IMG/VR virus record: IMGVR_UViG_3300046009_011911
Location: 15,238 to 79,237 of that record
Length of the DNA: 64,000 nucleotides
Source of the DNA: a virus
Strand: one strand, 5' to 3'
Part shown: positions 1-64,000 of the stretch, piece after piece
Layout of the letters: every line of letters starts with the position of its first letter
Position numbering within the stretch: position 1 is the first letter of the stretch
The notes under the pieces: generated by a model
Databases searched by the model: none
Told to the model about the DNA's origin: nothing
The model's input: the letters and a program-made list of their open reading frames with translations, nothing else
Program-made: the position numbers and the translations under genes

Positions 1-1
1 A

Positions 2-955
2 AACAATAAAGCAGACTTATCTACCATTCAAACTGTTTTGCGTAGTAAGGTTCCGAACTTAGCAAATGCACTTGATTTTACTAGTATCTCAATTGTAAGT
101 GGTAGACCAAATGACAGCGTGTTCGCAACTTTTGCAGAATTTGGAAAAGATTTATATCAAAAAACTCCAAATTTCAACATTACTACTGGACAAGAACTAT
201 CCGAGTTGATAGACACTGTTCTAAATCAAGCCACATCAAACGTGGAAAATTTAGCGACTAATTCTAGCTTACTACCAGAAGATATAATCGACAGTTTCAA
301 ATCATTTTTGCCAAAAACACCCGACGGTGGTCCAGCTTCGATATTAGATGTAATAGGTTGCGCAAGTGGTTACCTAATTGAAAATTTAAATGAGGTTAAT
401 CAAGGGTTGGATATAATCAATAAATCTTCCTATGGTCCACAAATCCATAATGCATTGACACAGATAGCCGACACTTATAAACTATACAATGAAGCATTAA
501 GTAACAGTTGGACCGAAGTAGGAAATCCCTCTGTGGGTCATACCGGTTATATACAATTACCTATAGATATTAGAATTAAACAAAATTATGATCAAGCAGT
601 GCAAAACTATTTCAATTTGTTAAATCAATTATCCAACGATGCTGCCTATAAAAATATTGTGCAAAACATTAATTTGAATTGGGACTTATTATGTGAAGGT
701 ATCAATACTGAGGTGGTAAACTATAACAAAGCCAATATGACTACAAGTGAATTTCAAGATAATACTGTGATCTACAGTTTTGTAAGTAGTTTACCTAGTT
801 ATGCATTGGACAATTCTGGGTTAGGCACAGATTACTTTTTGTATGCAATGTGCCAACCAAATCAAGCTGGTGACATTGTAAAGTCTATTTTAAATCAATA
901 TAAAAACACCGAAATTCTTGCCAATGCTGGTGTTCAAATCAAAGGTGTAGTGTAA
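2..955 (+). CDS. Hypothetical protein, 5'-truncated by the window edge (possibly virion-associated)
   Basis: Frame is open from position 2 through the ORF-track start at 38; no recognised motif. Confidence 0.6.
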   Translation, partial: NNKADLSTIQTVLRSKVPNLANALDFTSISIVSGRPNDSVFATFAEFGKDLYQKTPNFNITTGQELSELIDTVLNQATSNVENLATNSSLLPEDIIDSFKSFLPKTPDGGPASILDVIGCASGYLIENLNEVNQGLDIINKSSYGPQIHNALTQIADTYKLYNEALSNSWTEVGNPSVGHTGYIQLPIDIRIKQNYDQAVQNYFNLLNQLSNDAAYKNIVQNINLNWDLLCEGINTEVVNYNKANMTTSEFQDNTVIYSFVSSLPSYALDNSGLGTDYFLYAMCQPNQAGDIVKSILNQYKNTEILANAGVQIKGVV

Positions 956-1072
956 ACCGTTTTTCTTGATTTTTCGTGAGTTAAGTGCTATTATTGTCAA
1001 ACAATAAAGTAGCATTTATGTCTTAACAATAAAACATATATAAAAACTACACTCTATAAAAAGGAGGTCAAT

Positions 1073-1708
1073 ATGACTACAACTATGAGTTTATCTCATA
1101 CCTCTTATAAAGCAGTGATAAGCAGCATCAAACTGTTAATTTTTGGTTTAGGCCTAAGTTTAACTATTTTTGCAGTGTACGAAATAACTGCGAATAAGTT
1201 ACGTAATTTAAAGCTGGAAGAAACTGTACAAATAGAAAGATTGCACCATGCCATCCTGACAGAGAATTTAAAACAGGCAGAACTAATTAAAGCACAACAA
1301 GCTCATACAGAAAGGTTGAAACAATTAGAATGTTTGGCCAGAAATGTTTATTGGGAAGCAGCATCTGAACCATTTGAAGGTAAAGTGGCAGTAGCGCAAG
1401 TAACCATGAATAGGCTAGAATCAGGTCGTTACGGAAATACTATCTGTCAAGTTGTTTTTCAACGAACAAAAGTATATGAAACTGTAATTTGCCAATTTAG
1501 TTGGACTTGTACTGGTAAATCTAGAGTGCCCCCAAAAAATCTCAGATTATTTAAAGAAAGCGAAGACATTGCCAGAAAAGTTTATTTTGAAAATTATCGA
1601 TTACCGACTATGACGAAAGCCATGTATTTTCATAATACCACTGTTCGACCAGGTTGGAACAAAGTTAAAATTGCGCAAATAGGACAACACGTTTTTTATC
1701 GGGATTGA
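1073..1708 (+). CDS. Cell wall hydrolase, SleB/Hydrolase_2 family, with N-terminal TM helix
   Basis: CLARNVYWEA...GKVAVAQVTMNR, CQFSW and C-terminal IGQHVFY motifs; SD AGGAGG. Confidence 0.9.
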   Translation: MTTTMSLSHTSYKAVISSIKLLIFGLGLSLTIFAVYEITANKLRNLKLEETVQIERLHHAILTENLKQAELIKAQQAHTERLKQLECLARNVYWEAASEPFEGKVAVAQVTMNRLESGRYGNTICQVVFQRTKVYETVICQFSWTCTGKSRVPPKNLRLFKESEDIARKVYFENYRLPTMTKAMYFHNTTVRPGWNKVKIAQIGQHVFYRD

Positions 1709-1712
1709 CATC

Positions 1713-2042
1713 ATGAAATTATCTACTATTAAATTTAGTTTTTTAAGATTTTACTTGTTAGTGAAAAAATTCTTTTTGATTCATTTGCAAAAAATTACCG
1801 CAAATACTTTGGGATGGATGGCTGCAATTGTATTACATGCTGCAACCATTCCCAGTCTTATTGCATTGATGAGCGCATTAACTGATAGATTACCTAATTT
1901 AGAAATGATTTTATTCATTTGGACTGCACTGGTCTTGTTGTTTACCAGAGCTATTATTTTGAAAGATCAGTTAAATATTATTACTATCGGCGCAGGATTC
2001 ATAGCGCAGGCAGTAATGATGGCGTTCATACTTTTTAAATAA
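1713..2042 (+). CDS. Small multi-pass membrane protein
   Basis: Three hydrophobic segments; directly follows the hydrolase. Confidence 0.65.
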   Translation: MKLSTIKFSFLRFYLLVKKFFLIHLQKITANTLGWMAAIVLHAATIPSLIALMSALTDRLPNLEMILFIWTALVLLFTRAIILKDQLNIITIGAGFIAQAVMMAFILFK

Positions 2043-2043
2043 A

Positions 2044-2700
2044 ATGAATTATTTTCAATTATTGTATAATTTGCACAACATCTATCATAAGTTTGATGGT
2101 CAATCAATGGATAGAAATTCTATTTTAAAATGTATAAAACGTAGTATTCCTTTTAAAGAATGTCAAATTTATAGTTTGGAAACACTGAGTTTACCTAACG
2201 GAAAATTTAATGTTTCAGGTTTATATGATCCTGATCAAGATGAACAAGGCAAGCCCCCTATTGTAATCGAAATAGCATTTCCTAAAAAAAGAAATTTTGT
2301 TTTTGATGAATCAGACTTGCGCAGAGAACACTGGGCCGAGCTCTGTATAGATTTAGCAAGCACACTTGGTCATGAGTTTATTCATTTGAACCAATTTAGA
2401 AAACGTAATTATCGTTGGACAAGACAGTATAAAAGTAAAACATCGGATCTCAAACTGAGAGAAATGCAAGAGTATTATGGAGATTCAGATGAAATAGGAG
2501 CCTATGCCTTTATGGCAGCAGCTGAACTGACACTGAATAAAGCGTCAGTGGATGATTTTAATTTGGAAGACACAAATACTTACAAAGTATATGCACAAGT
2601 TTTCGGCGACAAAGACCCCGTTGTACTTAAATTGTCTAAGTTAATAAAACAATATAACAAAAAACTGGAGAAACAATATCATGCCACGAATTTCCAATGA
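2044..2700 (+). CDS. HExxH-motif protein (zincin-like)
   Basis: TLGHEFIHLNQ and downstream DSDEIGAY. Confidence 0.55.
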   Translation: MNYFQLLYNLHNIYHKFDGQSMDRNSILKCIKRSIPFKECQIYSLETLSLPNGKFNVSGLYDPDQDEQGKPPIVIEIAFPKKRNFVFDESDLRREHWAELCIDLASTLGHEFIHLNQFRKRNYRWTRQYKSKTSDLKLREMQEYYGDSDEIGAYAFMAAAELTLNKASVDDFNLEDTNTYKVYAQVFGDKDPVVLKLSKLIKQYNKKLEKQYHATNFQ

Positions 2701-2896
2701 AGTAGAAGATATTAGCGAGGGCGATTTTTTAGACAGTCTAGATGATGACGATTTTGTATTTGTAATAGATGGCGATGGTAATCTAAAATCATTACTAATG
2801 CCTGAGATGGCAGATGAAGAAGCAGTGCCCGAAAACGTTGTTTCTATTCTTAAGTTTTTTGGAATCTCAAAAATGAATCCTGCAACACTACATTAA
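2681..2896 (+). CDS. Acidic hypothetical protein
   Basis: SD GGAG upstream; operon geometry. Confidence 0.65.
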   Translation: MPRISNEVEDISEGDFLDSLDDDDFVFVIDGDGNLKSLLMPEMADEEAVPENVVSILKFFGISKMNPATLH

Positions 2897-2899
2897 CGG

Positions 2900-2928
2900 T
2901 TGACAAATATATTCAATATCTCTATAAT
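2900..2928 (+). promoter_or_regulatory. Sigma70-type early promoter
   Basis: TTGACA(2900)-17 nt-TATAAT(2923). Confidence 0.85.
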
Positions 2929-2957
2929 ATATAGATACTGAACTTTAGGAGCAGCAC

Positions 2958-3161
2958 GTGGGATACCGTGTGTTAGGCGAAATGGAGCGTAAGTGGCAAC
3001 CCCGTAAAGGGCTAGAAGGTCCCTTTTATTACCCCAACGGGCGTGTTTTGTACTATGATGCTAAGGCGGGGGAATATTGGGATCCAACTACAGATTTTTA
3101 CGTAGAACGGGATGAAATTGCTCAGTTGCAGGGCGATTTCATGCGTACTTTGGCCCAATAA
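2958..3161 (+). CDS. Small early hypothetical protein
   Basis: GTG start after AGGAG, behind the promoter. Confidence 0.7.
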   Translation: MGYRVLGEMERKWQPRKGLEGPFYYPNGRVLYYDAKAGEYWDPTTDFYVERDEIAQLQGDFMRTLAQ

Positions 3162-3166
3162 TTTGG

Positions 3167-3200
3167 TTGACAAATATTCCATTATTTCATATAATAATGG
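3167..3200 (+). promoter_or_regulatory. Early promoter with palindrome CCATTATT-N6-AATAATGG
   Basis: TTGACA(3167)-17-TATAAT(3190); palindrome 3179-3200. Confidence 0.85.
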
Positions 3201-3201
3201 T

Positions 3202-3516
3202 ATGATGAAACGTAAAGCACGCCAAGACCGCAAGCACGCCGTGTACATGATCATGAACACGGAGACTGGTGAACACTACATTGGTATTACTGTATGTGGT
3301 CAACAGCTTCGCAATGCCATTAAGGTTCGGTGGCAAAAACATGTCCGTCGTGCGCTGACAGAAGATAAAGATTGGAACCTGTGTCGTAATATTCGCCAAC
3401 ATGGTCCTGACGTTTTTGAAGTTGAAGTTCTCGAAGTTGTTCGTGGTCGCAAACCTGCTCACCAACGTGAGCGTGAATTGATTTCTGAATTGTGTCCCTC
3501 TCTTAATCAATATTAA
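3202..3516 (+). CDS. GIY-YIG family nuclease, probably leaderless
   Basis: AVYMIMNTETGEHYIGIT...RWQKH...ERELI...LN; ATG at 3202 is the 7th base after the -10 box. Confidence 0.75.
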   Translation: MMKRKARQDRKHAVYMIMNTETGEHYIGITVCGQQLRNAIKVRWQKHVRRALTEDKDWNLCRNIRQHGPDVFEVEVLEVVRGRKPAHQRERELISELCPSLNQY

Positions 3517-3531
3517 TTTAAGGAACTGACT

Positions 3532-3681
3532 ATGATGAAAATGGAAAAGACTGACAAAACCATGCTGGGCCCCAACGAATTCGGATTTTATCTGGATGCA
3601 TGGGTTCATTGTTGGAAAAATAAATTCGACATTGGCAGGATCAAACGTAAAAGCTGGGACGTTTGGTTTGTGGAAGCATAA
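3532..3681 (+). CDS. 49-aa hypothetical protein (not in ORF track)
   Basis: MMKMEKTDKT...WFVEA*; SD AAGGA; fills the gap exactly. Confidence 0.6.
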   Translation: MMKMEKTDKTMLGPNEFGFYLDAWVHCWKNKFDIGRIKRKSWDVWFVEA

Positions 3682-3682
3682 C

Positions 3683-3829
3683 ATGCCTTTTATTCTAAGA
3701 GGTATTTTGTACGCTACTTTAGGTTTCCTATTAGCAGAGCAAAATATTACAGTATCACAAGCACCATTAGACTTTGTTTTGATTCTTGGTAATGTAATGC
3801 TCATTGACTATTTTGCAGGCCAATCGTGA
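3683..3829 (+). CDS. Small membrane protein
   Basis: MPFILRGILY..., two hydrophobic stretches. Confidence 0.55.
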   Translation: MPFILRGILYATLGFLLAEQNITVSQAPLDFVLILGNVMLIDYFAGQS

Positions 3830-4215
3830 TATTTGAAGATTCAGAAGATTTCGAAATTTCCAAAACTTATCTATTGAGTTGGGATTGTGAAGGTTTGGAG
3901 TCAGTGGTCTGTATATCAGATATTGCCAAGGAAGAAACTTGGCAAGCTTTAAAAAAGGATCATCAAAAAGAAGACAACTTGTCAGGACGAACTGAAACAG
4001 TAACTTCAATTGTTGGCAAGTTAGTCATGCGGGCTAGATTTAATAGCCATCGTTTTTATGAGATATATGCAATAGATGTAGAAGACGGTATTACATCTGA
4101 TGACATTAGAGACTGGTTCGAATCTGCCCCTCGAGAGATGGCTGATCTAATACGACAGCGTGGTAGAAAACTCTACAGCGATCGCAGAGATAAACGCAGA
4201 ATAAGGATAGAATAA
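3826..4215 (+). CDS. Hypothetical protein
   Basis: GTGA overlap with previous ORF. Confidence 0.65.
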   Translation: MIFEDSEDFEISKTYLLSWDCEGLESVVCISDIAKEETWQALKKDHQKEDNLSGRTETVTSIVGKLVMRARFNSHRFYEIYAIDVEDGITSDDIRDWFESAPREMADLIRQRGRKLYSDRRDKRRIRIE

Positions 4216-4225
4216 ATATTTAATC

Positions 4226-5773
4226 ATGATTTTTGGATTTTTTACTTTAATTGTAGCACTAATTATCAGCGGCATAGCAGCCTATTATAGTATAGCGGGT
4301 TTGACTGCCATTTTTTCTACAGCAGTGGTGCCTATAATTATTATGGGTGCAGCACTAGAAGTGGGAAAAATTACTGCGGCAGTTTGGTTAAAATTAAATT
4401 GGTCCAGGGCCAGTATTACATATAAGCTCTATTTGGTTCCCGCTGTCACTGTTCTAATGTTGTTGACTAGTATGGGAATTTTTGGCTTTTTAAGTAAAGC
4501 CCACAGTGATCAAACATTGATTACTGGCAACAGCAGTGCTCAGATTGCATTGTTTGATGAAAAGATCAAAATACAAAGAGAAAACATTGACACTGCTAGA
4601 CGAGCTCTTGCTCAACTTGATTCCCAAGTCAACGAACGTCTATCACGTGGTACCAGTGAACAAAGCGTTGAAAGAGCTGCCCAACTTCGCAGGCAACAAA
4701 CTGCTGAACGTAATAAACTACTCAAGGATGTTGAATCTGCTCAAAATGAAATACAAAAATTAAATGAAGCTAGGGCACCATTAGCAGCAGAATTAAGAAA
4801 AGTAGAGTCTGAAGTTGGCCCTATAAAATACATCGCTGCATTAATATATGGACCTAATCCCGATGCAGATATATTAGAAAAAGCAGTAAGTTGGATGATA
4901 ATTTTCATTGTGGCAGTATTCGATCCACTGGCTTTGGTTCTTATTTTAGCTGCGCAACAAAGCATTAATTGGAATAGATCTCATAGAAAAAACATTATTG
5001 AACCCTCGCCAGAATTAGATTCCAAACAAGAGTCGGTGGATGATTCGGCTCAAAAAAAAACAGTAGAGAAAACGTCTCAACCTCTTGAAACAGAATTTGA
5101 CATTTCTAAACATGCTTATTTACATAAACCATGGATTCATTTTCCGTCTGGGTTGAAACCTTTAGTTGCCGAAGTGCCAATTGAACCTGTTGCAACGGTG
5201 GTACCGCCAGAAGTTAATACAGTTAAATCTACTACCAAAAAGCGATCTAAAAAAATACTACAGGAAAAACCTGTACTTCCAGTTATTGAACAACCATTGG
5301 TACAAGAAAACACATCTGCTGTGCCTGATGAATCAGTTGAATTTACTGATGATAAAGATGAAGTATTGATAAGCGGAATTAAAATTAAAAAAATAGCTGG
5401 CGGTTATTACGAAGTAAATGATAAACGATACAGCAAATACGTGTTTTACTCAATGTGGCCTGAAGTGGCGAAAAAATACGACAGTATAGTTGATGAATTA
5501 TCAATTCCGCATGTGGAAACTAATTTCGGTAACCAGTTTCCTGTTTATGCAAACAAAGGTGACCTGTTTTTAAGAACTGACAGCGTACCAAATAAACTAC
5601 ACAAATTTAACGGTGTAAAATGGATTGAAGTAGACAAAAACAAAACAGACAGCTATTCTTATGATGATAAGTATATACAGTTCTTAATTGATAAATTACA
5701 ATCAGGTGAATACGAATTAGATCAACTTAGTGCTACTGAACAAGATTTGGTAGCTGCAAAACTTCAAAAATAA
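4226..5773 (+). CDS. Membrane protein with periplasmic coiled coil and long cytoplasmic tail
   Basis: 3 N-terminal TM helices, coiled coil, further TM (AVFDPLALVLILAA); preceded by late motif AATAAATA at 4211. Confidence 0.75.
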   Translation: MIFGFFTLIVALIISGIAAYYSIAGLTAIFSTAVVPIIIMGAALEVGKITAAVWLKLNWSRASITYKLYLVPAVTVLMLLTSMGIFGFLSKAHSDQTLITGNSSAQIALFDEKIKIQRENIDTARRALAQLDSQVNERLSRGTSEQSVERAAQLRRQQTAERNKLLKDVESAQNEIQKLNEARAPLAAELRKVESEVGPIKYIAALIYGPNPDADILEKAVSWMIIFIVAVFDPLALVLILAAQQSINWNRSHRKNIIEPSPELDSKQESVDDSAQKKTVEKTSQPLETEFDISKHAYLHKPWIHFPSGLKPLVAEVPIEPVATVVPPEVNTVKSTTKKRSKKILQEKPVLPVIEQPLVQENTSAVPDESVEFTDDKDEVLISGIKIKKIAGGYYEVNDKRYSKYVFYSMWPEVAKKYDSIVDELSIPHVETNFGNQFPVYANKGDLFLRTDSVPNKLHKFNGVKWIEVDKNKTDSYSYDDKYIQFLIDKLQSGEYELDQLSATEQDLVAAKLQK

Positions 5774-5783
5774 TTGTACAAAA

Positions 5784-6488
5784 ATGACACAGCCAAAAAT
5801 ATCTATCCTTTTGCCTACTCGAAAAAGAGTAGATGCAGTAATTAAAAGTATCAGCAGTATTTTAAGTCTTGCTAAAAATCCCGGAGACATAGAAATATTA
5901 ATCGCTTACGACAACGACGATGATGAAAGTAGAGAATTTTTCAGCACAACTTGGTTTCCGTTTGTGGCACAATCGGGTGCGACTACTAAGGTATTTGAAA
6001 CTGAAAGATTTGGATACTTACGTCTTTACAAGTATGTGAATTTTTTAGGTGAGCAAGCTTCAGGTGATTGGTTAATGTTTTGGAATGATGATGCCTTAAT
6101 GTTAACAGAAGGATGGGATGAGGAAATTATTAAGAATCGGGGCTATTGGGGTTTGTTACGTATGCCTTGCATTAACATGGATCATCCTTTTGCACTGTTT
6201 CCTATTATTCCAAAAGATTGGATAGATTTCTTCGGAAAAATTAGTCCAGTTAATCACAGTGATTGGTGGATCTATCATGTAACGTATCATCTAAACAGAA
6301 TGAAAAATATAGATGTTAAAGTTTTCCATAATAGAGCAGATGTCACAGGACAAAATAATGATGACACATTCCGTGAACAAAGTTATGCTGCAGATGGCAA
6401 AGATCCAACAAACCCAGAAGATTACAGTCACCCTGAACGTAGACTTGAATTGGAACAATGGATTTCAAAATTAGCAAATAAATCATGA
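5784..6488 (+). CDS. Glycosyltransferase, GT-A/GT2-like
   Basis: ISILLPTRKR, IAYDNDD, FWNDDALM (DxD-like). Confidence 0.8.
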   Translation: MTQPKISILLPTRKRVDAVIKSISSILSLAKNPGDIEILIAYDNDDDESREFFSTTWFPFVAQSGATTKVFETERFGYLRLYKYVNFLGEQASGDWLMFWNDDALMLTEGWDEEIIKNRGYWGLLRMPCINMDHPFALFPIIPKDWIDFFGKISPVNHSDWWIYHVTYHLNRMKNIDVKVFHNRADVTGQNNDDTFREQSYAADGKDPTNPEDYSHPERRLELEQWISKLANKS

Positions 6489-7267
6489 CAACAAACCTAT
6501 TAGAGAATATTCGTAATTATTGGAACTCGAGACCCTGTAACATTAAGCATAGTCAAAGTCCTATTGGAACTAAAGAGTATTTTGATGAAGTTGAGGCAAG
6601 ACGCTATGCCAATGAACCACATAATTACACCTTTGCAGAATTTGAAAGATGGAAAGGCAAACGGGTATTAGAAATCGGTTGCGGTATTGGCACCGATGCA
6701 GTTAATTTTGCTCGCCACGGAGCAGTTTATACAGGCATCGATTTAAGTTCCGAAAGTATTAAAATTGCAAAGCGAAGATTTGAAGTATTTAATCTTCAAG
6801 GCGAATTGTTCGAAGCAAATGCCGAAGACCTAAGTTTTATTTTTGATCCCAGTGATCGATTTGATTTAATTTATAGTTTTGGGGTAATACACCATGCTCC
6901 CAGGCCAGACAAAATTGTACAAAGTTTACCTAAATTATTAACTCCAGATGGTGAAGTCAAGGTAATGTTGTATGCTAAAAATAGTTGGAAAAACATTATG
7001 ATTAATTCAGGTTTGGATCAGCCTGAAGCTCAAAACAATTGTCCCCAAGCACTGACTTATACCAAAGAAGAAATTAGAGAATTATTTTCTTATTTTCCTT
7101 ATGTAGAAATCGAACAAGATTTTATTTTTCCATGGGTAATAGAAAACTATATTAAATATGAATACGTCAAACAGCCTTGGTTTGATGTGATGCCGCCTGA
7201 ACTGTTTAGGATTTTAGAAAAATCATTAGGATGGCATATGCTAGTAAAGGCAAAACTTAACGGATAA
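6485..7267 (+). CDS. Class I SAM-dependent methyltransferase
   Basis: VLEIGCGIG, GIDLS, FDLIYSFGVIHH. Confidence 0.9.
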   Translation: MTTNLLENIRNYWNSRPCNIKHSQSPIGTKEYFDEVEARRYANEPHNYTFAEFERWKGKRVLEIGCGIGTDAVNFARHGAVYTGIDLSSESIKIAKRRFEVFNLQGELFEANAEDLSFIFDPSDRFDLIYSFGVIHHAPRPDKIVQSLPKLLTPDGEVKVMLYAKNSWKNIMINSGLDQPEAQNNCPQALTYTKEEIRELFSYFPYVEIEQDFIFPWVIENYIKYEYVKQPWFDVMPPELFRILEKSLGWHMLVKAKLNG

Positions 7268-7270
7268 TAT

Positions 7271-7546
7271 ATGCCAAGAATTTTTACTCCACCAGACTGT
7301 GAATTTGACAGGTCAATCAAAAAAATTCTAATTAGGAATTGTGATTGGACCGACGAACAAATTGCTTCTTATATTGATAACCTCAGTGACAAAGTTTATG
7401 ACATTTACATTTACAATGATAGAATGAATGATGTGCAATGGTATGAAGGTATAAGAACGTCTGCAGTAAAAGTTATTGATTATAGAAACTATAAAAATTT
7501 AGATCCAGTTGAATGGTTAAGGACTTTAGATGACATTGTACAATAA
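7271..7546 (+). CDS. Hypothetical protein
   Basis: Operon geometry only. Confidence 0.6.
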   Translation: MPRIFTPPDCEFDRSIKKILIRNCDWTDEQIASYIDNLSDKVYDIYIYNDRMNDVQWYEGIRTSAVKVIDYRNYKNLDPVEWLRTLDDIVQ

Positions 7547-7772
7547 AAACAAAATTATATCGGGAACTACTGTAATTGTAGTAGATGATAATCTTGAGAA
7601 AGCCATGCGTAAATTTAAAAAGAAGGTCGCAGAAAATAATATTTTGCAAGATTTACGTAAAAAAGAATTCTATGAAAAACCCACCATCGCCAGAAAGAAA
7701 GCAGCGGGTGCAGCAAGAAGTAGGTGGCTAAGAAAATTACAATCCGAAGCACTTCCGAAAAAAATGTATTAA
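7530..7772 (+). CDS. rpsU: Ribosomal protein bS21
   Basis: NLEKAMRKFKKK...LQDLRKKEFYEKPTIARKK...AARSR. Confidence 0.9.
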   Translation: MTLYNKNKIISGTTVIVVDDNLEKAMRKFKKKVAENNILQDLRKKEFYEKPTIARKKAAGAARSRWLRKLQSEALPKKMY

Positions 7773-8008
7773 TGTATGTTGAATTTGATTTAACTGATGT
7801 TTACTATCCAACTTTAGAACAAGAAATTCAAAGTTGGAGTCAGCAATATTCAGTGAAATATTATCTTAAAATACACAAACATAAAGCCAAATTAACTTTT
7901 GTGGATGAAAAAAATTATTCTACATTTTGCATGTCGTGGAATCCTACTCTTAGCGACTATTTAAAATACACAATAATTGAACCAATGAAAGTTGACAAGA
8001 CCAAATAA
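7772..8008 (+). CDS. Hypothetical protein (possible distant LRW-family member)
   Basis: TAATG coupling to bS21; ends ...LTFVDEKNYSTFCMSW. Confidence 0.55.
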   Translation: MYVEFDLTDVYYPTLEQEIQSWSQQYSVKYYLKIHKHKAKLTFVDEKNYSTFCMSWNPTLSDYLKYTIIEPMKVDKTK

Positions 8009-8022
8009 ATCCTGTATAAATA
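7992..8022 (+). promoter_or_regulatory. Dual sigma70/late promoter of hsp20
   Basis: TTGACA(7992)-17-TATAAA, where the -10 is part of TATAAATA(8015-8022). Confidence 0.7.
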
Positions 8023-8026
8023 CAAC

Positions 8027-8088
8027 TGTAGTGCCGATAGTCGGGCTACACTATGTCATACTTGCTTAATAGAAAGGAGAATATTATG
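8027..8088 (+). promoter_or_regulatory. ROSE-like RNA thermometer in the hsp20 5' UTR
   Basis: 5' hairpin tgtagtgccga-tag-tcgggctaca; CUUGCUU(8061) pairs with SD AAGGAG with a bulged G. Confidence 0.7.
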
Positions 8089-8529
8089 ACACAATTTGAA
8101 CTTCGCACAATCGATCTTCCTACTTTTGCTCGTCACACAATTGGTTTTGACCGTCTATTCAATGAGATGGGTCGTACTTTTGCCAATAGTCGTAACGACA
8201 ATTATCCACCCTATAATATTGCACAACTAGATGACACACACTATGTGATCGAAGTGGCAGTTGCAGGGTTTGAGGAAGATGAGCTTGACATCGAACTTAA
8301 AGATCAAGTTCTTTTAGTAAAAGGATCCAAGGTTAAAAAAGACACACCAGAAATTACTTACGCCCACAAAGGCATCAGTACAAGAAATTTTGAACGTGTA
8401 TTTACTTTGAATCCCGATGTGCAAGTCCGTGCAGCTACCGTTAAAAACGGTATTTTGGCTGTTGCTTTGGAACTAGTAATTCCAGAAGAGCAGAAAGCCA
8501 AAAAGATTGCAATTACTTACACTAAGTAA
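8086..8529 (+). CDS. hsp20: Small heat shock protein Hsp20 (IbpA-like)
   Basis: IGFDRLF, NYPPYNI, IEVAVAGF, HKGISTRNFERVF, NGILAV; start moved to the ATG after AAGGAG. Confidence 0.95.
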   Translation: MTQFELRTIDLPTFARHTIGFDRLFNEMGRTFANSRNDNYPPYNIAQLDDTHYVIEVAVAGFEEDELDIELKDQVLLVKGSKVKKDTPEITYAHKGISTRNFERVFTLNPDVQVRAATVKNGILAVALELVIPEEQKAKKIAITYTK

Positions 8530-8536
8530 TACAATC

Positions 8537-8562
8537 TTAGGGGGAGCAATCCCCCTAATTTA
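8537..8562 (+). terminator. Hairpin, probable terminator
   Basis: ttaggggga-GCAA-tccccctaa followed by ttt. Confidence 0.65.
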
Positions 8563-8575
8563 ATTTAAGATTAAC

Positions 8576-8890
8576 ATGACATCAATTGCTGAACCCAAGA
8601 CTGTAACTAAAATTAAACCTAAATCAGACATCGCCAAGCCTGTACAATGGCATGTTATCTATATCAATGATGAGGTCACTACTCAAGAATTTGTAATTGA
8701 AACTTTAATCATTGTGTTTAATTATGATAGAGACATGGCAGAAGAAATGACAATGAAGGTACATACCGACGGGTCGGCCATAGTTGCTACACTACCATAC
8801 GAAATGGCAGAACAAAAAGGTGTAGAAGTTACTCTACTAGCACGAAACAATGGTTTTCCATTAGTAGTAAAACTAGAACCAGAGTATTGA
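8576..8890 (+). CDS. clpS: ClpS N-end-rule adaptor
   Basis: VIYINDEVTTQEFVIETL...MKVHTDGSAIV...YEMAEQK...GFPL. Confidence 0.92.
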   Translation: MTSIAEPKTVTKIKPKSDIAKPVQWHVIYINDEVTTQEFVIETLIIVFNYDRDMAEEMTMKVHTDGSAIVATLPYEMAEQKGVEVTLLARNNGFPLVVKLEPEY

Positions 8891-8891
8891 A

Positions 8892-9422
8892 ATGGACATA
8901 ATGTTGGATTTAGAAACTCTGGCAACTAGCCCAGATAGTGTTATCCTTACTTTCGGCGCAGTGAAATTTGATCCCTTTAATACAGAACAAGATTTTGATA
9001 CAGGCCTGTATTACAGAATAGATGTGGATGAACAAATTGCTTTGGGTAGACAAGTCGATCAAGGCACAGTTGACTGGTGGGGCTCTCAAAATGAAGAAGT
9101 GAGAGAAGAAGCACTAGGGGAACATGACAGAATCGGTCTGGAACAGTTTACCCAATCACTGAATAAATTTGTAGTAGGTGCTAATCGAATTTGGGCCCAA
9201 GGTCCAGTGTTTGATATTGTTATTTTAGAAAATTTATACAGGCAATTAGGCAAACCTACTCCATGGCCATACTATTTGATTAGGGATAGTAGAACGTTAC
9301 TTAAAGCATTAGGCGACACTAGATCACCTGGCACTATGCTACATAATGCATTAGCAGATTGTGTAAGCCAAGCACAAGCAATTCAACATGCAGTATCTAA
9401 ATACAAATTAACACAATTATGA
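8892..9422 (+). CDS. 3'-5' exonuclease, DEDDh family
   Basis: IMLDLETL, WAQGPVFD, RDSRT, HNALADC. Confidence 0.85.
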   Translation: MDIMLDLETLATSPDSVILTFGAVKFDPFNTEQDFDTGLYYRIDVDEQIALGRQVDQGTVDWWGSQNEEVREEALGEHDRIGLEQFTQSLNKFVVGANRIWAQGPVFDIVILENLYRQLGKPTPWPYYLIRDSRTLLKALGDTRSPGTMLHNALADCVSQAQAIQHAVSKYKLTQL

Positions 9423-9868
9423 ATAGAACATATTACTTAGCATATGGTATGAACACAAATCTCGATAGCATGAAATCGAGATGTCCTGCCGCCATTAGTT
9501 TAGGCAAAGTCTGGCTAGACGATCACAGATTACAGTTTAAATATTTCTGTGATGCAGAATATCATCCAGGGTCCAAAATGCCTTGTGCACTTTGGTCTAT
9601 CACTGATCGCTGCGAACAAAGTTTAGATAGGTTAGAAGGTTATCCAGATTACTATCTGAAAAAAGAAGTTTCAGTCATCTATGAAAATAAAACAATTAAA
9701 GCTATGATTTATTTTATGCCTGATGGTAATGACGTTCAATTCCCCAGCGAATATTATTTTGACACAGTGGTTACAGGGTATAAACAACATGGTATGACTC
9801 TGGAATCAATACTTAATGCATTAACAGATGTTACAAAGGAATCACAGAATGTTTATAGTATGGGATAA
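9419..9868 (+). CDS. Gamma-glutamylcyclotransferase-like protein
   Basis: YLAYGMNTN...RCP...LDRLEGYPDYY...PSEYY. Confidence 0.85.
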   Translation: MNRTYYLAYGMNTNLDSMKSRCPAAISLGKVWLDDHRLQFKYFCDAEYHPGSKMPCALWSITDRCEQSLDRLEGYPDYYLKKEVSVIYENKTIKAMIYFMPDGNDVQFPSEYYFDTVVTGYKQHGMTLESILNALTDVTKESQNVYSMG

Positions 9869-10148
9869 GAATGTAGTTGAGAAACTACAAAATAATTACA
9901 CTGTTCTAGAACTCGAAACTTTTACTAAAGATCAGACTGAAATCACTGCATATTGTGTGCTCGACGAAGTCAGTGTTGCCGAACTTCCCACGTTAGATAA
10001 TTCTAGACAAATGCATAATGCGTTTATAAACGAATATAAAAAAGGTAATTATAAATTTTGTGTAGATGCAGCAGAATTTTTGCGTGGTAAGTTCAACGGT
10101 GAATTAGATTCATTCTATGATGCTATTTTACAAAAAATTACCAATTAA
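9849..10148 (+). CDS. Stand-alone homolog of the C-terminal part of the CHASE2 adenylate cyclase
   Basis: VLELETF...HNAFINEYKKGNY...LRGKFNGELDSFY resembles cyclase VLELDKI...HDLMLSYYRKKQW...LKGEFDSNMDLYY. Confidence 0.6.
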   Translation: MFIVWDKNVVEKLQNNYTVLELETFTKDQTEITAYCVLDEVSVAELPTLDNSRQMHNAFINEYKKGNYKFCVDAAEFLRGKFNGELDSFYDAILQKITN

Positions 10149-10161
10149 CGTATAAGAAAAC

Positions 10162-10203
10162 TTTTCTTTTCTCTTTTTTAAATAATAAGGAGGAAAGAAA
10201 ATG
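10162..10203 (+). promoter_or_regulatory. RBS-sequestering hairpin with late-promoter motif in the loop
   Basis: 15-bp stem ttttcttttctcttt/aaggaggaaagaaaa (2 G:U); loop contains TTAAATA. Confidence 0.65.
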
Positions 10204-10662
10204 ACTAAACTAGCAATTTCATTAGTTTTTTTCGCTGTCGTAGCTAAGACAGCCTCTTCTGCTCCGCTACCCGATTTTTCTTTTAAAAATCCCAGTTTTA
10301 ATGGCATAGGATATAGTAGCCATGTTCTTACAATAGAAAATCAGGAAGCAGTTAGAAAAAAAGCAGTTGCAGATAAAATTCAAGCAGAATTAGATAAAAT
10401 TAAAACTGCTGAGCAAAACAGCAATATCAATAAATTTTTGAACAATCTCGAGTCAAGGGTCTATGCTCAAATAAGTCAAAATCTTGCAACCGCTATGTTT
10501 AAAGATGGTGGAAGTAATAGTGGTATTTTTACTTTTGACAATGCAACCAATACTCAAATAGCGTGGGAAAAAAATAGCCTTGATGGCACAATCAAATTAA
10601 TTGTAACAGGTCCAGGAGTCAATACCACTGTGGTAGTGCCCTTAGGACAGTTTCAATTTTGA
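10201..10662 (+). CDS. csgF: Curli assembly factor CsgF-like
   Basis: Signal peptide then FSFKNPSFNG (CsgF N-terminal FxFxNPxFxG); adjacent to csgG. Confidence 0.8.
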   Translation: MTKLAISLVFFAVVAKTASSAPLPDFSFKNPSFNGIGYSSHVLTIENQEAVRKKAVADKIQAELDKIKTAEQNSNINKFLNNLESRVYAQISQNLATAMFKDGGSNSGIFTFDNATNTQIAWEKNSLDGTIKLIVTGPGVNTTVVVPLGQFQF

Positions 10663-11471
10663 TTAGACGATATTTTATTTCATTAATTTTACTGCTCACA
10701 TTATCAGGATGTGCTTTGCATCAACGGGCTAACGATTTAGAATATAAGCCTGAAATTACAAAATCAATGATGCAAAGAGAATTAGAAAATGTCCCAGCCC
10801 CTGCCAGCGGAAAACCTGTAAGTGTGGCTGTCTACAGTTTTTTAGATAAAACCGGGCAACGCCGTCCTCAGACTAATGTAGCCAGTTTAAGCACAGCAGT
10901 TACACAAGGTGCTGAAGCTTTTCTCATTAAGGCTTTACAAGATGTTGGTCGTGGCAAATGGTTCGAAGTTGTAGAACGTGTTGGGTTAGACAATATTCAA
11001 AAAGAACGTTTGATAATTAGGCAAATGAGAGAAGCCTATGAAGGCAATAATGCTAAACCCTTAATGCCCATGCAATTTGCAGGAATGATAATAGAAGGCG
11101 GTATAATAGGTTATGATACTAGTACTAAATCTGGAGGTTCAGGTGCAAGATGGTTGGGTATCGGTGCTCAAACGCAATATAGTGAAGACATTGTTACGGT
11201 CAGTCTAAGAGCAGTAAGTGTTAACACGGGAAAAGTCTTAATCACTGTAACAGTTCAAAAAACAATTCTTAGCACAGCAGACAGTATTAATGCATTAAGA
11301 TTTTTTGATTTGGGGACAAAAGCTTTTGAGGCTGAAACCGGATTAACTATAAATGAACCCGGCACTTATGCAGTTAAAACAGCAGTTGAAGCGGCTGTTA
11401 TAGAACTAATAAAAGAAGGTCAACGGAGAGGAGTATGGGATTTCAAAAAAGAAACTAAAGGAACTGATTAA
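10659..11471 (+). CDS. csgG: Curli secretion channel CsgG-like lipoprotein
   Basis: Lipobox LSGC; VAVYSFLDKTGQ, STAVTQGA, WFEVVERVGL, ERLIIR, IEGGIIGYD. Confidence 0.92.
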   Translation: MIRRYFISLILLLTLSGCALHQRANDLEYKPEITKSMMQRELENVPAPASGKPVSVAVYSFLDKTGQRRPQTNVASLSTAVTQGAEAFLIKALQDVGRGKWFEVVERVGLDNIQKERLIIRQMREAYEGNNAKPLMPMQFAGMIIEGGIIGYDTSTKSGGSGARWLGIGAQTQYSEDIVTVSLRAVSVNTGKVLITVTVQKTILSTADSINALRFFDLGTKAFEAETGLTINEPGTYAVKTAVEAAVIELIKEGQRRGVWDFKKETKGTD

Positions 11472-11494
11472 GGAATACAAACTTAATCTTATAA

Positions 11495-12274
11495 ATGATG
11501 ACTAAAAAAATATTAATTACAATTTTGGCTAGTTTAAGTTTAATTAGCTATGCCGCAGACAATACAATTTATATTGATCAAGCGGGAGATAATGCAACTA
11601 TAACCATGTTGCAGGACGGTGCAGGAAATAGAATCAGGGGTATTCAAGGAGTGGGCACAGGCAATACAACTCCTGCAAAATTAACAGGTGATGCTATAAC
11701 CGTAGACGTTCAACAAATTGGTAGTGGTAATGTATTGAATATGGGCATAGTTACTGCAACAGCTAATGGTAGTAGTCCTACTAATATTACCTATGTTCAA
11801 ACAGGTAACAATGCAACTGCTACTTTAAATCTTAATAATTCTGGAGCAGGAACTAATGCCAGTACAAATTTAAATATTACTCAAACTGGGGATGGTGGAA
11901 TAACTGACCTTAACATTTTAGGATCTAACAACACAATGACCAGCGTTCAAAGCGGTGGTAATAATAATGAATTAGTGGCAACTATTAATGCTAATCAAAC
12001 CACCGTTAATATAAGCCAGACTGGCGGTGGTGGCAACGAAACTACATTAAATTTAACTGGAAATAAAGGCACAGTTGACATTACTACAGTTGGAGCTACC
12101 AATACTACCAGTATTACACAAAGCGGGGGAAGTGTATCGGGCCATAATACAACTTTGGATTATACTGGTTCTGGTAACAATACCATTATAAGTCAAACTG
12201 GAACCATTGATACCACAGTTAATATAAAAAGTGTAGGATCCGGAAACGCATTTACAATCACTACTCATAATTGA
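11495..12274 (+). CDS. Curlin-like secreted beta-repeat protein (CsgA/B-like)
   Basis: Signal peptide; repeated Q-x-G-x-x-N strands, N/T/G/Q-rich. Confidence 0.75.
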   Translation: MMTKKILITILASLSLISYAADNTIYIDQAGDNATITMLQDGAGNRIRGIQGVGTGNTTPAKLTGDAITVDVQQIGSGNVLNMGIVTATANGSSPTNITYVQTGNNATATLNLNNSGAGTNASTNLNITQTGDGGITDLNILGSNNTMTSVQSGGNNNELVATINANQTTVNISQTGGGGNETTLNLTGNKGTVDITTVGATNTTSITQSGGSVSGHNTTLDYTGSGNNTIISQTGTIDTTVNIKSVGSGNAFTITTHN

Positions 12275-12281
12275 GGTAAAT

Positions 12282-13388
12282 ATGAAATTATGCAACCTAC
12301 TTGCTTTACCCTTAATGATTACATTTTGGAACTGCAACGCAGGGATAGGGCAAGTTACGGAACAATTGAATACCCCAGCAGTGATACAGAGAAAGGCAGA
12401 GAACCTTCAAGGGATCAAGGGTCAACAGGTGGAAATGTTAGATTCGATTCGAACTCAGCAGGGCAAAGTAGGAATAACATTTGAAGACAACACAAGAGTT
12501 CAAGTTAATGAAAACAGTAAACTTGTAATTGATGATTTTGTATATGATCCAAAAAGCAAGGGCGGTAAGTTAGGGGCCAAAGTCGCATTAGGCACAGTAA
12601 GATATGCCAGTGGACAGATTGCAAAAACTACCCCACAGAATGTTGCATTAAATACTCCTACTGCAACTATTTCAGTTCGCGGCACCGATTTTACTGCCAC
12701 AGTTGAAGAATTTGGGCAAAGCACGGTTATTTTACTACCCAGCTGCCCCGACGACAAACCTACTAGAACGAAAAATGATATTGCAAGTAATTGTATAGTG
12801 GGAGAAATTATAGTCGAAAGTGATGCAGGCACAGTGATACTAAATCAACCATTCCAAGCTACCAGAGTAGAATCAAGATCTGCGGCCCCATCCAGGCCTG
12901 TTATATTAAATTTAAGTGAAGATGCTATCGGTAACATGATAATTTTGAGTCCGCCTAAAGAGTTGAAAGATTCCAGAGAACAACAAAATCTTCAGAAAAG
13001 TTATCTAGATATGGATTTTTTAGCTGCAAACGGTCTAGAAAATGCATTAGATAAAGTACAGATGCAGATATGGCAAGATAAATTAAGTTATACGTTTTTA
13101 GATAATAGCTTTCTAAACAATGTATTTGATATGATAGCAGATTCACTGAATGAAAAATTATTGGATGAAGTGGATACAGTTCTGCCAGATTATCGTAAAA
13201 GTAGCGGAGTTATCGCAGTAAAAGACGATCCGTTTGTCACATTATGTCGTGATAGCGGACAAGACAAACAGTGTGTTACTACACCTATAAACCAAAGTGC
13301 CACATTGACGCAAACACAAGGATCAGTTACTATAAAGAACAGAATTAATCAAGGTACAGGCACTATAATTACATTGATACAAAGATGA
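12282..13388 (+). CDS. FecR-domain secreted/periplasmic protein
   Basis: DSIRT, ITFEDNTRVQVNENSKL, TPTATISVRGTDF. Confidence 0.85.
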   Translation: MKLCNLLALPLMITFWNCNAGIGQVTEQLNTPAVIQRKAENLQGIKGQQVEMLDSIRTQQGKVGITFEDNTRVQVNENSKLVIDDFVYDPKSKGGKLGAKVALGTVRYASGQIAKTTPQNVALNTPTATISVRGTDFTATVEEFGQSTVILLPSCPDDKPTRTKNDIASNCIVGEIIVESDAGTVILNQPFQATRVESRSAAPSRPVILNLSEDAIGNMIILSPPKELKDSREQQNLQKSYLDMDFLAANGLENALDKVQMQIWQDKLSYTFLDNSFLNNVFDMIADSLNEKLLDEVDTVLPDYRKSSGVIAVKDDPFVTLCRDSGQDKQCVTTPINQSATLTQTQGSVTIKNRINQGTGTIITLIQR

Positions 13389-13996
13389 AATTTTTAATAT
13401 TATTTTTATTGCCAGCTATAGCTTTTGCATCCGATAATACCATTTATATCGACCAGATCGGTAACAATAATATTGTAACGATTACTCAAACTGGAAGTTC
13501 TAATACAGTATCTGGAGTGTTAAAACAGGCCTCTTCAGTCCAGGGCGATTCAAATCAAATTTCCATTTCGCAAGATGTTTCTAATCAAATTAAACTAGAT
13601 TTAACCGGCGACTATAATAATATTACAGTTAATCAAACTATTGGTAATATGGCAGAAACTACTGTCATCGGAAACAACAATACACTAAACTTTCAACAAT
13701 TAAATTCTGGTTCTAAATCTATTACTGCGTCTATAACTGGAAACTCAAATCAAATTTCATCTAATCAACAGGGCACCGGGCAACATCAATTAAATGTTTC
13801 ATTAACGGGTAATGGGCACAATGTAACAAGTTTACAAAAAGATTCTGGTAATCACGCTGCTAACATAAATCTTACTAATGCTGGTGGCGCTGCAACAGTA
13901 AATTTGACTCAGCAGGGATCGCTCGGTCAAACTTATTCATTGACACAAAGTTGCAGTATGGTTGGTGGATGTTCAACTTCAATAACACAACAGTAA
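13385..13996 (+). CDS. Second curlin-like beta-repeat protein
   Basis: Signal peptide; mature start SDNTIYIDQIG nearly identical to ADNTIYIDQAG of 11495; QxGxxN repeats. Confidence 0.75.
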   Translation: MKFLILFLLPAIAFASDNTIYIDQIGNNNIVTITQTGSSNTVSGVLKQASSVQGDSNQISISQDVSNQIKLDLTGDYNNITVNQTIGNMAETTVIGNNNTLNFQQLNSGSKSITASITGNSNQISSNQQGTGQHQLNVSLTGNGHNVTSLQKDSGNHAANINLTNAGGAATVNLTQQGSLGQTYSLTQSCSMVGGCSTSITQQ

Positions 13997-14008
13997 TTCA
14001 AAAAAATT

Positions 14009-14827
14009 ATGGAAAATAAAATTCAAGTATTTGGTGGTTTAGGTTTTGTTGGCTCTGAGTTTGTAAAACAAAATCCTGAATGTATAGTAAACGAACGACA
14101 CGACTACACAGTTAAGTCAAACAATATACTTTACTTGATCAGCACCATTAGTAACTACAACATGCTTACTAATCCCTATATTGATATAGACACTAATCTT
14201 ACTACATTGATGCGGGTACTAGAACAATGCAAGAATAACAATGTTACTTTTAATTTTGTAAGCAGTTGGTTTGTGTACGGTGATACCGATATGCCTGCCA
14301 GCGAAACAAGTATCTGCAGGCCCACTGGTTTTTATTCTATTACTAAAAAGGCGGCAGAAGATTTACTAATAACCTATTCCAAAGTTTTCGATATCAAATA
14401 TAGAATTTTAAGATTAGCAAATGTAGTAGGTCCAGGAGATCCTAAAGCTAGTTTAAAGAAAAATGCTTTACAACATCTTATTAATGAATTGAAAGCAAAT
14501 AGAGATATCAATATCTATGACAATGGCAATATGTATAGAGATTATGTGCATGTGGAAGATGTAGCAAGAGCTTTGAAATTAGTAATGGACAAAGGGTTGA
14601 CCAATGAAATATATAACATTGGCAATGGCAAACCTATTAAATTTAAAACTATTATAGACTATGCACATAAAATTCTTGCAAGTTCCAGTAATATGCATAA
14701 TATTGATCCTCCCGAATTTCATAAAATAGTGCAAGTTCATAGTATGTTCATGAATACAGAAAAGTTAAAACAATTGGGTTATAAACCCAAGTTCAACATG
14801 GAACAGATAGTAGAAGATATGATATAA
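14009..14827 (+). CDS. NAD-dependent epimerase/dehydratase
   Basis: GGLGFVG, SSWFVYG, YSITK (YxxxK), RDYVHVEDVA. Confidence 0.9.
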   Translation: MENKIQVFGGLGFVGSEFVKQNPECIVNERHDYTVKSNNILYLISTISNYNMLTNPYIDIDTNLTTLMRVLEQCKNNNVTFNFVSSWFVYGDTDMPASETSICRPTGFYSITKKAAEDLLITYSKVFDIKYRILRLANVVGPGDPKASLKKNALQHLINELKANRDINIYDNGNMYRDYVHVEDVARALKLVMDKGLTNEIYNIGNGKPIKFKTIIDYAHKILASSSNMHNIDPPEFHKIVQVHSMFMNTEKLKQLGYKPKFNMEQIVEDMI

Positions 14828-14830
14828 ATA
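14823..14830 (+). promoter_or_regulatory. T4-type late promoter of the cyclase gene
   Basis: TATAAATA. Confidence 0.65.
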
Positions 14831-14854
14831 TTTTGTCAGCAACTTTAAACAAAT

Positions 14855-16915
14855 ATGAATATTAAAAAAATACTGTTGTCCCCCTGGACAGCTCTACTAA
14901 CTTTAGCTATTATTGTATCTATTAGAATAGCAGATCCCGCTTTTGTTGAATCTGTTAGGTTACGGTATTTTGACAGTTTAATATTAAGTAAACCTGTAAC
15001 TGAAAATAATATCTATACAGTAGATATTGATGAAGCTGCATTAGACAAATATGGCCAATGGCCTTTGCCCAGAGGTATATATGCTGAAATTATTGAGGAT
15101 TTGTATAGAAGGAATGCTGGTCTTGTTGTTTTCAACGTTCTATTGCCTAATGCTGATAGAAGTAATCAAGATAATCGTTTGGTTAAAACATTAGAAAAAC
15201 ACGAAGTCATACTGCCTAGCGTACCCGCAGATAAAACAAGAAATACTCCTCGTAATCCAGGCAGCGTGGTTTTAGGTCCAGAATATTCTGACAGAATCGT
15301 GAACTATCCCGGTATCATTGCCAATATACCAGCCTTAGAACTTGCAGCAGCTGGTATAGGCACAGTCCATACTTTACCTGAAATTGATGGCGTCAATAGA
15401 CGAATGCCATTAATTATAGCTGTAGGAGATCGATTGTATCCTAGTTTATCAATTGAAACTCTTAGGGTAGCCGCAGGTGACACTACTGTTCAAATAAAAC
15501 TAAATGAAAATGGTGTAGAAAAGTTACGGGTTCCTGCATTTGGTCCAGTGACAACAGACAGTCTTGGTCGTATATGGGTAGACTGGCAACAGCAAGCACA
15601 ACAAGTAAGTTTAATGAACCTGCCTGATAATTTTGAAAAAGCAATTGTTGTGGTAGGTGTAACAGCAGCAGGTTTATCTAATCCGGTTCCAACTAGTAAG
15701 GGTGCAGTGTTTCCGCATCATGCGCAGGCAGGAGTTATTGCAACTTTGATAAATCAAGTGGTAATTCAACGCCCCGATTATGCAGATGGATTAGAAATTA
15801 TTGCTATGATTGTGATTGGGTGTGTTATTTTATTTTTAACAAGGAAAATATATGTCGGTTTGGCTTCAGTTATTGTTTTGGTTGTCTCTAGTATTTTGGG
15901 TAGTATCTATGTTTATCAGTCCTTATTATTCCTTATTGACATTACTGCCATTACTGGCAGTACACTATTGGTCAGTCTTCACGCATACGGAATAAAATTT
16001 GTAAGCGAATATTTACAAAAACAACAAATTAAAAAACAGTTTGGAACTTATCTAAGCCCTGCAATGGTTGAGAAACTGCAAAAAAATCCTGAACTGTTAA
16101 CTTTAGGTGGTGAGTCCCGCGAATTAAGTATCATGTTTACTGATGTTAGAGGATTTACCAGTATCAGTGAACATTATGGCAAAGATGTTCAGGGATTAAC
16201 AAAGATTATGAATCGTTACATGACTGCCATGACTGCTAAGATTTTAGATAACCAAGGCACCTTAGACAAATATATCGGGGACGCACAGATGGCTTTTTGG
16301 AACGCACCATTAGATGATGCAGATCATGCCAAGAACGCAGTACGTACAGGTTTAGCTATGATGGGAAGTTTAGATGCATTTAATCGTGAAATTACGGCAG
16401 AAGGCGTACCGCCTTTTGGTATGGGTCTTGGCATTAATACTGACACCGTTGTGGTGGGTAACATGGGAAGTAGTCAGCGTTTTGACTATACTTGCTTGGG
16501 TGACGGCGTCAATTTGGCATCCCGACTGGAGGGCCAGAGTAAACCGTACGGCGTCAAAATCGTACTTGGCCCAAAAACTGCTGAATATGTAAAAGATGAG
16601 TATTTCGTTTTAGAATTAGACAAAATTGCAGTCAAAGGTAAAAAAGAGGGTGTTAATATTTTTACAGTATTGCCTGAAACAGATGCAGGTGCATTGGCTG
16701 AATGGTTATTAGCAAAACAAGAACATGATCTGATGTTATCTTATTATAGGAAAAAACAATGGGATCAGGCTCGCAAATTATCGCAGCAGCTTAAGGGTGA
16801 ATTTGATTCTAATATGGATTTGTATTACGAAAGTTGGATTGAAAGAATCGAAGAAATGAGACAGAAAGAATTACCTGATAACTGGGATGGTACTTATGTG
16901 GCAACATCCAAATAA
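14855..16915 (+). CDS. CHASE2-domain class III adenylate cyclase
   Basis: VDIDEAALDKYGQWPLPR (CHASE2); TM helices; FTDVRGFT, DKYIGDA, DYTCLGDGVNLASRLEG (K/D pair for ATP specificity, catalytic N/R intact). Confidence 0.93.
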   Translation: MNIKKILLSPWTALLTLAIIVSIRIADPAFVESVRLRYFDSLILSKPVTENNIYTVDIDEAALDKYGQWPLPRGIYAEIIEDLYRRNAGLVVFNVLLPNADRSNQDNRLVKTLEKHEVILPSVPADKTRNTPRNPGSVVLGPEYSDRIVNYPGIIANIPALELAAAGIGTVHTLPEIDGVNRRMPLIIAVGDRLYPSLSIETLRVAAGDTTVQIKLNENGVEKLRVPAFGPVTTDSLGRIWVDWQQQAQQVSLMNLPDNFEKAIVVVGVTAAGLSNPVPTSKGAVFPHHAQAGVIATLINQVVIQRPDYADGLEIIAMIVIGCVILFLTRKIYVGLASVIVLVVSSILGSIYVYQSLLFLIDITAITGSTLLVSLHAYGIKFVSEYLQKQQIKKQFGTYLSPAMVEKLQKNPELLTLGGESRELSIMFTDVRGFTSISEHYGKDVQGLTKIMNRYMTAMTAKILDNQGTLDKYIGDAQMAFWNAPLDDADHAKNAVRTGLAMMGSLDAFNREITAEGVPPFGMGLGINTDTVVVGNMGSSQRFDYTCLGDGVNLASRLEGQSKPYGVKIVLGPKTAEYVKDEYFVLELDKIAVKGKKEGVNIFTVLPETDAGALAEWLLAKQEHDLMLSYYRKKQWDQARKLSQQLKGEFDSNMDLYYESWIERIEEMRQKELPDNWDGTYVATSK

Positions 16916-17054
16916 TTATTATAATGCTTGGTTTGACTACTGGATATACTGTAATTTGGTAGCTCAATATTTGCCACTAATGCTGTACACTAGTTATGAT
17001 GAATATTTTAAAACTGTGTGTATGAATGGAATTAAAAATAATACAAAAGTTTAA
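16896..17054 (+). CDS. 52-aa hypothetical protein (not in ORF track)
   Basis: MWQHPNNYYNAWFDYW...KV*; fills the gap to the convergent gene. Confidence 0.4.
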   Translation: MWQHPNNYYNAWFDYWIYCNLVAQYLPLMLYTSYDEYFKTVCMNGIKNNTKV

Positions 17055-17428
17055 CCTTCACCTGCATTAGCAGTTTGTTGATCTTCTTTATCTGGTTTTT
17101 TATCTGCCTTTTTATCTGCGTCCACTATAGCTTTTTTAAACTTACGATCCGCTTCATTATCGACTTTAACTGCTTCTAAAACACGTTCACTTTCTATAAT
17201 TTTACCTCTGAGATGAAGAACTGTGTTGACCTTCTGTTGCATTCTAATTAAATCATTATCTAACATTCTTATGCGATCAATTAAGGCAATAAGTGTAGTG
17301 TTAGCTTCACTAAGTACAGGCTTTATTTCTTTAGTAGCCCATTCCCAAACATAATATATCAAATACCCCATTCCTGCGGCTGCTACAATGGGGAATCCGT
17401 ATTTGTTTATTAATTCAACTACATCCAC
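17051..17428 (-). CDS. Single-TM coiled-coil protein with GFPI motif (YvrJ-like)
   Basis: LINKYGFPIVAA...ALIDRIRMLDNDLIR. Confidence 0.65.
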   Translation of the reverse strand: MDVVELINKYGFPIVAAAGMGYLIYYVWEWATKEIKPVLSEANTTLIALIDRIRMLDNDLIRMQQKVNTVLHLRGKIIESERVLEAVKVDNEADRKFKKAIVDADKKADKKPDKEDQQTANAGEG

Positions 17429-17609
17429 AACTATGCCCTTCCATTAAAAATTGTAACATAGGGTCTACTTTTTTCAACACAAGTTTGCCGTCATGTTCAA
17501 TCATTTGCCAATAATCCCCCGACTTCCATTCTAATTTGTTTGTATTGATTTCACAGTCTGGTATAATTACAGTAGGGCTTAGATCCCAAATATAGTCTAC
17601 ATACAGCAT
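17415..17609 (-). CDS. Small AbrB/MazE-like protein
   Basis: KLEWKSGD...IEHDGKLVLKKV. Confidence 0.45.
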   Translation of the reverse strand: MLYVDYIWDLSPTVIIPDCEINTNKLEWKSGDYWQMIEHDGKLVLKKVDPMLQFLMEGHSCGCS

Positions 17610-17611
17610 TT

Positions 17612-17893
17612 TTAATCTCGCCTAGCATCATTTTTCCCGTCAGCTCGGGCAATACGATCTACATCGGGTTTCAATCCTAATGCATTGCTCACAATGGTAT
17701 CTATCCTTATCACATCATGGTTCATAGTCTTAACACGATTATCCAAGGCCATAATAATACCTTTTAAGCCGTTCACACTGCCAGTTACACCAGCTAAAAT
17801 AAATTTAAGGGTCAAAAATACAAAGTAACCCGCAGCGATTGCACCAGCTATAGGAAATCCAACTTCGGCAACTAATTTGAAAAATTCACCCAT
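17612..17893 (-). CDS. Paralog of 17051 (GFPI single-TM protein)
   Basis: LVAEVGFPIAGA...ALDNRVKTMNHDVIR. Confidence 0.65.
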   Translation of the reverse strand: MGEFFKLVAEVGFPIAGAIAAGYFVFLTLKFILAGVTGSVNGLKGIIMALDNRVKTMNHDVIRIDTIVSNALGLKPDVDRIARADGKNDARRD

Positions 17894-17917
17894 GGTAAAC
17901 TCCGTTTACCAAAATAT

Positions 17918-19090
17918 TTATCGTAAAAACAATTTTCTAACGTTGTCAAAATCAACAAGGTGAATAGGAATATCAGTATCATCATATCTTGCGTGGTTAT
18001 AAATTCTTACACAAGTTTGAAAATTATTTAACAATTCGTCTACAATAATTGTTTTAAAATCATTGTAGAAATGATTAAAATTGAATTCAAGGACAGATTG
18101 CATTTCCTTGTGCATATCTCGAAGTTGGTTCATATTTAACAATGATAATTTGCGTAGTTCGTTTACAATCATTGAAATTCTTTTATCGTTATCTGTTTCA
18201 AGATCATAACTTTCATCTATCCATCTATCAAAAGTTTGAAATCCATATGATTTCAGATATGATAAATTATGAGCTGCACCTACTAACATAAATGGTCTTT
18301 TACTAACTATTGGTTTGAATATTTTTTCTGTTAAGTGTAGTTTATCATGATAAAAAATAGTTTCACTTACAATGTGCCATAAAGCAGATTGATATTTTTG
18401 AAGTTGGGAGCCACCACATTCTGCACTTAAAAAACCTTCGGGATTTACCTTGTCTATAATTAATGGTCCGTTTAAAGATGTTAAATTATCTTTAATTTCT
18501 TTAAGTTTATGTTGCGGTAAAAGGGTATACGGATTATCTAATTCTTGCTTCCATGAATCAGAGTCATTGGTCAACGGTAAACTTACTGACCCATGTTGTA
18601 ACAGATCGTATTTGATATATTCATTGACCAAATTAAGTCGATAGCTACGCAAATTTGTATGCAGTCTATTATAGCTTATAAATAATTTTGTGAATGGATT
18701 TTCAACTTGGGCCAAGTATTTGTAATCATTGTACCAATATAAAGATGCAAACCCGTGATAGAAATAATACCAATCGAGAAATTGATTTTTTTTACAAACT
18801 ACCTTTTTAATTTCAGACTTTTCACTGTTAGCTAAAATTTTACAAAACTTATTAGTGAACAAAGCCCGATTAATATATGTTAAAGTTTCATTTAGTATTG
18901 GTTCCTGATCATAAAAAAGCATTGAATGAAGATGGTCAGAATGAAGTCTATATTCAAAATCCCACATAAATCTACTAGATTGTAAATCTGTTTTACCGAA
19001 AGGGTAATAATAATTAGGAGTAATTCTAGTATGTTCAAGCAAATTTTTGTATAATACGTAATAAAAGTTATCAACGGAGATCATATGCAA
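17918..19090 (-). CDS. Putative glycosyltransferase-like protein
   Basis: IVSETIF...LTEKIFKPI...GFQTFDRWIDESYD motif block. Confidence 0.55.
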   Translation of the reverse strand: MHMISVDNFYYVLYKNLLEHTRITPNYYYPFGKTDLQSSRFMWDFEYRLHSDHLHSMLFYDQEPILNETLTYINRALFTNKFCKILANSEKSEIKKVVCKKNQFLDWYYFYHGFASLYWYNDYKYLAQVENPFTKLFISYNRLHTNLRSYRLNLVNEYIKYDLLQHGSVSLPLTNDSDSWKQELDNPYTLLPQHKLKEIKDNLTSLNGPLIIDKVNPEGFLSAECGGSQLQKYQSALWHIVSETIFYHDKLHLTEKIFKPIVSKRPFMLVGAAHNLSYLKSYGFQTFDRWIDESYDLETDNDKRISMIVNELRKLSLLNMNQLRDMHKEMQSVLEFNFNHFYNDFKTIIVDELLNNFQTCVRIYNHARYDDTDIPIHLVDFDNVRKLFLR

Positions 19091-20341
19091 GTTAATCGAA
19101 AAAAAATTGGATTCATTGGAATAGGAAAGCTGGGACTAGACTGCGCCGAAGTAATGGCAGAAAAGCATGAAGTCCGCGGCTATGATATTTACCCTAAACA
19201 AAGTGACAGTGTAAAAGTTTGTGGTATTGAAGAACTCATCAATGAAAGTGAGTGGATTTTTATTGCAGTACCCACCCCACATGCTGAGGGGTATGACGGC
19301 AGCGTGCCTAGCAGTCATATGGAACCTAAAGATTTTGGGCATGATGCAGTTCTAGATGCTATTGAAAATGTTAATCGCTTTGCAAAAACACAAAAGAAAG
19401 TAGTTCTAATTAGTACGGTACTGCCAGGCACGACTCGAAGAAAGTTTGTTCCGTTACTAGATAAAAAACATTTGTTCCTGTACAACCCTTATTTGATTGC
19501 CATGGGCAGTGTAAAATGGGACATGGCCAATCCAGAGATGGTTATTATTGGAACTGAAGATGGTAGTCTAACAGGTGTAGCTGGTGAACTTATTGATTTG
19601 TATAAAACTATTATGCAAAACGATCCGCGCTATGAAGTTGGCACTTGGGACGAATGCGAAGCCATCAAGATTTTCTATAACACTTTTATCAGTGCTAAAG
19701 TTGGTTTGGTGAACATGATTCAGGATTTTGCATTGCGTATAGGTAATATTAATGTCGATATAGTGACGAATGCGTTAGCCCGTAGCACCATGCGGATTAT
19801 GGGTCCAAAATATATGACTGCTGGAATGGGAGATGCAGGTGCATGTCATCCCAGGGACAATATTGCACTACGTTGGTTGGCACAAGAGTATGACATTGGG
19901 TACGATTTGTTCGACACTGTGATGCATGCTAGAGAAATTCAAGCAGAAAATCTTGCTAAATTTTTAATTGAAGTCAGTGCCAACAATGGTGGACTTCCCA
20001 TTGTGATTCATGGTAAAGCATATAAACCTGACGTGCCTTACTGTATTGGGTCTTATTCAACTCTGGTGGGTCACTATGTAACCAAACATGGACATACGGC
20101 GTTAAAATATGTAGATCCATTGGCAGATGATCCGGCTGATGTTGTAGCAGACATCGATCATCCATCAGTGTTTTTGTGGGCACATAGTAGAAAAATTACT
20201 TATGAGTATACTGGAGAACAGGCAGATACGAAACCTTATTGCACGATACCTGATGGTTCAATCATTGTGGATCCTTGGAGGAAACTGTCTTCTACCGAGG
20301 CTGTTAAAGTGATCCACTATGGCAACACTAGACATAGTTAA
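19085..20341 (+). CDS. ugd: UDP-glucose/GDP-mannose dehydrogenase family
   Basis: GFIGIGKLG, IAVPTP, STVLPGTT, EAIKIFYNTF, GACHPRD, AYKPD. Confidence 0.88.
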   Translation: MQVNRKKIGFIGIGKLGLDCAEVMAEKHEVRGYDIYPKQSDSVKVCGIEELINESEWIFIAVPTPHAEGYDGSVPSSHMEPKDFGHDAVLDAIENVNRFAKTQKKVVLISTVLPGTTRRKFVPLLDKKHLFLYNPYLIAMGSVKWDMANPEMVIIGTEDGSLTGVAGELIDLYKTIMQNDPRYEVGTWDECEAIKIFYNTFISAKVGLVNMIQDFALRIGNINVDIVTNALARSTMRIMGPKYMTAGMGDAGACHPRDNIALRWLAQEYDIGYDLFDTVMHAREIQAENLAKFLIEVSANNGGLPIVIHGKAYKPDVPYCIGSYSTLVGHYVTKHGHTALKYVDPLADDPADVVADIDHPSVFLWAHSRKITYEYTGEQADTKPYCTIPDGSIIVDPWRKLSSTEAVKVIHYGNTRHS

Positions 20342-20837
20342 ATTGCATATTGATCCGTTTTGGGATCACGAATACCGATTTCTTTACTACATTCACGAAT
20401 CATTTAATGATGTCGACAGTTTGAATCGTTGGAGAAATTTAGGATATAGCGGTCTCTTTACTGGAGCAATGTGTGATATGCGTAGTCGCCAACCAAGTTG
20501 GAATTCAAAGTTTATTGAATATTTTTCCAAACTTGGTTGGAATAACATTGGTACTAGCTACTATAGAATGGACACAGGAACAGTTCTTCCAACTCACAGT
20601 GACTTGTATACGAAATATATAGACTTATTTGGCCTACATAACAAGAAAACATCTATTTTCAGAGCAATTGTGTTCTTAGAAGATTGGCAGTCTGGACACT
20701 ACGCTGAATATAACAACCAACCTTATGTAAATTGGAAGGCGGGAGACTGTGTCTACTGGCAATATGATTTACCTCATATGGCAGCAAATATAGGAATAGC
20801 TCCTAGATATACACTACAAATTACCGGGCATATATGA
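20319..20837 (+). CDS. 2OG-Fe(II) oxygenase-like protein
   Basis: PTHSD (HxD)...PHMAAN...RYTLQITG. Confidence 0.7.
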   Translation: MATLDIVKLHIDPFWDHEYRFLYYIHESFNDVDSLNRWRNLGYSGLFTGAMCDMRSRQPSWNSKFIEYFSKLGWNNIGTSYYRMDTGTVLPTHSDLYTKYIDLFGLHNKKTSIFRAIVFLEDWQSGHYAEYNNQPYVNWKAGDCVYWQYDLPHMAANIGIAPRYTLQITGHI

Positions 20838-21847
20838 AAGTTTCAAGTAAAAATGAATACGACATGTTGAAATCTTGTATAGTGGGGGACGCAACTGGTG
20901 CAAGATTTCCCAAATTGGATGAAATATTTGACTATAATAAACAAATAACCAATTGGAAAGAAACACCATTACCTGAGGGTGAATTTCCAAAACATATTAT
21001 AGAAGAAACTAACGAAGATTTAGAAATCCTGTCAAACACTTTAAAATCCTTTGGAGTAGAAGTTTATAGACCAAATGATTTGGATCACAGTCACATTGTA
21101 CGCACTCATGAATGGGAAACTGATGGTATGTACAAGTATTGTCCCAGGGATGTGTTATTGGTAGTAGACGACCTTGTCATTGAAGCACCCATGGTGTATA
21201 GAAGTAGACAGTTCGAGGTCAGTGCGTATTGGAAAATTAAAGTCAAAGCCATAAGAGACAATGCCAGATGGATTTCGGCACCTAAACCCAGATTGCTCAC
21301 ACAGGATTCATATGTTGTAGATAATAACATAGTGTTAAGTGAACGGGAGCCTATGTTCGACGCTGCAAATATATTAAGACACAATGATGACATTTTGTAC
21401 TTGATCAGTAACACTGGTAATAAACTAGGTGCCAAATGGTTGCAGAATATTTTGGGATCGAATTATCGTGTGCATGTATTGGAAAATTTGTATTCATACG
21501 CTCATATAGACAGTACCATTTCTATTCTAAGAGACGGGTTGGTCATGTTGAACGCATCACGTATAAAATCACATAATTGTCCAGATTTCTTCGACGGCTG
21601 GAACAAAATTTATGTAGAAGATGTAATTCCGCAATCTTTTTACAATTATCCATATGCTAGTAAATGGATAGCTATGAACGTGCTAAGTATCGATCCCAAT
21701 ACAGTAATTGTAGATAAGACCCAAATTAGTCTAATTAAACTAATCGAATCTTATGGAATTACTGTAGTGCCTCTGGAATTAAGACATAGTAGAACTTTGG
21801 GCGGCGGATTTCATTGTGTGACTCTTGATTTACTGCGGGTATACTAA
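20834..21847 (+). CDS. Amidinotransferase, StrB1/inosamine-phosphate type
   Basis: YCPRD, RWISAPKPRL, FDAAN, HIDST, HSRTLGGGFHCVTLD (Asp-His-Cys triad). Confidence 0.9.
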   Translation: MKVSSKNEYDMLKSCIVGDATGARFPKLDEIFDYNKQITNWKETPLPEGEFPKHIIEETNEDLEILSNTLKSFGVEVYRPNDLDHSHIVRTHEWETDGMYKYCPRDVLLVVDDLVIEAPMVYRSRQFEVSAYWKIKVKAIRDNARWISAPKPRLLTQDSYVVDNNIVLSEREPMFDAANILRHNDDILYLISNTGNKLGAKWLQNILGSNYRVHVLENLYSYAHIDSTISILRDGLVMLNASRIKSHNCPDFFDGWNKIYVEDVIPQSFYNYPYASKWIAMNVLSIDPNTVIVDKTQISLIKLIESYGITVVPLELRHSRTLGGGFHCVTLDLLRVY

Positions 21848-21857
21848 ATATCATATT

Positions 21858-22580
21858 ATGCGTAACTTTGTTGATTATAGTAGTGTGATATCAGATGCGT
21901 ACGATCTTCATACAAAAAAATCTGAAATTATTGACAGAAAAAGAGAAATCTTGGACAAAGTTTTAGAATATTACAATCTGAGCCCAAAAAGTTATCTCTT
22001 TATCGGATTTAATCCTTTAATTTTTACTTTGTCCAATTCTTGTTCAGTGACTGTTTCACAGGTCAGCGATTCTATTGTGCAAACTTTAAACAAACAAAGA
22101 GCAGTAAATACTTTAAAAAACGTCCAGTCTGAAAAATTTGATTGTGTTATTGCAGCAGATGAATTTCTGACCTTTGCAGAAACTGACGAAGAACAAAAAA
22201 ATAACATAATGACACTTTGTACCTTAAGTAAAGATATAATTATAACTACAGTAAAAGACTACAAAAACCAGGACTTTAAAGATCGTGAATATAGTAGTCC
22301 TGCAATAATCAAATCACAATCAACAACAACTGCATTTACTGAAATTCACAATTGGGATTTTCAAGACAAAAATAAATGGACTACAGCAGTGTATCAACTT
22401 CAAAATGAATCTGCAGTTTGTCGTGGTTTGTATTCAAGAAGAACTTTATATTTCAAACAGTTAGCTAAATTCTGCAAAGATTATGGAGCTGCCGATTTTC
22501 TTGTGCATAAAAATTTAATGTATAAGAGTTTGATCAAAAAAAATTATGAACATGTAATCAGCGTAAGATTTGACAATTAA
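21858..22580 (+). CDS. Degenerate SAM-methyltransferase-fold protein
   Basis: YLFIGFNP and KFDCVIAADEFLT; start after late motif CTAAATA. Confidence 0.45.
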   Translation: MRNFVDYSSVISDAYDLHTKKSEIIDRKREILDKVLEYYNLSPKSYLFIGFNPLIFTLSNSCSVTVSQVSDSIVQTLNKQRAVNTLKNVQSEKFDCVIAADEFLTFAETDEEQKNNIMTLCTLSKDIIITTVKDYKNQDFKDREYSSPAIIKSQSTTTAFTEIHNWDFQDKNKWTTAVYQLQNESAVCRGLYSRRTLYFKQLAKFCKDYGAADFLVHKNLMYKSLIKKNYEHVISVRFDN

Positions 22581-22598
22581 TAGAAAATATTCTATAAT
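22570..22598 (+). promoter_or_regulatory. Sigma70 promoter of uvsE (leaderless)
   Basis: TTGACA(22570)-17-TATAAT(22593); ATG is the 7th base after the -10. Confidence 0.8.
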
Positions 22599-22604
22599 TG
22601 TTGC

Positions 22605-23648
22605 ATGACTACAATTCAACGTATTGGTTTCGCTTGCAAATGGATCGATCACCCCGATCAAATAAACGGTATTCGACCAAAAGACGCCGCCAGAAAGTAT
22701 AACACTGGCACCACCACTATTACTTGGCTAAATCGTCAAAGTAAAAATATTGCTGAACAAAAACTTTGGGATTTGATGAAACAAAACATCGAATCTATTC
22801 GTAATTTAGTCGCAAAAGTTGGAGAACAAGAACATGAGCTTAGGATGGTTCGTCTTTCAAGTGATATTTTGCCTGCTTTTACTGAGCCTGGCTGGCGTTA
22901 CTTTTGGAAGCTACCTGATGTACAAAGATATGCAGAGCGGGAGTTTGCTAAAGTCGGAGTGCTGGCTCGGGATCGCGATGTTCGTCTTAGCTTTCATCCT
23001 GGCCAGTTCACTGTGCTTGCTAGTGATAACCCTGAGATTGTTGAACGTAGTATAGAGGAGTTTGAATATCATGCTACAATGGCCGCTTGGATGGGCTTTG
23101 CCCAAAGATTTCAAGACTTTAAAATCAATGTCCACATCGCGGGTAGAGCCGGTCCAGAAGGTATCCGACGGGCCTATTCGCGACTCAGTCCAGAAGCCCG
23201 TAACACACTCACAATCGAAAATGAAGAAATAAGTTATGGACTGGAAGATTGCCTTAGTATTAGCGACATTGTGCCTATCGTTCTTGACATACATCATCAT
23301 TGGATACGCGAAGGGGTATACATTGACCCAAATAGCGATAGCGTTAAAAGAGTGGTGGATAGTTGGCGCGGTCGTAGGCCTGCTATGCATTACAGTGTAT
23401 CTCGGGAAGATCTTTTGGTGGATCATCCCCGAGACCGGGTTCCCAATTTTCAAACCTTAATGGAATCTGGGCACAAGCGACAAAAGCTTAGAGCTCACAG
23501 TGACTTTTATTGGAATGACATGGTCAATCGTTGGGCAGTTAGTTTTTTGCCCAACTTCGATATCATGTGCGAATCCAAAGGAAAAAATCTAGCCAGTTTT
23601 GCACTGCATAAATTTCGTAAAGAAATTTTAGATCAGACTAGCAATTAA
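22605..23648 (+). CDS. uvsE: UV-damage endonuclease
   Basis: RIGFACK, RLSSDILP, RLSFHPGQF, TIENEE, LDIHHH, RAHSD, DIMCESKGK. Confidence 0.93.
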   Translation: MTTIQRIGFACKWIDHPDQINGIRPKDAARKYNTGTTTITWLNRQSKNIAEQKLWDLMKQNIESIRNLVAKVGEQEHELRMVRLSSDILPAFTEPGWRYFWKLPDVQRYAEREFAKVGVLARDRDVRLSFHPGQFTVLASDNPEIVERSIEEFEYHATMAAWMGFAQRFQDFKINVHIAGRAGPEGIRRAYSRLSPEARNTLTIENEEISYGLEDCLSISDIVPIVLDIHHHWIREGVYIDPNSDSVKRVVDSWRGRRPAMHYSVSREDLLVDHPRDRVPNFQTLMESGHKRQKLRAHSDFYWNDMVNRWAVSFLPNFDIMCESKGKNLASFALHKFRKEILDQTSN

Positions 23649-23652
23649 AAAC

Positions 23653-24015
23653 TTACTTGGAATTAGCTGCTTTCTTTTTAGCTACAGGTTTTTTGACTCT
23701 TGCCTTTGCTGCAGGAACCGGTTTCTTAGCTGCAGGCTTACTTGGTTTTTTGGGTTTTTCAACTGAAACAGTTTCTTTAACTGTGGCAGATTCTACCTTA
23801 GTGTCAGCCACAACTTCTAAGGGTTTGATTGCAACTTGTTCAGTTGCTTTAGCCGGTGTAACAACAGGTTCAATTGATTCTACTTTGTAAGGTGCTTCAC
23901 TTTCTTCTTTAACTAATCTTGCTTTAGTATCTGCATCAGATTTCTTCTGCCAGGTATAGTTAAGCCACCATGCTGCACCAATTGCTGCAATGAAAAAAAG
24001 TATTAGTAATTCCAT
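23653..24015 (-). CDS. Membrane-anchored protein with histone-H1-like K/A/P tail
   Basis: N-terminal TM; KPKKPSKPAAKKPVPAAKARVKKPVAKKK; SD AGGAG; TATAAATA upstream on the minus strand. Confidence 0.7.
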   Translation of the reverse strand: MELLILFFIAAIGAAWWLNYTWQKKSDADTKARLVKEESEAPYKVESIEPVVTPAKATEQVAIKPLEVVADTKVESATVKETVSVEKPKKPSKPAAKKPVPAAKARVKKPVAKKKAANSK

Positions 24016-24052
24016 AATAGATCTCCTATATTATCATTCAAGATGAAATTAT

Positions 24053-25189
24053 TTATAAAGACTTAGCATAGTTTGAAATAAAAGATTGTATTTTTCCAAT
24101 ATTTAAATTACTTGTGGTGATTAGGTTAAAATTATGTTCTAATATTGATTGTGCTTGTTGATAAATTTTTACAGGATCACAAGTAGATAAAAATTTAATT
24201 TGGTCAAAAGCTTTGTGTAATCTTTTAATTTGATTGGGTTCAAAATCGTAACTTTCATCAATAATGCCATGAAATGTTTTGAATCCTTGGTCTCTTAAAA
24301 ATTGTAAAGATCCTGGACCAGCGAATAATACAAAAACACGTTTAGCAAATAAACATTTAGCAGTTTTTTCGGTTAAAAATCTAAATTCATTAAACATGGT
24401 CTCAGAGACAATACTAAACCATGAATTTTGATAAATTTTGTGACTTATAATCCAGCTTGCACTTATGTCAATCGATGGCAAAGTTTTTTTGCTTGTGCTG
24501 TAGTTTGCATATTTTTTCGAAGGGTCAGTCAACGCAGCATGTTTCCATTCTAGAATTAATGGATCTTCGTAAGAATTTAAATTGGGAGTTTGGTATTCTA
24601 TAAATTGTTTTTTAGAAGGATCAACATCATATAAAAATGCTAAACATTCATCTATTAGATTGTTTTTCATTAATAAATTTAGTATTTCTTTTCTAAACCA
24701 TCTATTAACACCCAATAGTGCGTCAAATTTGTATAATCTTTTTCCATCGCACCCGGTGTAATCTATTTCTGTATTACATCTATTCACGGTCATGAAATAG
24801 TACAGATAAGGTGAGAATAGTCTATTCTCAGGATAGTTTTTATTAGCAGTACCACCTGCTATGTAAATTAAATTTTTATTTTGAAATAAAATAGAAACTA
24901 TTCTGTTTTGTTCTTCCCAATCTAAATAAATTACCTCTGGAGTAAAGCACACAACTACATCTGCCCAAGATAAATCTGAGATAGGAGATACATCATTTAA
25001 ATTTATGGTCCACAATTGTAAATCAGTGAAAACTATCTTTTTCTTGTTCGAATTGATATCAAAATTGTCTTTTATAATTTTAGCCGAATCAATGATAGGG
25101 TAGCCCAATGTTTCTAGTAAAAAGATTTCCGCACAATTATTAGAAAATGATAAAAATTCTTCTAGTTGGTTGTTTAAATTTTCAGACAT
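24053..25189 (-). CDS. Putative glycosyltransferase-like protein, paralog of 17918
   Basis: IVSETMF...LTEKTAK...GFKTFHGIIDESYD. Confidence 0.55.
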   Translation of the reverse strand: MSENLNNQLEEFLSFSNNCAEIFLLETLGYPIIDSAKIIKDNFDINSNKKKIVFTDLQLWTINLNDVSPISDLSWADVVVCFTPEVIYLDWEEQNRIVSILFQNKNLIYIAGGTANKNYPENRLFSPYLYYFMTVNRCNTEIDYTGCDGKRLYKFDALLGVNRWFRKEILNLLMKNNLIDECLAFLYDVDPSKKQFIEYQTPNLNSYEDPLILEWKHAALTDPSKKYANYSTSKKTLPSIDISASWIISHKIYQNSWFSIVSETMFNEFRFLTEKTAKCLFAKRVFVLFAGPGSLQFLRDQGFKTFHGIIDESYDFEPNQIKRLHKAFDQIKFLSTCDPVKIYQQAQSILEHNFNLITTSNLNIGKIQSFISNYAKSL

Positions 25190-25190
25190 T

Positions 25191-25221
25191 TGTTGCACTG
25201 CAGCATAAATAACTGTATAAT
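25191..25221 (+). promoter_or_regulatory. Phasin promoter with PhaR-like operator over the -35
   Basis: TGTTGCACTGCAGCA near-palindrome; TTGCAC(25193)-17-TATAAT(25216); also CATAAATA. Confidence 0.6.
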
Positions 25222-25240
25222 ATGTTTTTAGGAGACTATT

Positions 25241-25516
25241 ATGTTTACTTATGATTCAATGATCGACGCAGTCCAAAATGGCAAAAAACAGTTTGTAAAG
25301 ACTTTCGTTACCAATGAAACTATTGCAACTAATCTAACAAAATTCATTGATGCCCAAGCCGATTACACCAAGGCAGCATTTAAAGTAACATCTGACACAA
25401 CCACTGCTATTGCTCAAGAAATGGTTAAATCTATTCAGGAAGCAACCAAATTTGATTATTCAAAATTTGGTGAAGGCATTATGAAAGCTTACCAAAATAA
25501 TTTTACCCGAAAGTAA
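25241..25516 (+). CDS. Phasin-like (PHA granule-associated) protein
   Basis: Small, Ala/Thr/Gln-rich amphipathic helical protein; TGC/GCA operator upstream. Confidence 0.55.
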   Translation: MFTYDSMIDAVQNGKKQFVKTFVTNETIATNLTKFIDAQADYTKAAFKVTSDTTTAIAQEMVKSIQEATKFDYSKFGEGIMKAYQNNFTRK

Positions 25517-25552
25517 ATCAAACGTTACTATATGTCAACTGAAGAAATTTGG

Positions 25553-25581
25553 TTGACAAATATTTTAATCCCTCTTAGAAT
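25553..25581 (+). promoter_or_regulatory. Early promoter
   Basis: TTGACA-17-TAGAAT. Confidence 0.75.
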
Positions 25582-25617
25582 AGGACTATAGTTTAATAGT
25601 TCACTAAGGAATCACAC

Positions 25618-25848
25618 ATGGGTAACCCTTGGCATTGCGTAAGTTGTGGAACTGCACTGAGTCAGGTAGGCTATAGCCATTGTAATGTTTGTAAGCAGAC
25701 AAACACTATGGCTGCTATTTTTTCAAATTTAAACTCTAATAATCATTCCTCTGGATGGGAAGAATTTCGTGATTTAATCTATGCATTTATCCAATTGATT
25801 TTTTGGGTAGTTTTGGGGTTTGTCATGTACGTGATTTTCAAAGGTTGA
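25618..25848 (+). CDS. Small Zn-finger plus TM protein
   Basis: CVSC...CNVC; C-terminal hydrophobic helix; SD AAGGA. Confidence 0.6.
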   Translation: MGNPWHCVSCGTALSQVGYSHCNVCKQTNTMAAIFSNLNSNNHSSGWEEFRDLIYAFIQLIFWVVLGFVMYVIFKG

Positions 25849-25897
25849 CAAATATTCCAATATTTCATATAATAATGGTACTGTAACAATTTTGGAG
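25845..25897 (+). promoter_or_regulatory. Early promoter/RBS cassette
   Basis: TTGACA(25845)-17-TATAAT(25868)...GGAG. Confidence 0.85.
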
Positions 25898-25903
25898 TAA
25901 ACG

Positions 25904-26116
25904 ATGATTGAGTACGAAGACGAACTGGCCAATGACATGCTCATGTACGAACTGGACATGGAACGTATGTACGAAGATGAAACTTTTACTCTCGACATGA
26001 TTAATGCCGAACTGCAAGAAGCAGCCCAAGATCTTCAGGAAGAAGAAGCAGAGCAGGCCTACGATGAAATGATGGCCAGTTGGTTGCGCATGTATGTCGA
26101 TCTAGATTTGATTTGA
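25904..26116 (+). CDS. Highly acidic small early protein
   Basis: D/E-rich; behind the promoter cassette. Confidence 0.7.
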   Translation: MIEYEDELANDMLMYELDMERMYEDETFTLDMINAELQEAAQDLQEEEAEQAYDEMMASWLRMYVDLDLI

Positions 26117-26166
26117 CAAATATTCCAATTTCCGATATAATTACTTCATACAGTAACAAAACGGAG
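26113..26166 (+). promoter_or_regulatory. Early promoter/RBS cassette
   Basis: TTGACA(26113)-17-TATAAT(26136)...ACGGAG. Confidence 0.85.
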
Positions 26167-26172
26167 CAAGAA

Positions 26173-26439
26173 ATGCACTACGTTGTTTTTCACACAAAGT
26201 TCCCCCATCAAGACAAGCGTTATTTTAAATCCGCTGCCGGGGCGAAGCGTTCGGCGACCTGTTCTAACCGTAACGCTGGTGCAGAAGTTTACCAAGCATT
26301 GGAAGAAACCCTGTTCATGCTGAAGTACCCCGTAGGCATGAAAACGGTTAAGAATCTGATGACGGGGCAAGACATCAACATCCCCGAAGATACGCCTTAC
26401 TGTTGTGACCCATCCACTGAACGTTATTGGAGTATGTAA
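26173..26439 (+). CDS. Early hypothetical protein
   Basis: MHYVVFHTK...PYCCDPSTERYWSM; start reassigned after SD. Confidence 0.7.
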   Translation: MHYVVFHTKFPHQDKRYFKSAAGAKRSATCSNRNAGAEVYQALEETLFMLKYPVGMKTVKNLMTGQDINIPEDTPYCCDPSTERYWSM

Positions 26440-26440
26440 T

Positions 26441-26653
26441 ATGAACCAGCGTGATCGTGCAAACTTGGAATTTCTTTTGAACATCGGTCCTGGTCTTGCT
26501 AATTGGTATGCGCAAGCATCTGCTGAAGATATCGAATACGCCACTGAGCTTTTAGAAGCTTATGAGCAGGAATTGGCTGAACAAGAAATGAATCTTCTCG
26601 AAGAAGATTATGGTGTAAACTTGATCTCGGCATCTACCCGAGTGCTTCAGTAA
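26441..26653 (+). CDS. Hypothetical protein
   Basis: MNQRDRANLEFLL; start reassigned. Confidence 0.65.
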   Translation: MNQRDRANLEFLLNIGPGLANWYAQASAEDIEYATELLEAYEQELAEQEMNLLEEDYGVNLISASTRVLQ

Positions 26654-26663
26654 GGATAAAATT

Positions 26664-27053
26664 ATGGGGTTGGATCAATGGGCATATGTTGCTGCCAAAG
26701 ATAAAGATAATTGGGATAATCATCAAGAACTTGCTTACTGGCGTAAGCATCCAAATCTCCAGGGATGGATGGAACAGCTTTGGCTCAGCAAAAATAAACC
26801 TAACGGTAGTTCAGGGCAGGAAGAAGAATGGGGCTCCGGGTTCAATGGTGTAGAGCTTGAACTGACCTGGGATGACGTAGAGCAACTAGAAAAAGATATC
26901 CTGTCAGAGCAAGTGTCCAAACTACAAACAGTTGGGTTCTTTTTTGGTTCTGCCAGTGATGACCATTACAGAGAACACGACTTAGAATTTTGTAGGAAAG
27001 CCAAAGCTGAATTGTTTATTGGTCGTAGAGTGTTCTATAACTCAAGTTGGTGA
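26664..27053 (+). CDS. Conserved phage hypothetical protein
   Basis: MGLDQ...YWRKHPNLQGWM...GFFFG...VFYNSSW. Confidence 0.7.
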   Translation: MGLDQWAYVAAKDKDNWDNHQELAYWRKHPNLQGWMEQLWLSKNKPNGSSGQEEEWGSGFNGVELELTWDDVEQLEKDILSEQVSKLQTVGFFFGSASDDHYREHDLEFCRKAKAELFIGRRVFYNSSW

Positions 27054-27057
27054 TATT

Positions 27058-27399
27058 ATGGCAGGTTACAACACTATTCTTAAAATTCGTAGACTGGAAG
27101 AAGAATTCGATAGGTTGGGTTTCAAGATGTGCGCACCTGATCACTATCATTCAAAATATGGTGATACAGTGGCGGTGAAACCTAAAGATAACGACAGTTT
27201 GCCTATTTACAGTCGTGATGCAGAATTGTTTGTTGGTACTTTAGAGGATTTGGAGATTTGGCTAGAAGGTATAGAATGGGCTAGAAAATATGACGCAATG
27301 TTGTTTGGTCGAACTCATAACAGTAAACGTGAACGAAAGGAACAGGACCACAGAAATATTAAGTTGATGGACACGCTTCAAGACAAAGAAACAGTTTAA
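27058..27399 (+). CDS. Hypothetical protein
   Basis: MAGYNTILKIRR; operon geometry. Confidence 0.65.
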   Translation: MAGYNTILKIRRLEEEFDRLGFKMCAPDHYHSKYGDTVAVKPKDNDSLPIYSRDAELFVGTLEDLEIWLEGIEWARKYDAMLFGRTHNSKRERKEQDHRNIKLMDTLQDKETV

Positions 27400-27417
27400 T
27401 TAATCATGGAGAACACG

Positions 27418-27576
27418 ATGTCAAAAAATGTAATTGATGTTGCAAACCAAGCTATTTTTCATCTTCAACTTAACACTAACGATGCTATCAGGTATGTGGT
27501 AAAAGAAGCAGAAGTGGATGCTAAACAAGCGGGTCAAGCTCTTAAACATGTCATGCTAGGTTATAAGTCAAAATAA
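27418..27576 (+). CDS. 52-aa hypothetical protein (not in ORF track)
   Basis: MSKNVIDVANQ...GYKSK*; SD GGAG. Confidence 0.6.
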   Translation: MSKNVIDVANQAIFHLQLNTNDAIRYVVKEAEVDAKQAGQALKHVMLGYKSK

Positions 27577-27588
27577 TCTAATATTTTG

Positions 27589-27629
27589 AAAAAGCCCTCT
27601 AAGAAATAAATATCTTGGAGGGCTTTTTT
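27589..27629 (+). terminator. Terminator hairpin whose loop is the late promoter and whose 3' arm is the next gene's RBS
   Basis: aaaaagccctctaaga-AATAAATA-tcttGGAGGgcttttt, then GTG at 27630. Confidence 0.75.
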
Positions 27630-28088
27630 GTGGCTAGACCAAATCCACTCAAACAGTTAATGAAGACTCCATTGCCTTCAATTACCTATCAAAAAAGAAA
27701 ATTATATAGGCCCTGTATAAGGGAAGTTAAACAAATATATAATTTATTAAACTATTACGTATTTGATCAGCAATTAGTAATGCCGCCAATTGAAATAGGT
27801 ATTTGTAGAAAATATTGGGGTATGTGTTACGGACATGAAAAACCTACAAAAAAAGGTACGTATTGTACAATAAAATTAATGAATAAATGGTTTTGCATTC
27901 AATGGTTAGTCACTACGCTTGCTCACGAAATGGTTCATCAGTATGAATGGGATGTACTGAAAAAATCAATGACACATCGCCAAAATTTTTTTAAATGGAA
28001 GGCAAAATTAGCTAAATTCGATATAGATTTAAAAACTTATCATGGATATAGACGGTGGTTCAAATATCAGGATTTCAAAAAATCCTAA
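27630..28088 (+). CDS. SprT-like metalloprotease
   Basis: LNYYVFD...TLAHEMVHQY...H; GTG start after GGAGG. Confidence 0.75.
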   Translation: MARPNPLKQLMKTPLPSITYQKRKLYRPCIREVKQIYNLLNYYVFDQQLVMPPIEIGICRKYWGMCYGHEKPTKKGTYCTIKLMNKWFCIQWLVTTLAHEMVHQYEWDVLKKSMTHRQNFFKWKAKLAKFDIDLKTYHGYRRWFKYQDFKKS

Positions 28089-28965
28089 ATATTTAAAAAT
28101 TATTTACAGTAATCCGAATAATCACAAGGACACATTAGATGTTTATTTTAACCTAAATGACAATCCTGTAGTGGATTTATGGATTAAAAAACTACAAGAA
28201 GCTAAAAATCTATATAAAATTGATCACCCTGACAGGTTTTATGGATTCGGTGATTTACAAGAGCAAAAAGAAAAAGCCTACAGCAGTCTAATAGACTGCA
28301 TTAACATTATTAACTCCCACAACAAAATCATAACACGGGAAATAAAATTCCTACCAAATCAAGATGATTTGAACTACTTGCACAATATTTTTGAAGTTTA
28401 TCACGGACTATTAGATTGTCAAACTCATCCATTTTATCTGTCGGCTAATGTTCAAGTTAGAACAGCATTGGCTGACTTGAACATTATTGTTCATAGATTT
28501 GAATCTATTAGCAGAGGTGCTAAACCTAGACATGTAATAACTTATTTTGGACTGCCAAAAAACCAAACACTGTGCTTAGATCATTACAAGTGGTTTACAG
28601 ATTTCTTTAAATTTGGCACCATTTATCTAAATTATGTAGAAATAGGAAAAACTATAGAAGATCTAGCCTTAGACAATGATCAATATATTTCCGACACAGC
28701 TTTCAAACCTTTTAGACTGTACAGTGCAGATTTCTTTGTATGCTACTATGATTCACAAATCAATGAAGTTATGCACAAAAGAAAGTTAATTAAAGAATTT
28801 TATGATCGTAATCAAGATTTTTTCTCATCTTTCAATTACAACTTAGATCATCCTTATTTACGACCAGGAAGAATTCCGTTGGCCACAATTCAATCGCATG
28901 GAACAGAAATATTAGACTTACTTAAATCTAAACAACATGTTAAGGAAATAGAATTAATAGACTAA
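28042..28965 (+). CDS. Hypothetical protein
   Basis: Long ORF (LNYLHNIFE, YVEIGKT); function unknown. Confidence 0.6.
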   Translation: MDIDGGSNIRISKNPKYLKIIYSNPNNHKDTLDVYFNLNDNPVVDLWIKKLQEAKNLYKIDHPDRFYGFGDLQEQKEKAYSSLIDCINIINSHNKIITREIKFLPNQDDLNYLHNIFEVYHGLLDCQTHPFYLSANVQVRTALADLNIIVHRFESISRGAKPRHVITYFGLPKNQTLCLDHYKWFTDFFKFGTIYLNYVEIGKTIEDLALDNDQYISDTAFKPFRLYSADFFVCYYDSQINEVMHKRKLIKEFYDRNQDFFSSFNYNLDHPYLRPGRIPLATIQSHGTEILDLLKSKQHVKEIELID

Positions 28966-29074
28966 ATTTGTTTTAAATACTTGATATTTAAATCCATTTG
29001 TAATTTCTTTAAAAACCTTATACAATAAAATTTTGATAAAATTCAATTACTAAATTTGCCTATACTAATCTCGT

Positions 29075-30388
29075 ATGCCTAATCAAAAAATTTTTTGTAG
29101 TGTTCCTTGGACTAATACTCATATATATTGGGATGGGTCGTTTGGTGTTTGCTGTTCAGAGTCTGAAAAACCTTATGAATTAACTCAAAGCGAACAATAT
29201 AATTTAAAAAATATGACTGTTCAACAATGGTATAATGATAGACCCATGATAGAATTTAGGAAAAAAATACTGTCAGATGCTCCTCTAGTGAATTGTAATG
29301 CATGCTATTCAGAGGAGAATTTTAACTATGAAAGTAGACGTATTAGAGAAAACTTCAAAACAGTTATTTTTACTGAACACAATTTCTACAAGAGTTTTAG
29401 GCAAACACATTGGAATCAGAGATTCGAATCTGCACACACAGAATCTAAACAACACCCTCCCATAGATTGGCATATAGACTTAGGAAATGAATGCAATTTA
29501 TCCTGCAAGATGTGTGGCCCATGGGCAAGCAGTCAAATAGCATCCAAATATCGAACATGGGGAATACCTGTTGAAAAAAAACAAAACTGGACAGAAAATG
29601 TAGATAGCTATAAGAATTTTTTAAACAGCTTAAAATTTTGCAGACCCACTAGGTTGCATTTTATGGGCGGTGAACCTATGTTAAGCAAAAAGTTCAAATC
29701 CATAGTAGAATTTCTCATTGATGAGAACTTAAATGCAGAAACAAGTATAAGTTTTGTCAGTAATGGAACAATATTGGATTTGGAATTTGTTAACTTACTT
29801 TTAAATTTTAAATCTGTTGACATAGAAATAAGTTTAGAATCGGTGCATGATAATAATCATTACATTCGTCAAGGCAGTGATACTGACAGCGTTATTAAAA
29901 ATATATTATTATTAAAAACATTACAAAATTCCAAATTCCAACTAGTGCTCAGAAGCGTGCCTCAACTTTTAAACATCAATAATTACAACGACTATATTGA
30001 GTGGGCGTGGAACCATAAATTTTCAATTCAGGGTATTCCACTTACAAGACCGGAATATCTTTCTATAAATGTTTTACCTTTAGATTTGCGAAAAAGTTTT
30101 GTACACCGATACGAAAAAGTCAAAAATAAAATATTGGCAGAAGCAAATAGGAAAACTTCAGTGCTTGTTACAGGCAGGGATGCTAGTAGGCTAGATATCC
30201 AATTAGTCAAAGAATGTGAATCCATGATCTACTTCCTAAATCAACCAGATCATGTCAGACAACACCAGTTACAAAAAGAATTGGTTTTCTGGCTTAATAG
30301 ATGGGATGATGTTTACAATATTGATGCAAGAAAATTTTATCCTGAATATAGTAACTTTTTAGATGCAATTGGATATGGATCTTTATAA
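29075..30388 (+). CDS. Radical SAM protein with N-terminal twitch/SPASM-like Cys cluster
   Basis: CSVPW...CC...CNAC; CNLSCKMC; FMGGEP; SNGT. Confidence 0.85.
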   Translation: MPNQKIFCSVPWTNTHIYWDGSFGVCCSESEKPYELTQSEQYNLKNMTVQQWYNDRPMIEFRKKILSDAPLVNCNACYSEENFNYESRRIRENFKTVIFTEHNFYKSFRQTHWNQRFESAHTESKQHPPIDWHIDLGNECNLSCKMCGPWASSQIASKYRTWGIPVEKKQNWTENVDSYKNFLNSLKFCRPTRLHFMGGEPMLSKKFKSIVEFLIDENLNAETSISFVSNGTILDLEFVNLLLNFKSVDIEISLESVHDNNHYIRQGSDTDSVIKNILLLKTLQNSKFQLVLRSVPQLLNINNYNDYIEWAWNHKFSIQGIPLTRPEYLSINVLPLDLRKSFVHRYEKVKNKILAEANRKTSVLVTGRDASRLDIQLVKECESMIYFLNQPDHVRQHQLQKELVFWLNRWDDVYNIDARKFYPEYSNFLDAIGYGSL

Positions 30389-30812
30389 TACACAAATTGA
30401 AATTGGTTTAGCGCCGCATGGGTCTAAAATTCCCAAAGTTCAGTGTCTTTTAAACAATCAAAAAATTAGTACAATATCCTTATCTCATTGCACTAAGTTA
30501 TTCTTTGACCTATCACTAGAGAAAAAAAAACATAAATTGATTATTGATTTTTATAACAAATCAGAAAATGATGCAGATACTGCGGTAGAAATTAAGTATG
30601 TCCGCATAGAAAATTTCACATTAAACAGTTTTCTTTGGAATAATAGGTATTATCCTCGTTATCCAAAACATTTATTGCAGCAAAAAGACCTGCCCGAATT
30701 TTACCAAAGTTCAACTTACATGGGATGGAACGGTATTTGGGTATTTGAATTTGAAGTTCCTATTTTCACATGGGTGCACAAACTAGAAAACGTAGGATGG
30801 ATTTTTGACTAG
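30363..30812 (+). CDS. Hypothetical protein
   Basis: Coupled to the radical SAM gene; YMGWNG motif. Confidence 0.55.
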   Translation: MQLDMDLYNTQIEIGLAPHGSKIPKVQCLLNNQKISTISLSHCTKLFFDLSLEKKKHKLIIDFYNKSENDADTAVEIKYVRIENFTLNSFLWNNRYYPRYPKHLLQQKDLPEFYQSSTYMGWNGIWVFEFEVPIFTWVHKLENVGWIFD

Positions 30813-30861
30813 GTTGATAAACTGATATGTATCATTTTAAGTTAGAAATAAATACTAGACT

Positions 30862-32982
30862 ATGCGATATACTGAAATCAAATCACAAATAAAAGAAGAT
30901 GACTTACTAGAAATCCGTATGGATCCTACTAGTTTGGCTGCAGCAGTAAAGAATATTGATGCTAGAGTGGGCATGGAATTTGAAATGATTGTGCCCAATG
31001 TAGGCGAAGAGGGCTACTCCGACGATGTCGAGTATGAACCCAATTATGCAAATGATCCCGCTCCCAGAAATATCAGTGACATATTAGATTTTTTCTATGA
31101 TGGGGACTATAACGGCCGACGAGATATTAGTAATTTAGAAAGAGAACTACGCAATGATTTCAGCGAATGGGCCTCAGAAGCATTCAATTCCAGATGGGAA
31201 TCAGATAAAGAAACTTTTGTCTATGATTACATAAGAGACAACATGACCGGTGAAGATGTTGCCGAAATACTGGGATTAGATCCAGACAGCGTAGACGCAA
31301 TAACTAAAGCCCAAGCCGAACAAGCAGCAGATATAATCGTACAAGAGGGCGGTAGTCGATTAGATAACATTCGCGAACATGAAGAGCAAATGTTCATGGA
31401 GGACTCGGACTTAGAGGAGCAGTGGTTAGAAGACATAGGAATGTCTGTTATGAGCGATGTCTCAAACAGTTTCTCTATTGCTTGGCCTCATTATGAGGAA
31501 GTAACGCCCAGTGGTTCAGCATCAGGCGCTAGTGTAGATGAAGTCGCAAACGCATTCAGTGCAGCAATTGGACGACCAGTTAATGCCAGTGAAAGATATC
31601 ATGGTGCACGTAGAGAACCAGGAAAATATGTAGTAGAACCCGACGGCAGCTTAAGCGCAGATGATGACAGTGACATGGGATTAGAATTTGTAAGCCCTCC
31701 TTTGTCTGTGCCAGAAATGATTGAAGATTTAGAAAAAGTTAGACGATGGGCAAATAGTGTTGGTGCCTATACTAATAACTCCACTGGTTTACATATGAAC
31801 GTAAGCATTCCTGACTATACCGACGATAAATTAGATTACGTTAAATTAGCATTATTGTTGGGTGATAAGTATGTGTTAGATCAGTTTGGTAGATCCGCAA
31901 ACAATTATACTGCCAGTGCTTTGGGTAAAATACAAGACCGCGCTAAGAATCTGTCGCCCGATCAGATTCAAGGGTTGTTTGATCAAATGAGAGCAGGACT
32001 TAACACTTTGGCCAGTAGATCAATCCACGGCACAAGTGCCAGCAAATATACCAGTATTCATCCCAAAGGCAACTACATAGAGTTTCGTAGTCCAGGTGGT
32101 GATTGGTTATCTGAAGATCCTAAAACTTTGGTATCTACTATGATGAGATTTATTGTGGCATTAGATGCAGCAGTAGATCCCCAAAAATATCGCAAAGAAT
32201 ATCTAGGTAAATTACGTAAATTATTGGCTCCAAAATCAGAGGATGATCCTATTGGTTATTTTGTGAAATACAGTTCGGGCGAATTACCCAAACAGGCACT
32301 AAAGAGTTTTATCCGACAAGCACAACAACAAAGAAAAGTAAAAAAGGGTACCGCAGAGAAAATGTGGTGGCGTGTGGGTCTAAAGTCCAATCCTAATTAC
32401 TCTATCGAAGTTGTAGGTAGTACCAGAGACGAAGCTGTTGAAGCTGCTATGAGAGCCGATGGGGAACTGATGAGCTACGATTTTGAGAATGATTTTACCG
32501 CTGAGCCATTGAGACCTTTTGATCAACCCCGGCCACAAACACCTACACTGACTGCACCAGAAACCCAACCTGACGCCAATTGGGCCGTGGTTCGCCAACA
32601 CGATGGCAGACCTGTCGGTTACTTTACTAGAAATACCAGGGACGAAGCTGAACAAGAATTTGATCGTATAACTATGGGAGATGCGTGGACTTATGAACTA
32701 AGACCTGTACAGCCCAGAAACAGTTTTAGACCTCCAAGGTCTTCGAGTGTACTACAGGGCAGTACACAGGATCTTCAACAGCAACGATCCCAAGGTTATT
32801 TTACAGGATCTTGGAAAATTTTAGTAGATGGTGAAGAAGTACATAGATTTGGTGGTGTGGGTAATATACAAGCAGATGCAGTAAGAATTGCCACACGTTG
32901 GCTTTTAGATCAACAAAGAACAGGCAATCTAACTATTGGCGACTCATCTGAAATTGAAGTGTTGCCCATAATGGGCAATTAA
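30862..32982 (+). CDS. Amidoligase (COOH-NH2 ligase, Amidoligase_2-like) with acidic insertion and C-terminal extension
   Basis: VGMEFEM, VEPDGSL, GLEFVSPPL, TNNSTGLHMNVS, IEFRSPGG; late motif AATAAATA directly upstream. Confidence 0.8.
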   Translation: MRYTEIKSQIKEDDLLEIRMDPTSLAAAVKNIDARVGMEFEMIVPNVGEEGYSDDVEYEPNYANDPAPRNISDILDFFYDGDYNGRRDISNLERELRNDFSEWASEAFNSRWESDKETFVYDYIRDNMTGEDVAEILGLDPDSVDAITKAQAEQAADIIVQEGGSRLDNIREHEEQMFMEDSDLEEQWLEDIGMSVMSDVSNSFSIAWPHYEEVTPSGSASGASVDEVANAFSAAIGRPVNASERYHGARREPGKYVVEPDGSLSADDDSDMGLEFVSPPLSVPEMIEDLEKVRRWANSVGAYTNNSTGLHMNVSIPDYTDDKLDYVKLALLLGDKYVLDQFGRSANNYTASALGKIQDRAKNLSPDQIQGLFDQMRAGLNTLASRSIHGTSASKYTSIHPKGNYIEFRSPGGDWLSEDPKTLVSTMMRFIVALDAAVDPQKYRKEYLGKLRKLLAPKSEDDPIGYFVKYSSGELPKQALKSFIRQAQQQRKVKKGTAEKMWWRVGLKSNPNYSIEVVGSTRDEAVEAAMRADGELMSYDFENDFTAEPLRPFDQPRPQTPTLTAPETQPDANWAVVRQHDGRPVGYFTRNTRDEAEQEFDRITMGDAWTYELRPVQPRNSFRPPRSSSVLQGSTQDLQQQRSQGYFTGSWKILVDGEEVHRFGGVGNIQADAVRIATRWLLDQQRTGNLTIGDSSEIEVLPIMGN

Positions 32983-33065
32983 AGTTAATTTGGTTGACAA
33001 TTAATTCAATTTAATTTAATATAAAGGCTGTGTTTTTGTTTTTTAACCTTCGACAGCCTTTAATT

Positions 33066-34172
33066 ATGAGCAAAATCAGCAAAACCAAACAGAAAGAACA
33101 GCGGATCAAAAACTTTTTGGCTAACTATCCAATTCAATTTGAAATGGAAGATGCGGCTATTGATTTGCGCACAATGTCTCAAAATTACGAAAATGGTATC
33201 ATTCCTAGTAAAGATATTACTGAGGCAGTTAACGCCGTATTGGGTCCCCCACCTATGCCCCGGGCCAGTGTAGATCCCAGACAACTAGGTGTTCCTCTGT
33301 TTGCTTGGGCACCTATTGATGATGTTGGGATTGATCCCCGATTTCAACGTGATATTGCACCCAATCACTGCGCTAAGATCGAACCCGAATTCCGCGCTGA
33401 TATGATTATTGTTCCCTGTGCAGTTAAAGATCCAATTACAGGCAAGTATCTGCTTTGGGATGGTAACCACACTAGGCAAGTCTGTGAACGTATGGGGTGG
33501 AGCCATATTCCTGTTTGGTATACTGAAGCACAAATCGACGACGAACACAGCCTTGAAGAAGCAACTAAAATTTTGGTGCTTAAGGCTGGTCGAAGTTTCC
33601 TGACTATCAATAAGAAAAATAAACGTCCTGTAAGTAGATACGATGAGCATATGGTATCTGTAGAATGTGGTGAACCCGAAAGCATTGTGGTCCAAAATAT
33701 CTGCGATGCTAATCAAGTTCAGATTCGCCGTGCTAGTACCAAACCCGGAGACATCAGTCACATTGAACACCTTTACGGTGCTTACAATCTTGTGCAAGCG
33801 TCCAGTGGTGTCAAGGGAATTTACCTTGCCCGTGCGTTGAAGTTTTGCCGCACTACTTGGCCCAAAGAAGAAATTCGTGCGATTGTGATGTTGGGTATGG
33901 CACGTCTGTATCAACACACCGAAACTCAAACTGGTGCATTGCTGCCACAAGAGTTCGACGATGAATTGGGCGATATTCTTAAAAAGAAATATGGACCAGC
34001 AGAAGCAGTACACGATGAAACCACAGGATTCAAGGCTCAATACATCCAACATTTCGGATCTTTGGCAGGACACCCTGAAGTTGTAACCAGTGGACTGATT
34101 CTTACTTATAATAAACACAATAAAAAAGGTTATAAGTTGGCCCAACCTGAATCTACCTATCCTGTAAAATGA
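33066..34172 (+). CDS. ParB/Srx-like N-terminal domain protein
   Basis: IDPRFQRDI...YLLWDGNHT; start reassigned to MSKISK. Confidence 0.6.
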   Translation: MSKISKTKQKEQRIKNFLANYPIQFEMEDAAIDLRTMSQNYENGIIPSKDITEAVNAVLGPPPMPRASVDPRQLGVPLFAWAPIDDVGIDPRFQRDIAPNHCAKIEPEFRADMIIVPCAVKDPITGKYLLWDGNHTRQVCERMGWSHIPVWYTEAQIDDEHSLEEATKILVLKAGRSFLTINKKNKRPVSRYDEHMVSVECGEPESIVVQNICDANQVQIRRASTKPGDISHIEHLYGAYNLVQASSGVKGIYLARALKFCRTTWPKEEIRAIVMLGMARLYQHTETQTGALLPQEFDDELGDILKKKYGPAEAVHDETTGFKAQYIQHFGSLAGHPEVVTSGLILTYNKHNKKGYKLAQPESTYPVK

Positions 34173-34594
34173 TTAAAAGCTACGTGCTATACATGAAAAC
34201 ATGTCCAGGAGTGGAAACTCCCAGGCATTTTAAAATTGGTATAGCTGCCCTTAAAACAGTACGAAGTAGACTGGCCAGTTATCAAAATGCTGTAGGTCCA
34301 GTCTGGGAAGAAAAATTTATTAGAGTTTGGGTAGGTGCCGAAAATCATATTAGATTGGCAGAAAAGGCTTTTAAACGTCAGTTCAAATCTAATATTAGTA
34401 GTGCTGAAGCAGGCTTGAGCGAATGGATCTGTGATGTAGAGTTGGATTCACTATTGGCATATATAGTTGAATTACAAGAAGAACACTTTTTGAAATTTTT
34501 GTCGGTGCCCGATTGTTTTCAACCATTGACCATGGCATTATGTGAAGATTTGCAATCTTGGTTTGAATCACAGGGCAGTTTGTTGTTGGAGTAA
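34169..34594 (+). CDS. T5orf172/GIY-YIG-like protein
   Basis: HFKIGI...RSRLASYQNA...AEKAFK...SEW. Confidence 0.5.
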   Translation: MIKSYVLYMKTCPGVETPRHFKIGIAALKTVRSRLASYQNAVGPVWEEKFIRVWVGAENHIRLAEKAFKRQFKSNISSAEAGLSEWICDVELDSLLAYIVELQEEHFLKFLSVPDCFQPLTMALCEDLQSWFESQGSLLLE

Positions 34595-34596
34595 TT

Positions 34597-35223
34597 TTGT
34601 CTGAACAAATTATTAAAATAAGACCCATAGAAAATATTTTTTCGATTACATGGGCCATAGGCAAACGATGTAATTATGATTGCATGTATTGTCCTGAGCG
34701 TCTGCACAACAGTTATAGCAACAACAAATCATTCGAAGAATTACAAAGTTATTGGCTTAAGATTTTCGAAAATACACAGGAGCAAAATTTAAAGTACAAG
34801 ATTAGTTTTACTGGTGGGGAGATCACTGTTAATAAAAACTTCCTACCTTTTGTGATTTGGTTAAGACAAAACTATAGCGATAGAATAGATAAAATCCTTG
34901 TAACTACAAATGGCAGTGCCAGTCTTAACTATTACAAAAAGTTGTTTGAACAGGTCGATAATATTAGTTTCAGTGTGCACAGTGAACATATCGATGAGAA
35001 AAAGTTTTTTGATACCGTAGTCAAGTTAAAGAAAACGCTAAATCCAAAAAAGTTTGTTCATGTCAATATTATGAATGAATTTTGGAATCAAGAACGGATA
35101 CCGATTTACATTAAAATTTGTGAACAAAATAATATAAGCTATTCATTGTCGGAAATTGACTATAGTTTAAAAACTAGAGCAGTTCCAATTTTAAAAGGTC
35201 GTCACAATTATGACGTTCATTGA
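34597..35223 (+). CDS. Radical SAM protein (core only)
   Basis: CNYDCMYC, FTGGE, TTNGS, SVHSE. Confidence 0.85.
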   Translation: MSEQIIKIRPIENIFSITWAIGKRCNYDCMYCPERLHNSYSNNKSFEELQSYWLKIFENTQEQNLKYKISFTGGEITVNKNFLPFVIWLRQNYSDRIDKILVTTNGSASLNYYKKLFEQVDNISFSVHSEHIDEKKFFDTVVKLKKTLNPKKFVHVNIMNEFWNQERIPIYIKICEQNNISYSLSEIDYSLKTRAVPILKGRHNYDVH

Positions 35224-35518
35224 GCATAAGTTCTATAATTGTGAAGTTACCACTACTAGTGGATCAGTATACAAAATTAATGCAGATTCGTTGCATACAG
35301 ACAAATTAGATTTTTGGCAAAACTGGTATTGTGATACTGGACATCATCGAATTTTTATTGATGTAGATGGGAATATATATGGCGGTACTTGTAAAAATGA
35401 TCATTTAGGTCATATAGACACTGATTGGCAAATACTAAGTAAATCAACAATATGTAAAAGAAATAGATGTGTTGGATGTACAGATGATCTTATGACTGCA
35501 AAATCAAAAACAAAATAA
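35210..35518 (+). CDS. Stand-alone SPASM-like Cys-rich domain
   Basis: CDTG...IDVDGNIYGGTC...LGHI...CKRNRCVGCTD. Confidence 0.65.
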   Translation: MTFIEHKFYNCEVTTTSGSVYKINADSLHTDKLDFWQNWYCDTGHHRIFIDVDGNIYGGTCKNDHLGHIDTDWQILSKSTICKRNRCVGCTDDLMTAKSKTK

Positions 35519-35532
35519 ACACGGTATTTGTT

Positions 35533-35685
35533 ATGTTACATAAAATTAAAAATTTTATATCTCGACCCTTAGTAACATGGTTGATTGTGGCAGTGCTTTC
35601 ATGTGTATCTGTATACCTAACAATTATTTTATACAATATAGGAAAAGTCATTTGGTGGTTGTATAATATCACTAAACCTGTTTAA
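35533..35685 (+). CDS. 50-aa membrane protein (not in ORF track)
   Basis: MLHKIKNF...one TM helix; fills the gap. Confidence 0.45.
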   Translation: MLHKIKNFISRPLVTWLIVAVLSCVSVYLTIILYNIGKVIWWLYNITKPV

Positions 35686-35689
35686 TTAT

Positions 35690-36085
35690 ATGAAAATTGG
35701 ACTATCATTTAGCCGCTGTGTACGTGATATCTTTGATGGCCGAGTAGACATTGGAGATGTTTTAGTGATCGTTGCCCGCACTAATTTCGATCCCAGAGAT
35801 GATGAACAATGGTCAGACATCTGGAATGGATATACAAACAGAACGTCTTTCACTGCACCCGAATGGGCCAGTTATGCAGAAAGCGATCAAGAGCGTTTTA
35901 GGCAGATTGCTTTGGATCTTTATGAAACCGGCAAACTGCATCAACCCAGACAGTTTGGTTGGCATCCTGCCAGATTGCCTTATTATTGGTTGGAGACTAT
36001 TGTTCCGCCCGATGAATCCACTGAAGCACTTAAAAATGCTTGGGAACAATATCAAATTCTTGCTCAGTTAACTAAACAATCGTAA
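35690..36085 (+). CDS. Conserved phage hypothetical protein
   Basis: MKIGLSFSRCVRDI...GKLHQPRQFG. Confidence 0.7.
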   Translation: MKIGLSFSRCVRDIFDGRVDIGDVLVIVARTNFDPRDDEQWSDIWNGYTNRTSFTAPEWASYAESDQERFRQIALDLYETGKLHQPRQFGWHPARLPYYWLETIVPPDESTEALKNAWEQYQILAQLTKQS

Positions 36086-36101
36086 GAATTGAATAGTTTG
36101 G

Positions 36102-36137
36102 TTGACAAATATTCCAATTAATTGTATTATATAAATA
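36102..36137 (+). promoter_or_regulatory. Dual early/late promoter
   Basis: TTGACA(36102)-17-TATTAT, plus TATAAATA(36130). Confidence 0.7.
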
Positions 36138-36156
36138 CTGTACAAGGGAATTTGAC

Positions 36157-36372
36157 ATGAAACTTACTGAAATCCGCAAACCCAGTGATCGTAAATTGTT
36201 TGAAGAATTTGACAAAGACAACAATACTGGGTTTGCAACTGAGGATCTTGTACAAATTTATAAACAGCATACCGAGGGACGTTGGCTTCCTCCGGTTTCT
36301 GCTGAACAACTGTTGGCCGAGGATGAAGCAGAATATCAGGCTTGGCTGGCTGCTGGGGGCAAAACTGAATAA
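36157..36372 (+). CDS. Small acidic protein, candidate antitoxin
   Basis: TAATG-coupled upstream of a YafQ-like gene; acidic C-terminus. Confidence 0.5.
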   Translation: MKLTEIRKPSDRKLFEEFDKDNNTGFATEDLVQIYKQHTEGRWLPPVSAEQLLAEDEAEYQAWLAAGGKTE

Positions 36373-36782
36373 TGCCCCAACAACCTGTCGCTAAAACCAC
36401 CCCGTCATCGGTTGATTTTTATCGAGCGGACGGTTGGTTCAATGCTACAAAAATCTCTAAGGTTTTTACTAATTCTGTAGCAAGAAATAGGTTTGGTGGC
36501 CAAAACGGATTTATGGAAATAAAAAGAAAGAATCCTAATACTCCATTTGGTGCAAGTGATAAACCATTCGTGCCCAACGGAAAATATGGCACTGCAGTAC
36601 CGGGACTGCGGCATGCCCACATCACGCATGATCTTAGTATAGTATATAAAGTAGAAGGGAACAATATCTACCTTTATGGATTTTATACTCATGATGATTT
36701 GGGCACAGGAAATCCTGCTAATAAACGTAAACAAGACTCCATGGCCGACAGATTCCGTAATGCTACATTTACAGAAGAATAA
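36372..36782 (+). CDS. RelE/YafQ-like mRNA interferase
   Basis: DKPF...LRHAHITHDLSIVYKVEGNNIYLYGFYTHDDL matches YafQ pattern DHxL...RECHIxPDxLLIY...GTHSEL. Confidence 0.65.
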   Translation: MPQQPVAKTTPSSVDFYRADGWFNATKISKVFTNSVARNRFGGQNGFMEIKRKNPNTPFGASDKPFVPNGKYGTAVPGLRHAHITHDLSIVYKVEGNNIYLYGFYTHDDLGTGNPANKRKQDSMADRFRNATFTEE

Positions 36783-36847
36783 CTTCGGTTGACAAATATT
36801 CCATTATTTCTTATAATATTGGTATAGTAAACAAAACGGAGTAGCAG

Positions 36848-37021
36848 ATGGAATACCTTAAACGAGCAGAACTCTACGCTGAAGCCCGCGGTGACCAAAA
36901 CTACTTCCGCGAAGTCTACACTATTCTGCGGGAGAGCCGCTCAGTGGAAGATAGCATTTGGGAGGCCCTGCGATACCTCTATGACGGCTATGTGGCAGAT
37001 ATGCTGCTGGACTTTCAATAA
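36848..37021 (+). CDS. 57-aa early protein (not in ORF track)
   Basis: MEYLKRAELY...LLDFQ*; between two promoter cassettes. Confidence 0.75.
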   Translation: MEYLKRAELYAEARGDQNYFREVYTILRESRSVEDSIWEALRYLYDGYVADMLLDFQ

Positions 37022-37088
37022 TAAAACGGTTGACAAATATTCCATTATTTCTTATAATATTGGTACAGTAAACAAAACGGAGCGGCAA

Positions 37089-37316
37089 ATGCTTGCAAAT
37101 ACCAAACAGGTTCGTAGTGTTTTTAATTCTTGCGGAATTATTCCTGTTGCAACGGATAAAAGCCGCGGAAATAAAGATAAATCTGTTCGTATTGTAGTTG
37201 GCTATGGAACTGAGGAACAATTGGAAACTGTACGTAATACTTTTCAAAGTTGGGGATACACCAATAAAGTCTATCGTACCAGTTTTTATATCCGTGTCAA
37301 AACCCATTTGGCCTAA
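37089..37316 (+). CDS. Early hypothetical protein
   Basis: MLANTKQVR; start after cassette SD. Confidence 0.7.
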   Translation: MLANTKQVRSVFNSCGIIPVATDKSRGNKDKSVRIVVGYGTEEQLETVRNTFQSWGYTNKVYRTSFYIRVKTHLA

Positions 37317-37327
37317 AGGATTTTGCA

Positions 37328-37600
37328 ATGCGTACTAAAGCAATTATCGAAGGTCTCAAAAACAGTCAAAAATTTCGCTTTATTCTTACTGCTCAAAGTG
37401 GTGAAGATGTAGGCATGGTTATTACCATCCAGCAAATGATGGACAATTTTGCTACTCGAGATGCCCGTATTGCAGTTTGGGAAGCTCTGCTCAAGTTGTC
37501 ATTGCAACGTCGTCTTGCTGCCGAAAAGGCTCAGCCTATGCCCACTGGGTTGGTGACCGATGCTCCCGGATTCCGTCAAGTGCAAGTGGATCTTCATTAA
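37328..37600 (+). CDS. Early hypothetical protein
   Basis: SD AAGGA. Confidence 0.7.
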   Translation: MRTKAIIEGLKNSQKFRFILTAQSGEDVGMVITIQQMMDNFATRDARIAVWEALLKLSLQRRLAAEKAQPMPTGLVTDAPGFRQVQVDLH

Positions 37601-37667
37601 AAATTTGGTTGACAAATATTCCAATATTTCTTATAATATTGGTATAGTAAACGATACGGAGCAGACG

Positions 37668-38018
37668 ATGGAACAGTTCAAGACCTGGGAAGAGATGAGC
37701 GAACTGGAGCAACTTGAGTGCACCTACTGTGAGATGCACAAGGATGTCTATGGTGTTAAGGCCCGTTGGTATCGTGCAGAGTCTGTTGAGCAGGCCCGCA
37801 AGGACTTGGAGTCCCTGGCACAGGCATTGGAGGCCGAGATGGCCCGTGAGAAGGCTGCACAAGAGGAAGCTGTAGCTGGCTTTATGAAGTTGGCTGATCA
37901 GTACGGCTTTGAGAACGCAAAGCGGTACCAACACGATGCCTACGGTACGCAAGGCGACGACGAGTACCTGTGCTATCACCTGGGCTTGCCCTACGGTTTC
38001 TTCCGCAAGGCAGCTTAA
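37668..38018 (+). CDS. Early hypothetical protein
   Basis: MEQFKTWEE...HKDVYGVKAR; GC-richer codons. Confidence 0.75.
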   Translation: MEQFKTWEEMSELEQLECTYCEMHKDVYGVKARWYRAESVEQARKDLESLAQALEAEMAREKAAQEEAVAGFMKLADQYGFENAKRYQHDAYGTQGDDEYLCYHLGLPYGFFRKAA

Positions 38019-38090
38019 CAAGCTTGTTTGATTGACAAATATTCCAATATTTCTTATAATATTGGTACAGTAAACGATACGGAGCATAAG

Positions 38091-38384
38091 ATGCTTGAAC
38101 AGATCCTCAAACAGCGTTTTGCAGAAAAGCCCACCCAAGAACAGCGTGAAATTCGGATGTATGGCTGCACCGTTGAACAGATGCGCGAAGCGGTAGAAGA
38201 AAGCCTCACTTATCGTTTTTCCGGCCCGGCCATGTACGTGATCAGTATGCTGAGCGATGCACAGGAAATGACCGCGCACTACACTGGGGCTCATGTTGAC
38301 ATGATGGTGATCGAAGATCAGCGTCAACTGCTCAATCGTGCTAAATGGATTTTGTCTACTTATGTTATGGAACAGCGGAGCTAA
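38091..38384 (+). CDS. Early hypothetical protein
   Basis: MLEQILKQ...SMLSDAQE. Confidence 0.7.
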   Translation: MLEQILKQRFAEKPTQEQREIRMYGCTVEQMREAVEESLTYRFSGPAMYVISMLSDAQEMTAHYTGAHVDMMVIEDQRQLLNRAKWILSTYVMEQRS

Positions 38385-38394
38385 GGAGAGCGAG

Positions 38395-38595
38395 ATGAAA
38401 ACCTATCAAGAAACAATTTTCCGTGAAGGCTGTGTGGCCCTTAATCAAGGATACATGGGAGAGAGTACTCGGCCCGATTATCAACGTGTAAACTTGATTG
38501 CCGAAATTTACGGTATTAGTTCTGAGGTTGTTCGCCGAGATATTCAGGCAGCAGTAGACAGTCCAGAAGTTCAACGTCGTATTCGTGGATACTAG
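38395..38595 (+). CDS. Hypothetical protein
   Basis: SD AAGGAG; MKTYQETIFRE. Confidence 0.65.
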   Translation: MKTYQETIFREGCVALNQGYMGESTRPDYQRVNLIAEIYGISSEVVRRDIQAAVDSPEVQRRIRGY

Positions 38596-38607
38596 GAGAT
38601 TTACAAA

Positions 38608-38796
38608 ATGATCAAGGTCATTACTAATAGCCTGGGCAGTGGTGATTGGCTTTACATTAAGCATCATGATGAAGTAGTATATGAAGGGCATCGCCCCAGT
38701 GTCCGGGATATCAAGTTCATGTTGGAACTCATCGGGCACAAAGTTGAGATGATCGAAGTCACAGACGAGCAAATGGAAGAAGGTGTTGAGGAGTAA
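38608..38796 (+). CDS. Hypothetical protein
   Basis: SD AGGAG. Confidence 0.65.
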   Translation: MIKVITNSLGSGDWLYIKHHDEVVYEGHRPSVRDIKFMLELIGHKVEMIEVTDEQMEEGVEE

Positions 38797-38803
38797 TTGA
38801 ACA

Positions 38804-39226
38804 ATGAGTACTAACAGCACTATTGCTTTTGAAAATGAAGATGGCTCAGTGTTTCAAATCGGTTGCCATTGGGATGGATACATTGAACACAATGGCAGGT
38901 TGCTCAATGAACACTGGCAGGATCCTGCTAAAATTTTGCAGTTGATACAGTTGGGAGATTTGAGCAGTCTGGGTCGAGAAATTGGACGTCAACAACATTT
39001 TGACAAAAGAAATTCAAATTGGTGCCTTGCGTATGGTCGTGACCGCGGCGAATCGGATGTAGGTGCCAGAAATTTCGAAAGTTTTGATCAGTACACTACG
39101 TACGGTGACTTTGCTGAATTCAACTACATTTTCCGTAATGGTCGTTGGCTAGTTGCTCAAGAAGATCTCAAATTTCAACCCTTGTCTGCCGCACTGAATA
39201 AAATTGCTGTGGAAGCTTTGAAATAA
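38804..39226 (+). CDS. Conserved phage hypothetical protein (HWDGY motif)
   Basis: MSTNSTI...CHWDGY...GDLSSL...AYGRDRGE. Confidence 0.7.
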   Translation: MSTNSTIAFENEDGSVFQIGCHWDGYIEHNGRLLNEHWQDPAKILQLIQLGDLSSLGREIGRQQHFDKRNSNWCLAYGRDRGESDVGARNFESFDQYTTYGDFAEFNYIFRNGRWLVAQEDLKFQPLSAALNKIAVEALK

Positions 39227-39253
39227 TTTTGGTAAAAAGAATTCACATTATGG

Positions 39254-39282
39254 TTGACAACATGTTCGAACTCAACTATAAT
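39254..39282 (+). promoter_or_regulatory. Sigma70 promoter
   Basis: TTGACA-17-TATAAT. Confidence 0.8.
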
Positions 39283-39347
39283 TTGGATATGTTTGCAATG
39301 GTGCAAGCATTCAATTTCAACTAACTTGTAAATTCTAGGAGTGTTAT

Positions 39348-39683
39348 ATGTTTAAAGTTGCTGGTGTTTCGACTCTCAAAGGTGAAGTCAAAGTTCGTTT
39401 TGCTAATGACATGACCCGTGTTAAGGTTTTGGCTAAGAATGGTCATACTGACATTGAACTGATGGAACTGCCCGAAGCTATGGATAAGCCTGCTGTGGTC
39501 AGTTTCCTCAAGACCAGTGCTCTGTATCTTGACAGCCGTTTCACTGCAGCGATTGATGCTGCGGATGCAAAGTATAACGGTGAGACTACTGTTAAGGTCA
39601 CTAAGTCCAAAGACACTAAACCCAGTCTTGAGGACCTTAAGACCCGTGCAAAATCTACTGAGGCAGTTCAAGTCGCCGAATAA
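39348..39683 (+). CDS. Conserved phage hypothetical protein
   Basis: MFKVAGVS...KVRFAND...RVKVLAKNGHTDI; own promoter, SD and terminator. Confidence 0.75.
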   Translation: MFKVAGVSTLKGEVKVRFANDMTRVKVLAKNGHTDIELMELPEAMDKPAVVSFLKTSALYLDSRFTAAIDAADAKYNGETTVKVTKSKDTKPSLEDLKTRAKSTEAVQVAE

Positions 39684-39706
39684 CTGCAAGTGTGCAAAAA
39701 CCAGTT

Positions 39707-39729
39707 AGCCCGCTATATGCGGGCTTTTT
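39707..39729 (+). terminator. Intrinsic terminator followed by late motif CATAAATA
   Basis: agcccgc-tatat-gcgggct-tttt. Confidence 0.8.
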
Positions 39730-39741
39730 CATAAATACCAA

Positions 39742-39951
39742 ATGGATCAACCACCTAAACTAAGAATAAGAAATCCTAAACTTGTAAATTTACAATCCGA
39801 TTCTCTAAAACCTAAAACTACTGTCAAAAAGTTTTTGGATAACGAAGATTTCGTTTTAGGAATAGTAATAGGTATAGTAGGACTAATAGCGTTAGAATTG
39901 TTTATTCTAATGATATATGGTTTGTTTGGTGCAATTTTTTCTAGTTTGTAA
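39742..39951 (+). CDS. Small membrane protein
   Basis: C-terminal TM; directly after the late motif. Confidence 0.55.
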   Translation: MDQPPKLRIRNPKLVNLQSDSLKPKTTVKKFLDNEDFVLGIVIGIVGLIALELFILMIYGLFGAIFSSL

Positions 39952-40106
39952 TGAACATGTACAAATATCAGCTTTGGGTAAGGATCAATAGCTATCAAAC
40001 TGCTCACACCATCGTGTATGCCAGTAATGATTTTGAAGCTAAACAGTTGGGTGAAGCACAGTATGGTGTAGGTAATGTGCTAAATTATACCAGACTGGAT
40101 GACTAA
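39951..40106 (+). CDS. 51-aa hypothetical protein (not in ORF track)
   Basis: MNMYKYQLWVR...AEAQYG-like...RLDD*; TAATG coupling. Confidence 0.55.
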   Translation: MNMYKYQLWVRINSYQTAHTIVYASNDFEAKQLGEAQYGVGNVLNYTRLDD

Positions 40107-40113
40107 ATACCAA

Positions 40114-40614
40114 ATGCGTGTAAAAGACATCATTACCGAATCTGAGGACATTTATGATTTACAAGATAGGCTTGAGAGGTCAGGCTGGCGTAAAAATGTT
40201 AAGAACGTTTTGACCGATTTATTTTCTCAACGATATCCTCAAGTAAAATTATATTTTGCTAATTCAAATATGGGCGGGTTATTTGTTACTACAGACAAAA
40301 ACAATCTTGCTGATCAAAATGTTATGCAGTATTATAGCGATCCAACTGATCATTTTAATGCCAGCATCATTGGACCCATGATTGAAGAAGATGAAACAGA
40401 ACAAAGATATGTTGGCTACGGTTTTGATTCTATCAGTAGCGGTAAATTCAAAGGTATAGTTGTGCCAATGCTACAAACTCTAGTTCCACCGCTGGCCAAG
40501 AAGTTAAATGCTCAACCTGCTGTGATGATAGCGGTAGAAGACCAAAGTGCTGGTGTTTGGCCGAAGATTGCTCAAAAATTAGGATGGAAATATTTTGATC
40601 CTGACCAGGATTGA
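40114..40614 (+). CDS. Late hypothetical protein with capsid-targeting-like N-terminus
   Basis: CTAAATA, then MRVKDIITESE. Confidence 0.6.
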   Translation: MRVKDIITESEDIYDLQDRLERSGWRKNVKNVLTDLFSQRYPQVKLYFANSNMGGLFVTTDKNNLADQNVMQYYSDPTDHFNASIIGPMIEEDETEQRYVGYGFDSISSGKFKGIVVPMLQTLVPPLAKKLNAQPAVMIAVEDQSAGVWPKIAQKLGWKYFDPDQD

Positions 40615-40639
40615 CCATACCTTAAAATAAATATATACT
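40611..40639 (+). promoter_or_regulatory. tmRNA promoter
   Basis: TTGACC-17-TATACT with overlapping AATAAATA. Confidence 0.6.
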
Positions 40640-40642
40640 GTA

Positions 40643-40951
40643 GTTTATTGTTGTATGAAGGAAGTCGAAAGACGAGCAAGACTCCGGGGCAGTGCCGGAC
40701 GGGTCCACCAAAAGCATATTGGGTGTTCTTCGGTCGAGAATACTTAAACGACACATCCCTCAGGTGTGCCAGTATGCTTCTGATGGGCCCGAAACAGTAT
40801 CGATTGGCGTGTAATAGATGACTGGACAACACGGTAGGCGATCTCCGTAAAAGAAGCAAAACAAGTATCTGCAAATGATGATACATTCATTGGAGCCCTC
40901 AAGCTAGCTGCTTGAACTTCACGGGGTTGGTAACCTTGTAACCCAATAACC
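40643..40951 (+). ncRNA. ssrA: Circularly permuted (two-piece) tmRNA; tag ANDDTFIGALKLAA
   Basis: 3' acceptor half (T-arm tccgg-GGCAGTG-ccgga, CGGGTCC-ACCA ending 40710) precedes 5' half GGGCCCG(40785); G3:U70 pair; tag ORF 40871-40915. Confidence 0.92.
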
Positions 40952-40976
40952 AAAAGGCACCTCTGGGTGCCTTTTT
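40952..40976. terminator. Bidirectional terminator
   Basis: aaaaggcacc-tctg-ggtgcctttt between convergent units. Confidence 0.85.
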
Positions 40977-41274
40977 ATTTGACTGAGTTTTTTAATTCGT
41001 CGTAGATTTTTACAATGTTTAATTGACTGGGATCGGATAGTCGATCTGAAGGCACTGGCAATTGCTGCCATTCTTCTTCAGACAGATCACAGGCAATAAA
41101 AAGTTCGTATTCGTGACCATCACTGGTGTAGAAAGTTACAGTCTCCATTCCAATTACACTGCGTGATGCTGATTCAGCTGCCCGAGCCAGATCCCGTAGT
41201 GCCTGAGGTTCCGCCACAATGTAAGCTCTTGTTTTAGGACCTTTATTGGAATGGAGATGTAATCTTGTTTTCAT
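40975..41274 (-). CDS. Hypothetical protein coupled to dnaE
   Basis: ATGA overlap with the DnaE stop. Confidence 0.6.
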   Translation of the reverse strand: MKTRLHLHSNKGPKTRAYIVAEPQALRDLARAAESASRSVIGMETVTFYTSDGHEYELFIACDLSEEEWQQLPVPSDRLSDPSQLNIVKIYDELKNSVK

Positions 41275-42941
41275 TCTAGGTGTTTAATTTCACTAAGTTT
41301 CAACTTCTTGTGTTTGTATATTGTAACATACTCTGTATTGTTTTTGTAGCCTAGTTTTCCCATTCCCCATAGAATCTGATGTTCATGAAAACTAGTTGCA
41401 TGTCTTAATACAACATCTAAATAACGACCATTGCCTGTGCCTAATGTAGCAAAGGTAATATAATCCTTGGGACCAGATTTGAACACACGATAGTTAGCCA
41501 CAAGACCACAAAATTCCACTTCACCAGGGCGTCTTATTTCTCTGCAAGCTGGAATGAATCTTGGACTGTTCCAACGCCCTGTTGTCATTAGTTCACTTAC
41601 TTCATAACCTTCAAATGGTGATCCAACTACACCAGCCAGTTTTGCTTCCTGCCAATAGACCCATTGTGCATAGCTGCCTTGACAATGTTTTAATGCTGCC
41701 CGCCAAAACTCTTTAGTGTTATGTGCTTTATGATAAGCCAATGCCCAAATTAAACGACCTAAATTTGTAGCATGAGCTCTACAAAGACCAAAATGACTGA
41801 GTTCTTTAAGTGCGGCAAATACATCATCTCGTCGGGGATGGTCACCTACTAACTGCATAAACTCAAACATTTTTTCTTCGTTCTTTTTAGCGAATGCACG
41901 CCGCCACATGTCTGCTTCATATTGATCGCAGCCTAAAATTTCTCCAATCAACTCGATGGCATCATCCTCAAATACTATGGTATTATCAAATCCATCTTTG
42001 CTCCAGTCTTGAAAGAAACTGGCACGCCGACGACCTTGCGTGGCCACTGGTCTGATCAATGCTGTGGCCATGACACAATCTGATCTATTCTTAGGCTGTA
42101 TTGCACGAAACAGTCTTTTCATAGCAGGGCTTTCTGCCTGTGTAACCCCCAATACATCACCACGGGCCAATAACTCTGCGGTGGCTTCATCCTCTTCAGG
42201 ATAGTCTAGTATATCACGTTGATCTATTTCCCACAGTTGACTTAGTCCTCTGTTGGCCAATATATCGATTTTGAAATGTTCTAGATCCTCGATTTCATAT
42301 TTGTCTAACAATATTTGATTTTCTGCATTTATAAGACTTTTTGGAACAGCACGATCAAATATCAGTATACCACCACAATGCTTAGATATACAACGTTTTT
42401 TACCTAGCAATTTTTTAGCTAAACGATGTGCATCTTCTGCATACTCAGGTACCACATCTTCTAATTTAAAATTACGTTTTAGCTTTCCTTTGGCACCATA
42501 TCGTTTAGCTGCCTCACGCATAGCAGATTTTTCTTTGTAAGTAACGTAATTACTGACTCGAGCACTTTGACCAGGCCAGCGACGAAAGATTCGATTCATC
42601 ACAGTTTCTTGCTGCCAATGCGGAAAGTCTAAATCGATGTCAGGAAGATCATCACGTTTTGGATTCATGAAACGTGACAGGGGTATACGATCTGCTACTG
42701 GGTCCACGCTAGAAATACCCATGAGCCAACAAATCAAACTGGACCCTGCTGACCCACGGGTAATGTGAGGTATATCTTTGGTTAGATCTAGTATTTCACG
42801 CACACGTAGAAAGTGTTTTGCAAAACCTAGTCGGGCTATTAATTCTAATTCTTCTTTGAGCCTTAAATTATATTCTTCAGTGTCTGGTATTTCTCTAATA
42901 AATTTATTAATTAGTAATTGAAGTTCATCATATCTATCCAT
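41271..42941 (-). CDS. dnaE: Family C DNA polymerase (DnaE-like), lacking the PHP domain
   Basis: RGSAGSSL, RFMNPKR, PDIDLDF, HCGG, KIDILA, GVTQAES, ALIRP, RAHA; C-terminal OB-like segment; only 556 aa. Confidence 0.85.
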   Translation of the reverse strand: MDRYDELQLLINKFIREIPDTEEYNLRLKEELELIARLGFAKHFLRVREILDLTKDIPHITRGSAGSSLICWLMGISSVDPVADRIPLSRFMNPKRDDLPDIDLDFPHWQQETVMNRIFRRWPGQSARVSNYVTYKEKSAMREAAKRYGAKGKLKRNFKLEDVVPEYAEDAHRLAKKLLGKKRCISKHCGGILIFDRAVPKSLINAENQILLDKYEIEDLEHFKIDILANRGLSQLWEIDQRDILDYPEEDEATAELLARGDVLGVTQAESPAMKRLFRAIQPKNRSDCVMATALIRPVATQGRRRASFFQDWSKDGFDNTIVFEDDAIELIGEILGCDQYEADMWRRAFAKKNEEKMFEFMQLVGDHPRRDDVFAALKELSHFGLCRAHATNLGRLIWALAYHKAHNTKEFWRAALKHCQGSYAQWVYWQEAKLAGVVGSPFEGYEVSELMTTGRWNSPRFIPACREIRRPGEVEFCGLVANYRVFKSGPKDYITFATLGTGNGRYLDVVLRHATSFHEHQILWGMGKLGYKNNTEYVTIYKHKKLKLSEIKHLE

Positions 42942-43022
42942 GTATAACCTTTTTGTGCCTTGAGTATTGATATTTATTGGTAAGAAGTTGTATAATTAAT
43001 AATCTTTACCAGGATTTACAAA

Positions 43023-43646
43023 ATGATTCTTTACCATACATTCGAAGAGCACACTCAATTACCAGAATATATAATTCAAGAAGTCAACTTTTTTAAAAAT
43101 AATGAATTCCACGACAGGAATTTAGAAACTTACAATAAAAGTCAGTTTGGATTTAGTGGGTACACATCCAGAGTTTTAACAAAAAATGGTAAACAATATC
43201 CTACTACAAAAACTCAGAGAACTGCATTAGGAGCAGACAGTCAACAATGGTTCAAAGATAATATCTGTTCGTCATGGACTGAATGTAGTTTTAGCCTAAC
43301 TTCCCCAGTCAGTGAATCTCACGGTCCACATACTGATGTAACTAGACTATGGCTACTAATGTATATTATCGATACTGGGGGTGATGATGTTACGAATTGC
43401 TTTTGGAAAGAAAAAGGTAAAGAGTTGTTGCGACCAGGTATTGAATCTATTACTGTTTGTGATTATAAGGATTTGGAATTAGTGGCAGAAACAAAATTTG
43501 CCGCTAACAAATGGGCACTTATAAATACCAAAGTCTTACACAGTGTAGAAAATATTCAAAAACCTCGAATTAGTATCCACATTGGAATGAATGATCTTTC
43601 AGCATTGAACACTTCATTCGCTCAATCTCTGAATATTCGAGCATAA
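43023..43646 (+). CDS. Possible 2OG-Fe(II)/cupin-fold protein
   Basis: PHTD (HxD)...LHSVEN...RISI. Confidence 0.5.
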   Translation: MILYHTFEEHTQLPEYIIQEVNFFKNNEFHDRNLETYNKSQFGFSGYTSRVLTKNGKQYPTTKTQRTALGADSQQWFKDNICSSWTECSFSLTSPVSESHGPHTDVTRLWLLMYIIDTGGDDVTNCFWKEKGKELLRPGIESITVCDYKDLELVAETKFAANKWALINTKVLHSVENIQKPRISIHIGMNDLSALNTSFAQSLNIRA

Positions 43647-43656
43647 TGTTCAATAA

Positions 43657-43691
43657 TTGTACTAGACAAATCTAGTACAAAACTTTATAAT
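43657..43691 (+). promoter_or_regulatory. ahpC promoter with perfect inverted repeat over the -35
   Basis: TTGTACTAGA-caaa-TCTAGTACAA; TAGACA(43663)-17-TATAAT(43686). Confidence 0.65.
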
Positions 43692-43713
43692 CACTTTTTA
43701 AAAGGAAAAAAAT

Positions 43714-44289
43714 ATGAAAACAGTTGGTGATCGACTTGAACCTTTTGTTGTTACCGGTGTGCGGCCGGGACAACCCGATGATGCTTTTTTCGATATTACA
43801 GAAGAAAGTTTTAGTGGTAAATGGAAAGTTATCGTTTACTACCCAAAAGATTTTACCTTTGTTTGTCCCACAGAGATTGTGGCCTACGACAAACTGGCCC
43901 AAGACTTTGAAGACCGTGATGCTGTACTGCTTACTGGCAGCACTGACAACGAATTCTGTAAAGTTGCTTGGCAACGTGCTCATCCTGATCTACAGAAAAT
44001 TCGCCACATTCAATTTGCCGACACGCAACGTAATCACTGGAATGAGTTTACCGGTGAAACTGTTCGTCGAGGACTGATTGATCAATTGGGTTGTTTCTAT
44101 CATCCTGCTGGTGCTGCGCTTCGTGCAACTTTCATCGTGGACCCCAACAATGAAATTCAACATGTCACTGTGAATAACCTCAATGTTGGACGTAGTCCAG
44201 AAGAAACGTTGCGTGTTCTAGATTCTCTTCAGACAGGAGAACTTTGTGCTTGCAATCGTGCTGTTGGTGGCGACACTCTAAAGGTATAA
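43714..44289 (+). CDS. ahpC: Peroxiredoxin
   Basis: YPKDFTFVCPTE, LRATFIVDP, VGRSPEE, GELCACN. Confidence 0.95.
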   Translation: MKTVGDRLEPFVVTGVRPGQPDDAFFDITEESFSGKWKVIVYYPKDFTFVCPTEIVAYDKLAQDFEDRDAVLLTGSTDNEFCKVAWQRAHPDLQKIRHIQFADTQRNHWNEFTGETVRRGLIDQLGCFYHPAGAALRATFIVDPNNEIQHVTVNNLNVGRSPEETLRVLDSLQTGELCACNRAVGGDTLKV

Positions 44290-44293
44290 AATC

Positions 44294-44968
44294 ATGCTAG
44301 AGATGCTTTGGGCATTAGGTGCTATTATACTAATCGACGTTGTACTTGGTGGGGAAAATGCCTTGGTTATTGCCATGGCAGCAAACAAGTTGCCCGAGCA
44401 TCTTAGACGTCGAGCAATGGTCTGGGGAACATTCGGTGCTGTGGCAGTTAGATTCTTGTGTGTTGCGGCATTGACTTACTTGCTAATGATTCCAGGATTA
44501 AGATTGGTAGGAGGGCTTGCGCTAATTTATATTGCCTGGAAACTAGTTAAACCTAGTGAGCATAATGAAGTTCGTGCTGCAGATACTTTCTGGGGAGCAA
44601 TGGGTACTATTGTGTTGGCCGATGCTGTTATGGGATTAGATAATGCATTGGCTATTGCTGGTGCTGCTAATGGTAACTGGTGGTTAATTATCTTTGGATT
44701 GATGGTTAGTGTGCCAATCATTATTTTTGGCAGTACACTAGTAAGTAGTATACTTACCCGATACCCTAGTACAGTTTATGTTGGCAGTTTTGTACTGTTT
44801 GTTGTATCATTTCAAATGATGCTTAACGAACCATTTGTTAAAGAAAAATACCAACAGATTGATTCATGGCTTACTGCTGTCGTACCTTGGTTTTTAGCCG
44901 TAGCACTTGTATCCCATCAATATTATTTGAATAACATAAGGAATAAAATTAAAAATGCAATGGGTTGA
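44294..44968 (+). CDS. TerC/YjbE family membrane protein
   Basis: IDVVLGGENALVIAMA, ADAVMGLDNALAIAGAA. Confidence 0.9.
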   Translation: MLEMLWALGAIILIDVVLGGENALVIAMAANKLPEHLRRRAMVWGTFGAVAVRFLCVAALTYLLMIPGLRLVGGLALIYIAWKLVKPSEHNEVRAADTFWGAMGTIVLADAVMGLDNALAIAGAANGNWWLIIFGLMVSVPIIIFGSTLVSSILTRYPSTVYVGSFVLFVVSFQMMLNEPFVKEKYQQIDSWLTAVVPWFLAVALVSHQYYLNNIRNKIKNAMG

Positions 44969-45467
44969 TACTTTAAAGGAAGGCTTACCTGACTACGCCA
45001 AAGATACTAAATTAAATTTAGATTCTGTTATGAAACGCAGTACGCTGGATCCTATTGAGGCTCAATGCGTAGCGTTGGCAGCAACATTTGCTACTGGAAA
45101 TAGTAAATTGTGGACTTGGATTTCAAGTCAGATTGCTGAATCTGCAGAAACTAATGCTGCGATTACTGCAGCCAGTCTTATGGCCATGAACAATGTGTGG
45201 TATCCCTATGTGGAAATGGCCAACGATGCACAACTAAAAGGACTGCCTGCACAACTACGCATGAATGCCATTGCTACCCACGGTGGCACTACTAAAGCAA
45301 GATTTGAAGCATATAGTCTTGCTGCAAGCATTGTAGGCAAATGTCATTTTTGTGTCAGTGCACATTATGAAACTTTAAAACAAGAAGGTTATTCAGTAGA
45401 ACAGTTACGTGACATTGGCCGTATTGCTGCGGTTATGACTGCAGTCAGTCGTGTAATGGTAAACTAA
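44955..45467 (+). CDS. ahpD: Alkyl hydroperoxide reductase AhpD
   Basis: LPDYAKDTKLNL, MAMNNVWY, GKCHFCVSAH. Confidence 0.93.
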   Translation: MQWVDTLKEGLPDYAKDTKLNLDSVMKRSTLDPIEAQCVALAATFATGNSKLWTWISSQIAESAETNAAITAASLMAMNNVWYPYVEMANDAQLKGLPAQLRMNAIATHGGTTKARFEAYSLAASIVGKCHFCVSAHYETLKQEGYSVEQLRDIGRIAAVMTAVSRVMVN

Positions 45468-45792
45468 GCCTTTGGCTTTTGGGTTCCGTTTTAGGCGGAC
45501 TAAAGAAATTGGATTTGTATCCTATACCAAGAATACATCCAATTTCTTTACCTGCTTCAATTATAGTAAAAGCACTGTTATCAAAGTTTAGAAAAAGATA
45601 AAATTCTGTTTTTTGGTCATCTCTTTGACCTAACCAAACAGGTTTTTCATTTACTTCTTTATCAGCAAGACCTTTTAACAATTGTTCTATTGGACCACAA
45701 AGAACAGGTTTGTTTACATTAACAAAATTGGATTGAGCGTTGGCTATGGTGCTGGTTAAGCAGAATAACGACGCCACTAGCAATTTTTTCAT
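45445..45792 (-). CDS. Secreted hypothetical protein
   Basis: Signal peptide; SD AAGGAG; TTAAATA upstream. Confidence 0.65.
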   Translation of the reverse strand: MKKLLVASLFCLTSTIANAQSNFVNVNKPVLCGPIEQLLKGLADKEVNEKPVWLGQRDDQKTEFYLFLNFDNSAFTIIEAGKEIGCILGIGYKSNFFSPPKTEPKSQRLSLPLHD

Positions 45793-45813
45793 AGTGGCTC
45801 CTTAAAACAGTAT

Positions 45814-46248
45814 TTAACACCAACTGGTCTTGGCTTCGCCAAAATATTCTCGAGCAAAGCCATTTTGAATTAACATCATACGAAGACTTTGCCCGTTTAA
45901 TAGTATATCACCAAGGACACGACCACCAAATTTGTCCCATGAATATAATACCACTTGTCTTTGCTGACTTTGACTGACCATTTTTTTGGTGAACTCAGTT
46001 GCTGCCAATCCCCTTTGCTTTTCAGATTCGCATTTAGCCAAGTGATTCTTTTCTGGAGTGTCCACTCCGAACACTCTGACTGCCAATTCAGGTTTGAGCG
46101 GTGCAGGTAGAAAGGGTGCAGCAATTACTACGGTGTCCCCATCATTGATACGAACTATTTGTGCATCGTAAGTCACACCTTGGGGTTGTCTTTGTGCTTG
46201 CGCATTTAACGCAATTACAGCAAAAAAAAGAGCAAAATATTTCAACAT
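45814..46248 (-). CDS. Secreted thermonuclease (SNase family)
   Basis: Signal peptide; DGDTV, RVFGVDTPE, DKFGGRVLG. Confidence 0.9.
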   Translation of the reverse strand: MLKYFALFFAVIALNAQAQRQPQGVTYDAQIVRINDGDTVVIAAPFLPAPLKPELAVRVFGVDTPEKNHLAKCESEKQRGLAATEFTKKMVSQSQQRQVVLYSWDKFGGRVLGDILLNGQSLRMMLIQNGFAREYFGEAKTSWC

Positions 46249-46289
46249 ATAAATTCCTTTGATATAAAGTATTTAATCAAATTCTTATT

Positions 46290-46324
46290 TTGTAACAAAG
46301 TTGTAACATTATTGTGTTTAAATA
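46290..46324 (+). promoter_or_regulatory. Pho box upstream of pstS
   Basis: 11-bp-phased TTGTAAC(46290)/TTGTAAC(46301)/TTGTGTT(46312), then TTAAATA. Confidence 0.65.
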
Positions 46325-46346
46325 TTAAAAACCACAAGGAGACTAG

Positions 46347-47354
46347 ATGAAAAAATTTTTAATGGCTATTGCAGCCACAGTATTTACAGTATCAGCACAG
46401 GCACAGATCACAGGCGCTGGTGCTACTTTCCCTTATCCAATCTATGCTAAATGGGCCGAAGCTTATCACAAAGAAAGTAAGATTGGCCTTAACTATCAGA
46501 GCATTGGTAGTTCAGGCGGTATACGTCAAATCAATGCCAAGACAGTAACGTTTGGAGCCAGCGATGCTCCAGTCAAAGGAGAGGATTTAGACAAAAATGG
46601 CCAGATACAGTTTCCTGCTATCATTGGGGGGACAGTTCCTATTGTAAATCTTGATGGATTTCAGCCGGGAGAACTACGCATTACTGGACCTGTTCTTGCT
46701 GAAGTATTCATGGGGAATATTACAAAATGGAATGATCCCAAACTCACTGTATTGAACCCAGGAAAGAGATTACCCGACATGCCTATCACTGTGGTTCATC
46801 GTGCTGACGGATCAGGGACAACCTTTAATTGGACAGATTATCTCACAGTGGTCAGTAAAGAGTGGGCAGATCGTGTTGGCCGCGGCGCAGCAGTCAAGTG
46901 GCCCGCTGCTAGTTCTGTAGGTGGAAAAGGCAACGAAGGTGTGGCTGCTAATGTTCGTAGAATAAAAGGATCAATTGGTTATGTAGAGTATGCATATGTT
47001 AAGAAAAACAACATGGTTCATATGAAACTGCAAAACCGAGATGGCAACTTTGTTGACCCTGATGACACATCATTTGCCGCAGCAGCCGCTGGTGCAGATT
47101 GGTTTAGTGTGCCCGGTATGGGTTTAAGCATTGTTGAACAACCAGGTAAAAACACTTGGCCGGTCAGTACTGCCAGTTTTATTATTATGTATAAAGAACC
47201 CACTGATAAAAAGGCCAGCCAGGAAGCAATTAAGTTTTTTGATTGGGCTTTTAAGAATGGTGCAAAAATGAGTGAAGATTTAGATTATGTACATTTGCCT
47301 GAATCTTTGCAAAACGAAATTCGTAAACGTGTTTGGAGTCAAATCCGGCACTAA
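46347..47354 (+). CDS. pstS: Phosphate ABC transporter substrate-binding protein
   Basis: GAGATFPYP, YQSIGSSGG, RADGSGTT, GKGNEGV, IGYVEYAY. Confidence 0.96.
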   Translation: MKKFLMAIAATVFTVSAQAQITGAGATFPYPIYAKWAEAYHKESKIGLNYQSIGSSGGIRQINAKTVTFGASDAPVKGEDLDKNGQIQFPAIIGGTVPIVNLDGFQPGELRITGPVLAEVFMGNITKWNDPKLTVLNPGKRLPDMPITVVHRADGSGTTFNWTDYLTVVSKEWADRVGRGAAVKWPAASSVGGKGNEGVAANVRRIKGSIGYVEYAYVKKNNMVHMKLQNRDGNFVDPDDTSFAAAAAGADWFSVPGMGLSIVEQPGKNTWPVSTASFIIMYKEPTDKKASQEAIKFFDWAFKNGAKMSEDLDYVHLPESLQNEIRKRVWSQIRH

Positions 47355-47370
47355 CTGTTTATTTGGGAAT

Positions 47371-47396
47371 AAAAAGGACCGCAAAGGTCCTTTTTT
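47371..47396 (+). terminator. Intrinsic terminator
   Basis: aaaaaggacc-gcaaa-ggtccttttt. Confidence 0.85.
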
Positions 47397-47434
47397 ATTG
47401 ACAACAATAGTATTTTTTGCTTTAATACATTATT

Positions 47435-47653
47435 ATGTCAAAAACTTCAATACCAAATTTTCTAGATGTATTTGAAAAAAGAATAGAACGCACTAAAGAA
47501 AAAATCAAAGAAGAACTCAAAAAAGATAAAAAAGATAGAGATAAAGAAAGTCTTAAACTTTTTTTAAAAGACATTAAGGATATTAGAAAAAGTGTAAGAG
47601 AAGCCAAAAAAGACCATATCAAAGTCTGTCCACACTGTGGTGGAAAACTTTGA
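47435..47653 (+). CDS. Basic coiled-coil protein with C-terminal CPHCG
   Basis: K/E-rich helix; TTGACA at 47398. Confidence 0.6.
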   Translation: MSKTSIPNFLDVFEKRIERTKEKIKEELKKDKKDRDKESLKLFLKDIKDIRKSVREAKKDHIKVCPHCGGKL

Positions 47654-47687
47654 CAAATTATTTGAATTTAATTAAAATGTAACGTAA

Positions 47688-47810
47688 ATGAAAACAGTAA
47701 TATTTTGGTTCGGCGCTATGATTGCAACCCTATTTGTGTTGGGATCATTCAACATAGGAAATTTTGTTCTCTATTATGGTCCAGATAAAATGTCTTGTGT
47801 AAAGGAATGA
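47688..47810 (+). CDS. 40-aa membrane peptide (not in ORF track)
   Basis: MKTVIFWFGAM...; TTGACA(47650)-17-TAAAAT upstream. Confidence 0.5.
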   Translation: MKTVIFWFGAMIATLFVLGSFNIGNFVLYYGPDKMSCVKE

Positions 47811-47811
47811 A

Positions 47812-48081
47812 ATGAACAAACAGATAAAACTACTTGGTGACCAAGCAAGAACGTACTATCCCGGAACAAAATTGTCTGGGGAATACTGGGTATTTGATGA
47901 ACAAAAATTTGCCGAGCTAATTAAACAGGCAATTTACGATCAGGTAAAAGATGAACTGATCCCCGATGAGCTTATTGCTAAAGAACCGCCAGAATGGCAA
48001 CAATATCTTCGAGGCTGTAATGCTGGCACTGTGGATGCTTTGACTCATATCAAAAACTTTGGGGTAGACATTGAACTCTGA
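47812..48081 (+). CDS. FGVE-family small protein
   Basis: MNKQIKLL...QKFAELI...IKNFGVD. Confidence 0.65.
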   Translation: MNKQIKLLGDQARTYYPGTKLSGEYWVFDEQKFAELIKQAIYDQVKDELIPDELIAKEPPEWQQYLRGCNAGTVDALTHIKNFGVDIEL

Positions 48082-48262
48082 TCAAATTTTAGGCTACAGT
48101 AGAACTGGAGATCCAATCTACCCTCCACAAAAAGGACAGATCACAACCAAGGCTTTTATTCTTTGTGATCGTTGCCAAGCAGTGATTAGCCCAGTAATGG
48201 GACCGAGATACGGTAGTCTTTGCGTTCGTTGTTATACTAGGGAAGAACAAAGTGAACAGTAA
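48071..48262 (+). CDS. Small Zn-finger protein
   Basis: CDRC...CVRC. Confidence 0.5.
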   Translation: MNSDQILGYSRTGDPIYPPQKGQITTKAFILCDRCQAVISPVMGPRYGSLCVRCYTREEQSEQ

Positions 48263-48500
48263 AATTATTCAATTAATTGAACAAGCAGGTTTCTGTCTAT
48301 GGCAAAATGAAAGTTGGAATCCTGGAGATGTAGTTGACTGGAGTGTTAGGTATGATGATGAACTGAAAGCCTTAATTGGATTAATCATCAACGAATGCCA
48401 AGATGTCTGTGTTCGTACTGGTCAATTAGAAATGCAACCTGCTGACGGTGAAATGTATGCTAATGCCATTCGAGAACATTTTGAGATAAATGATGAATAA
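48252..48500 (+). CDS. FGVE-family small protein
   Basis: MNSKIIQL...LIINECQDVC...IREHFEI. Confidence 0.6.
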   Translation: MNSKIIQLIEQAGFCLWQNESWNPGDVVDWSVRYDDELKALIGLIINECQDVCVRTGQLEMQPADGEMYANAIREHFEINDE

Positions 48501-48669
48501 TCCTGAACAAGATATTGTATATCGACTGAAAAAAAGAGCAGAGATACGTAGACAAATTCCTAGTCGCAAAAGTGTTCAAGAAGGCCGTCCGGATCGTATC
48601 GCTGATATCTTAGAAGAAGCGGCCACAGAAATAGAAAGGCTTAGAAATGAGATATTACAGTTACAATGA
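48490..48669 (+). CDS. 59-aa hypothetical protein (not in ORF track)
   Basis: DIVYRLKKRAEIRRQI...DRIADILEEAATEIERLR. Confidence 0.6.
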   Translation: MMNNPEQDIVYRLKKRAEIRRQIPSRKSVQEGRPDRIADILEEAATEIERLRNEILQLQ

Positions 48670-48877
48670 ATACGATCCAGGAAGCCCCTTAGCAGATGAA
48701 ACAGGCGGCTACATAGTTACTAAATCGGAAAAAGAAATTCGTAGTGAATACTGGCCCTATTGGTATCAACGAATGTGTGATAAATTTGGTAAATTTGAAG
48801 TTGATCGAAAATTTACTTTTGAAGATTGTCTCCACGATTGGATCATTGTAAATTGGGCATGGCAAGTTGACAAGTAA
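48647..48877 (+). CDS. Hypothetical protein
   Basis: Operon geometry. Confidence 0.6.
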   Translation: MRYYSYNEYDPGSPLADETGGYIVTKSEKEIRSEYWPYWYQRMCDKFGKFEVDRKFTFEDCLHDWIIVNWAWQVDK

Positions 48878-48886
48878 GAGGTAGTA

Positions 48887-49123
48887 TTGATTAACAGATT
48901 TAACGAAATAACGCAATGGATTGGTGCCTGCACCATTATTGCTGGTCATGTACTAAATTCGATTGGGCCTACAGTTTATCCTTTTAATATCATTGCATTT
49001 TTAATTGGTACTATAGCTTTTTTGATTTGGAGTGTAAGAGTACATAATCGCCCGCAATTGGTGGTCAACATTGTGGCCCTGCTGATAGGCATAGTAGGGA
49101 TAATTAGAGCTATTATAAATTAG
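48887..49123 (+). CDS. Small 3-TM membrane protein
   Basis: Hydrophobic; SD GAGG with TTG start. Confidence 0.6.
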   Translation: MINRFNEITQWIGACTIIAGHVLNSIGPTVYPFNIIAFLIGTIAFLIWSVRVHNRPQLVVNIVALLIGIVGIIRAIIN

Positions 49124-49130
49124 GAACAAA

Positions 49131-49583
49131 ATGGACAACGGCAAATATCAAGTTTTATGTGAAAAATTTCCTAAAATTTTTAATGTGACAGATAACAATC
49201 CCAAGATGCCATTTCCGATGTTTGGATTTGAGTGTGGCGATGGTTGGTTTCATATAGTCGACGCATTGTGCTTTCAAATTCAAAATCATATTGATTGGAA
49301 CAACAGCCAGCGGGAACGTTTGTTACAAGACAATTCCTATAACGTTAATATTTCCAAAGAAATAACTCAAGTAGTGGTAGATCAAATTAAAGAAAAATAT
49401 GGTACTTTGAGATTTTACTATCACGGTGGGGACGAAAGAATTGATGGCATGGTCAGAATGGCTGAAGCAATGAGCGCAACAACCTGTGAGATATGCGGGA
49501 ATTTGGGACATCTGAGAGGAGGAAGTTGGGTTTACACTGCCTGCGATCAACACACCCGTCCGGAAGATTTGGTTGACAAATAA
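49131..49583 (+). CDS. Conserved hypothetical protein with Zn-binding C-terminus
   Basis: FECGDGW, QIKEKYGTLRFY, TCEICG...TACDQH. Confidence 0.7.
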   Translation: MDNGKYQVLCEKFPKIFNVTDNNPKMPFPMFGFECGDGWFHIVDALCFQIQNHIDWNNSQRERLLQDNSYNVNISKEITQVVVDQIKEKYGTLRFYYHGGDERIDGMVRMAEAMSATTCEICGNLGHLRGGSWVYTACDQHTRPEDLVDK

Positions 49584-49631
49584 TAATAAATTTTATATAA
49601 TTTGGTTATAGTAAACAACAGGGATAACTAG

Positions 49632-49817
49632 ATGATTCGGTTGACCCCATATGAACGTGTAGCTGCCAATCTTCTTCGTGGCCAACCCAAACCCAAACCT
49701 TTTGGAAAATTGGTCAACGGACAATTTCTTCGTGGCACCAAAAGTCTGCATTGGACCAAACAGTCTAGAATGTGGCGCACATTTTGGCGCCTAAAACTCA
49801 ATAGAAATTTTGGTTGA
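49632..49817 (+). CDS. Basic early protein
   Basis: Between promoter cassettes. Confidence 0.6.
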   Translation: MIRLTPYERVAANLLRGQPKPKPFGKLVNGQFLRGTKSLHWTKQSRMWRTFWRLKLNRNFG

Positions 49818-49873
49818 CAAATATTCCATTATTTCATATAATATTGGTATAGTAAGCAAACAAGGAACTAACG

Positions 49874-50227
49874 ATGAGCATGAATGTGTACATCACCGCA
49901 AGTCGTAAGATCACTTTTAAGAAAAAGAACGGCCAGCGTGGTGGCGGAATTCAAACCGTTAAGTTCGATGCTTGGCAGACTCCCACTAACGTAACCTATG
50001 AGATCGTCAAGAGTGCCGATCCCCAGCAGGCCTATACCAATTGGATTCTCACTGAACGAAGCCAGGATGAAGACGTGCTGATCTACGCTGAGGACGATAT
50101 CTTCGGTGAGTATGTACCTGTGGGTAGGAAGACCTATAATCCAGGCAAAGAACATGTTGAAAAGTTCCGTGAGTGGGTCCAAGAGGTTGAGGAAGAAGGC
50201 TACACCGTCAAATTTGAAGTGATGTAA
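49874..50227 (+). CDS. Early hypothetical protein
   Basis: SD AAGGA; WQTPT motif. Confidence 0.7.
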   Translation: MSMNVYITASRKITFKKKNGQRGGGIQTVKFDAWQTPTNVTYEIVKSADPQQAYTNWILTERSQDEDVLIYAEDDIFGEYVPVGRKTYNPGKEHVEKFREWVQEVEEEGYTVKFEVM

Positions 50228-50302
50228 AATACAATTTGGTTGACAAATAATCCATTATTTCATATAATATTGGTATTGTAAGTAATCCAACTGGAGTTTG
50301 AA

Positions 50303-50716
50303 ATGGCCTACATGAGTCAAGAACGCAAAGCTAAGATTGCACCCGTTGTCAAAGCGATTTGCCAAAAATATGGCATCAAAGCTAGGCTCAGTGTGCATAA
50401 TCACAGCACCTTGGTCCTTAATATTACCCAAGGTGATATCGACTTCATTTACAACTTTAACAAAACCTGTTCGGCCAACCCTTATTACTTGGCCAAAGGT
50501 TGGAGCCCTTGCACCAGCAATTATATCAGCGTGAATCCCTATCACTTCAAAGATCATTTTTCTGGTCGGGCATTGGAGTTCTTGAAGGAAGTTCATACTG
50601 CAATGATGGCAGGCAATCACGATAATAGCGATATTCAGTCCGACTACTTTGATGTGGGTTGGTACGTAGACATCAACATCGGTCGTTGGGATCGCCCCTA
50701 TGCTCTGGTGAAATAA
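50303..50716 (+). CDS. Conserved phage early protein
   Basis: MAYMSQERKAKIAP...SDIQSDYFDVGWY. Confidence 0.75.
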   Translation: MAYMSQERKAKIAPVVKAICQKYGIKARLSVHNHSTLVLNITQGDIDFIYNFNKTCSANPYYLAKGWSPCTSNYISVNPYHFKDHFSGRALEFLKEVHTAMMAGNHDNSDIQSDYFDVGWYVDINIGRWDRPYALVK

Positions 50717-50733
50717 TTAAAAGGAAATTCAGT

Positions 50734-51705
50734 ATGCGCAAGTTGGCTTCTATTCGTCGAATCGATGCTATCCAACCCATCCCGGGTGCAGATGCGATTG
50801 AATGTGCCATTGTGGGTGGATGGAGTGTAGTTATCAAGCGTGGTGAATTCCAAGCGGGAGATCTTGCTGTTTACTGTGAGATCGACAGTTGGATCCCACA
50901 CGAACTGGCACCATTCCTTAGCAAAGGCCAAGAACCCAGGGAATACAACGGCGTCAAAGGCGAACGTCTTCGTACCGTGAAACTTCGGGGTCAAGTAAGT
51001 CAAGGTCTTTTGATTCCTGCTTTGGGCACGTTCCCTGCGGGAACCGATATGACTGAAGCTTTGGGCATTCAAAAATGGGAAGCTCCGGTGCCTGCTCAAT
51101 TGGCTGGAGATGTTCGCGGTGCTTTTCCTTCTTTTGTTCCCAAGACAGATCAGGAACGTATTCAAAACATTGACTACAATGATGTTGCCAATCGGACTTG
51201 GGAAGTTACTGAAAAATTGGACGGCAGTTCAATGACTGTGTACTTCAAGGATGGTGATTTTGGTGTTTGCAGTCGTAATTGGAATCTGCGCGAATCTGTC
51301 GGTAACAGTCTCTGGCAACAGGCCCGGAAATATAATTTGGAAACTGTGTTGACCCGTGAAGGCAATTATGCTGTTCAAGGTGAATTGATCGGAGAAGGTA
51401 TCCAAGGCAATCCCTACCGGATCCGTGGGCAGGACTTCTATGTCTACGATGTCTACGACATTAACGAAATGCGATATCTCACACCTACGGAGAGGTTGGC
51501 CTTTGTAGAGCGTAACGGTCTCAAGTCAGTGCCTGTGATTGAGAGGAGTCGTCCTACCCCTGCCAGCATACAAGACATCCTACAGGATGCTGAAGGCAAA
51601 AGTGTGCTTAACGCAAGCACCGAGCGAGAGGGATTGGTTTACAAAAGCAATGGTGTAATTAGCTTCAAGGCTATTAGTAATCGGTTTTTGCTGAAAGGTA
51701 ATTAA
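50734..51705 (+). CDS. RNA ligase, DRB0094-like family
   Basis: MRKLASI...PIPGADAIE, PKTDQERIQN, TEKLDGSS, QGELIG, EGLVYK, FKAISN. Confidence 0.9.
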   Translation: MRKLASIRRIDAIQPIPGADAIECAIVGGWSVVIKRGEFQAGDLAVYCEIDSWIPHELAPFLSKGQEPREYNGVKGERLRTVKLRGQVSQGLLIPALGTFPAGTDMTEALGIQKWEAPVPAQLAGDVRGAFPSFVPKTDQERIQNIDYNDVANRTWEVTEKLDGSSMTVYFKDGDFGVCSRNWNLRESVGNSLWQQARKYNLETVLTREGNYAVQGELIGEGIQGNPYRIRGQDFYVYDVYDINEMRYLTPTERLAFVERNGLKSVPVIERSRPTPASIQDILQDAEGKSVLNASTEREGLVYKSNGVISFKAISNRFLLKGN

Positions 51706-51706
51706 T

Positions 51707-51934
51707 ATGAATGAAAAAATTAAAAGTTTTATGTCGCAAGCTGGAACAGACACTAGTGGCAAATGGATGAGTGTGGACAATGCTGAAAAGTTTGCCGAGT
51801 TGATTATCAGAGAATGTATGCGAATGTGTGAAGTTGCCGAAGTAAGCCTTCTCACTCATGGTGTACATGAACAATCTTACGGTGCTGCTGATGCCAAACG
51901 ATATATCAGTGACTGGTTTGGAGTTGAATTGTGA
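51707..51934 (+). CDS. FGVE-family small protein
   Basis: MNEKIK...EKFAELIIRECM...WFGVEL. Confidence 0.7.
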   Translation: MNEKIKSFMSQAGTDTSGKWMSVDNAEKFAELIIRECMRMCEVAEVSLLTHGVHEQSYGAADAKRYISDWFGVEL

Positions 51935-52146
51935 ATGAAAATATTCGTAGAATTGGCAGAGAGTGTAAACTGTATGTTGAAGATCAACTCCCTTCTGGTT
52001 GGCCCAATGAAAATTTGATTGTGCTTGAAACTCTTGCACAGGAAGTTGCTCTAGAGTGTGCTCGTATTGTTACGGATGCGGTGGATCATCGTGAACCAGC
52101 CAGCACCTACGCTGACAAAATCAAACGACATTTTGGAATTGAGTAA
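51931..52146 (+). CDS. FGVE-family small protein
   Basis: MNENIRR...LECARIV...IKRHFGIE. Confidence 0.7.
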   Translation: MNENIRRIGRECKLYVEDQLPSGWPNENLIVLETLAQEVALECARIVTDAVDHREPASTYADKIKRHFGIE

Positions 52147-52646
52147 TGAGACTATACAATATGATTTCTGAACTTAAAGTTGCGTTGATTCTTATCGGAC
52201 CGCCGACAGTGATTGCAATTGGTTGTGCGGTTTGCGTGGTGATGGCAGTGATTGCAAAGGTGCTGTGATGAGCAAAGATTTTGCTGATGCGGCACTATAC
52301 TTGATGCTGCGTGCGGTGCAATTTGGCTTGCTGGCACTGGGCGTGTTTGTGTTTGTGGGACAACTGATTTGGGGGCTGCAATGAATGAAATTACTGTTTG
52401 GTTTTTTGTTGGTTGGATTGTAGGCATTCTATTTGGCTATGTTGTCTGGGCACCTGAAACACGATTCAAGCGTAATTTTGTGGATGGATTGACTTTGAGA
52501 TTTATTTGGGGTAGATTTGTAAAATGAACAAACAGACGAAAGAATTATCTTTTAAAGTTACAGAAAGAGAATTATTTACAGTATTATATCGTCTGCCCGC
52601 CAACGAACTGTATAGACTTATACCAGGATCGGATACACTGCAATGA
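52146..52646 (+). CDS. Chain of four coupled micro-ORFs (52146-52268, 52268-52384, 52381-52527, 52524-52646), first three single-TM
   Basis: 38-48 aa each, joined by TAATG/TGATG/ATGA overlaps with no gaps. Confidence 0.6.
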
Positions 52647-52879
52647 ATAACCGAATAAGACAACTGGCTGAACAAGCAACTACTTATATTGAGCCAACCG
52701 CAAATAGCGGCGAAGGATGGATCTTTGATAAAGAAAAGTTCGCCGAGTTGATTGTCAGGGAATGTGTTGACGTTGTTAGTAAGGTTCCAAACGGTTATCG
52801 TGATTACAGAAATCAAATCGAAGATGCTATGCGGGCTGATTGCCTACAAGCAATCCAAGAACATTTCGGAGTTGAATGA
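52643..52879 (+). CDS. FGVE-family small protein
   Basis: MNNRIRQLA...EKFAELIVRECV...IQEHFGVE. Confidence 0.75.
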   Translation: MNNRIRQLAEQATTYIEPTANSGEGWIFDKEKFAELIVRECVDVVSKVPNGYRDYRNQIEDAMRADCLQAIQEHFGVE

Positions 52880-53061
52880 TGATAAAGTTGGGTAAAGATA
52901 AAAACTTGACTCTTGATGAAATGATTGATTGTTTACATAATCCCACACCGGACAAGCGTAGCCTTGCTGAACTGGATACAGTAATTGATGAAATGATGGA
53001 ACGCAATCCCGAATGGGTCGAACATATCATGCGGATCGTTGAACAAGGTCAAAGAAAATGA
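52876..53061 (+). CDS. Hypothetical protein
   Basis: ATGA-coupled. Confidence 0.6.
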   Translation: MMIKLGKDKNLTLDEMIDCLHNPTPDKRSLAELDTVIDEMMERNPEWVEHIMRIVEQGQRK

Positions 53062-53282
53062 ACGAACGATTTCGAGAACTAGCACAGTTGGCTGTAGAGG
53101 ATGCTGCTAAGTATTGTCAACGACCTTTCGATCTCAGCCGAGAAGAAAACGAAACTTTTGCTCTTAGTTTCGCTGAGTTGATTGTAAAGGAAACTATGCA
53201 GGTTGTAGCAAATAATGTCGCATGGAATAGTTATCTAAATGCTGTGGAAGCAGTAATTGAACATTTCGGAGTTGAAGAATGA
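53058..53282 (+). CDS. FGVE-family small protein
   Basis: MNERFRELA...FAELIVKE...IEHFGVEE. Confidence 0.75.
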   Translation: MNERFRELAQLAVEDAAKYCQRPFDLSREENETFALSFAELIVKETMQVVANNVAWNSYLNAVEAVIEHFGVEE

Positions 53283-53623
53283 ACTACATCAAATGCCCCA
53301 AGTGTGGACGTGAAGAACCTGCATTTGATTATGCACATATCTGTGGTCCTTTAAAGGTAAAACCTAAAATGAACAAACGAATTCAAGAACTTTGGGACAA
53401 GGCTGCTGAATCTACAGCCGCTTATCCGAGTGGACAAAATAACTCTTGGGAAACTCAAGTAAACTTTATGAAAATGTTCGTAGAGTTGATTGTGCAAGAA
53501 TCAGCAAAAATTGCTGCTCAGGATCCTCTCTTTCTAAACCATGCGGAAAATGACAAGCATATGGAACGGGACATAATTAATCATTCTTTTAAAAAAATTA
53601 AAAAAGAATTTGGTATAAAATAA
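53279..53623 (+). CDS. Zn-knuckle fused to an FGVE-family module
   Basis: CPKC...HIC, then MNKRIQEL...FVELIVQE...IKKEFGIK. Confidence 0.65.
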   Translation: MNYIKCPKCGREEPAFDYAHICGPLKVKPKMNKRIQELWDKAAESTAAYPSGQNNSWETQVNFMKMFVELIVQESAKIAAQDPLFLNHAENDKHMERDIINHSFKKIKKEFGIK

Positions 53624-54039
53624 TGATAGACAATCAAAAAATAGATCGCTTCGGCAATCTTATGGTAGGTATTTTCCATAGATTGGCCTTGTTTGCTATC
53701 GGTGCTGCCACTGTTTGGGCTGCAATGTGGACATTTGTTGAAATGTTCGAAAAACATCATGCCACAGTCAGTGACCTTTTGTTGATGTTTATATATCTAG
53801 AAATTGGAGCTATGGTTGGTATTTACTTTAAGACCAATCATATGCCTGTGAGATTTCTACTCTATATTGCAATCACTGCATTGACTAGACATATGGTGGA
53901 TATTATGAGCCACTTGCCTATTAATATTAACGAAATGTTGGCAGTAGCAGGATCTACCCTATTGGTCGCAGTTTGTGTACTAATTATTAGGTACACCAGT
54001 AGCAAATTTCCCAGTGATCGCAGGGATGATGTGTCGTAA
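53623..54039 (+). CDS. psiE: Phosphate-starvation-inducible PsiE family membrane protein
   Basis: DLLLMFIYLEIGAMVGIYFKTNHMPVRFLLYIAITALTR. Confidence 0.88.
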   Translation: MIDNQKIDRFGNLMVGIFHRLALFAIGAATVWAAMWTFVEMFEKHHATVSDLLLMFIYLEIGAMVGIYFKTNHMPVRFLLYIAITALTRHMVDIMSHLPININEMLAVAGSTLLVAVCVLIIRYTSSKFPSDRRDDVS

Positions 54040-54057
54040 ATTTGCAACACTTTTGAC

Positions 54058-54109
54058 TTGACAAATAACCCAATTTCCGGTATAATTACTCTATACTGAA
54101 ATAACGGAG
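54058..54109 (+). promoter_or_regulatory. Early promoter/RBS cassette
   Basis: TTGACA(54058)-17-TATAAT(54081)...ACGGAG. Confidence 0.85.
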
Positions 54110-54115
54110 TAAAAA

Positions 54116-54289
54116 GTGTTTAACAAATACGAATTGAACTTGATCGATGAGGCTTTGTATTCACTTTATCTTAAAGAAGTTGCCAAACGAGAAAAACAAG
54201 GTTTGTGGCCCGAAACTATTAATGCTCAATTGAATGGATTGACAGATTTGCTTTTGAAAGTTAATCAAGCAAAACAAGGCGCAGTTTGA
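54116..54289 (+). CDS. 57-aa early protein (not in ORF track)
   Basis: GTG start after GGAG; MFNKYELNLIDE... Confidence 0.6.
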   Translation: MFNKYELNLIDEALYSLYLKEVAKREKQGLWPETINAQLNGLTDLLLKVNQAKQGAV

Positions 54290-54291
54290 TT

Positions 54292-54651
54292 ATGAAGTTT
54301 TATCAAGAGACAACTGAGTGGGGCAACAATACCCCCAATCATATCTATGTGCTCGATGACAGCAAGAGCAAGATGTTTGCTTATGTTCGTGCTGGAACTA
54401 AATCTGTTTTCAAATTCAAAACTCCGTTGCCTATCAGTACCCGGGGGCGAACATTTAAAGAAGTAAAAAATACTTTCGGGTTTAATCTAGAGGACGACGC
54501 ACCACAAGCAGAAAAATGGATTGTTACCGGTAGCAAGGGTGACAAGTATACAGTGCGGAAAATAGATGGTATTTTCCAATGTTCTTGCACTGGTTACAAA
54601 TATCATGGCAAGTGCAAACATGCAAAACAAATTGAGGATCAAGTAAAATGA
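54292..54651 (+). CDS. SWIM zinc-finger protein
   Basis: GSKGDKYTV...CSCTGY...KCKH. Confidence 0.75.
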   Translation: MKFYQETTEWGNNTPNHIYVLDDSKSKMFAYVRAGTKSVFKFKTPLPISTRGRTFKEVKNTFGFNLEDDAPQAEKWIVTGSKGDKYTVRKIDGIFQCSCTGYKYHGKCKHAKQIEDQVK

Positions 54652-55964
54652 TGACTGAACCCTATCGAATTATTTCTGCGCTCGAAACACATACCAGTCG
54701 AATCAATAAAGAGCAAATTATTGAAGCTGCAGCCCAAGAAGGAAATTCAGTATTCTTCGAAGGGGTCAGGCTAGCTTTGGATCCCATGATTACTTTTGGA
54801 CTTAAACAGATTCCAGAAAAGTCAGACAAGGATGGTCCGGGTTTGGATTGGGACAATTTTACACTTATCATCACAGGGTTTGTTACACGTAATCTAACAG
54901 GCAATACTGCCCGTGATGTAGTTGGAGACATGATGAAAGCAGCTACTCGGGATCAGTGGAACGGTTGGTATCGACGTATCCTGATTAAAGATCTACGCTG
55001 TGGAGTCAGTGAAAAGACTGTGAACAAGGCAGTAGAAAAACAATGGCCACAATATGCGGTACCAGTCTTTAGTTGCCAACTTGCTCACGACAGCGCCAAT
55101 CACGAAACTAAAGTTGTTGGTAAGAAACTGATTGAGGTAAAGTTGGATGGTGTGCGTGTGCTCACTATTGTTTACCCAGATGGTCGTGTAGATCAGTTCA
55201 GCCGTAATGGTAAAGAACTTCTAAACTTTGAGCACATCAAGTCACAGTTCTTAAAAGTGTGCTCAGGATTGGATCAGCCCTGGGTTTTTGATGGCGAAGT
55301 AATGAGCAGCAGTTTCCAGGATCTTATGAAGCAGGTCCATCGTAAAGACAATGTTGCGGCTCAAGATGCAGTGCTACATCTTTTTGATATGCTGCCATTG
55401 ACAGATTTTGAAAAAGGAATCTATAATCTCAGTCAACAAGAACGTAGTGATATGTTGGCAAATTGGTATGAGGTAAATCATAAAGAGCTGCCTAACGTGC
55501 AAATTTTAGAGCATGAAGCAGTAGATCTAGACACTGTAGAAGGCCAGCAAATCTTTAAACAAATTAATCAAAAAGCAATTGAAGGTGGATACGAAGGGAT
55601 CATGATCAAAGATCCCCAAGCACCTTACGAATGTAAACGCACAGTGAGTTGGTTAAAACTGAAACCTTTCATTGAAGTAAGTTTAGGAGTTGAGGATGTG
55701 GAGGAAGGCACGGGACGTAATCAAGGACGCTTGGGAGCTTTGGTATGTAGCGGGATCGACGACCAGAGAGAGATTAGAGTCAATGTTGGTTCTGGTTTTA
55801 GCGATGCTGATCGAACTGAGTTTTATAGCAATCGTGGTAGTCTTATTGGTCAAATTGTGGAAGTAAGAGCTGACGCAATTACACGAAATCAAGATGGAAC
55901 TTACAGTCTTAGGTTTCCTAGGTTTATTAAGTTCCGCGGGTTCACGCAAAACGAAAAACTTTGA
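54648..55964 (+). CDS. lig: ATP-dependent DNA ligase
   Basis: EVKLDGVR, SRNGK, FDGEV, EGIMIK, WLKLKP, VGSGFS, SLRFPRF. Confidence 0.95.
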   Translation: MMTEPYRIISALETHTSRINKEQIIEAAAQEGNSVFFEGVRLALDPMITFGLKQIPEKSDKDGPGLDWDNFTLIITGFVTRNLTGNTARDVVGDMMKAATRDQWNGWYRRILIKDLRCGVSEKTVNKAVEKQWPQYAVPVFSCQLAHDSANHETKVVGKKLIEVKLDGVRVLTIVYPDGRVDQFSRNGKELLNFEHIKSQFLKVCSGLDQPWVFDGEVMSSSFQDLMKQVHRKDNVAAQDAVLHLFDMLPLTDFEKGIYNLSQQERSDMLANWYEVNHKELPNVQILEHEAVDLDTVEGQQIFKQINQKAIEGGYEGIMIKDPQAPYECKRTVSWLKLKPFIEVSLGVEDVEEGTGRNQGRLGALVCSGIDDQREIRVNVGSGFSDADRTEFYSNRGSLIGQIVEVRADAITRNQDGTYSLRFPRFIKFRGFTQNEKL

Positions 55965-55973
55965 TAGGTTAAC

Positions 55974-56228
55974 ATGGAAAATCCTACCTGCAAAACTTGT
56001 ACACATTGTCGAGCAAATTGGTTTGAAAGGACACTGAATCTAAATCCTGTATTGTGGGAATGCGATCAAATGATGGAAGAAGGTTCTGTTAATTTGGTCA
56101 CAGGTAAACGGCGTCCTGACAAATTTAAATCTTGCAGTGAAATGAGAGTGTTACACTGCGGCCGAGAAGGTAAACTTTGGAGCCCCAGAGACGACCGTAA
56201 ATATCTTTTCTATATGCTTAAAAGGTAA
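55974..56228 (+). CDS. Cys-rich small protein
   Basis: CKTCTHC...C...C...CGREGKLW. Confidence 0.6.
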   Translation: MENPTCKTCTHCRANWFERTLNLNPVLWECDQMMEEGSVNLVTGKRRPDKFKSCSEMRVLHCGREGKLWSPRDDRKYLFYMLKR

Positions 56229-56232
56229 TCAT

Positions 56233-56604
56233 ATGCTAGAAGAAGATGAAATTGTATTTTTGAATAAATTGATAGCAGACCAAAACGATCTAATTTCAGA
56301 TCATTATTTCCAACTTAGTTTGGCAGAAAAAGGCAATGCAATAAAGTATGTGTTAAGACAAACTCATTGCCAAATTACTTTCAAAAAGATTGACGGCAGC
56401 ATTCGTGTTATGCCTTGTACTCTACGTCCTGCCAGTTTGCCTGTACAGGTACAAGAAAGCGTAGATACCCAAGATGTGACATCTAAGGAATCCAAACCTC
56501 CCAAAGCTGAGAACCCTAATACTATCAGAGTGTATTGTTTGGATAAACAAGAATGGCGAAGTTTTAGGATTGAAAATGTCATTTCGGTAAAAGTGATAGA
56601 GTAA
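56233..56604 (+). CDS. WYL_2/SH3-like beta-barrel protein
   Basis: ITFKKIDGSIRVMPCTL...VYCLDKQEWRSFRIENV. Confidence 0.7.
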   Translation: MLEEDEIVFLNKLIADQNDLISDHYFQLSLAEKGNAIKYVLRQTHCQITFKKIDGSIRVMPCTLRPASLPVQVQESVDTQDVTSKESKPPKAENPNTIRVYCLDKQEWRSFRIENVISVKVIE

Positions 56605-56692
56605 AAGGTTGAATACACAGTTGCATTGTACAATTTTTTTCTATATAATGTGTCTATCTGCTCAACGCAGTTTTTACTTATAAGGAAATAAT

Positions 56693-56962
56693 ATGTTGTT
56701 TAAAACTGAATCTAAAACCGGTCGCTTGCTGTCTGCACTGCAATCCGGTGAGGCTCTCACTGAAGGTCAAATGCGTGTTCGTTTTGGATTAAAAAATCCC
56801 CGAGCCACTGTTAGCGATATTCGTTATGCTGGTTTCGCTGTCTATGCTAATCAGCACAAGGACACTAAAGGCCGTGTTACTACCAAGTACCGTTTGGGAA
56901 AGCCCAGCCGTAAAATCGTTGCTGCTGGATACAAAGCTATCGCAATGGGCTTGGTTGATTAA
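56693..56962 (+). CDS. Winged-helix DNA-binding protein
   Basis: LLSALQSGEALT...RFGLKNPRATVSDIRYAG...YRLG; own promoter TTGCAT(56621)-17-TATAAT. Confidence 0.6.
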   Translation: MLFKTESKTGRLLSALQSGEALTEGQMRVRFGLKNPRATVSDIRYAGFAVYANQHKDTKGRVTTKYRLGKPSRKIVAAGYKAIAMGLVD

Positions 56963-56975
56963 TCAGTGTTGACCA

Positions 56976-57001
56976 CTGTACAAGGTTTCGGCCTTGTACA
57001 G
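56976..57001 (+). terminator. Strong hairpin after the HTH gene
   Basis: ctgtacaagg-tttcgg-ccttgtacag. Confidence 0.6.
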
Positions 57002-57020
57002 ATTTAGAAGGTAATCACTC

Positions 57021-57317
57021 ATGAATGAACGATGGGTTGGCTGGTGTAATGATGGTAATCATGACAAAGTTTGGATGATCGTTCGTTTGAGCGGCGATCA
57101 TCATGCTGGACGTTATGCCACAGTTTGGGGGCGTCGTGGTAAAAAATTACAATCAAAAATCCATGACTACTTGACTGCCCGTGAAAGAAGCAATCTAATT
57201 GACTCTAAAGAAGCTAAAGGGTATCGACAGATTCCTGAAAAAGAACTGAATACGGTATATCCCGAATTCCAAGATGATTTAGAAAAAACCACAGTGTGGG
57301 CGTTACTATTAGCATAA
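57021..57317 (+). CDS. WGR-like domain protein
   Basis: HDKVW...VWGRRGKK...KEAKGY. Confidence 0.6.
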   Translation: MNERWVGWCNDGNHDKVWMIVRLSGDHHAGRYATVWGRRGKKLQSKIHDYLTARERSNLIDSKEAKGYRQIPEKELNTVYPEFQDDLEKTTVWALLLA

Positions 57318-57327
57318 GTATACGATT

Positions 57328-58164
57328 ATGAAAGTAAATGTAATCTCTGACCTTCATCTTGAATTCGATGATCTCGAACTGCCCGGTGGTGACGTTCTTA
57401 TCCTTAGCGGAGATGTGTGCGAGGCTAAAAATCTTAAAGCAGACAAGTACGATCCCAATGGCATCATGTTTGACTTTGAACGTGCTAATCGCAGACCTGA
57501 CAGGTACATCCGTTTTTTTAAAGAAGAGTGCGCCAAATACCGTCATGTAATCTATGTAATGGGCAATCATGAACATTATGGATTTAGATTTGATAAAACC
57601 TACAGCCAACTACTGCTTAACGTACCAGACAATGTGAGGTTGTTAGAAAAAGAATCCACTGAAATCGATGGTGTTTTGTTCATCGGCGCTACACTATGGA
57701 CTGACTGCAACAAAGGTGATCCTATTACTATGATGCAGTTAAGATCTAGTATGAACGATTATCGAGTTGTTCAAAACTATTACAAGGACAAAGGCCAGTA
57801 CTTTAAATTGATTCCTGAATTTACTTATAAAGAGCATCGCCAAACTTTAGAGTATTTTAGGGGTGAATTAATTCGTAACCCGGACCGGCCTGTGGTTATA
57901 GTTACTCATCATAGTCCTAGCAAACAAAGTATCAAACCCAAATATCAGGGTGATTACCATATGAACGGCGGTTATAGCAGTGATCTGGAACAATTTATTC
58001 TAGATTACCCCCAAATCAAAGTTTGGACACATGGGCACACTCACGATACTTTTGACTACATGATCGGACAGTGCCGTGTAATTTGCAATCCCCGAGGTTA
58101 TGTGGGCTACGAAGAACGTGCTCAAGAGTTCGATCCAACCATTGGTTTTGACATTGAAGCTTAA
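57328..58164 (+). CDS. Calcineurin-like metallophosphoesterase
   Basis: SDLHLE, LSGD, GNHEHY, THHSP, HGHTH, NPRGY. Confidence 0.92.
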   Translation: MKVNVISDLHLEFDDLELPGGDVLILSGDVCEAKNLKADKYDPNGIMFDFERANRRPDRYIRFFKEECAKYRHVIYVMGNHEHYGFRFDKTYSQLLLNVPDNVRLLEKESTEIDGVLFIGATLWTDCNKGDPITMMQLRSSMNDYRVVQNYYKDKGQYFKLIPEFTYKEHRQTLEYFRGELIRNPDRPVVIVTHHSPSKQSIKPKYQGDYHMNGGYSSDLEQFILDYPQIKVWTHGHTHDTFDYMIGQCRVICNPRGYVGYEERAQEFDPTIGFDIEA

Positions 58165-58251
58165 TTATGCTATTCTAAGTAAAGATAATGCGAGTATTTT
58201 TACACTTGCAGTTATCAAGCTAAGTAAATTTTACATTCTGAAAGGAAATAT

Positions 58252-59130
58252 ATGAAGAAAGTTATTATCGCAGCAGCAATTGGGGCATTTAGCACTATGG
58301 CCACTGCACAAGTTAGTTTGAGTGGTAAGATTAGTGTATGGCAAGATAGCACTAAAGTTGGTGCTAATCGAGAAAATTCAATGTGGCATGAACCCACAAA
58401 TAATGTTGCCATTGGCGTTCAAGAAAAACTAGGTAGCGGTCTAACTGCTAGAGCAACTGTGGAAACCAGTCTGCATGGAAATACTATCCATGGTGCTGAT
58501 ACTAGACTGGGCGATCGCCAATCCACTGTGGGTCTATTAAGCAGTGTTGGTAGTATTGATTTAGGTCGTAATGTTCACAGCCAATTTCTAGCAATTGCAA
58601 TGAATGACGCATTCAGCACCATTTATGGAAGTGTGGCAGGAGATGTTCATAACCTTCGTGGACTAAGATTTGGAGATGCTTCATTCGTTAATATTACTGC
58701 TGTTAAAGGCTTTAACGTTTCTTATGATCGCAGCCAAACTCCGGGTGCCGAAGCCACCGCAGCTAGTGTGGGTGGAAAATTTGGCCCAGTCAATGCTGTA
58801 GTTGCACGATACGAACAAACCAACGAAATTAGTACTGTGGCAGGTTTAAATGCTGGTTTTGGTTCTACAACTGTTTATTACAGTCACAGTGATAACAAAG
58901 GTACGATTACTAGCAAAGGTGACCTAGTAGGTGTTCGCCATCAGATGGGCGCATATGCTGCCAAGGCCAGCTACGGTCGTACTAACACTGATATTAAAGC
59001 ATACAACATTGGTTTAGACTATGCACTCAGCAAAAGAACTGAGGTGGGTGTAGCTTACCGAAATGTTGACCTTGTTGCAACTGCCAGCGATGTCAAACAA
59101 GTCGGTGTTGGACTAACCCATCGTTTTTAA
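58252..59130 (+). CDS. Gram-negative general porin (betaproteobacterial type)
   Basis: Signal peptide; EKLGSGL, RQSTVGL, YALSKRT, C-terminal GLTHRF. Confidence 0.88.
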   Translation: MKKVIIAAAIGAFSTMATAQVSLSGKISVWQDSTKVGANRENSMWHEPTNNVAIGVQEKLGSGLTARATVETSLHGNTIHGADTRLGDRQSTVGLLSSVGSIDLGRNVHSQFLAIAMNDAFSTIYGSVAGDVHNLRGLRFGDASFVNITAVKGFNVSYDRSQTPGAEATAASVGGKFGPVNAVVARYEQTNEISTVAGLNAGFGSTTVYYSHSDNKGTITSKGDLVGVRHQMGAYAAKASYGRTNTDIKAYNIGLDYALSKRTEVGVAYRNVDLVATASDVKQVGVGLTHRF

Positions 59131-59149
59131 TCTATTGACATTTGCTTTT

Positions 59150-59181
59150 AAAAAGCCTATACTTGCAGTATAGGTTTTTTT
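59150..59181 (+). terminator. Terminator overlapping a sigma70 -10
   Basis: aaaaagcctatac-ttgca-gtataggtttttt; TTGACA(59135)-17-TATACT. Confidence 0.7.
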
Positions 59182-59649
59182 ATGACTAAAGAAAATTCAG
59201 CAAAGGGTGTTCACAGTTTCGATGCAAACATAGGCGGACACCTAATTAGTTTTATAAACAGAAACACCAGTACATATCCCACTGAAGTAGGCGTAGGACC
59301 TTTTGACTTAGTACCAGTTCAAGATCAAAAAGATTTAATGATCAATGCTGCTAAATTAAATGCAAAACAAGAATACGATAGAATTATGGAATTGGTTGTA
59401 GTTTTGCAACGTCAAGCACAGAATATCATTGACAGACTTAATTTAACAGATCAGGTACGTAATGCAGAATATAGTTTTCGATTATATCCTGGTAAAATAT
59501 ATTGGTTATTGTTTGATCTAAAAATACAAAAGTATAGATTAAGCATATTAGGACCCGATGATTGGTCCACTGGTGCTCCGAAACATTACAACTACATAAA
59601 ACAGATACAGTGGTTAGGTGACAATACTTGGCAGGAGATAAAGACATGA
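59182..59649 (+). CDS. DUF2452-like protein
   Basis: YPTEVG...F...GKIYWL...LSILGPDDW...GDNTW. Confidence 0.55.
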   Translation: MTKENSAKGVHSFDANIGGHLISFINRNTSTYPTEVGVGPFDLVPVQDQKDLMINAAKLNAKQEYDRIMELVVVLQRQAQNIIDRLNLTDQVRNAEYSFRLYPGKIYWLLFDLKIQKYRLSILGPDDWSTGAPKHYNYIKQIQWLGDNTWQEIKT

Positions 59650-60122
59650 CAACAAACACAATTTGGCCCAATAACAGTACAACTGGCAACGTAAGTTTTG
59701 CAACTGGACAAAATTATTCATACAACATTAACAATTTACTAACTAGTTCTATTATAGATACTTCCAGTTTAACTTTTGGAAATATTACTAATGGAGCCTT
59801 TACTACTACTGCTTCTGCTTCCTCATACAGTATAGTAAAGGATTTCGGGACCACAGCAAAAGTTCAGTTAAATCACGATGGGATTAAAATGGATGAATCC
59901 TGCGATTTAGTTTTTGGCAACACCAGTCTTAAAGATTGCTTGACTAAAATCGAAAGCAGATTGGCTATTCTTAGACCCAACGAACGATTAGAATCGGAAT
60001 GGGAGGAACTTAAATCTCTGGGCGATCAATATCGTGCATTAGAAAAACAAATCAATGAAAAAATGAAAACGTGGAACATTCTTCAACGCAGAGACGAAGA
60101 TGATTGCGATAAAACCATATAA
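59646..60122 (+). CDS. Hypothetical protein with T/S/N-rich N-terminus and coiled-coil C-terminus
   Basis: SD AGGAG; IESRLAILRPN...LEKQI. Confidence 0.65.
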   Translation: MTTNTIWPNNSTTGNVSFATGQNYSYNINNLLTSSIIDTSSLTFGNITNGAFTTTASASSYSIVKDFGTTAKVQLNHDGIKMDESCDLVFGNTSLKDCLTKIESRLAILRPNERLESEWEELKSLGDQYRALEKQINEKMKTWNILQRRDEDDCDKTI

Positions 60123-60317
60123 CGACAAATATCAATTAATTTGGTTTTGCCATGTTGAAGATGCACAATCAGCCATAAAATGGTGTTACGACAACTGGGG
60201 CAATGATTGGGGTAGAGTGCACGTAGGCATACCTGATCGTGTGGGTTTTGCAGAAAACATTTTCTTGTTTCACAAACTCAGTCATGCTAATTGGTTCAAA
60301 TTAAAATTCGAAGAGAT

Positions 60318-60346
60318 TTGACAAATATTCCATTTCTAATTAAAAT
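60318..60346 (+). promoter_or_regulatory. Early promoter driving the LRW array (leaderless first gene)
   Basis: TTGACA(60318)-17-TAAAAT(60341); ATG at 60353. Confidence 0.75.
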
Positions 60347-60734
60347 ATTAGTATGGATACAATTATCAAAATTAAACAGAACAGCAAAATTTTAGACATC
60401 GTAGATTGGGCAGGTCGAAACTTTGGTTATGATCAATTTGAACTAAAAACTACTTACCCTGGTGATTATGATTTTGTCTTTAAAAAATCTAACCATGCAC
60501 TAATGTTCCGACTTAAGTGGTACAGTCAATGAACATTGTGATTGTTAAAGGACCAATCAGAAATTTCAAAGAACAAATAGCTTGGTGTAAAGAGAATTTC
60601 GGGCCCGGAATTGAAGTTGTGGGACCCACTCAAGCAGAATTGTATCGTTGGAGTTATGAAATAATAGGATTTGGTCTTAGACAAATATTTTTCAGTAATG
60701 ATTTAGATTATTCATTTTACGTTTTGAGATGGTC

Positions 60735-61337
60735 ATGATGAAACCAAAGAAAAAATATATTTTAGATGTGTTCGGTCACGAACCCTCTACTCTTAATGAA
60801 CTGGGTGATTGTGTTCGTGCGGTAATTGATCATGCAATTGGCAATAAAGGAAACAGATGCGTGGGACTTCAATGGGATCTAAGATTTACAGAAACCGTTA
60901 GTAATAGTCATGATGCCCCATTGTCTGGCCAAACTAATTTTGGAAGTCAAGAAGGTCGGCCTACTGGTTATCCTGGTTGGTATGGGCGAGTATGGGTAAG
61001 ATATGCTATTTACCCCAAATCTTTTGGTAGTGATCCTTTCCAGCGAACCCTAACCTATACTGGCACTGGCGGGTTTGGCAGTTACGGCGGGCCATGGGAA
61101 CGAATTGCTAAAACACATTATCAACGTGGAATGCTAAAACGGCAAAAACTGGACTACCCTGAACCGGCAATTTTTAGTTGGGATTATAGAATTTTTGCTG
61201 ATGATTGGCCTGTCCTTATGATGTGGTCGGCGTTGTCTAATAATGAAAACTGCACACATAGATATCATTGGGTAGATCCCGACGTTCATAAACAAGACCT
61301 TGAATTTATCAACGATCAAATTTATCAATTAGCATAA
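60735..61337 (+). CDS. Hypothetical protein inserted in the LRW array
   Basis: VSNSHDAP...GYPGWYGRVW...TGTGG; ATGA-coupled. Confidence 0.7.
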   Translation: MMKPKKKYILDVFGHEPSTLNELGDCVRAVIDHAIGNKGNRCVGLQWDLRFTETVSNSHDAPLSGQTNFGSQEGRPTGYPGWYGRVWVRYAIYPKSFGSDPFQRTLTYTGTGGFGSYGGPWERIAKTHYQRGMLKRQKLDYPEPAIFSWDYRIFADDWPVLMMWSALSNNENCTHRYHWVDPDVHKQDLEFINDQIYQLA

Positions 61338-62201
61338 AATGAGCAAGGCAGATTACTGTATTATACCTGTAGTCTACACAAGACAATCAGTGCAGCATCA
61401 TGAAGATATGCGTCAATGGTTAGTGGATAACATTGATGCCGAATGTTATGATGCAGAAGATTGGCGTGCAGTGGATAATAATTGGCGTCAACGTCGTATA
61501 TGGTTCTCACATGAGCAGGATGCAGTAATCTTTGCGTTGAGGTGGTCATGAAATTCCGTATGATTGAGTTAGGGTATCGCAGCACACCCGACTATCCCTA
61601 TGACTACAGAATCGAATTGCTGGAATACAGTCTTCTCGATCGTTACCAGCTGGCAGATTGGCTAAAAGATCTGGCTATCCCGCACACAACAGCCGGCTGG
61701 AACACTGGGTCGGTGTTTTATCTGCGTCGAGAACATGCCACAATGTTTGCGTTAAAATGGGCATAAAGTCTGTCACAGTTAGAGATTTACCATTCACCAT
61801 CATGGTCCATAAAGATCGCCATAGGGATGCAGAGGCTTGGTGTAGAGCAGAGTGGGGAGAGCGTTGGTCAGTGACTGAAAACAAACAGGGCACTTGGTGT
61901 TGTTTTTGGGGTGGCTTTAGAGAAGCTAAAGGAAACTATCTTTATCATTTTGCCCGTGAACAGGATGCTATAGTTTTTGCGTTGAGATGGGCATAATGGC
62001 TGAAAAAGTTTTTATACAAAGAGATTCTTTCCAATTAGTCAGCGACGAGCGTGATATCATGCTACCTTTGAGTCTGACCAATGAAGTTCAAGAATGGTGT
62101 GTTAGCAATAATGTTATAGCAGAACAGAAAAGTGCATTTGGGGTTACACTTTGGCGTGTTAAGGATCATGAACACAGAATATGGTTTGCGTTGAGGTGGG
62201 T

Positions 62202-62558
62202 ATGAGAACTAGCGTTTGGTATCGCACTGAATTACAAAATCCCGATCATTCGGGTTATTATTTTGCTTACCGTGGTTGGGGTATGGGCGGTAAAGCCGAT
62301 GGCGACTGTGATTACGGTTATCTTTATTACGACAGAAAACGAGATCGCTGGAGAGAATACGAAAGGGATAATAAATTTGATTCAATCATAGTTTATTACT
62401 GGACTGACGCTGATCCACATCAATGGGTAGAAGATGATCCTCCCAGTATTAAAATTCGAGAAATGAAAGAAAAATATAATCCAACACTCGAAGATGCTTG
62501 GCGGCGAGTAAAAGAAGCTATCGATCAATACGAAATGATTAAAAATTTAGTGCAATAA
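62202..62558 (+). CDS. Hypothetical protein inserted in the LRW array
   Basis: ATGA-coupled; not LRW-terminated. Confidence 0.65.
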   Translation: MRTSVWYRTELQNPDHSGYYFAYRGWGMGGKADGDCDYGYLYYDRKRDRWREYERDNKFDSIIVYYWTDADPHQWVEDDPPSIKIREMKEKYNPTLEDAWRRVKEAIDQYEMIKNLVQ

Positions 62559-63820
62559 TGGTCTATTCTTGGCAATATAATGGTCGAGCACCATTTAACG
62601 ACATTTGGGATTGGTGTATACAAAACATGAAAGGTCGTTTCTATACCAACAACTTTGAAACTATTCATTTTACAAACGAAAAAGAATATATCCTATTTTT
62701 GTTGAGGTGGGCATGAAAGTTTTTGATCTCGGAGAAAAGGCAATTTATCAATTCAGAGTCAACATTCCTTTTGGAGATAAAAGTCTCCTTTCGGATGTTC
62801 AAGACTGGATAGTTGCTAACAAAATTAGCGGTGCTGTTTTACCAGGAGTAGCATTTTTTTCGAAACATGAAGATGTAATTTTGTTTATGTTGAGGTGGTC
62901 ATGAATACTCTAAGCATTAATTTTAATCAAACCAGTTTCGAACTATTGATATCGTGGTTTGATTCCATGGGATATCCTTGTCGAGAACGTGGGTTACATA
63001 CCGCACAAGGCAAACATTGGTATATCGGTATTCTATATGATCATTTTTCCGTTAACATTTATGATGACAAATTATATACATTAGCAGGATTGAGGTGGTC
63101 GTGAGAAAATTAAAAAAAGAATTATGGCCTTATCGAGTCACAGTAAACAGCGATTGGAAACACGATATTAATCCTATAGAAGAATGGTTAGGAGCGAATA
63201 TAGGAGGTTGGAAAGATCGATGGAATGTTGTTTATAATTATAATTCTACTGACTTTTATTTCATAAATTCAGCAGATGCGGTTATGTTTTCGTTGAGATG
63301 GGCATGACAGTAACTTATAAACCATTAAAAATGTTTCCCGAAATACTAACTCCTGTATTACATAAGGTTATGTATGATGTTAGTGCCGAAGACTATCAAT
63401 TGAATACGTGGTTAAAGGAAAATTGTAAAGGCTATTACTATCATAGTCCCGGATGGATGAAGGAAAAGTTTATACAATTCGAGGATGATCATGATGCGTT
63501 GTTGTTCTCATTAAGGTGGACCTAATGATTTCTGCCAAAGATTGTATTCATGATTTCATCGAGGCTTGGAAACAATGGGATAAGGTTAAGGCTGAGGATC
63601 GACATCCAGAAAGCGAAAGTGTTCGTCCAGTCTGGAATATTCGATTTCAAGATGCTGGATATTACCGTGTAGAATCTTCAAGAGACAGTGTGACTAACAG
63701 TTGGCAAGAAATGCATAGGTGGTGCGAAGAACATGTTGGTACCAGACATTATGCTTGGACAGGTAGCACATTTTGGTTTGATTCTGACAGAGCAGCAATG
63801 TTGTTTTCGTTGAGGTGGTC

Positions 63821-64000
63821 ATGAATCTTAAAGAACGAATCGTAGATTGGTATCTTACTCGCAAAACAGGTAAAACAAAAGCGGAGCGTGAGTATTTGGC
63901 ATGGTACGAACAAACGATCAACGTCCGAGCTACACGTATTATAGACATGTTTGCAAATTTTCGATATGTTATTGTGGTCGATCCTGAAAAGTTTTTTTCT
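63821..64000 (+). CDS. Hypothetical protein, 3'-truncated by the window edge
   Basis: ATGA-coupled; MNLKERIVDWYL... open to the end. Confidence 0.6.
   Translation, partial: MNLKERIVDWYLTRKTGKTKAEREYLAWYEQTINVRATRIIDMFANFRYVIVVDPEKFFS

Follow-up and report, generated by a model that had tools for sequence, protein, structure and literature searches.

The 64,000-nt stretch of viral DNA analysed here (IMG/VR record IMGVR_UViG_3300046009_011911; the whole stretch is referred to as the window) carries a tightly conserved block of genes that probably joins the export of a surface fibre to an envelope sensor producing cAMP. Seven co-oriented ORFs occupy positions 10201-16915 of the + strand and encode, in this order, CsgF, CsgG, a first curlin, an exported FecR-fold protein, a second curlin, an epimerase and a CHASE2 class IIIb adenylate cyclase (Table 1). 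This run of genes, originally predicted from the sequence alone, was recovered by a check of the ORFs and by Pfam searches, in which CsgF, CsgG, Curlin_rpt (in curlin 2 only), FecR, CHASE2 and Guanylate_cyc were all matched. The features by which a viral T8SS region is recognised are present: csgF and csgG are adjacent, curlin-repeat genes lie directly 3' of csgG, and a FecR gene follows the first curlin gene and precedes the second curlin and adenylate cyclase genes. A viral T8SS/curli region of this composition, the FecR and adenylate cyclase genes included, was described in 2022 together with metatranscriptome evidence of its expression (Wittmers, PMC9599517). The present block belongs to it, and its treatment as a new candidate system in the original prediction has to be abandoned. 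Its carrier is an uncultured phage of a jumbo (giant) T4-like lineage, whose complete relatives measure 329-357 kb and whose relatives encode the T4 Gp23 capsid protein.

Table 1. Features of the curli block and its surroundings (positions in the window)
Feature	Position	Strand	Characteristics
Stand-alone cyclase-tail paralogue	9828..10148	+	106 aa, cytoplasmic; final cyclase-fold β-hairpin and helical tail
TTTAAATA, T4 late-promoter-like	10178..10185	+	One mismatch; just upstream of csgF Shine-Dalgarno; candidate promoter
csgF	10201..10662	+	Curli-channel adaptor/cap, secreted; signal peptide; N-terminal FxFxNPxFxG motif
csgG	10659..11471	+	Pfam CsgG 6.4e-50; present in 80/80 relatives
Curlin 1	11495..12274	+	Curlin-repeat subunit, near-constant length, CsgB-like position; mature N-terminus DNTIYIDQAG
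FecR-fold protein, exported	12282..13388	+	368 aa; signal peptide; Pfam FecR 4.1e-10
Curlin 2	13385..13996	+	Variable-length curlin-repeat subunit, CsgA-like; mature N-terminus DNTIYIDQIG; Pfam Curlin_rpt 4.4e-5
NAD-dependent nucleotide-sugar epimerase/dehydratase, short	14009..14827	+	Pfam Epimerase 6.7e-32; between curlin 2 and cyclase
Exact TATAAATA (T4 late-promoter consensus)	14823-14830	+	25 nt 5' of cyclase ATG
CHASE2 class IIIb adenylate cyclase	14855..16915	+	Pfam CHASE2 8.4e-36, Guanylate_cyc 1.3e-18; phrog_35576 2.4e-235

Conservation of the block

Synteny was assessed in 80 viral loci drawn from 325 relatives. The order csgF-csgG-curlin-FecR-curlin is kept in all 80, with csgF found in 79, curlin 1 in 80 and curlin 2 in 72; in seven of the eight loci devoid of curlin 2 the contig ends within ~240 bases after the FecR gene, locus L067 being the exception. 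The cyclase was found in 58 of the 80 loci, most of the others being truncated, and is present wherever the flanking sequence suffices. Linkage of FecR and cyclase to csgF, csgG and the curlins, on which the original prediction depended, is therefore seen in essentially every relative with enough sequence. In some relatives the cyclase gene is nevertheless found as far as 15 kb away, as in the complete genome G002, where it is retained, or lies on the opposite strand; its co-transcription with the pore genes is therefore not obligatory.

Around this core the gene content is less constant. The epimerase occupies the position between curlin 2 and the cyclase in only 5/80 relatives and is variable cargo; elsewhere the gap between these two genes spans 0-4.6 kb and has different contents. 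Upstream of the block, hsp20-clpS was found in 61/80 loci. The whole block was also encountered in a bacterial context, on contigs of two Caulobacteraceae MAGs.

Secretion channel and curlins

The csgF product has a hydrophobic N-terminus and matches both Pfam CsgF (5.8e-10) and phrog_35372 (6e-46). CsgG carries an LSGC lipobox and gives a full-length alignment with the E. coli CsgG structures (3x2r/4q79, residues 4-265; 6.3e-50). The positions aligned to the E. coli constriction residues Y51/N55/F56 read Q/S/L, and the loop contains a one-residue insertion; with all three residues replaced, the transport properties of the phage channel may differ. No CsgE had been noticed at the outset, and a PF10627 search (E<=0.1) of five phage records (the record of the window, two complete relatives, Melnitz and HTVC008M) found none, the E. 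coli control being positive.

Curlin 1 has no Pfam match, but solved curlins are matched by a profile built from its family (8c50, 1.6e-26; E. coli CsgA 8enq, 1.2e-7). Among relatives its length is 189-365 aa, mostly 259-330 aa, and that of curlin 2 is 186-852 aa. That both mature chains begin with DNTIYIDQxG, as first noted, is evident from the sequence, and the motif recurs in 81/82 curlin-1 homologues and, more loosely, in curlin 2.

FecR-fold protein

Following a 21-residue signal-peptide-like segment, the FecR-fold protein comprises a FecR/PupR-type β-domain (residues ~23-200), a helical linker modelled with low confidence and a six-stranded C-terminal domain (residues 305-368). The AF2 model (pLDDT 72) resembles PupR (6ovm, Z 15.8) and BDI_1681 (4m0h, Z 14.6). 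The stop codon of the gene overlaps the start of curlin 2 in 66/72 loci.

The C-terminal peptide singled out in the original prediction is present and strongly conserved, and its description as curlin-like failed in each comparison: no curlin similarity was detected by hhalign against the curlin profile, by a pair of curlin HMMs with shuffled sequences and other ORFs as controls, or by Pfam searches of 45 members at E<=10. Alignment of relatives revealed a conserved domain with a covarying pair of Cys residues, and structure comparison detected no similarity to any solved fold. The C-terminus is a folded, disulfide-bonded β-domain that is not detectably curlin-like. A capping or docking of FecR on the fibre by means of curlin-like strands is accordingly not supported, since nothing in this domain ties the protein physically to the fibre.

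CHASE2 adenylate cyclase

According to hydropathy, the cyclase begins with a TM segment, followed by the periplasmic CHASE2 domain (~30-308) and a cluster of TM segments (308-376); the cyclase domain proper is cytoplasmic and is followed by a helical tail. Its FTD, DKYIGD, DYT and VNLASRLE motifs align with those of P. aeruginosa CyaB (3r5g) and related chains. The metal-binding, catalytic and ATP-specificity residues are intact, in agreement with the first reading of the sequence: both metal-binding Asp residues, the substrate-binding Lys and Thr (class IIIb) and the transition-state Asn and Arg are all in place. At the two specificity positions, the Cya2 chain 2w01, used for comparison, carries E and G. 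Over residues 371-670, the phage protein shares 43.5% identity with S. meliloti CyaK.

The small protein encoded upstream of csgF is related to the end of the cyclase (BLASTP E 2e-9 against residues 569-665) and aligns with cyclase tails, with an invariant His and Tyr. It lacks a signal peptide, and its AF2 model (pLDDT 85) consists of a hairpin and four helices. This paralogue was found in 22 of the 80 loci, as well as in the complete genome G002.

FecR-CHASE2 cyclase pairs in bacteria

In S. meliloti, nsrA, which codes for a FecR-domain protein, is located directly upstream of cyaK, which codes for a CHASE2 cyclase, and cAMP signalling through CyaK depends on NsrA (PMC7529298, PMC13001267). 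By analogy, this pair supports a relay from FecR to the cyclase in the phage, in which the two genes belong to the same co-oriented run, lie 1.5 kb apart and are linked in relatives. Such pairs are frequent in Alphaproteobacteria: among 101 evenly drawn alphaproteobacterial genomes, a FecR-domain ORF lies within ~6 kb in 7 of the best 20 CHASE2-cyclase loci. FecR-CHASE2 cyclase pairs unaccompanied by curli genes occur in Thalassospira and other bacteria. Clustering of FecR with CHASE2 cyclases has also been reported in Campylobacterota (PMC9239204); in Burkholderia the reported partners are CHASE2 kinases (PMC5192318).

Late-promoter-like motifs

Late-promoter motifs had been predicted before both csgF and the cyclase. 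The exact consensus TATAAATA does precede the cyclase, whereas only the one-mismatch variant TTTAAATA precedes csgF. Window-wide, TATAAATA occurs 6 times against 7.1 expected, which is not above chance. Among relatives, TAAATA is located upstream of csgF in 56/65 non-identical sequences, compared to 10% of random windows, and upstream of the cyclase in 28/50; NATAAATA precedes the cyclase in 11/50 (background 2.8%).

Proposed function and alternatives

We propose, with confidence evenly divided between belief and doubt, that the phage equips the envelope of the Gram-negative cell it infects with two coupled units, namely a curli export machine and a cAMP sensor of the NsrA/CyaK type. In the first unit, the CsgG lipoprotein channel and its CsgF adaptor would export two Sec-delivered curlin-repeat proteins, one of constant length and CsgB-like, the other repeat-variable and CsgA-like, which would form a β-solenoid fibre on the cell surface. 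In the second, the exported FecR-fold protein would act, from the periplasm, on the CHASE2 domain of the cyclase in the inner membrane, probably through direct contact, and so control how fast cAMP is made in the cytoplasm; cyclase activity may be linked to the state of the fibre or pore. Since none of five phage genomes codes for a cNMP-binding protein, the cAMP would have to act on host receptors. The replaced CsgG constriction residues, the displacement of the cyclase gene in some relatives, the lack of a phage cNMP-binding protein and the absence of curlin similarity in the FecR C-terminal domain count against a fibre coupled to a sensor, as does the report that no clumping was seen in Melnitz-infected cells (Buchholz et al. 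2022, PMC9004378).

The same observation weighs against the region serving solely for adhesion or exclusion, where a curli coat would mediate aggregation ('sibling capture') or block superinfection, and FecR and the cyclase would merely tune host physiology or expression without sensing fibre or pore. This is how the region has been read by Zaragoza-Solas 2020 (PMC7029224) and Wittmers 2022 (PMC9599517); the curlins are indeed bona fide homologues, and the variation of curlin 2 in repeat number is expected for an exposed fibre under diversifying pressure. We nevertheless consider it unlikely, as neither the placement of FecR between the curlin genes, with its stop/start overlap, nor the retention of the cyclase in essentially all relatives would be explained. 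A pore function, in which CsgG and CsgF provide an outer-membrane conduit for solute uptake or a gated pore timing lysis, was proposed for Melnitz by Buchholz 2022 (PMC9004378), and the lack of a CsgE gate, the altered CsgG constriction and the T4-late-like motifs upstream of csgF and the cyclase all speak for it. The curlin-like proteins would then be plugs or accessory parts that do not polymerise, which is difficult to reconcile with two many-repeat curlin genes conserved in every locus, one of them matching solved curli fibres. The Melnitz paper assumed that curlins were absent, yet they are annotated and were detected in Melnitz; moreover, neither FecR nor the cyclase would be needed for a pore alone, and we regard this explanation as quite improbable.

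There is similarly little to recommend the view that the FecR-fold protein replaces CsgE/CsgC as a chaperone or adaptor, holding curlins unpolymerised in the periplasm and delivering them to CsgG, with the cyclase an independent, incidentally linked gene for host reprogramming. The absence of CsgE, the position of the FecR gene between the curlin genes and its translational coupling to curlin 2 would fit such a role, and the conserved N-terminal segment common to both curlins could be a recognition tag. However, FecR-domain genes are paired with CHASE2 cyclases in bacteria devoid of any curli genes, which implies that the link between FecR and cyclase predates, and is independent of, that with curli.

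Comparison with known systems

Like the csgBAC-csgDEFG system of E. coli, the phage block encodes a CsgG alignable over its full length, a CsgF and repeats matching CsgA fibres. It differs in the lack of CsgE, CsgD and CsgC, in the Q/S/L constriction, in the greater number and variability of the curlin repeats, and in the single co-oriented run that includes FecR and the cyclase. With FecR/PupR anti-sigma regulators, the phage protein shares the periplasmic FecR-type β-fold; however, it possesses a signal peptide in place of a cytoplasmic anti-sigma domain and membrane anchor. Neither an STN-like C-terminal subdomain in the protein nor an ECF sigma factor or TonB-dependent transducer gene nearby was recognised, and an iron-sensing role is therefore unsupported.

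As in S. meliloti, a FecR-domain envelope protein is encoded together with a CHASE2 class III cyclase. NsrA is considerably larger (1190 aa, with FecR, TPR and outer-membrane barrel), while the 368-aa phage protein has a small C-terminal β-domain and no barrel. Furthermore, there are no curli genes near nsrA-cyaK, whereas the FecR and cyclase genes of the window are separated by a curlin gene and the epimerase.

The closest counterparts are the regions of the pelagiphage HTVC008M (NC_020484, gp014-019) and the OM43 phage Melnitz (MZ577097, genes 99-104), described in the viral curli literature (Zaragoza-Solas et al. 2020, PMC7029224; Buchholz et al. 2022, PMC9004378), which share with the window the same genes in the same order, the lack of CsgE and a T4-like background. 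The cyclase of the window is only ~38-40% identical to those of the published viral curli regions, and genomes of its lineage (329-357 kb) far exceed those of pelagimyophages (132-164 kb). Published freshwater pelagimyophages lack the curli operon (PMC7029224), yet relatives of the window phage binned into MAGs bear lake or pond sample names. The window further differs from the published region in the epimerase preceding the cyclase and in the upstream cyclase-tail copy, and, in contrast to the podovirus version, it lacks a histidine kinase; the upstream hsp20-clpS of most related loci is another difference. What our analysis adds to the published region is the jumbo T4-like carrier, the core order kept in 80/80 loci, with the cyclase wherever the flank suffices, the recognition of the epimerase as cargo, the upstream cyclase-tail copy, the frequency of FecR/CHASE2-cyclase pairs in Alphaproteobacteria, NsrA-CyaK among them, and the bacterial-context block in two Caulobacteraceae MAGs.

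Gene content of the block

The predicted run of csgF, csgG, curlin, FecR, curlin, epimerase and cyclase genes is borne out by ORF calls and Pfam searches, which place seven abutting or overlapping ORFs on the + strand at 10201-16915 (Table). A profile built from 32 members of the curlin 1 family hits two solved curlins, 8c50 (1.6e-26) and E. coli CsgA (8enq; 1.2e-7). The phage CsgG matches the E. coli channel structure from end to end (6.3e-50), although the three constriction residues Y/N/F of the E. coli protein are replaced by Q/S/L. Judging from hydropathy and N-terminal sequences, csgF, both curlins and the FecR protein carry signal peptides. CsgG has a lipobox, and the cyclase comprises one transmembrane segment, a periplasmic CHASE2 domain at about residues 30-308, a transmembrane cluster and a cytoplasmic catalytic domain. 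These features fit an envelope system. The catalytic residues of the cyclase are intact, as originally claimed: alignment with P. aeruginosa CyaB and Spirulina CyaC shows that both metal-binding Asp, the Lys, the class IIIb Thr, the Asn and the Arg are retained.

Features of the window, with Pfam matches and occurrence among the 80 related loci
Feature	Position	Strand	Pfam match	Related loci
hsp20 (small heat-shock protein) and clpS	8053-8890			61-62/80
106-aa cyclase-tail paralogue	9828-10148			22/80
csgF	10201-10662	+	CsgF 5.8e-10	79/80
csgG	10659-11471	+	CsgG 6.4e-50	80/80
curlin 1	11495-12274	+	no match	80/80
FecR-domain protein	12282-13388	+	FecR 4.1e-10	
curlin 2	13385-13996	+	Curlin_rpt 4.4e-5	72/80
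epimerase	14009-14827	+	Epimerase 6.7e-32	5/80 (in this position)
cyclase	14855-16915	+	CHASE2 8.4e-36, Guanylate_cyc 1.3e-18	58/80
DnaE-type DNA polymerase III alpha-like gene	41271-42941	-		

The ORF preceding csgF encodes a cytoplasmic protein that corresponds, as a free-standing paralogue, to the last β-hairpin and helical tail of the cyclase (BLASTP E 2e-9 against the cyclase C-terminal module, with an invariant His and Tyr in common). The gene also occurs in the complete relative G002. The protein is modelled with a pLDDT of 85; a fold search with the whole model gave no significant match, and the only local match covers 39 columns of the C2 domain of a mammalian cyclase. This protein could be a regulator or a decoy of the cyclase.

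Conservation among related phages

A scan with the FecR protein retrieved 325 viral relatives, of which 80 loci (L004-L083) were analysed. FecR, curlins, csgF, csgG and cyclase are linked across these relatives, in line with the original prediction. No cyclase was detected at 22 loci; beyond curlin 2 (or beyond FecR if curlin 2 is missing) the sequence continues for under ~4 kb in 17 of them and for 4.1-6.6 kb in the remaining five. The distance from curlin 2 to the cyclase, where present, is 0-4.6 kb. Of five records checked in full, only G002 is a complete genome, and there the cyclase lies 15 kb downstream; the 12.5-kb fragment G006 breaks off after the first 35 residues of the cyclase, and the other three fragments gave no cyclase match. 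The FecR stop codon overlaps the start of curlin 2 in 66 of 72 loci. The epimerase is considered cargo, since it takes this position in so few loci.

Repeat expansion makes curlin 2 anything between 186 and 852 aa long, whereas curlin 1 mostly measures 259-330 aa. Because the former varies in length and the latter is nearly constant, the sequences fit a putative CsgA-like role for curlin 2 and a CsgB-like one for curlin 1.

Several features of the neighbourhood deserve mention. The hsp20 and clpS genes, a few kb upstream of csgF, are not seen in Pelagibacter phage HTVC008M or Methylophilales (OM43) phage Melnitz; their proximity may be a matter of synteny within the lineage, or may tie proteostasis to the export of amyloid. 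At two loci (L073 and L076, 11270-14233), an insert of ~930 bp that holds small ORFs of 83 and 223 aa interrupts the cyclase gene, so that CHASE2 and the cyclase domain stand on separate ORFs. An Rfam search of the L073 insert found no match to an intron or anything else, and the split may represent a homing-endonuclease-type insertion. In a 212-kb relative (L018), the genes directly before csgF (541-5085) are those for a heme oxygenase, a ferredoxin-dependent bilin reductase and a membrane protein of the Bax1-I family, while a D-Ala-D-Ala carboxypeptidase and a fatty-acid desaturase are encoded after the cyclase (14244-15687).

The carrier of the window block is a jumbo T4-like lineage. The window record itself is a 79-kb IMG/VR sequence rated 23% complete, and among the relatives that bear the module are complete genomes, 357 kb and 329 kb in size, that encode the T4 Gp23 capsid protein, as compared with 132-164 kb for pelagimyophages. 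A non-T4 huge phage was considered as carrier and dropped, as the module-bearing relatives possess the T4 Gp23 capsid and lack the DnaE-type polymerase of the window. The best phage match of that polymerase (37% identity) lies in a 484-kb uncultured phage; the gene is absent from four of five related jumbo records, the fifth giving a marginal 74-residue match (E 8.8e-4). Relatives binned into MAGs bear lake and pond sample names, whereas published freshwater pelagimyophages were reported without the curli operon.

Transcription signals

Late promoters had been proposed ahead of both csgF and the cyclase, and the sequence supports this in part. The cyclase does have an exact TATAAATA 25 nt before its start, but only TTTAAATA is found upstream of csgF, and the count of TATAAATA across the window is at chance level. 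TAAATA upstream of csgF is kept in 56 of 65 relatives, against a background of 10%. Within 7500-17600, sigma-70 promoter-like sites occur at chance level and no + strand terminator was found inside the block. In many relatives (among them L013, L014, L017, L024, L032, L033 and L037), the sequence around the cyclase start (about 30 nt) contains a short hairpin that has TAAATA as its loop and the start codon in its 3' arm. The stems vary with complementarity kept (CAGCAT/ATGCTG, CCAG/CTGG, TCAGTT/AACTGA, TCAA/TTGA), an arrangement reminiscent of the way T4 gates late genes on read-through transcripts.

The FecR protein

In the AlphaFold model of the FecR protein (pLDDT 72), a helical linker of low confidence joins a β domain to a compact C-terminal domain of six strands at residues 305-368. 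The predicted β domain is of the FecR/PupR type (Z 15.8 against 6ovm). True FecR regulators combine an anti-sigma domain with a membrane anchor, both of which the phage protein lacks. The C-terminus had been described as curlin-like. The peptide on which this was based is present and highly conserved, but the resemblance did not hold up: hhalign against the curlin 1 profile returned a single 5%-probability match located elsewhere in the protein, FecR proteins score no higher than shuffled sequences with a curlin-repeat HMM, and with an HMM made from the N-terminal part of the curlins their median (-2.4) is equalled by 14% of unrelated ORFs. Pfam found Curlin_rpt in none of 45 family members at E<=10. 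The only structural matches of the C-terminal domain are Ig-like (Z~3.5); a Foldseek match to 5ix9, a 'cell surface anchoring domain', was rejected because VIA-align places it on residues 19-91, in the FecR region. Two Cys of the C-terminal domain are jointly present or absent across the family, which suggests an exported, folded domain with a probable disulfide.

Bacterial FecR-cyclase pairs and a cellular copy of the block

The FecR-cyclase half of the block matches a recurrent bacterial sensor pair, of which one example, NsrA-CyaK of S. meliloti, has been studied experimentally. On pSymB, the gene immediately upstream of cyaK is nsrA, encoding FecR, TPR and an outer-membrane barrel; CyaK is a CHASE2 cyclase, 43.5% identical to the phage cyclase over the catalytic domain and tail, and its cAMP signalling needs NsrA (PMC7529298, PMC13001267). 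In Thalassospira and other bacteria without curli genes, a FecR gene directly precedes a CHASE2 cyclase. CHASE2 proteins were found in 43 of 101 evenly drawn Alphaproteobacteria, and at seven of the 20 best CHASE2-cyclase loci of this set a FecR-domain ORF lies no more than about 6 kb away; neither csgG nor csgF was found near any of these 20. FecR is also reported to cluster with CHASE2 in Campylobacterota (PMC9239204) and with CHASE2 kinases in Burkholderia (PMC5192318).

Two Caulobacteraceae MAG contigs (L093, 5040-11097; L094, 5065-11085) carry csgF-csgG-curlin-curlin-FecR-CHASE2 cyclase at 52% GC, a finding relevant to the published claim that bacterial T8SS operons contain neither FecR nor cyclase. 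On L094 the block is followed by ordinary bacterial genes (TetR, amidohydrolase, acyl-CoA dehydrogenase, DsbA) and just preceded by a Metallophos phosphoesterase, possibly a cAMP phosphodiesterase. The other MAG matches (34-42% GC) look like mis-binned phage contigs. Pelagibacteraceae (SAR11) genomes (L102-L112) have FecR-domain proteins of their own, with 33-38% identity to the FecR domain of the phage, and one (L112) has a CHASE2 protein about 1.4 kb upstream; hosts of the marine versions may therefore possess a native counterpart of the sensor pair.

Proposed function and comparison with known systems

The original prediction, a filament whose state is coupled through FecR to cAMP synthesis, is partly supported. 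Our preferred reading, held at about even odds, is a machine of two units, a curli exporter and a FecR-CHASE2 cAMP sensor. The two curlins would be exported through CsgG and CsgF to form a surface fibre, and the exported FecR-fold protein would control cAMP synthesis through the CHASE2 domain. This cAMP would act on host receptors, since no cNMP-binding domain or phage cAMP receptor was found in five phage genomes. Rather improbably, the units might form one joint machine, the FecR C-terminal β-domain binding the CsgG/CsgF pore or nascent curlin while the FecR domain gates the cyclase, so that export of the fibre or contact at the surface would be read out in the infected cell's cAMP level. 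The operon would then be an old bacterial 'curli-coupled cAMP sensor', of the kind present in the Caulobacteraceae MAGs with their upstream phosphoesterase gene, captured whole by several phage lineages.

Competing explanations are held to be less probable. The block might serve as a fibre-only device for adhesion or exclusion; 'sibling capture' has been proposed (Zaragoza-Solas 2020, PMC7029224). The channel might instead be a pore for uptake or for timing lysis, the latter suggested by Buchholz 2022 (PMC9004378). FecR could also be a CsgE-like chaperone, CsgE being absent from the published viral T8SS region. Of the two-unit reading, the analysis establishes the gene identities, the export signals, the intact catalytic residues, the conserved linkage and the overlap of the FecR stop with the start of curlin 2; that a fibre forms, that FecR touches CHASE2 and that the cyclase responds to the state of pore or fibre is inferred.

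The block had been put forward as a new candidate system; it is in fact published (Wittmers et al. 2022, PMC9599517), and HTVC008M and Melnitz share its gene order. That study describes a viral T8SS region with FecR, a second curlin and an adenylate cyclase in pelagiphage myo- and podoviruses, distributed ocean-wide, detected in metatranscriptomes and abundant in aquatic viromes, accounting for ~0.1% of assembled viral proteins in GOV2.0. It reads FecR as an iron regulator and makes no mention of CHASE2, NsrA or Sinorhizobium; we replace this with a testable reading, FecR as the exported partner of a CHASE2 receptor. Cultured systems for this question are Melnitz with its OM43 host, HTVC008M with SAR11, and S. 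meliloti; the window alone adds no testability beyond the two phage systems. The window block thus belongs to the published system, for which the jumbo T4-like lineage is new, and to the published picture we add these carriers, the match to a bacterial sensor pair and a cellular copy of the whole block.

What the first reader, a model, noticed from the sequence alone, without database searches (positions are those of the whole stretch)
60100..64000. LRW array: ~13 divergent mini-paralogues whose conserved last codons are the ribosome-binding site and start of the next gene
Seen: 52-99 aa proteins sharing only a W(C/L)xxN core and a C-terminal F-x-L-[RK]-W-[SATV]-stop. The DNA junction is strongly fixed: TTGAGRTGG at 60724, 61537, 61982, 62191, 62702, 62890, 63090, 63293, 63810, and TTAAGGTGG at 63511. 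Each is followed by one codon and an ATGA/GTGA/TAATG overlap. Leu is TTG in 9 of 10 and Arg is AGG in 7 of 10, giving GAGGTG (anti-SD complement) a few nt before the next start. Two members (60353, 62558) are missing from the ORF track, and unrelated genes (60735, 62202) are plugged in at the same junction. Inference: a self-coupling cassette array. Any unit inserted by recombination at this ~16-bp junction is automatically translated, allowing accordion-like diversification of one small fold, for example anti-defence or host-protein-binding variants.
Basis: partly seen in the sequence, partly recalled or inferred. Interest (0 to 1): 0.8.

Follow-up and report, generated by a model that had tools for sequence, protein, structure and literature searches.

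The report
Self-coupling small-gene cassette array in phage
A fragment of a very large lake-water phage carries a row of 13 small related genes whose last codons (Leu-Arg-Trp) are spelled to act as the ribosome-binding site of the next gene, and the same short junction is where related phages have swapped, lost or gained whole genes.

Summary
TTRAGRTGG occurs 10 times in the window (2.6 expected). All ten lie at gene ends between 60724 and 63818, and there are none elsewhere in the 79-kb contig.

A profile built only from outside sequences recognises 12 of the 13 genes as one family (m10 is marginal). The family has no Pfam, PHROGs, NCBIfam, PADLOC or PDB match. It has more than 1,300 clusters at 50% identity in metagenomes and forms arrays of up to about 19 genes in many large phage contigs.

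The codon choice is selected.
- AGG is 4-9% of Arg codons elsewhere but 7 of 10 at the junction.
- In 251 independent family ends from other phages, AGG is 76% when the next gene starts within 8 nt and 23% when it does not (p = 1e-8).

Close relatives carry the same cassettes with different neighbours, and parentage switches inside the junction motif. Independent lake metagenomes show 13 of 16 divergence points at junctions.

The "accordion" part is not supported: neighbours in an array are no more alike than other members (about 19% identity), so the arrays are assortments of old cassettes. Protein function remains unknown.

This is a new variant of known principles: translational coupling plus linker-mediated modular shuffling. 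The scan holds no earlier report of this family on other DNA.

The parts
60318..60346 (+). sigma-70-like promoter candidate (TTGACA-17-TAAAAT, 11 of 12), ending 6 nt before the ATG of m2. Possible start of the array's transcript.
   Evidence: This is a consensus match only; the region's promoter count equals that of shuffles.
60100..60321 (+). m1, a divergent family member (73 aa). Its tail is F-K-L-K-F-E-E-I, it has no coupling junction, and a 31-nt gap follows.
   Evidence: outside-only profile E 1e-9
60353..60532 (+). m2, family member (59 aa). Its tail is F-R-L-K-W-Y-S-Q and it overlaps m3 by ATGA.
   Evidence: E 1.6e-10
60529..60738 (+). m3, family member (69 aa), ending in L-R-W-S
   Evidence: E 2e-13
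60724..60738 (+). junction TTGAGATGG-TCA-TGA (m3 to X200)
60735..61337 (+). X200, an unrelated 200-aa gene that starts at an LRW junction. It has no LRW tail and no known family.
   Evidence: 39% relative in another context
61339..61551 (+). m4, family member (70 aa)
   Evidence: E 2e-20
61537..61551 (+). junction TTGAGGTGG-TCA-TGA (m4 to m5)
   Evidence: duplex with the anti-SD -14.1 kcal/mol; loose ends of runs X6 and X8 at 61519 and 61551
61548..61766 (+). m5, family member (72 aa). Its tail is A-L-K-W-A, spelled TTA AAA, so it gives no SD.
   Evidence: orthologues at 63-85% have different neighbours in each relative
61757..61996 (+). m6, family member (79 aa if it starts at the ATG at 61757; the start is uncertain and has no SD)
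61982..61996 (+). junction TTGAGATGG-GCA-TAA, with the next ATG overlapping as TAATG (m6 to m7)
61996..62205 (+). m7, family member (69 aa from the TAATG start)
   Evidence: E 5e-7
62191..62205 (+). junction TTGAGGTGG-GTA-TGA (m7 to X118)
62202..62558 (+). X118, an unrelated 118-aa gene that starts at an LRW junction and has no LRW tail. It stays next to m8 in relative L098.
62558..62716 (+). m8, family member (52 aa)
   Evidence: E 1e-12
62702..62716 (+). junction TTGAGGTGG-GCA-TGA (m8 to m9)
   Evidence: loose end of X8 at 62717
62713..62904 (+). m9, family member (63 aa)
   Evidence: E 2e-7
62890..62904 (+). junction TTGAGGTGG-TCA-TGA (m9 to m10)
   Evidence: loose ends at 62872, 62884 and 62907
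62901..63104 (+). m10, the most divergent member (67 aa). By sequence it matches only through its tail.
   Evidence: E 0.05; AF2 model pLDDT 91.8 with a C-terminal helix; six BFVD hits shared with m12
63090..63104 (+). junction TTGAGGTGG-TCG-TGA (m10 to m11, GTG start)
63101..63307 (+). m11, family member (68 aa)
   Evidence: E 7e-17; 96% orthologue lies directly after m5 in L102
63293..63307 (+). junction TTGAGATGG-GCA-TGA (m11 to m12)
   Evidence: the same loose end at 63307 in X6 and X7
63304..63525 (+). m12, family member (73 aa), the one modelled
   Evidence: AF2 pLDDT 91.2; orthologues at 81-94% in L101-L103
63511..63525 (+). junction TTAAGGTGG-ACC-TAA, with the next ATG overlapping as TAATG (m12 to m13)
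63525..63824 (+). m13, family member (99 aa, with an N-terminal extension). It is absent between m12 and the next gene in relative L101.
   Evidence: E 2e-18
63810..63824 (+). junction TTGAGGTGG-TCA-TGA (m13 to the next gene)
63821..64000 (+). gene cut by the contig end. Its 97%-identical orthologue in L101 is 131 aa and also ends in A-L-R-W-S with a GTGA overlap.

Best explanation
The region is one co-oriented, probably polycistronic, array. It holds at least 13 anciently diverged members of an uncurated family of small phage proteins, which share a beta/alpha core ending in a C-terminal helix [DE]-D-A-x-x-F-x-L-R-W.

The gene end has a fixed architecture: Leu(TTG)-Arg(AGG)-Trp(TGG)-one codon NNA-TGA.

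1. Translation. GAGGTG(G) inside the Leu-Arg-Trp codons pairs with the 16S anti-Shine-Dalgarno sequence 5 nt before the next ATG, and that ATG overlaps the stop as ATGA. Each gene therefore supplies the ribosome-binding site and the termination-reinitiation site of whatever gene follows it. The LRW residues themselves are kept by the protein. The ribosome-binding site is obtained by synonymous codon choice, and the single variable last residue mainly supplies the A of ATG and the spacing.
2. Recombination. The same conserved 20-33 nt is the only repeated DNA in the array. It serves as the patch of short homology at which related phages exchange, lose or gain whole cassettes. Foreign genes without the tail travel with the family member downstream of them.

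Shown here by comparative sequence evidence: codon selection conditional on a downstream start, variable cassette order, and switches of parentage inside the motif.

Inferred, not shown: actual coupling of translation, the recombination enzyme, and the proteins' role. My guess for the role is diversified early host-interaction proteins, held with low confidence.
For: The motif is confined to the array.

Codon choice in the window:
- Across the genome TTG is 22% of Leu codons and AGG 9% of Arg codons. Inside the members they are 19% and 4%. At the ends TTG is 9 of 13 (p 4e-4) and AGG 7 of 10 (p 6e-6).
- The SD:anti-SD duplex averages -10.2 kcal/mol, against -4.9 for a synonymous-codon null. Six of the ten junctions fall in the top 3% of that null.

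Codon choice across the family:
- A codon-neutral pattern search of IMG/VR plus a profile scan found 428 members in 86 loci.
- Among 299 non-redundant ends, TTG is 60% of Leu codons and AGG 69% of Arg codons. Exactly one residue follows Trp in 87%, and 62% have an ATGA overlap.
- AGG is 167 of 220 when an ORF starts within 8 nt, against 7 of 31 otherwise (odds ratio 10.8, p 1.2e-8). Internal AGG is 8%.
- Uncoupled ends keep LRW with CGN codons, and their next genes carry a separate AAGGAG.

Cassette exchange:
- The m5 and m12 orthologues (63-94% identity) have different neighbours in L095-L098 and L101-L104.
- L101 follows m12 up to the Phe-Ser codons and is then identical to the window's m13-to-next-gene junction. 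L102 does the same between m5 and the m10-to-m11 junction.
- 41% of 92 homology breakpoints lie within 15 nt of a member's stop codon, against 9% for random positions.
- In four independent lake metagenomes, 13 of 16 in-array divergence points lie between -35 and +20 nt of a member's stop. About 19% would be expected.
- The junction is the only direct-repeat family in the array.

Fold: the models are confident, with pLDDT 91 and 92, and the motif forms the C-terminal helix.
Against: - There is no expression or ribosome data. No RNA run was listed and the host is unknown.
- Three of the ten junctions use AGA, which is weaker (-4.6 to -7.4 kcal/mol). m5 uses Lys (AAA) and gives no SD. One lineage (L015/L089) uses CGN with AAATGA. 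The SD is therefore common but not obligatory.
- Breakpoints at gene ends would also be seen if random illegitimate recombinants were filtered by selection for intact genes.
- The relatives are short metagenome contigs, so polarity (insertion or deletion) and linkage cannot be set.
- The exact homology at the junctions is short (15-21 nt).
- Nothing shows what the proteins do.
Confidence: 0.7

Rival explanations
1. The junction is conserved only for the protein's C-terminal helix and for the ribosome-binding site. Cassette differences among relatives arise from random illegitimate recombination or replication slippage. They are seen at gene ends only because other recombinants are lost by selection.
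For: Mosaic joints at gene boundaries are general in phages (established knowledge). The exact homology is only 15-21 nt. 59% of array breakpoints lie more than 15 nt from a member's stop.
Against: In two resolved cases, parentage switches inside the motif, with the downstream parent's spelling of the last codons. Loose ends in four lake runs cluster at the first or last base of the conserved tail. Interloper X118, which lacks the tail, stays linked to m8.
Confidence: 0.2
2. Translational coupling exists to make equimolar amounts of subunits that assemble into a hetero-oligomer. The array would then be a structural operon rather than a set of independent cassettes.
For: Coupling is typical of stoichiometric complexes (established knowledge). 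Two-copy fused proteins exist in the databases: P0002, P0005, P0008 and P0029.
Against: Neighbour pairs are not conserved among close relatives. Array size ranges from 1 to about 19. Unrelated genes sit in the chain.
Confidence: 0.07
3. The shared TTG-AGG-TGG spelling is inherited from a common ancestor or homogenised by gene conversion. It has no role in translation.
For: In the window, the codon before Leu is the rare GCG in 4 of 4 Ala and TCG in 2 of 3 Ser. This is nucleotide conservation beyond the SD.
Against: Members are about 20% identical, so synonymous sites are saturated. AGG depends on a nearby downstream start. The GCG preference is not family-wide: GCA 76 against GCG 28.
Confidence: 0.03
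4. The variant cassette orders are chimeric metagenome assemblies joined at the repeat.
For: The relatives L101-L104 are contigs of 1-2 kb. The window's own contig ends inside the array.
Against: The junction copies share no exact stretch as long as the usual assembly words. The Logan contigs are built from 31-letter words, and the repeats are at most about 21 nt and imperfect. The same variant join (63307) is seen in two separate samples. Long IMG/VR contigs (L097, L098) also differ in order.
Confidence: 0.03

Closest known systems
Translational coupling of overlapping genes (ATGA overlap with a Shine-Dalgarno site inside the upstream gene; termination-reinitiation)
   Same: There is a 4-nt ATGA or 1-nt TAATG overlap. 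GAGGTG lies 5 nt before the start, inside the upstream coding sequence. The synonymous codons are chosen for it.
   Different: Here the ribosome-binding site is built into a conserved protein motif of a whole paralogue family. Every member carries the same ready-made site for whichever gene lands behind it.
[quoted passage not shown] 2010, PMC2839356; PMC4122927)
   Same: Short conserved expression signals are repeated between small non-essential genes of a plastic region, and differences between related phages map to them.
   Different: PeSLs are intergenic promoter-plus-terminator units. The LRW junction is coding sequence plus a translation signal, with no promoter or terminator match. Mini-circles were not tested.
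Integron gene-cassette arrays
   Same: Promoterless cassettes in one orientation are expressed from upstream, and cassette content varies.
   Different: No attC-like inverted repeats were found. No tyrosine recombinase was found in the 79-kb fragment, which is only about 23% of the genome. The junction lies inside the genes.
Linker or boundary sequences in the modular theory of lambdoid phage evolution (Susskind and Botstein; from memory, not checked here)
   Same: Short conserved sequences at module borders are proposed as crossover points.
   Different: The unit here is a single small gene of about 200 bp, and the linker is the end of a protein-coding domain.

Membership tests
Translationally coupled overlapping gene pairs | Stop of the upstream gene overlaps or abuts the start of the downstream gene | tested here: met
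   In the window, 10 of 10 LRW junctions are ATGA, GTGA or TAATG. In other phages, 253 of 299 ends are.
Translationally coupled overlapping gene pairs | Shine-Dalgarno complement at working distance inside the upstream gene | tested here: met
   GAGG lies 5 nt before the ATG. The duplex averages -10.2 kcal/mol against -4.9 for the synonymous null. AGG use depends on a nearby start.
Translationally coupled overlapping gene pairs | Downstream translation depends on upstream translation | not testable with these tools
   This needs reporter or ribosome-profiling experiments.
PeSL-type regulatory cassettes | Repeated conserved element flanks small genes, and differences between related phages map to it | tested here: met
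PeSL-type regulatory cassettes | The element consists of a sigma-70-like early promoter and a terminator stem-loop | tested here: not met
   No promoter or terminator pattern lies at the junctions, and there are no inverted repeats. The element is coding.
Integron cassette array | attC-type imperfect inverted repeats at cassette ends | tested here: not met
   The array has only one 12-nt AT palindrome.
Integron cassette array | Adjacent tyrosine-recombinase integrase | tested here: inconclusive
   PF00589 has no match in the 79-kb record, but the record is only about 23% of the genome.
The small-protein family itself (no curated name) | Match to a profile built without the window's sequences | tested here: met
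   12 of 13 members match at E from 5e-7 to 2e-20; m10 is at 0.05.
The small-protein family itself (no curated name) | Common fold | tested here: inconclusive
   m12 and m10 both give confident beta/alpha models with the motif as the C-terminal helix, and they share six BFVD hits. The strand counts differ, the family alignment guided both models, and no direct superposition could be run.
KH / ACT / RRM-like alpha-beta sandwiches | Structural match clearly above background | tested here: inconclusive
   The best VIA-align score is Z 5.0, shared by many unrelated folds. Foldseek against PDB gives E 0.3 or worse.

The most novel reading that the evidence does not exclude
The LRW tail is a dedicated, self-propagating cassette linker. 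It is a piece of coding sequence that is at once a structural helix, a ribosome-binding site and a recombination site. It gives very large freshwater phages an integron-like platform, without an integrase, for collecting and expressing a changing repertoire of small host-targeting or anti-defence proteins, including unrelated captured genes.
Probability: 0.3. Interest if true: 0.8.

Novelty: new variant of a known kind. Interest (0 to 1): 0.6.

Why it matters
- It defines a large protein family that no curated library covers. The family has more than 1,300 clusters at 50% identity, and one ESM Atlas cluster has 6,418 members. It makes up a visible part of the unknown-gene content of large environmental phages.
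- It gives a concrete sequence-level mechanism for how plastic regions of phage genomes gain, lose and express small genes. One 20-30-nt stretch of coding sequence is constrained at once by protein structure, translation initiation and recombination.
- The conditional codon bias is a clean natural example of selection on synonymous sites.
- For annotation, gene callers miss or mis-start these genes, for example at the in-frame GTG inside AGGTGG.
- For engineering, the junction is a compact natural part for chaining genes.

Tried and rejected
- Library scans. Pfam, PHROGs, NCBIfam and PADLOC scans of the members, the database homologues and the two interlopers gave nothing above threshold. There was a sub-threshold DUF3110 match only.
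- Solved structures by sequence. A profile search of PDB sequences gave only chance-level Skp1 rows.
- Fold searches. Foldseek against PDB gave nothing. VIA-align wide gave Z of 5 or less, with KH, ACT and secretin-N-like rows tied. No fold or function was assigned.
- Cultured phages. blastn and tblastn against cultured phages found no match for the array or for m12. Agrobacterium phage Atu_ph07 has five weak, dispersed profile matches (two fall in overlapping loci, so the ORF listing repeats them) whose tails end in LR[FY] or are more diverged, without the coupling junction.
- Homodimer of m12. No verdict.
- Expression. No RNA holder was listed among the sequencing runs.
- Literature. A full-text search for the motif returned only unrelated papers.
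- SD-poor host test. I tried to show that the CGN-using lineage (L015/L089) has a host that makes little use of SD sites. There were too few genes, so it is inconclusive.
- Earlier scan findings. A look-up by sequence found nothing.
- Rejected: tandem-duplication 'accordion'.
- Rejected: the in-frame GTG inside AGGTGG as the true start. It has no SD upstream, whereas the ATG 6 nt downstream has one.
Full report
**What the DNA is.** The window is bases 15238-79237 of a single 79,237-bp contig and ends at the contig's end. It is an IMG/VR virus record with no end repeats and an estimated completeness of 23%, so the phage is about 340 kb. GC content is about 37%. The window encodes a DnaE-type polymerase whose best match is a 484-kb uncultured phage at 37% identity. 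It also encodes a ligase, a radical-SAM protein, a metallophosphoesterase and a Gram-negative porin. Near-identical DNA is held by lake-water metagenomes.

**The observation.** TTRAGRTGG occurs 10 times in the window, against 2.6 expected. All ten are on the + strand between 60724 and 63818, and the motif is absent from the rest of the contig. Reading the sequence gives 13 co-oriented ORFs of 52-99 aa. Ten of them end Leu-Arg-Trp plus one residue plus stop. The next start overlaps the stop as ATGA six times, as TAATG twice, and as GTGA once, and at the tenth junction ATGA opens the gene that is cut by the contig end. Three members differ:
- m1 ends F-K-L-K-F-E-E-I.
- m2 ends L-K-W-Y-S-Q.
- m5 ends L-K-W-A, spelled TTA AAA.

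Two unrelated genes (200 and 118 aa) start at LRW junctions. The in-frame GTG that the ORF lister picks inside AGGTGG is unlikely to be the start, because the ATG 6 nt downstream has GAGG 5 nt before it.

**One family, not in any library.** None of the members matches Pfam, PHROGs, NCBIfam or PADLOC. A profile of the 13 members searched against 1.84 billion cluster representatives found 1,323 proteins at E of 1e-3 or better. Nearly all are 55-110 aa and match through to their last residue, with tails such as FALRWS and FALRWA. A few are two-copy fusions, and these hits also lack curated families. A profile built only from 131 of those outside proteins recovers 12 of the 13 window genes at E from 5e-7 to 2e-20; m10 is marginal at 0.05. 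The ESM Atlas places m12 beside viral 'hypothetical protein' clusters, one of which has 6,418 members.

**Fold.** AlphaFold2 with the family alignment gives a confident model of m12 (pLDDT 91.2). Its order of elements is three strands, a helix carrying the invariant Trp, two strands, and a C-terminal helix made of D-A-x-x-F-x-L-R-W. The divergent m10 also gives pLDDT 91.8, with a strand, a helix, four strands and the same terminal helix. The two models share six uncharacterised viral proteins in their top-50 BFVD lists. Neither Foldseek nor VIA-align finds a solved structure above background: the best Z is 5.0, with KH, ACT and other two-layer sandwiches tied. I therefore assign no function from the fold.

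**The codons are chosen to make a ribosome-binding site.**
- In a crude gene set of the contig, TTG is 22% of Leu codons and AGG 9% of Arg codons. Inside the 13 members they are 19% and 4%. At the tail, TTG is 9 of 13 (p 4e-4), AGG is 7 of 10 (p 6e-6), and all ten Arg are AGR.
- The phage does use SD sites. A core SD motif lies upstream of 33% of crude starts against 8% of random positions.
- The predicted duplex with the 16S 3' tail averages -10.2 kcal/mol at the ten junction starts. A null that redraws the Leu and Arg codons from genome usage gives -4.9. Six junctions are in the strongest 3% of that null, and only 1% of random 20-mers reach -10.
- Starts that do not follow an AGR tail (m2, m4, m6, m8) have essentially no SD.

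**The decisive comparison comes from other phages.** A pattern that back-translates [DE]-D-A-x-x-F-A-L-R-W without fixing any synonymous position found 94 IMG/VR loci. A profile scan of these found 428 members in 86 loci, in runs of up to about 19 genes. Among 299 non-redundant ends:
- TTG is 60% of Leu codons and AGG 69% of Arg codons.
- Exactly one residue follows Trp in 87%.
- The stop is overlapped by ATGA in 62%.

Internal codons of the same genes are 8% AGG and 22% TTG. AGG is used in 167 of 220 ends where an ORF of at least 40 aa starts within 8 nt of the Trp codon. It is used in only 7 of 31 ends where the next start is farther away or absent (odds ratio 10.8, p 1.2e-8). Those uncoupled ends keep Leu-Arg-Trp with CGN codons, and their downstream genes carry a separate AAGGAG. 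So LRW is held by the protein and the spelling is held by translation of the next gene. The single last residue is almost any amino acid with a codon ending in A. That fits a role as the supplier of the A of ATG and of the spacing.

**Cassettes move at the junction.** Relatives of single members were fetched from IMG/VR and from metagenomes. The order in the window is m4 m5 m6 m7 X118 m8 m9 m10 m11 m12 m13, then the cut gene. In the relatives:
- L098: X118 m8 m12 m7 m5 m6 m13
- L095: m5 m11 m8
- L097: m8 m5, then an m3-like member
- L102: m5 (85%), m11 (96%), m12 (93%)
- L101: m12 (90%), then directly the orthologue of the cut gene (97%), with no m13
- L103: m12 m13 m6
- L104: m6 m11 m12

At nucleotide level, L101 matches the window's m12 up to the Phe-Ser codons. 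It is then identical over 23 nt to the window's junction between m13 and the next gene, not to the end of m12. L102 matches m5 up to TTTGC and then carries an R-W-S tail followed by m11. Across all fetched loci, 38 of 92 non-redundant homology breakpoints inside arrays lie within 15 nt of a member's stop, against 9% of random array positions.

I also laid contigs of four independent lake-water runs on 59000-64000. They show 16 places inside the array where a contig continues with unlike sequence, and 13 of these lie between 35 nt before and 20 nt after a member's stop. Such windows cover about 19% of the array. The same variant continuation after 63307 occurs in two separate samples. The junction is the only direct-repeat family in the array, with a core of 18-22 nt and weaker similarity over about 50 nt. 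There are no attC-like inverted repeats, no promoter or terminator pattern at the junctions, and no tyrosine recombinase in the fragment. X118 lacks the tail and remains next to m8 in L098. This is what one expects if only tails can serve as cassette borders.

**What is not supported.** Adjacent members of an array are 19% identical (median) and non-adjacent ones 18%. Only one of 1,864 within-array pairs exceeds 60%, while orthologues between phages reach 60-96%. The arrays are therefore assortments of old subfamilies exchanged among phages, not recent local amplifications. The rare GCG and TCG codons before Leu in the window are not a family-wide feature and remain a local peculiarity. One lineage (L015/L089) ends in L-R-W-K with CGN and AAATGA, so the SD is not universal.

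**Limits.** There is no expression evidence, no host and no functional clue. The relatives are mostly short metagenome contigs. Selection for intact genes would also place surviving breakpoints at gene ends. For these reasons I hold the recombination-linker part with less confidence (about 0.65) than the ribosome-binding-site part (about 0.85).

**Comparison with what is known.** Translational coupling through ATGA overlaps with an internal SD is textbook. What differs here is that the SD is embedded in a family-wide protein motif. The closest evolutionary analogue is the PeSL cassette of T4-type phages, where repeated promoter-terminator units mediate modular shuffling (PMC2839356). The LRW junction shares the behaviour but fails PeSL's defining composition. 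It is not an integron. I did not test that note, but it suggests the genome uses more than one kind of cassette border.

**Verdict.** It is a new variant of known principles, attached to a large unnamed protein family.

Noticed in passing
window 58252-59130 (+): A phage-borne Gram-negative porin gene (PF13609 Porin_4, E 8e-22, 292 aa) lies just upstream of the array.
   Followed up: no
window 60318-60353 (+): A TTGACA-17-TAAAAT match (11 of 12) ends 6 nt before the ATG of m2, and m2 has no SD. The first gene of the operon may be translated from a leaderless or near-leaderless mRNA.
   Followed up: partly
window 60353, 61339, 61757, 62558: Starts that do not follow an AGR-spelled LRW tail (m2, m4, m6, m8) have no detectable SD (duplex +0.7 to -1.7 kcal/mol). 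m4 and m8 follow the two interlopers with TAAAATG and TAATG.
   Followed up: partly
window 64000 (contig end): The contig breaks inside the array. Together with the co-existing variants in the lake samples, this suggests the assembly stopped at a hypervariable region, so the array is probably longer than 13 members.
   Followed up: partly
L101:233-625 and L101:628-996: Two larger proteins (131 and 123 aa) end in ALRWS and ALKWS and are coupled in the same way, but they do not match the family profile. Either the domain is very diverged there or the tail sits on other N-terminal parts.
   Followed up: no
L089 and L015 (IMG/VR 3300022555_000003 and relatives): A lineage at 33% GC has ends spelled TTG CGN TGG AAA TGA, with no SD complement despite the ATGA overlap. 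This is a possible natural control for hosts or genes that do not rely on SD.
   Followed up: partly
P0002, P0005, P0008, P0029, P0032; P0001 (1,882 aa, 10 matched stretches): The databases hold two-copy fusions of the domain, and one very long protein has ten matched stretches. These may be read-through of lost stops or true repeats.
   Followed up: no
window 59182-59649 and 56233-56604: A DUF2452 protein and a WYL_2 (Sm-like SH3) protein lie upstream. DUF2452 and the metallophosphoesterase also neighbour an LRW array in L098, but on the other side of it.
   Followed up: no
window 61535-61545, 61750-61760, 61980-61990, 62189-62199: Four neighbouring members (m4-m7) all spell Phe-Ala as TTT GCG, and GCG is only 6% of Ala codons. 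This local nucleotide identity goes beyond what the SD needs, and might be gene conversion or recent exchange of tails.
   Followed up: partly
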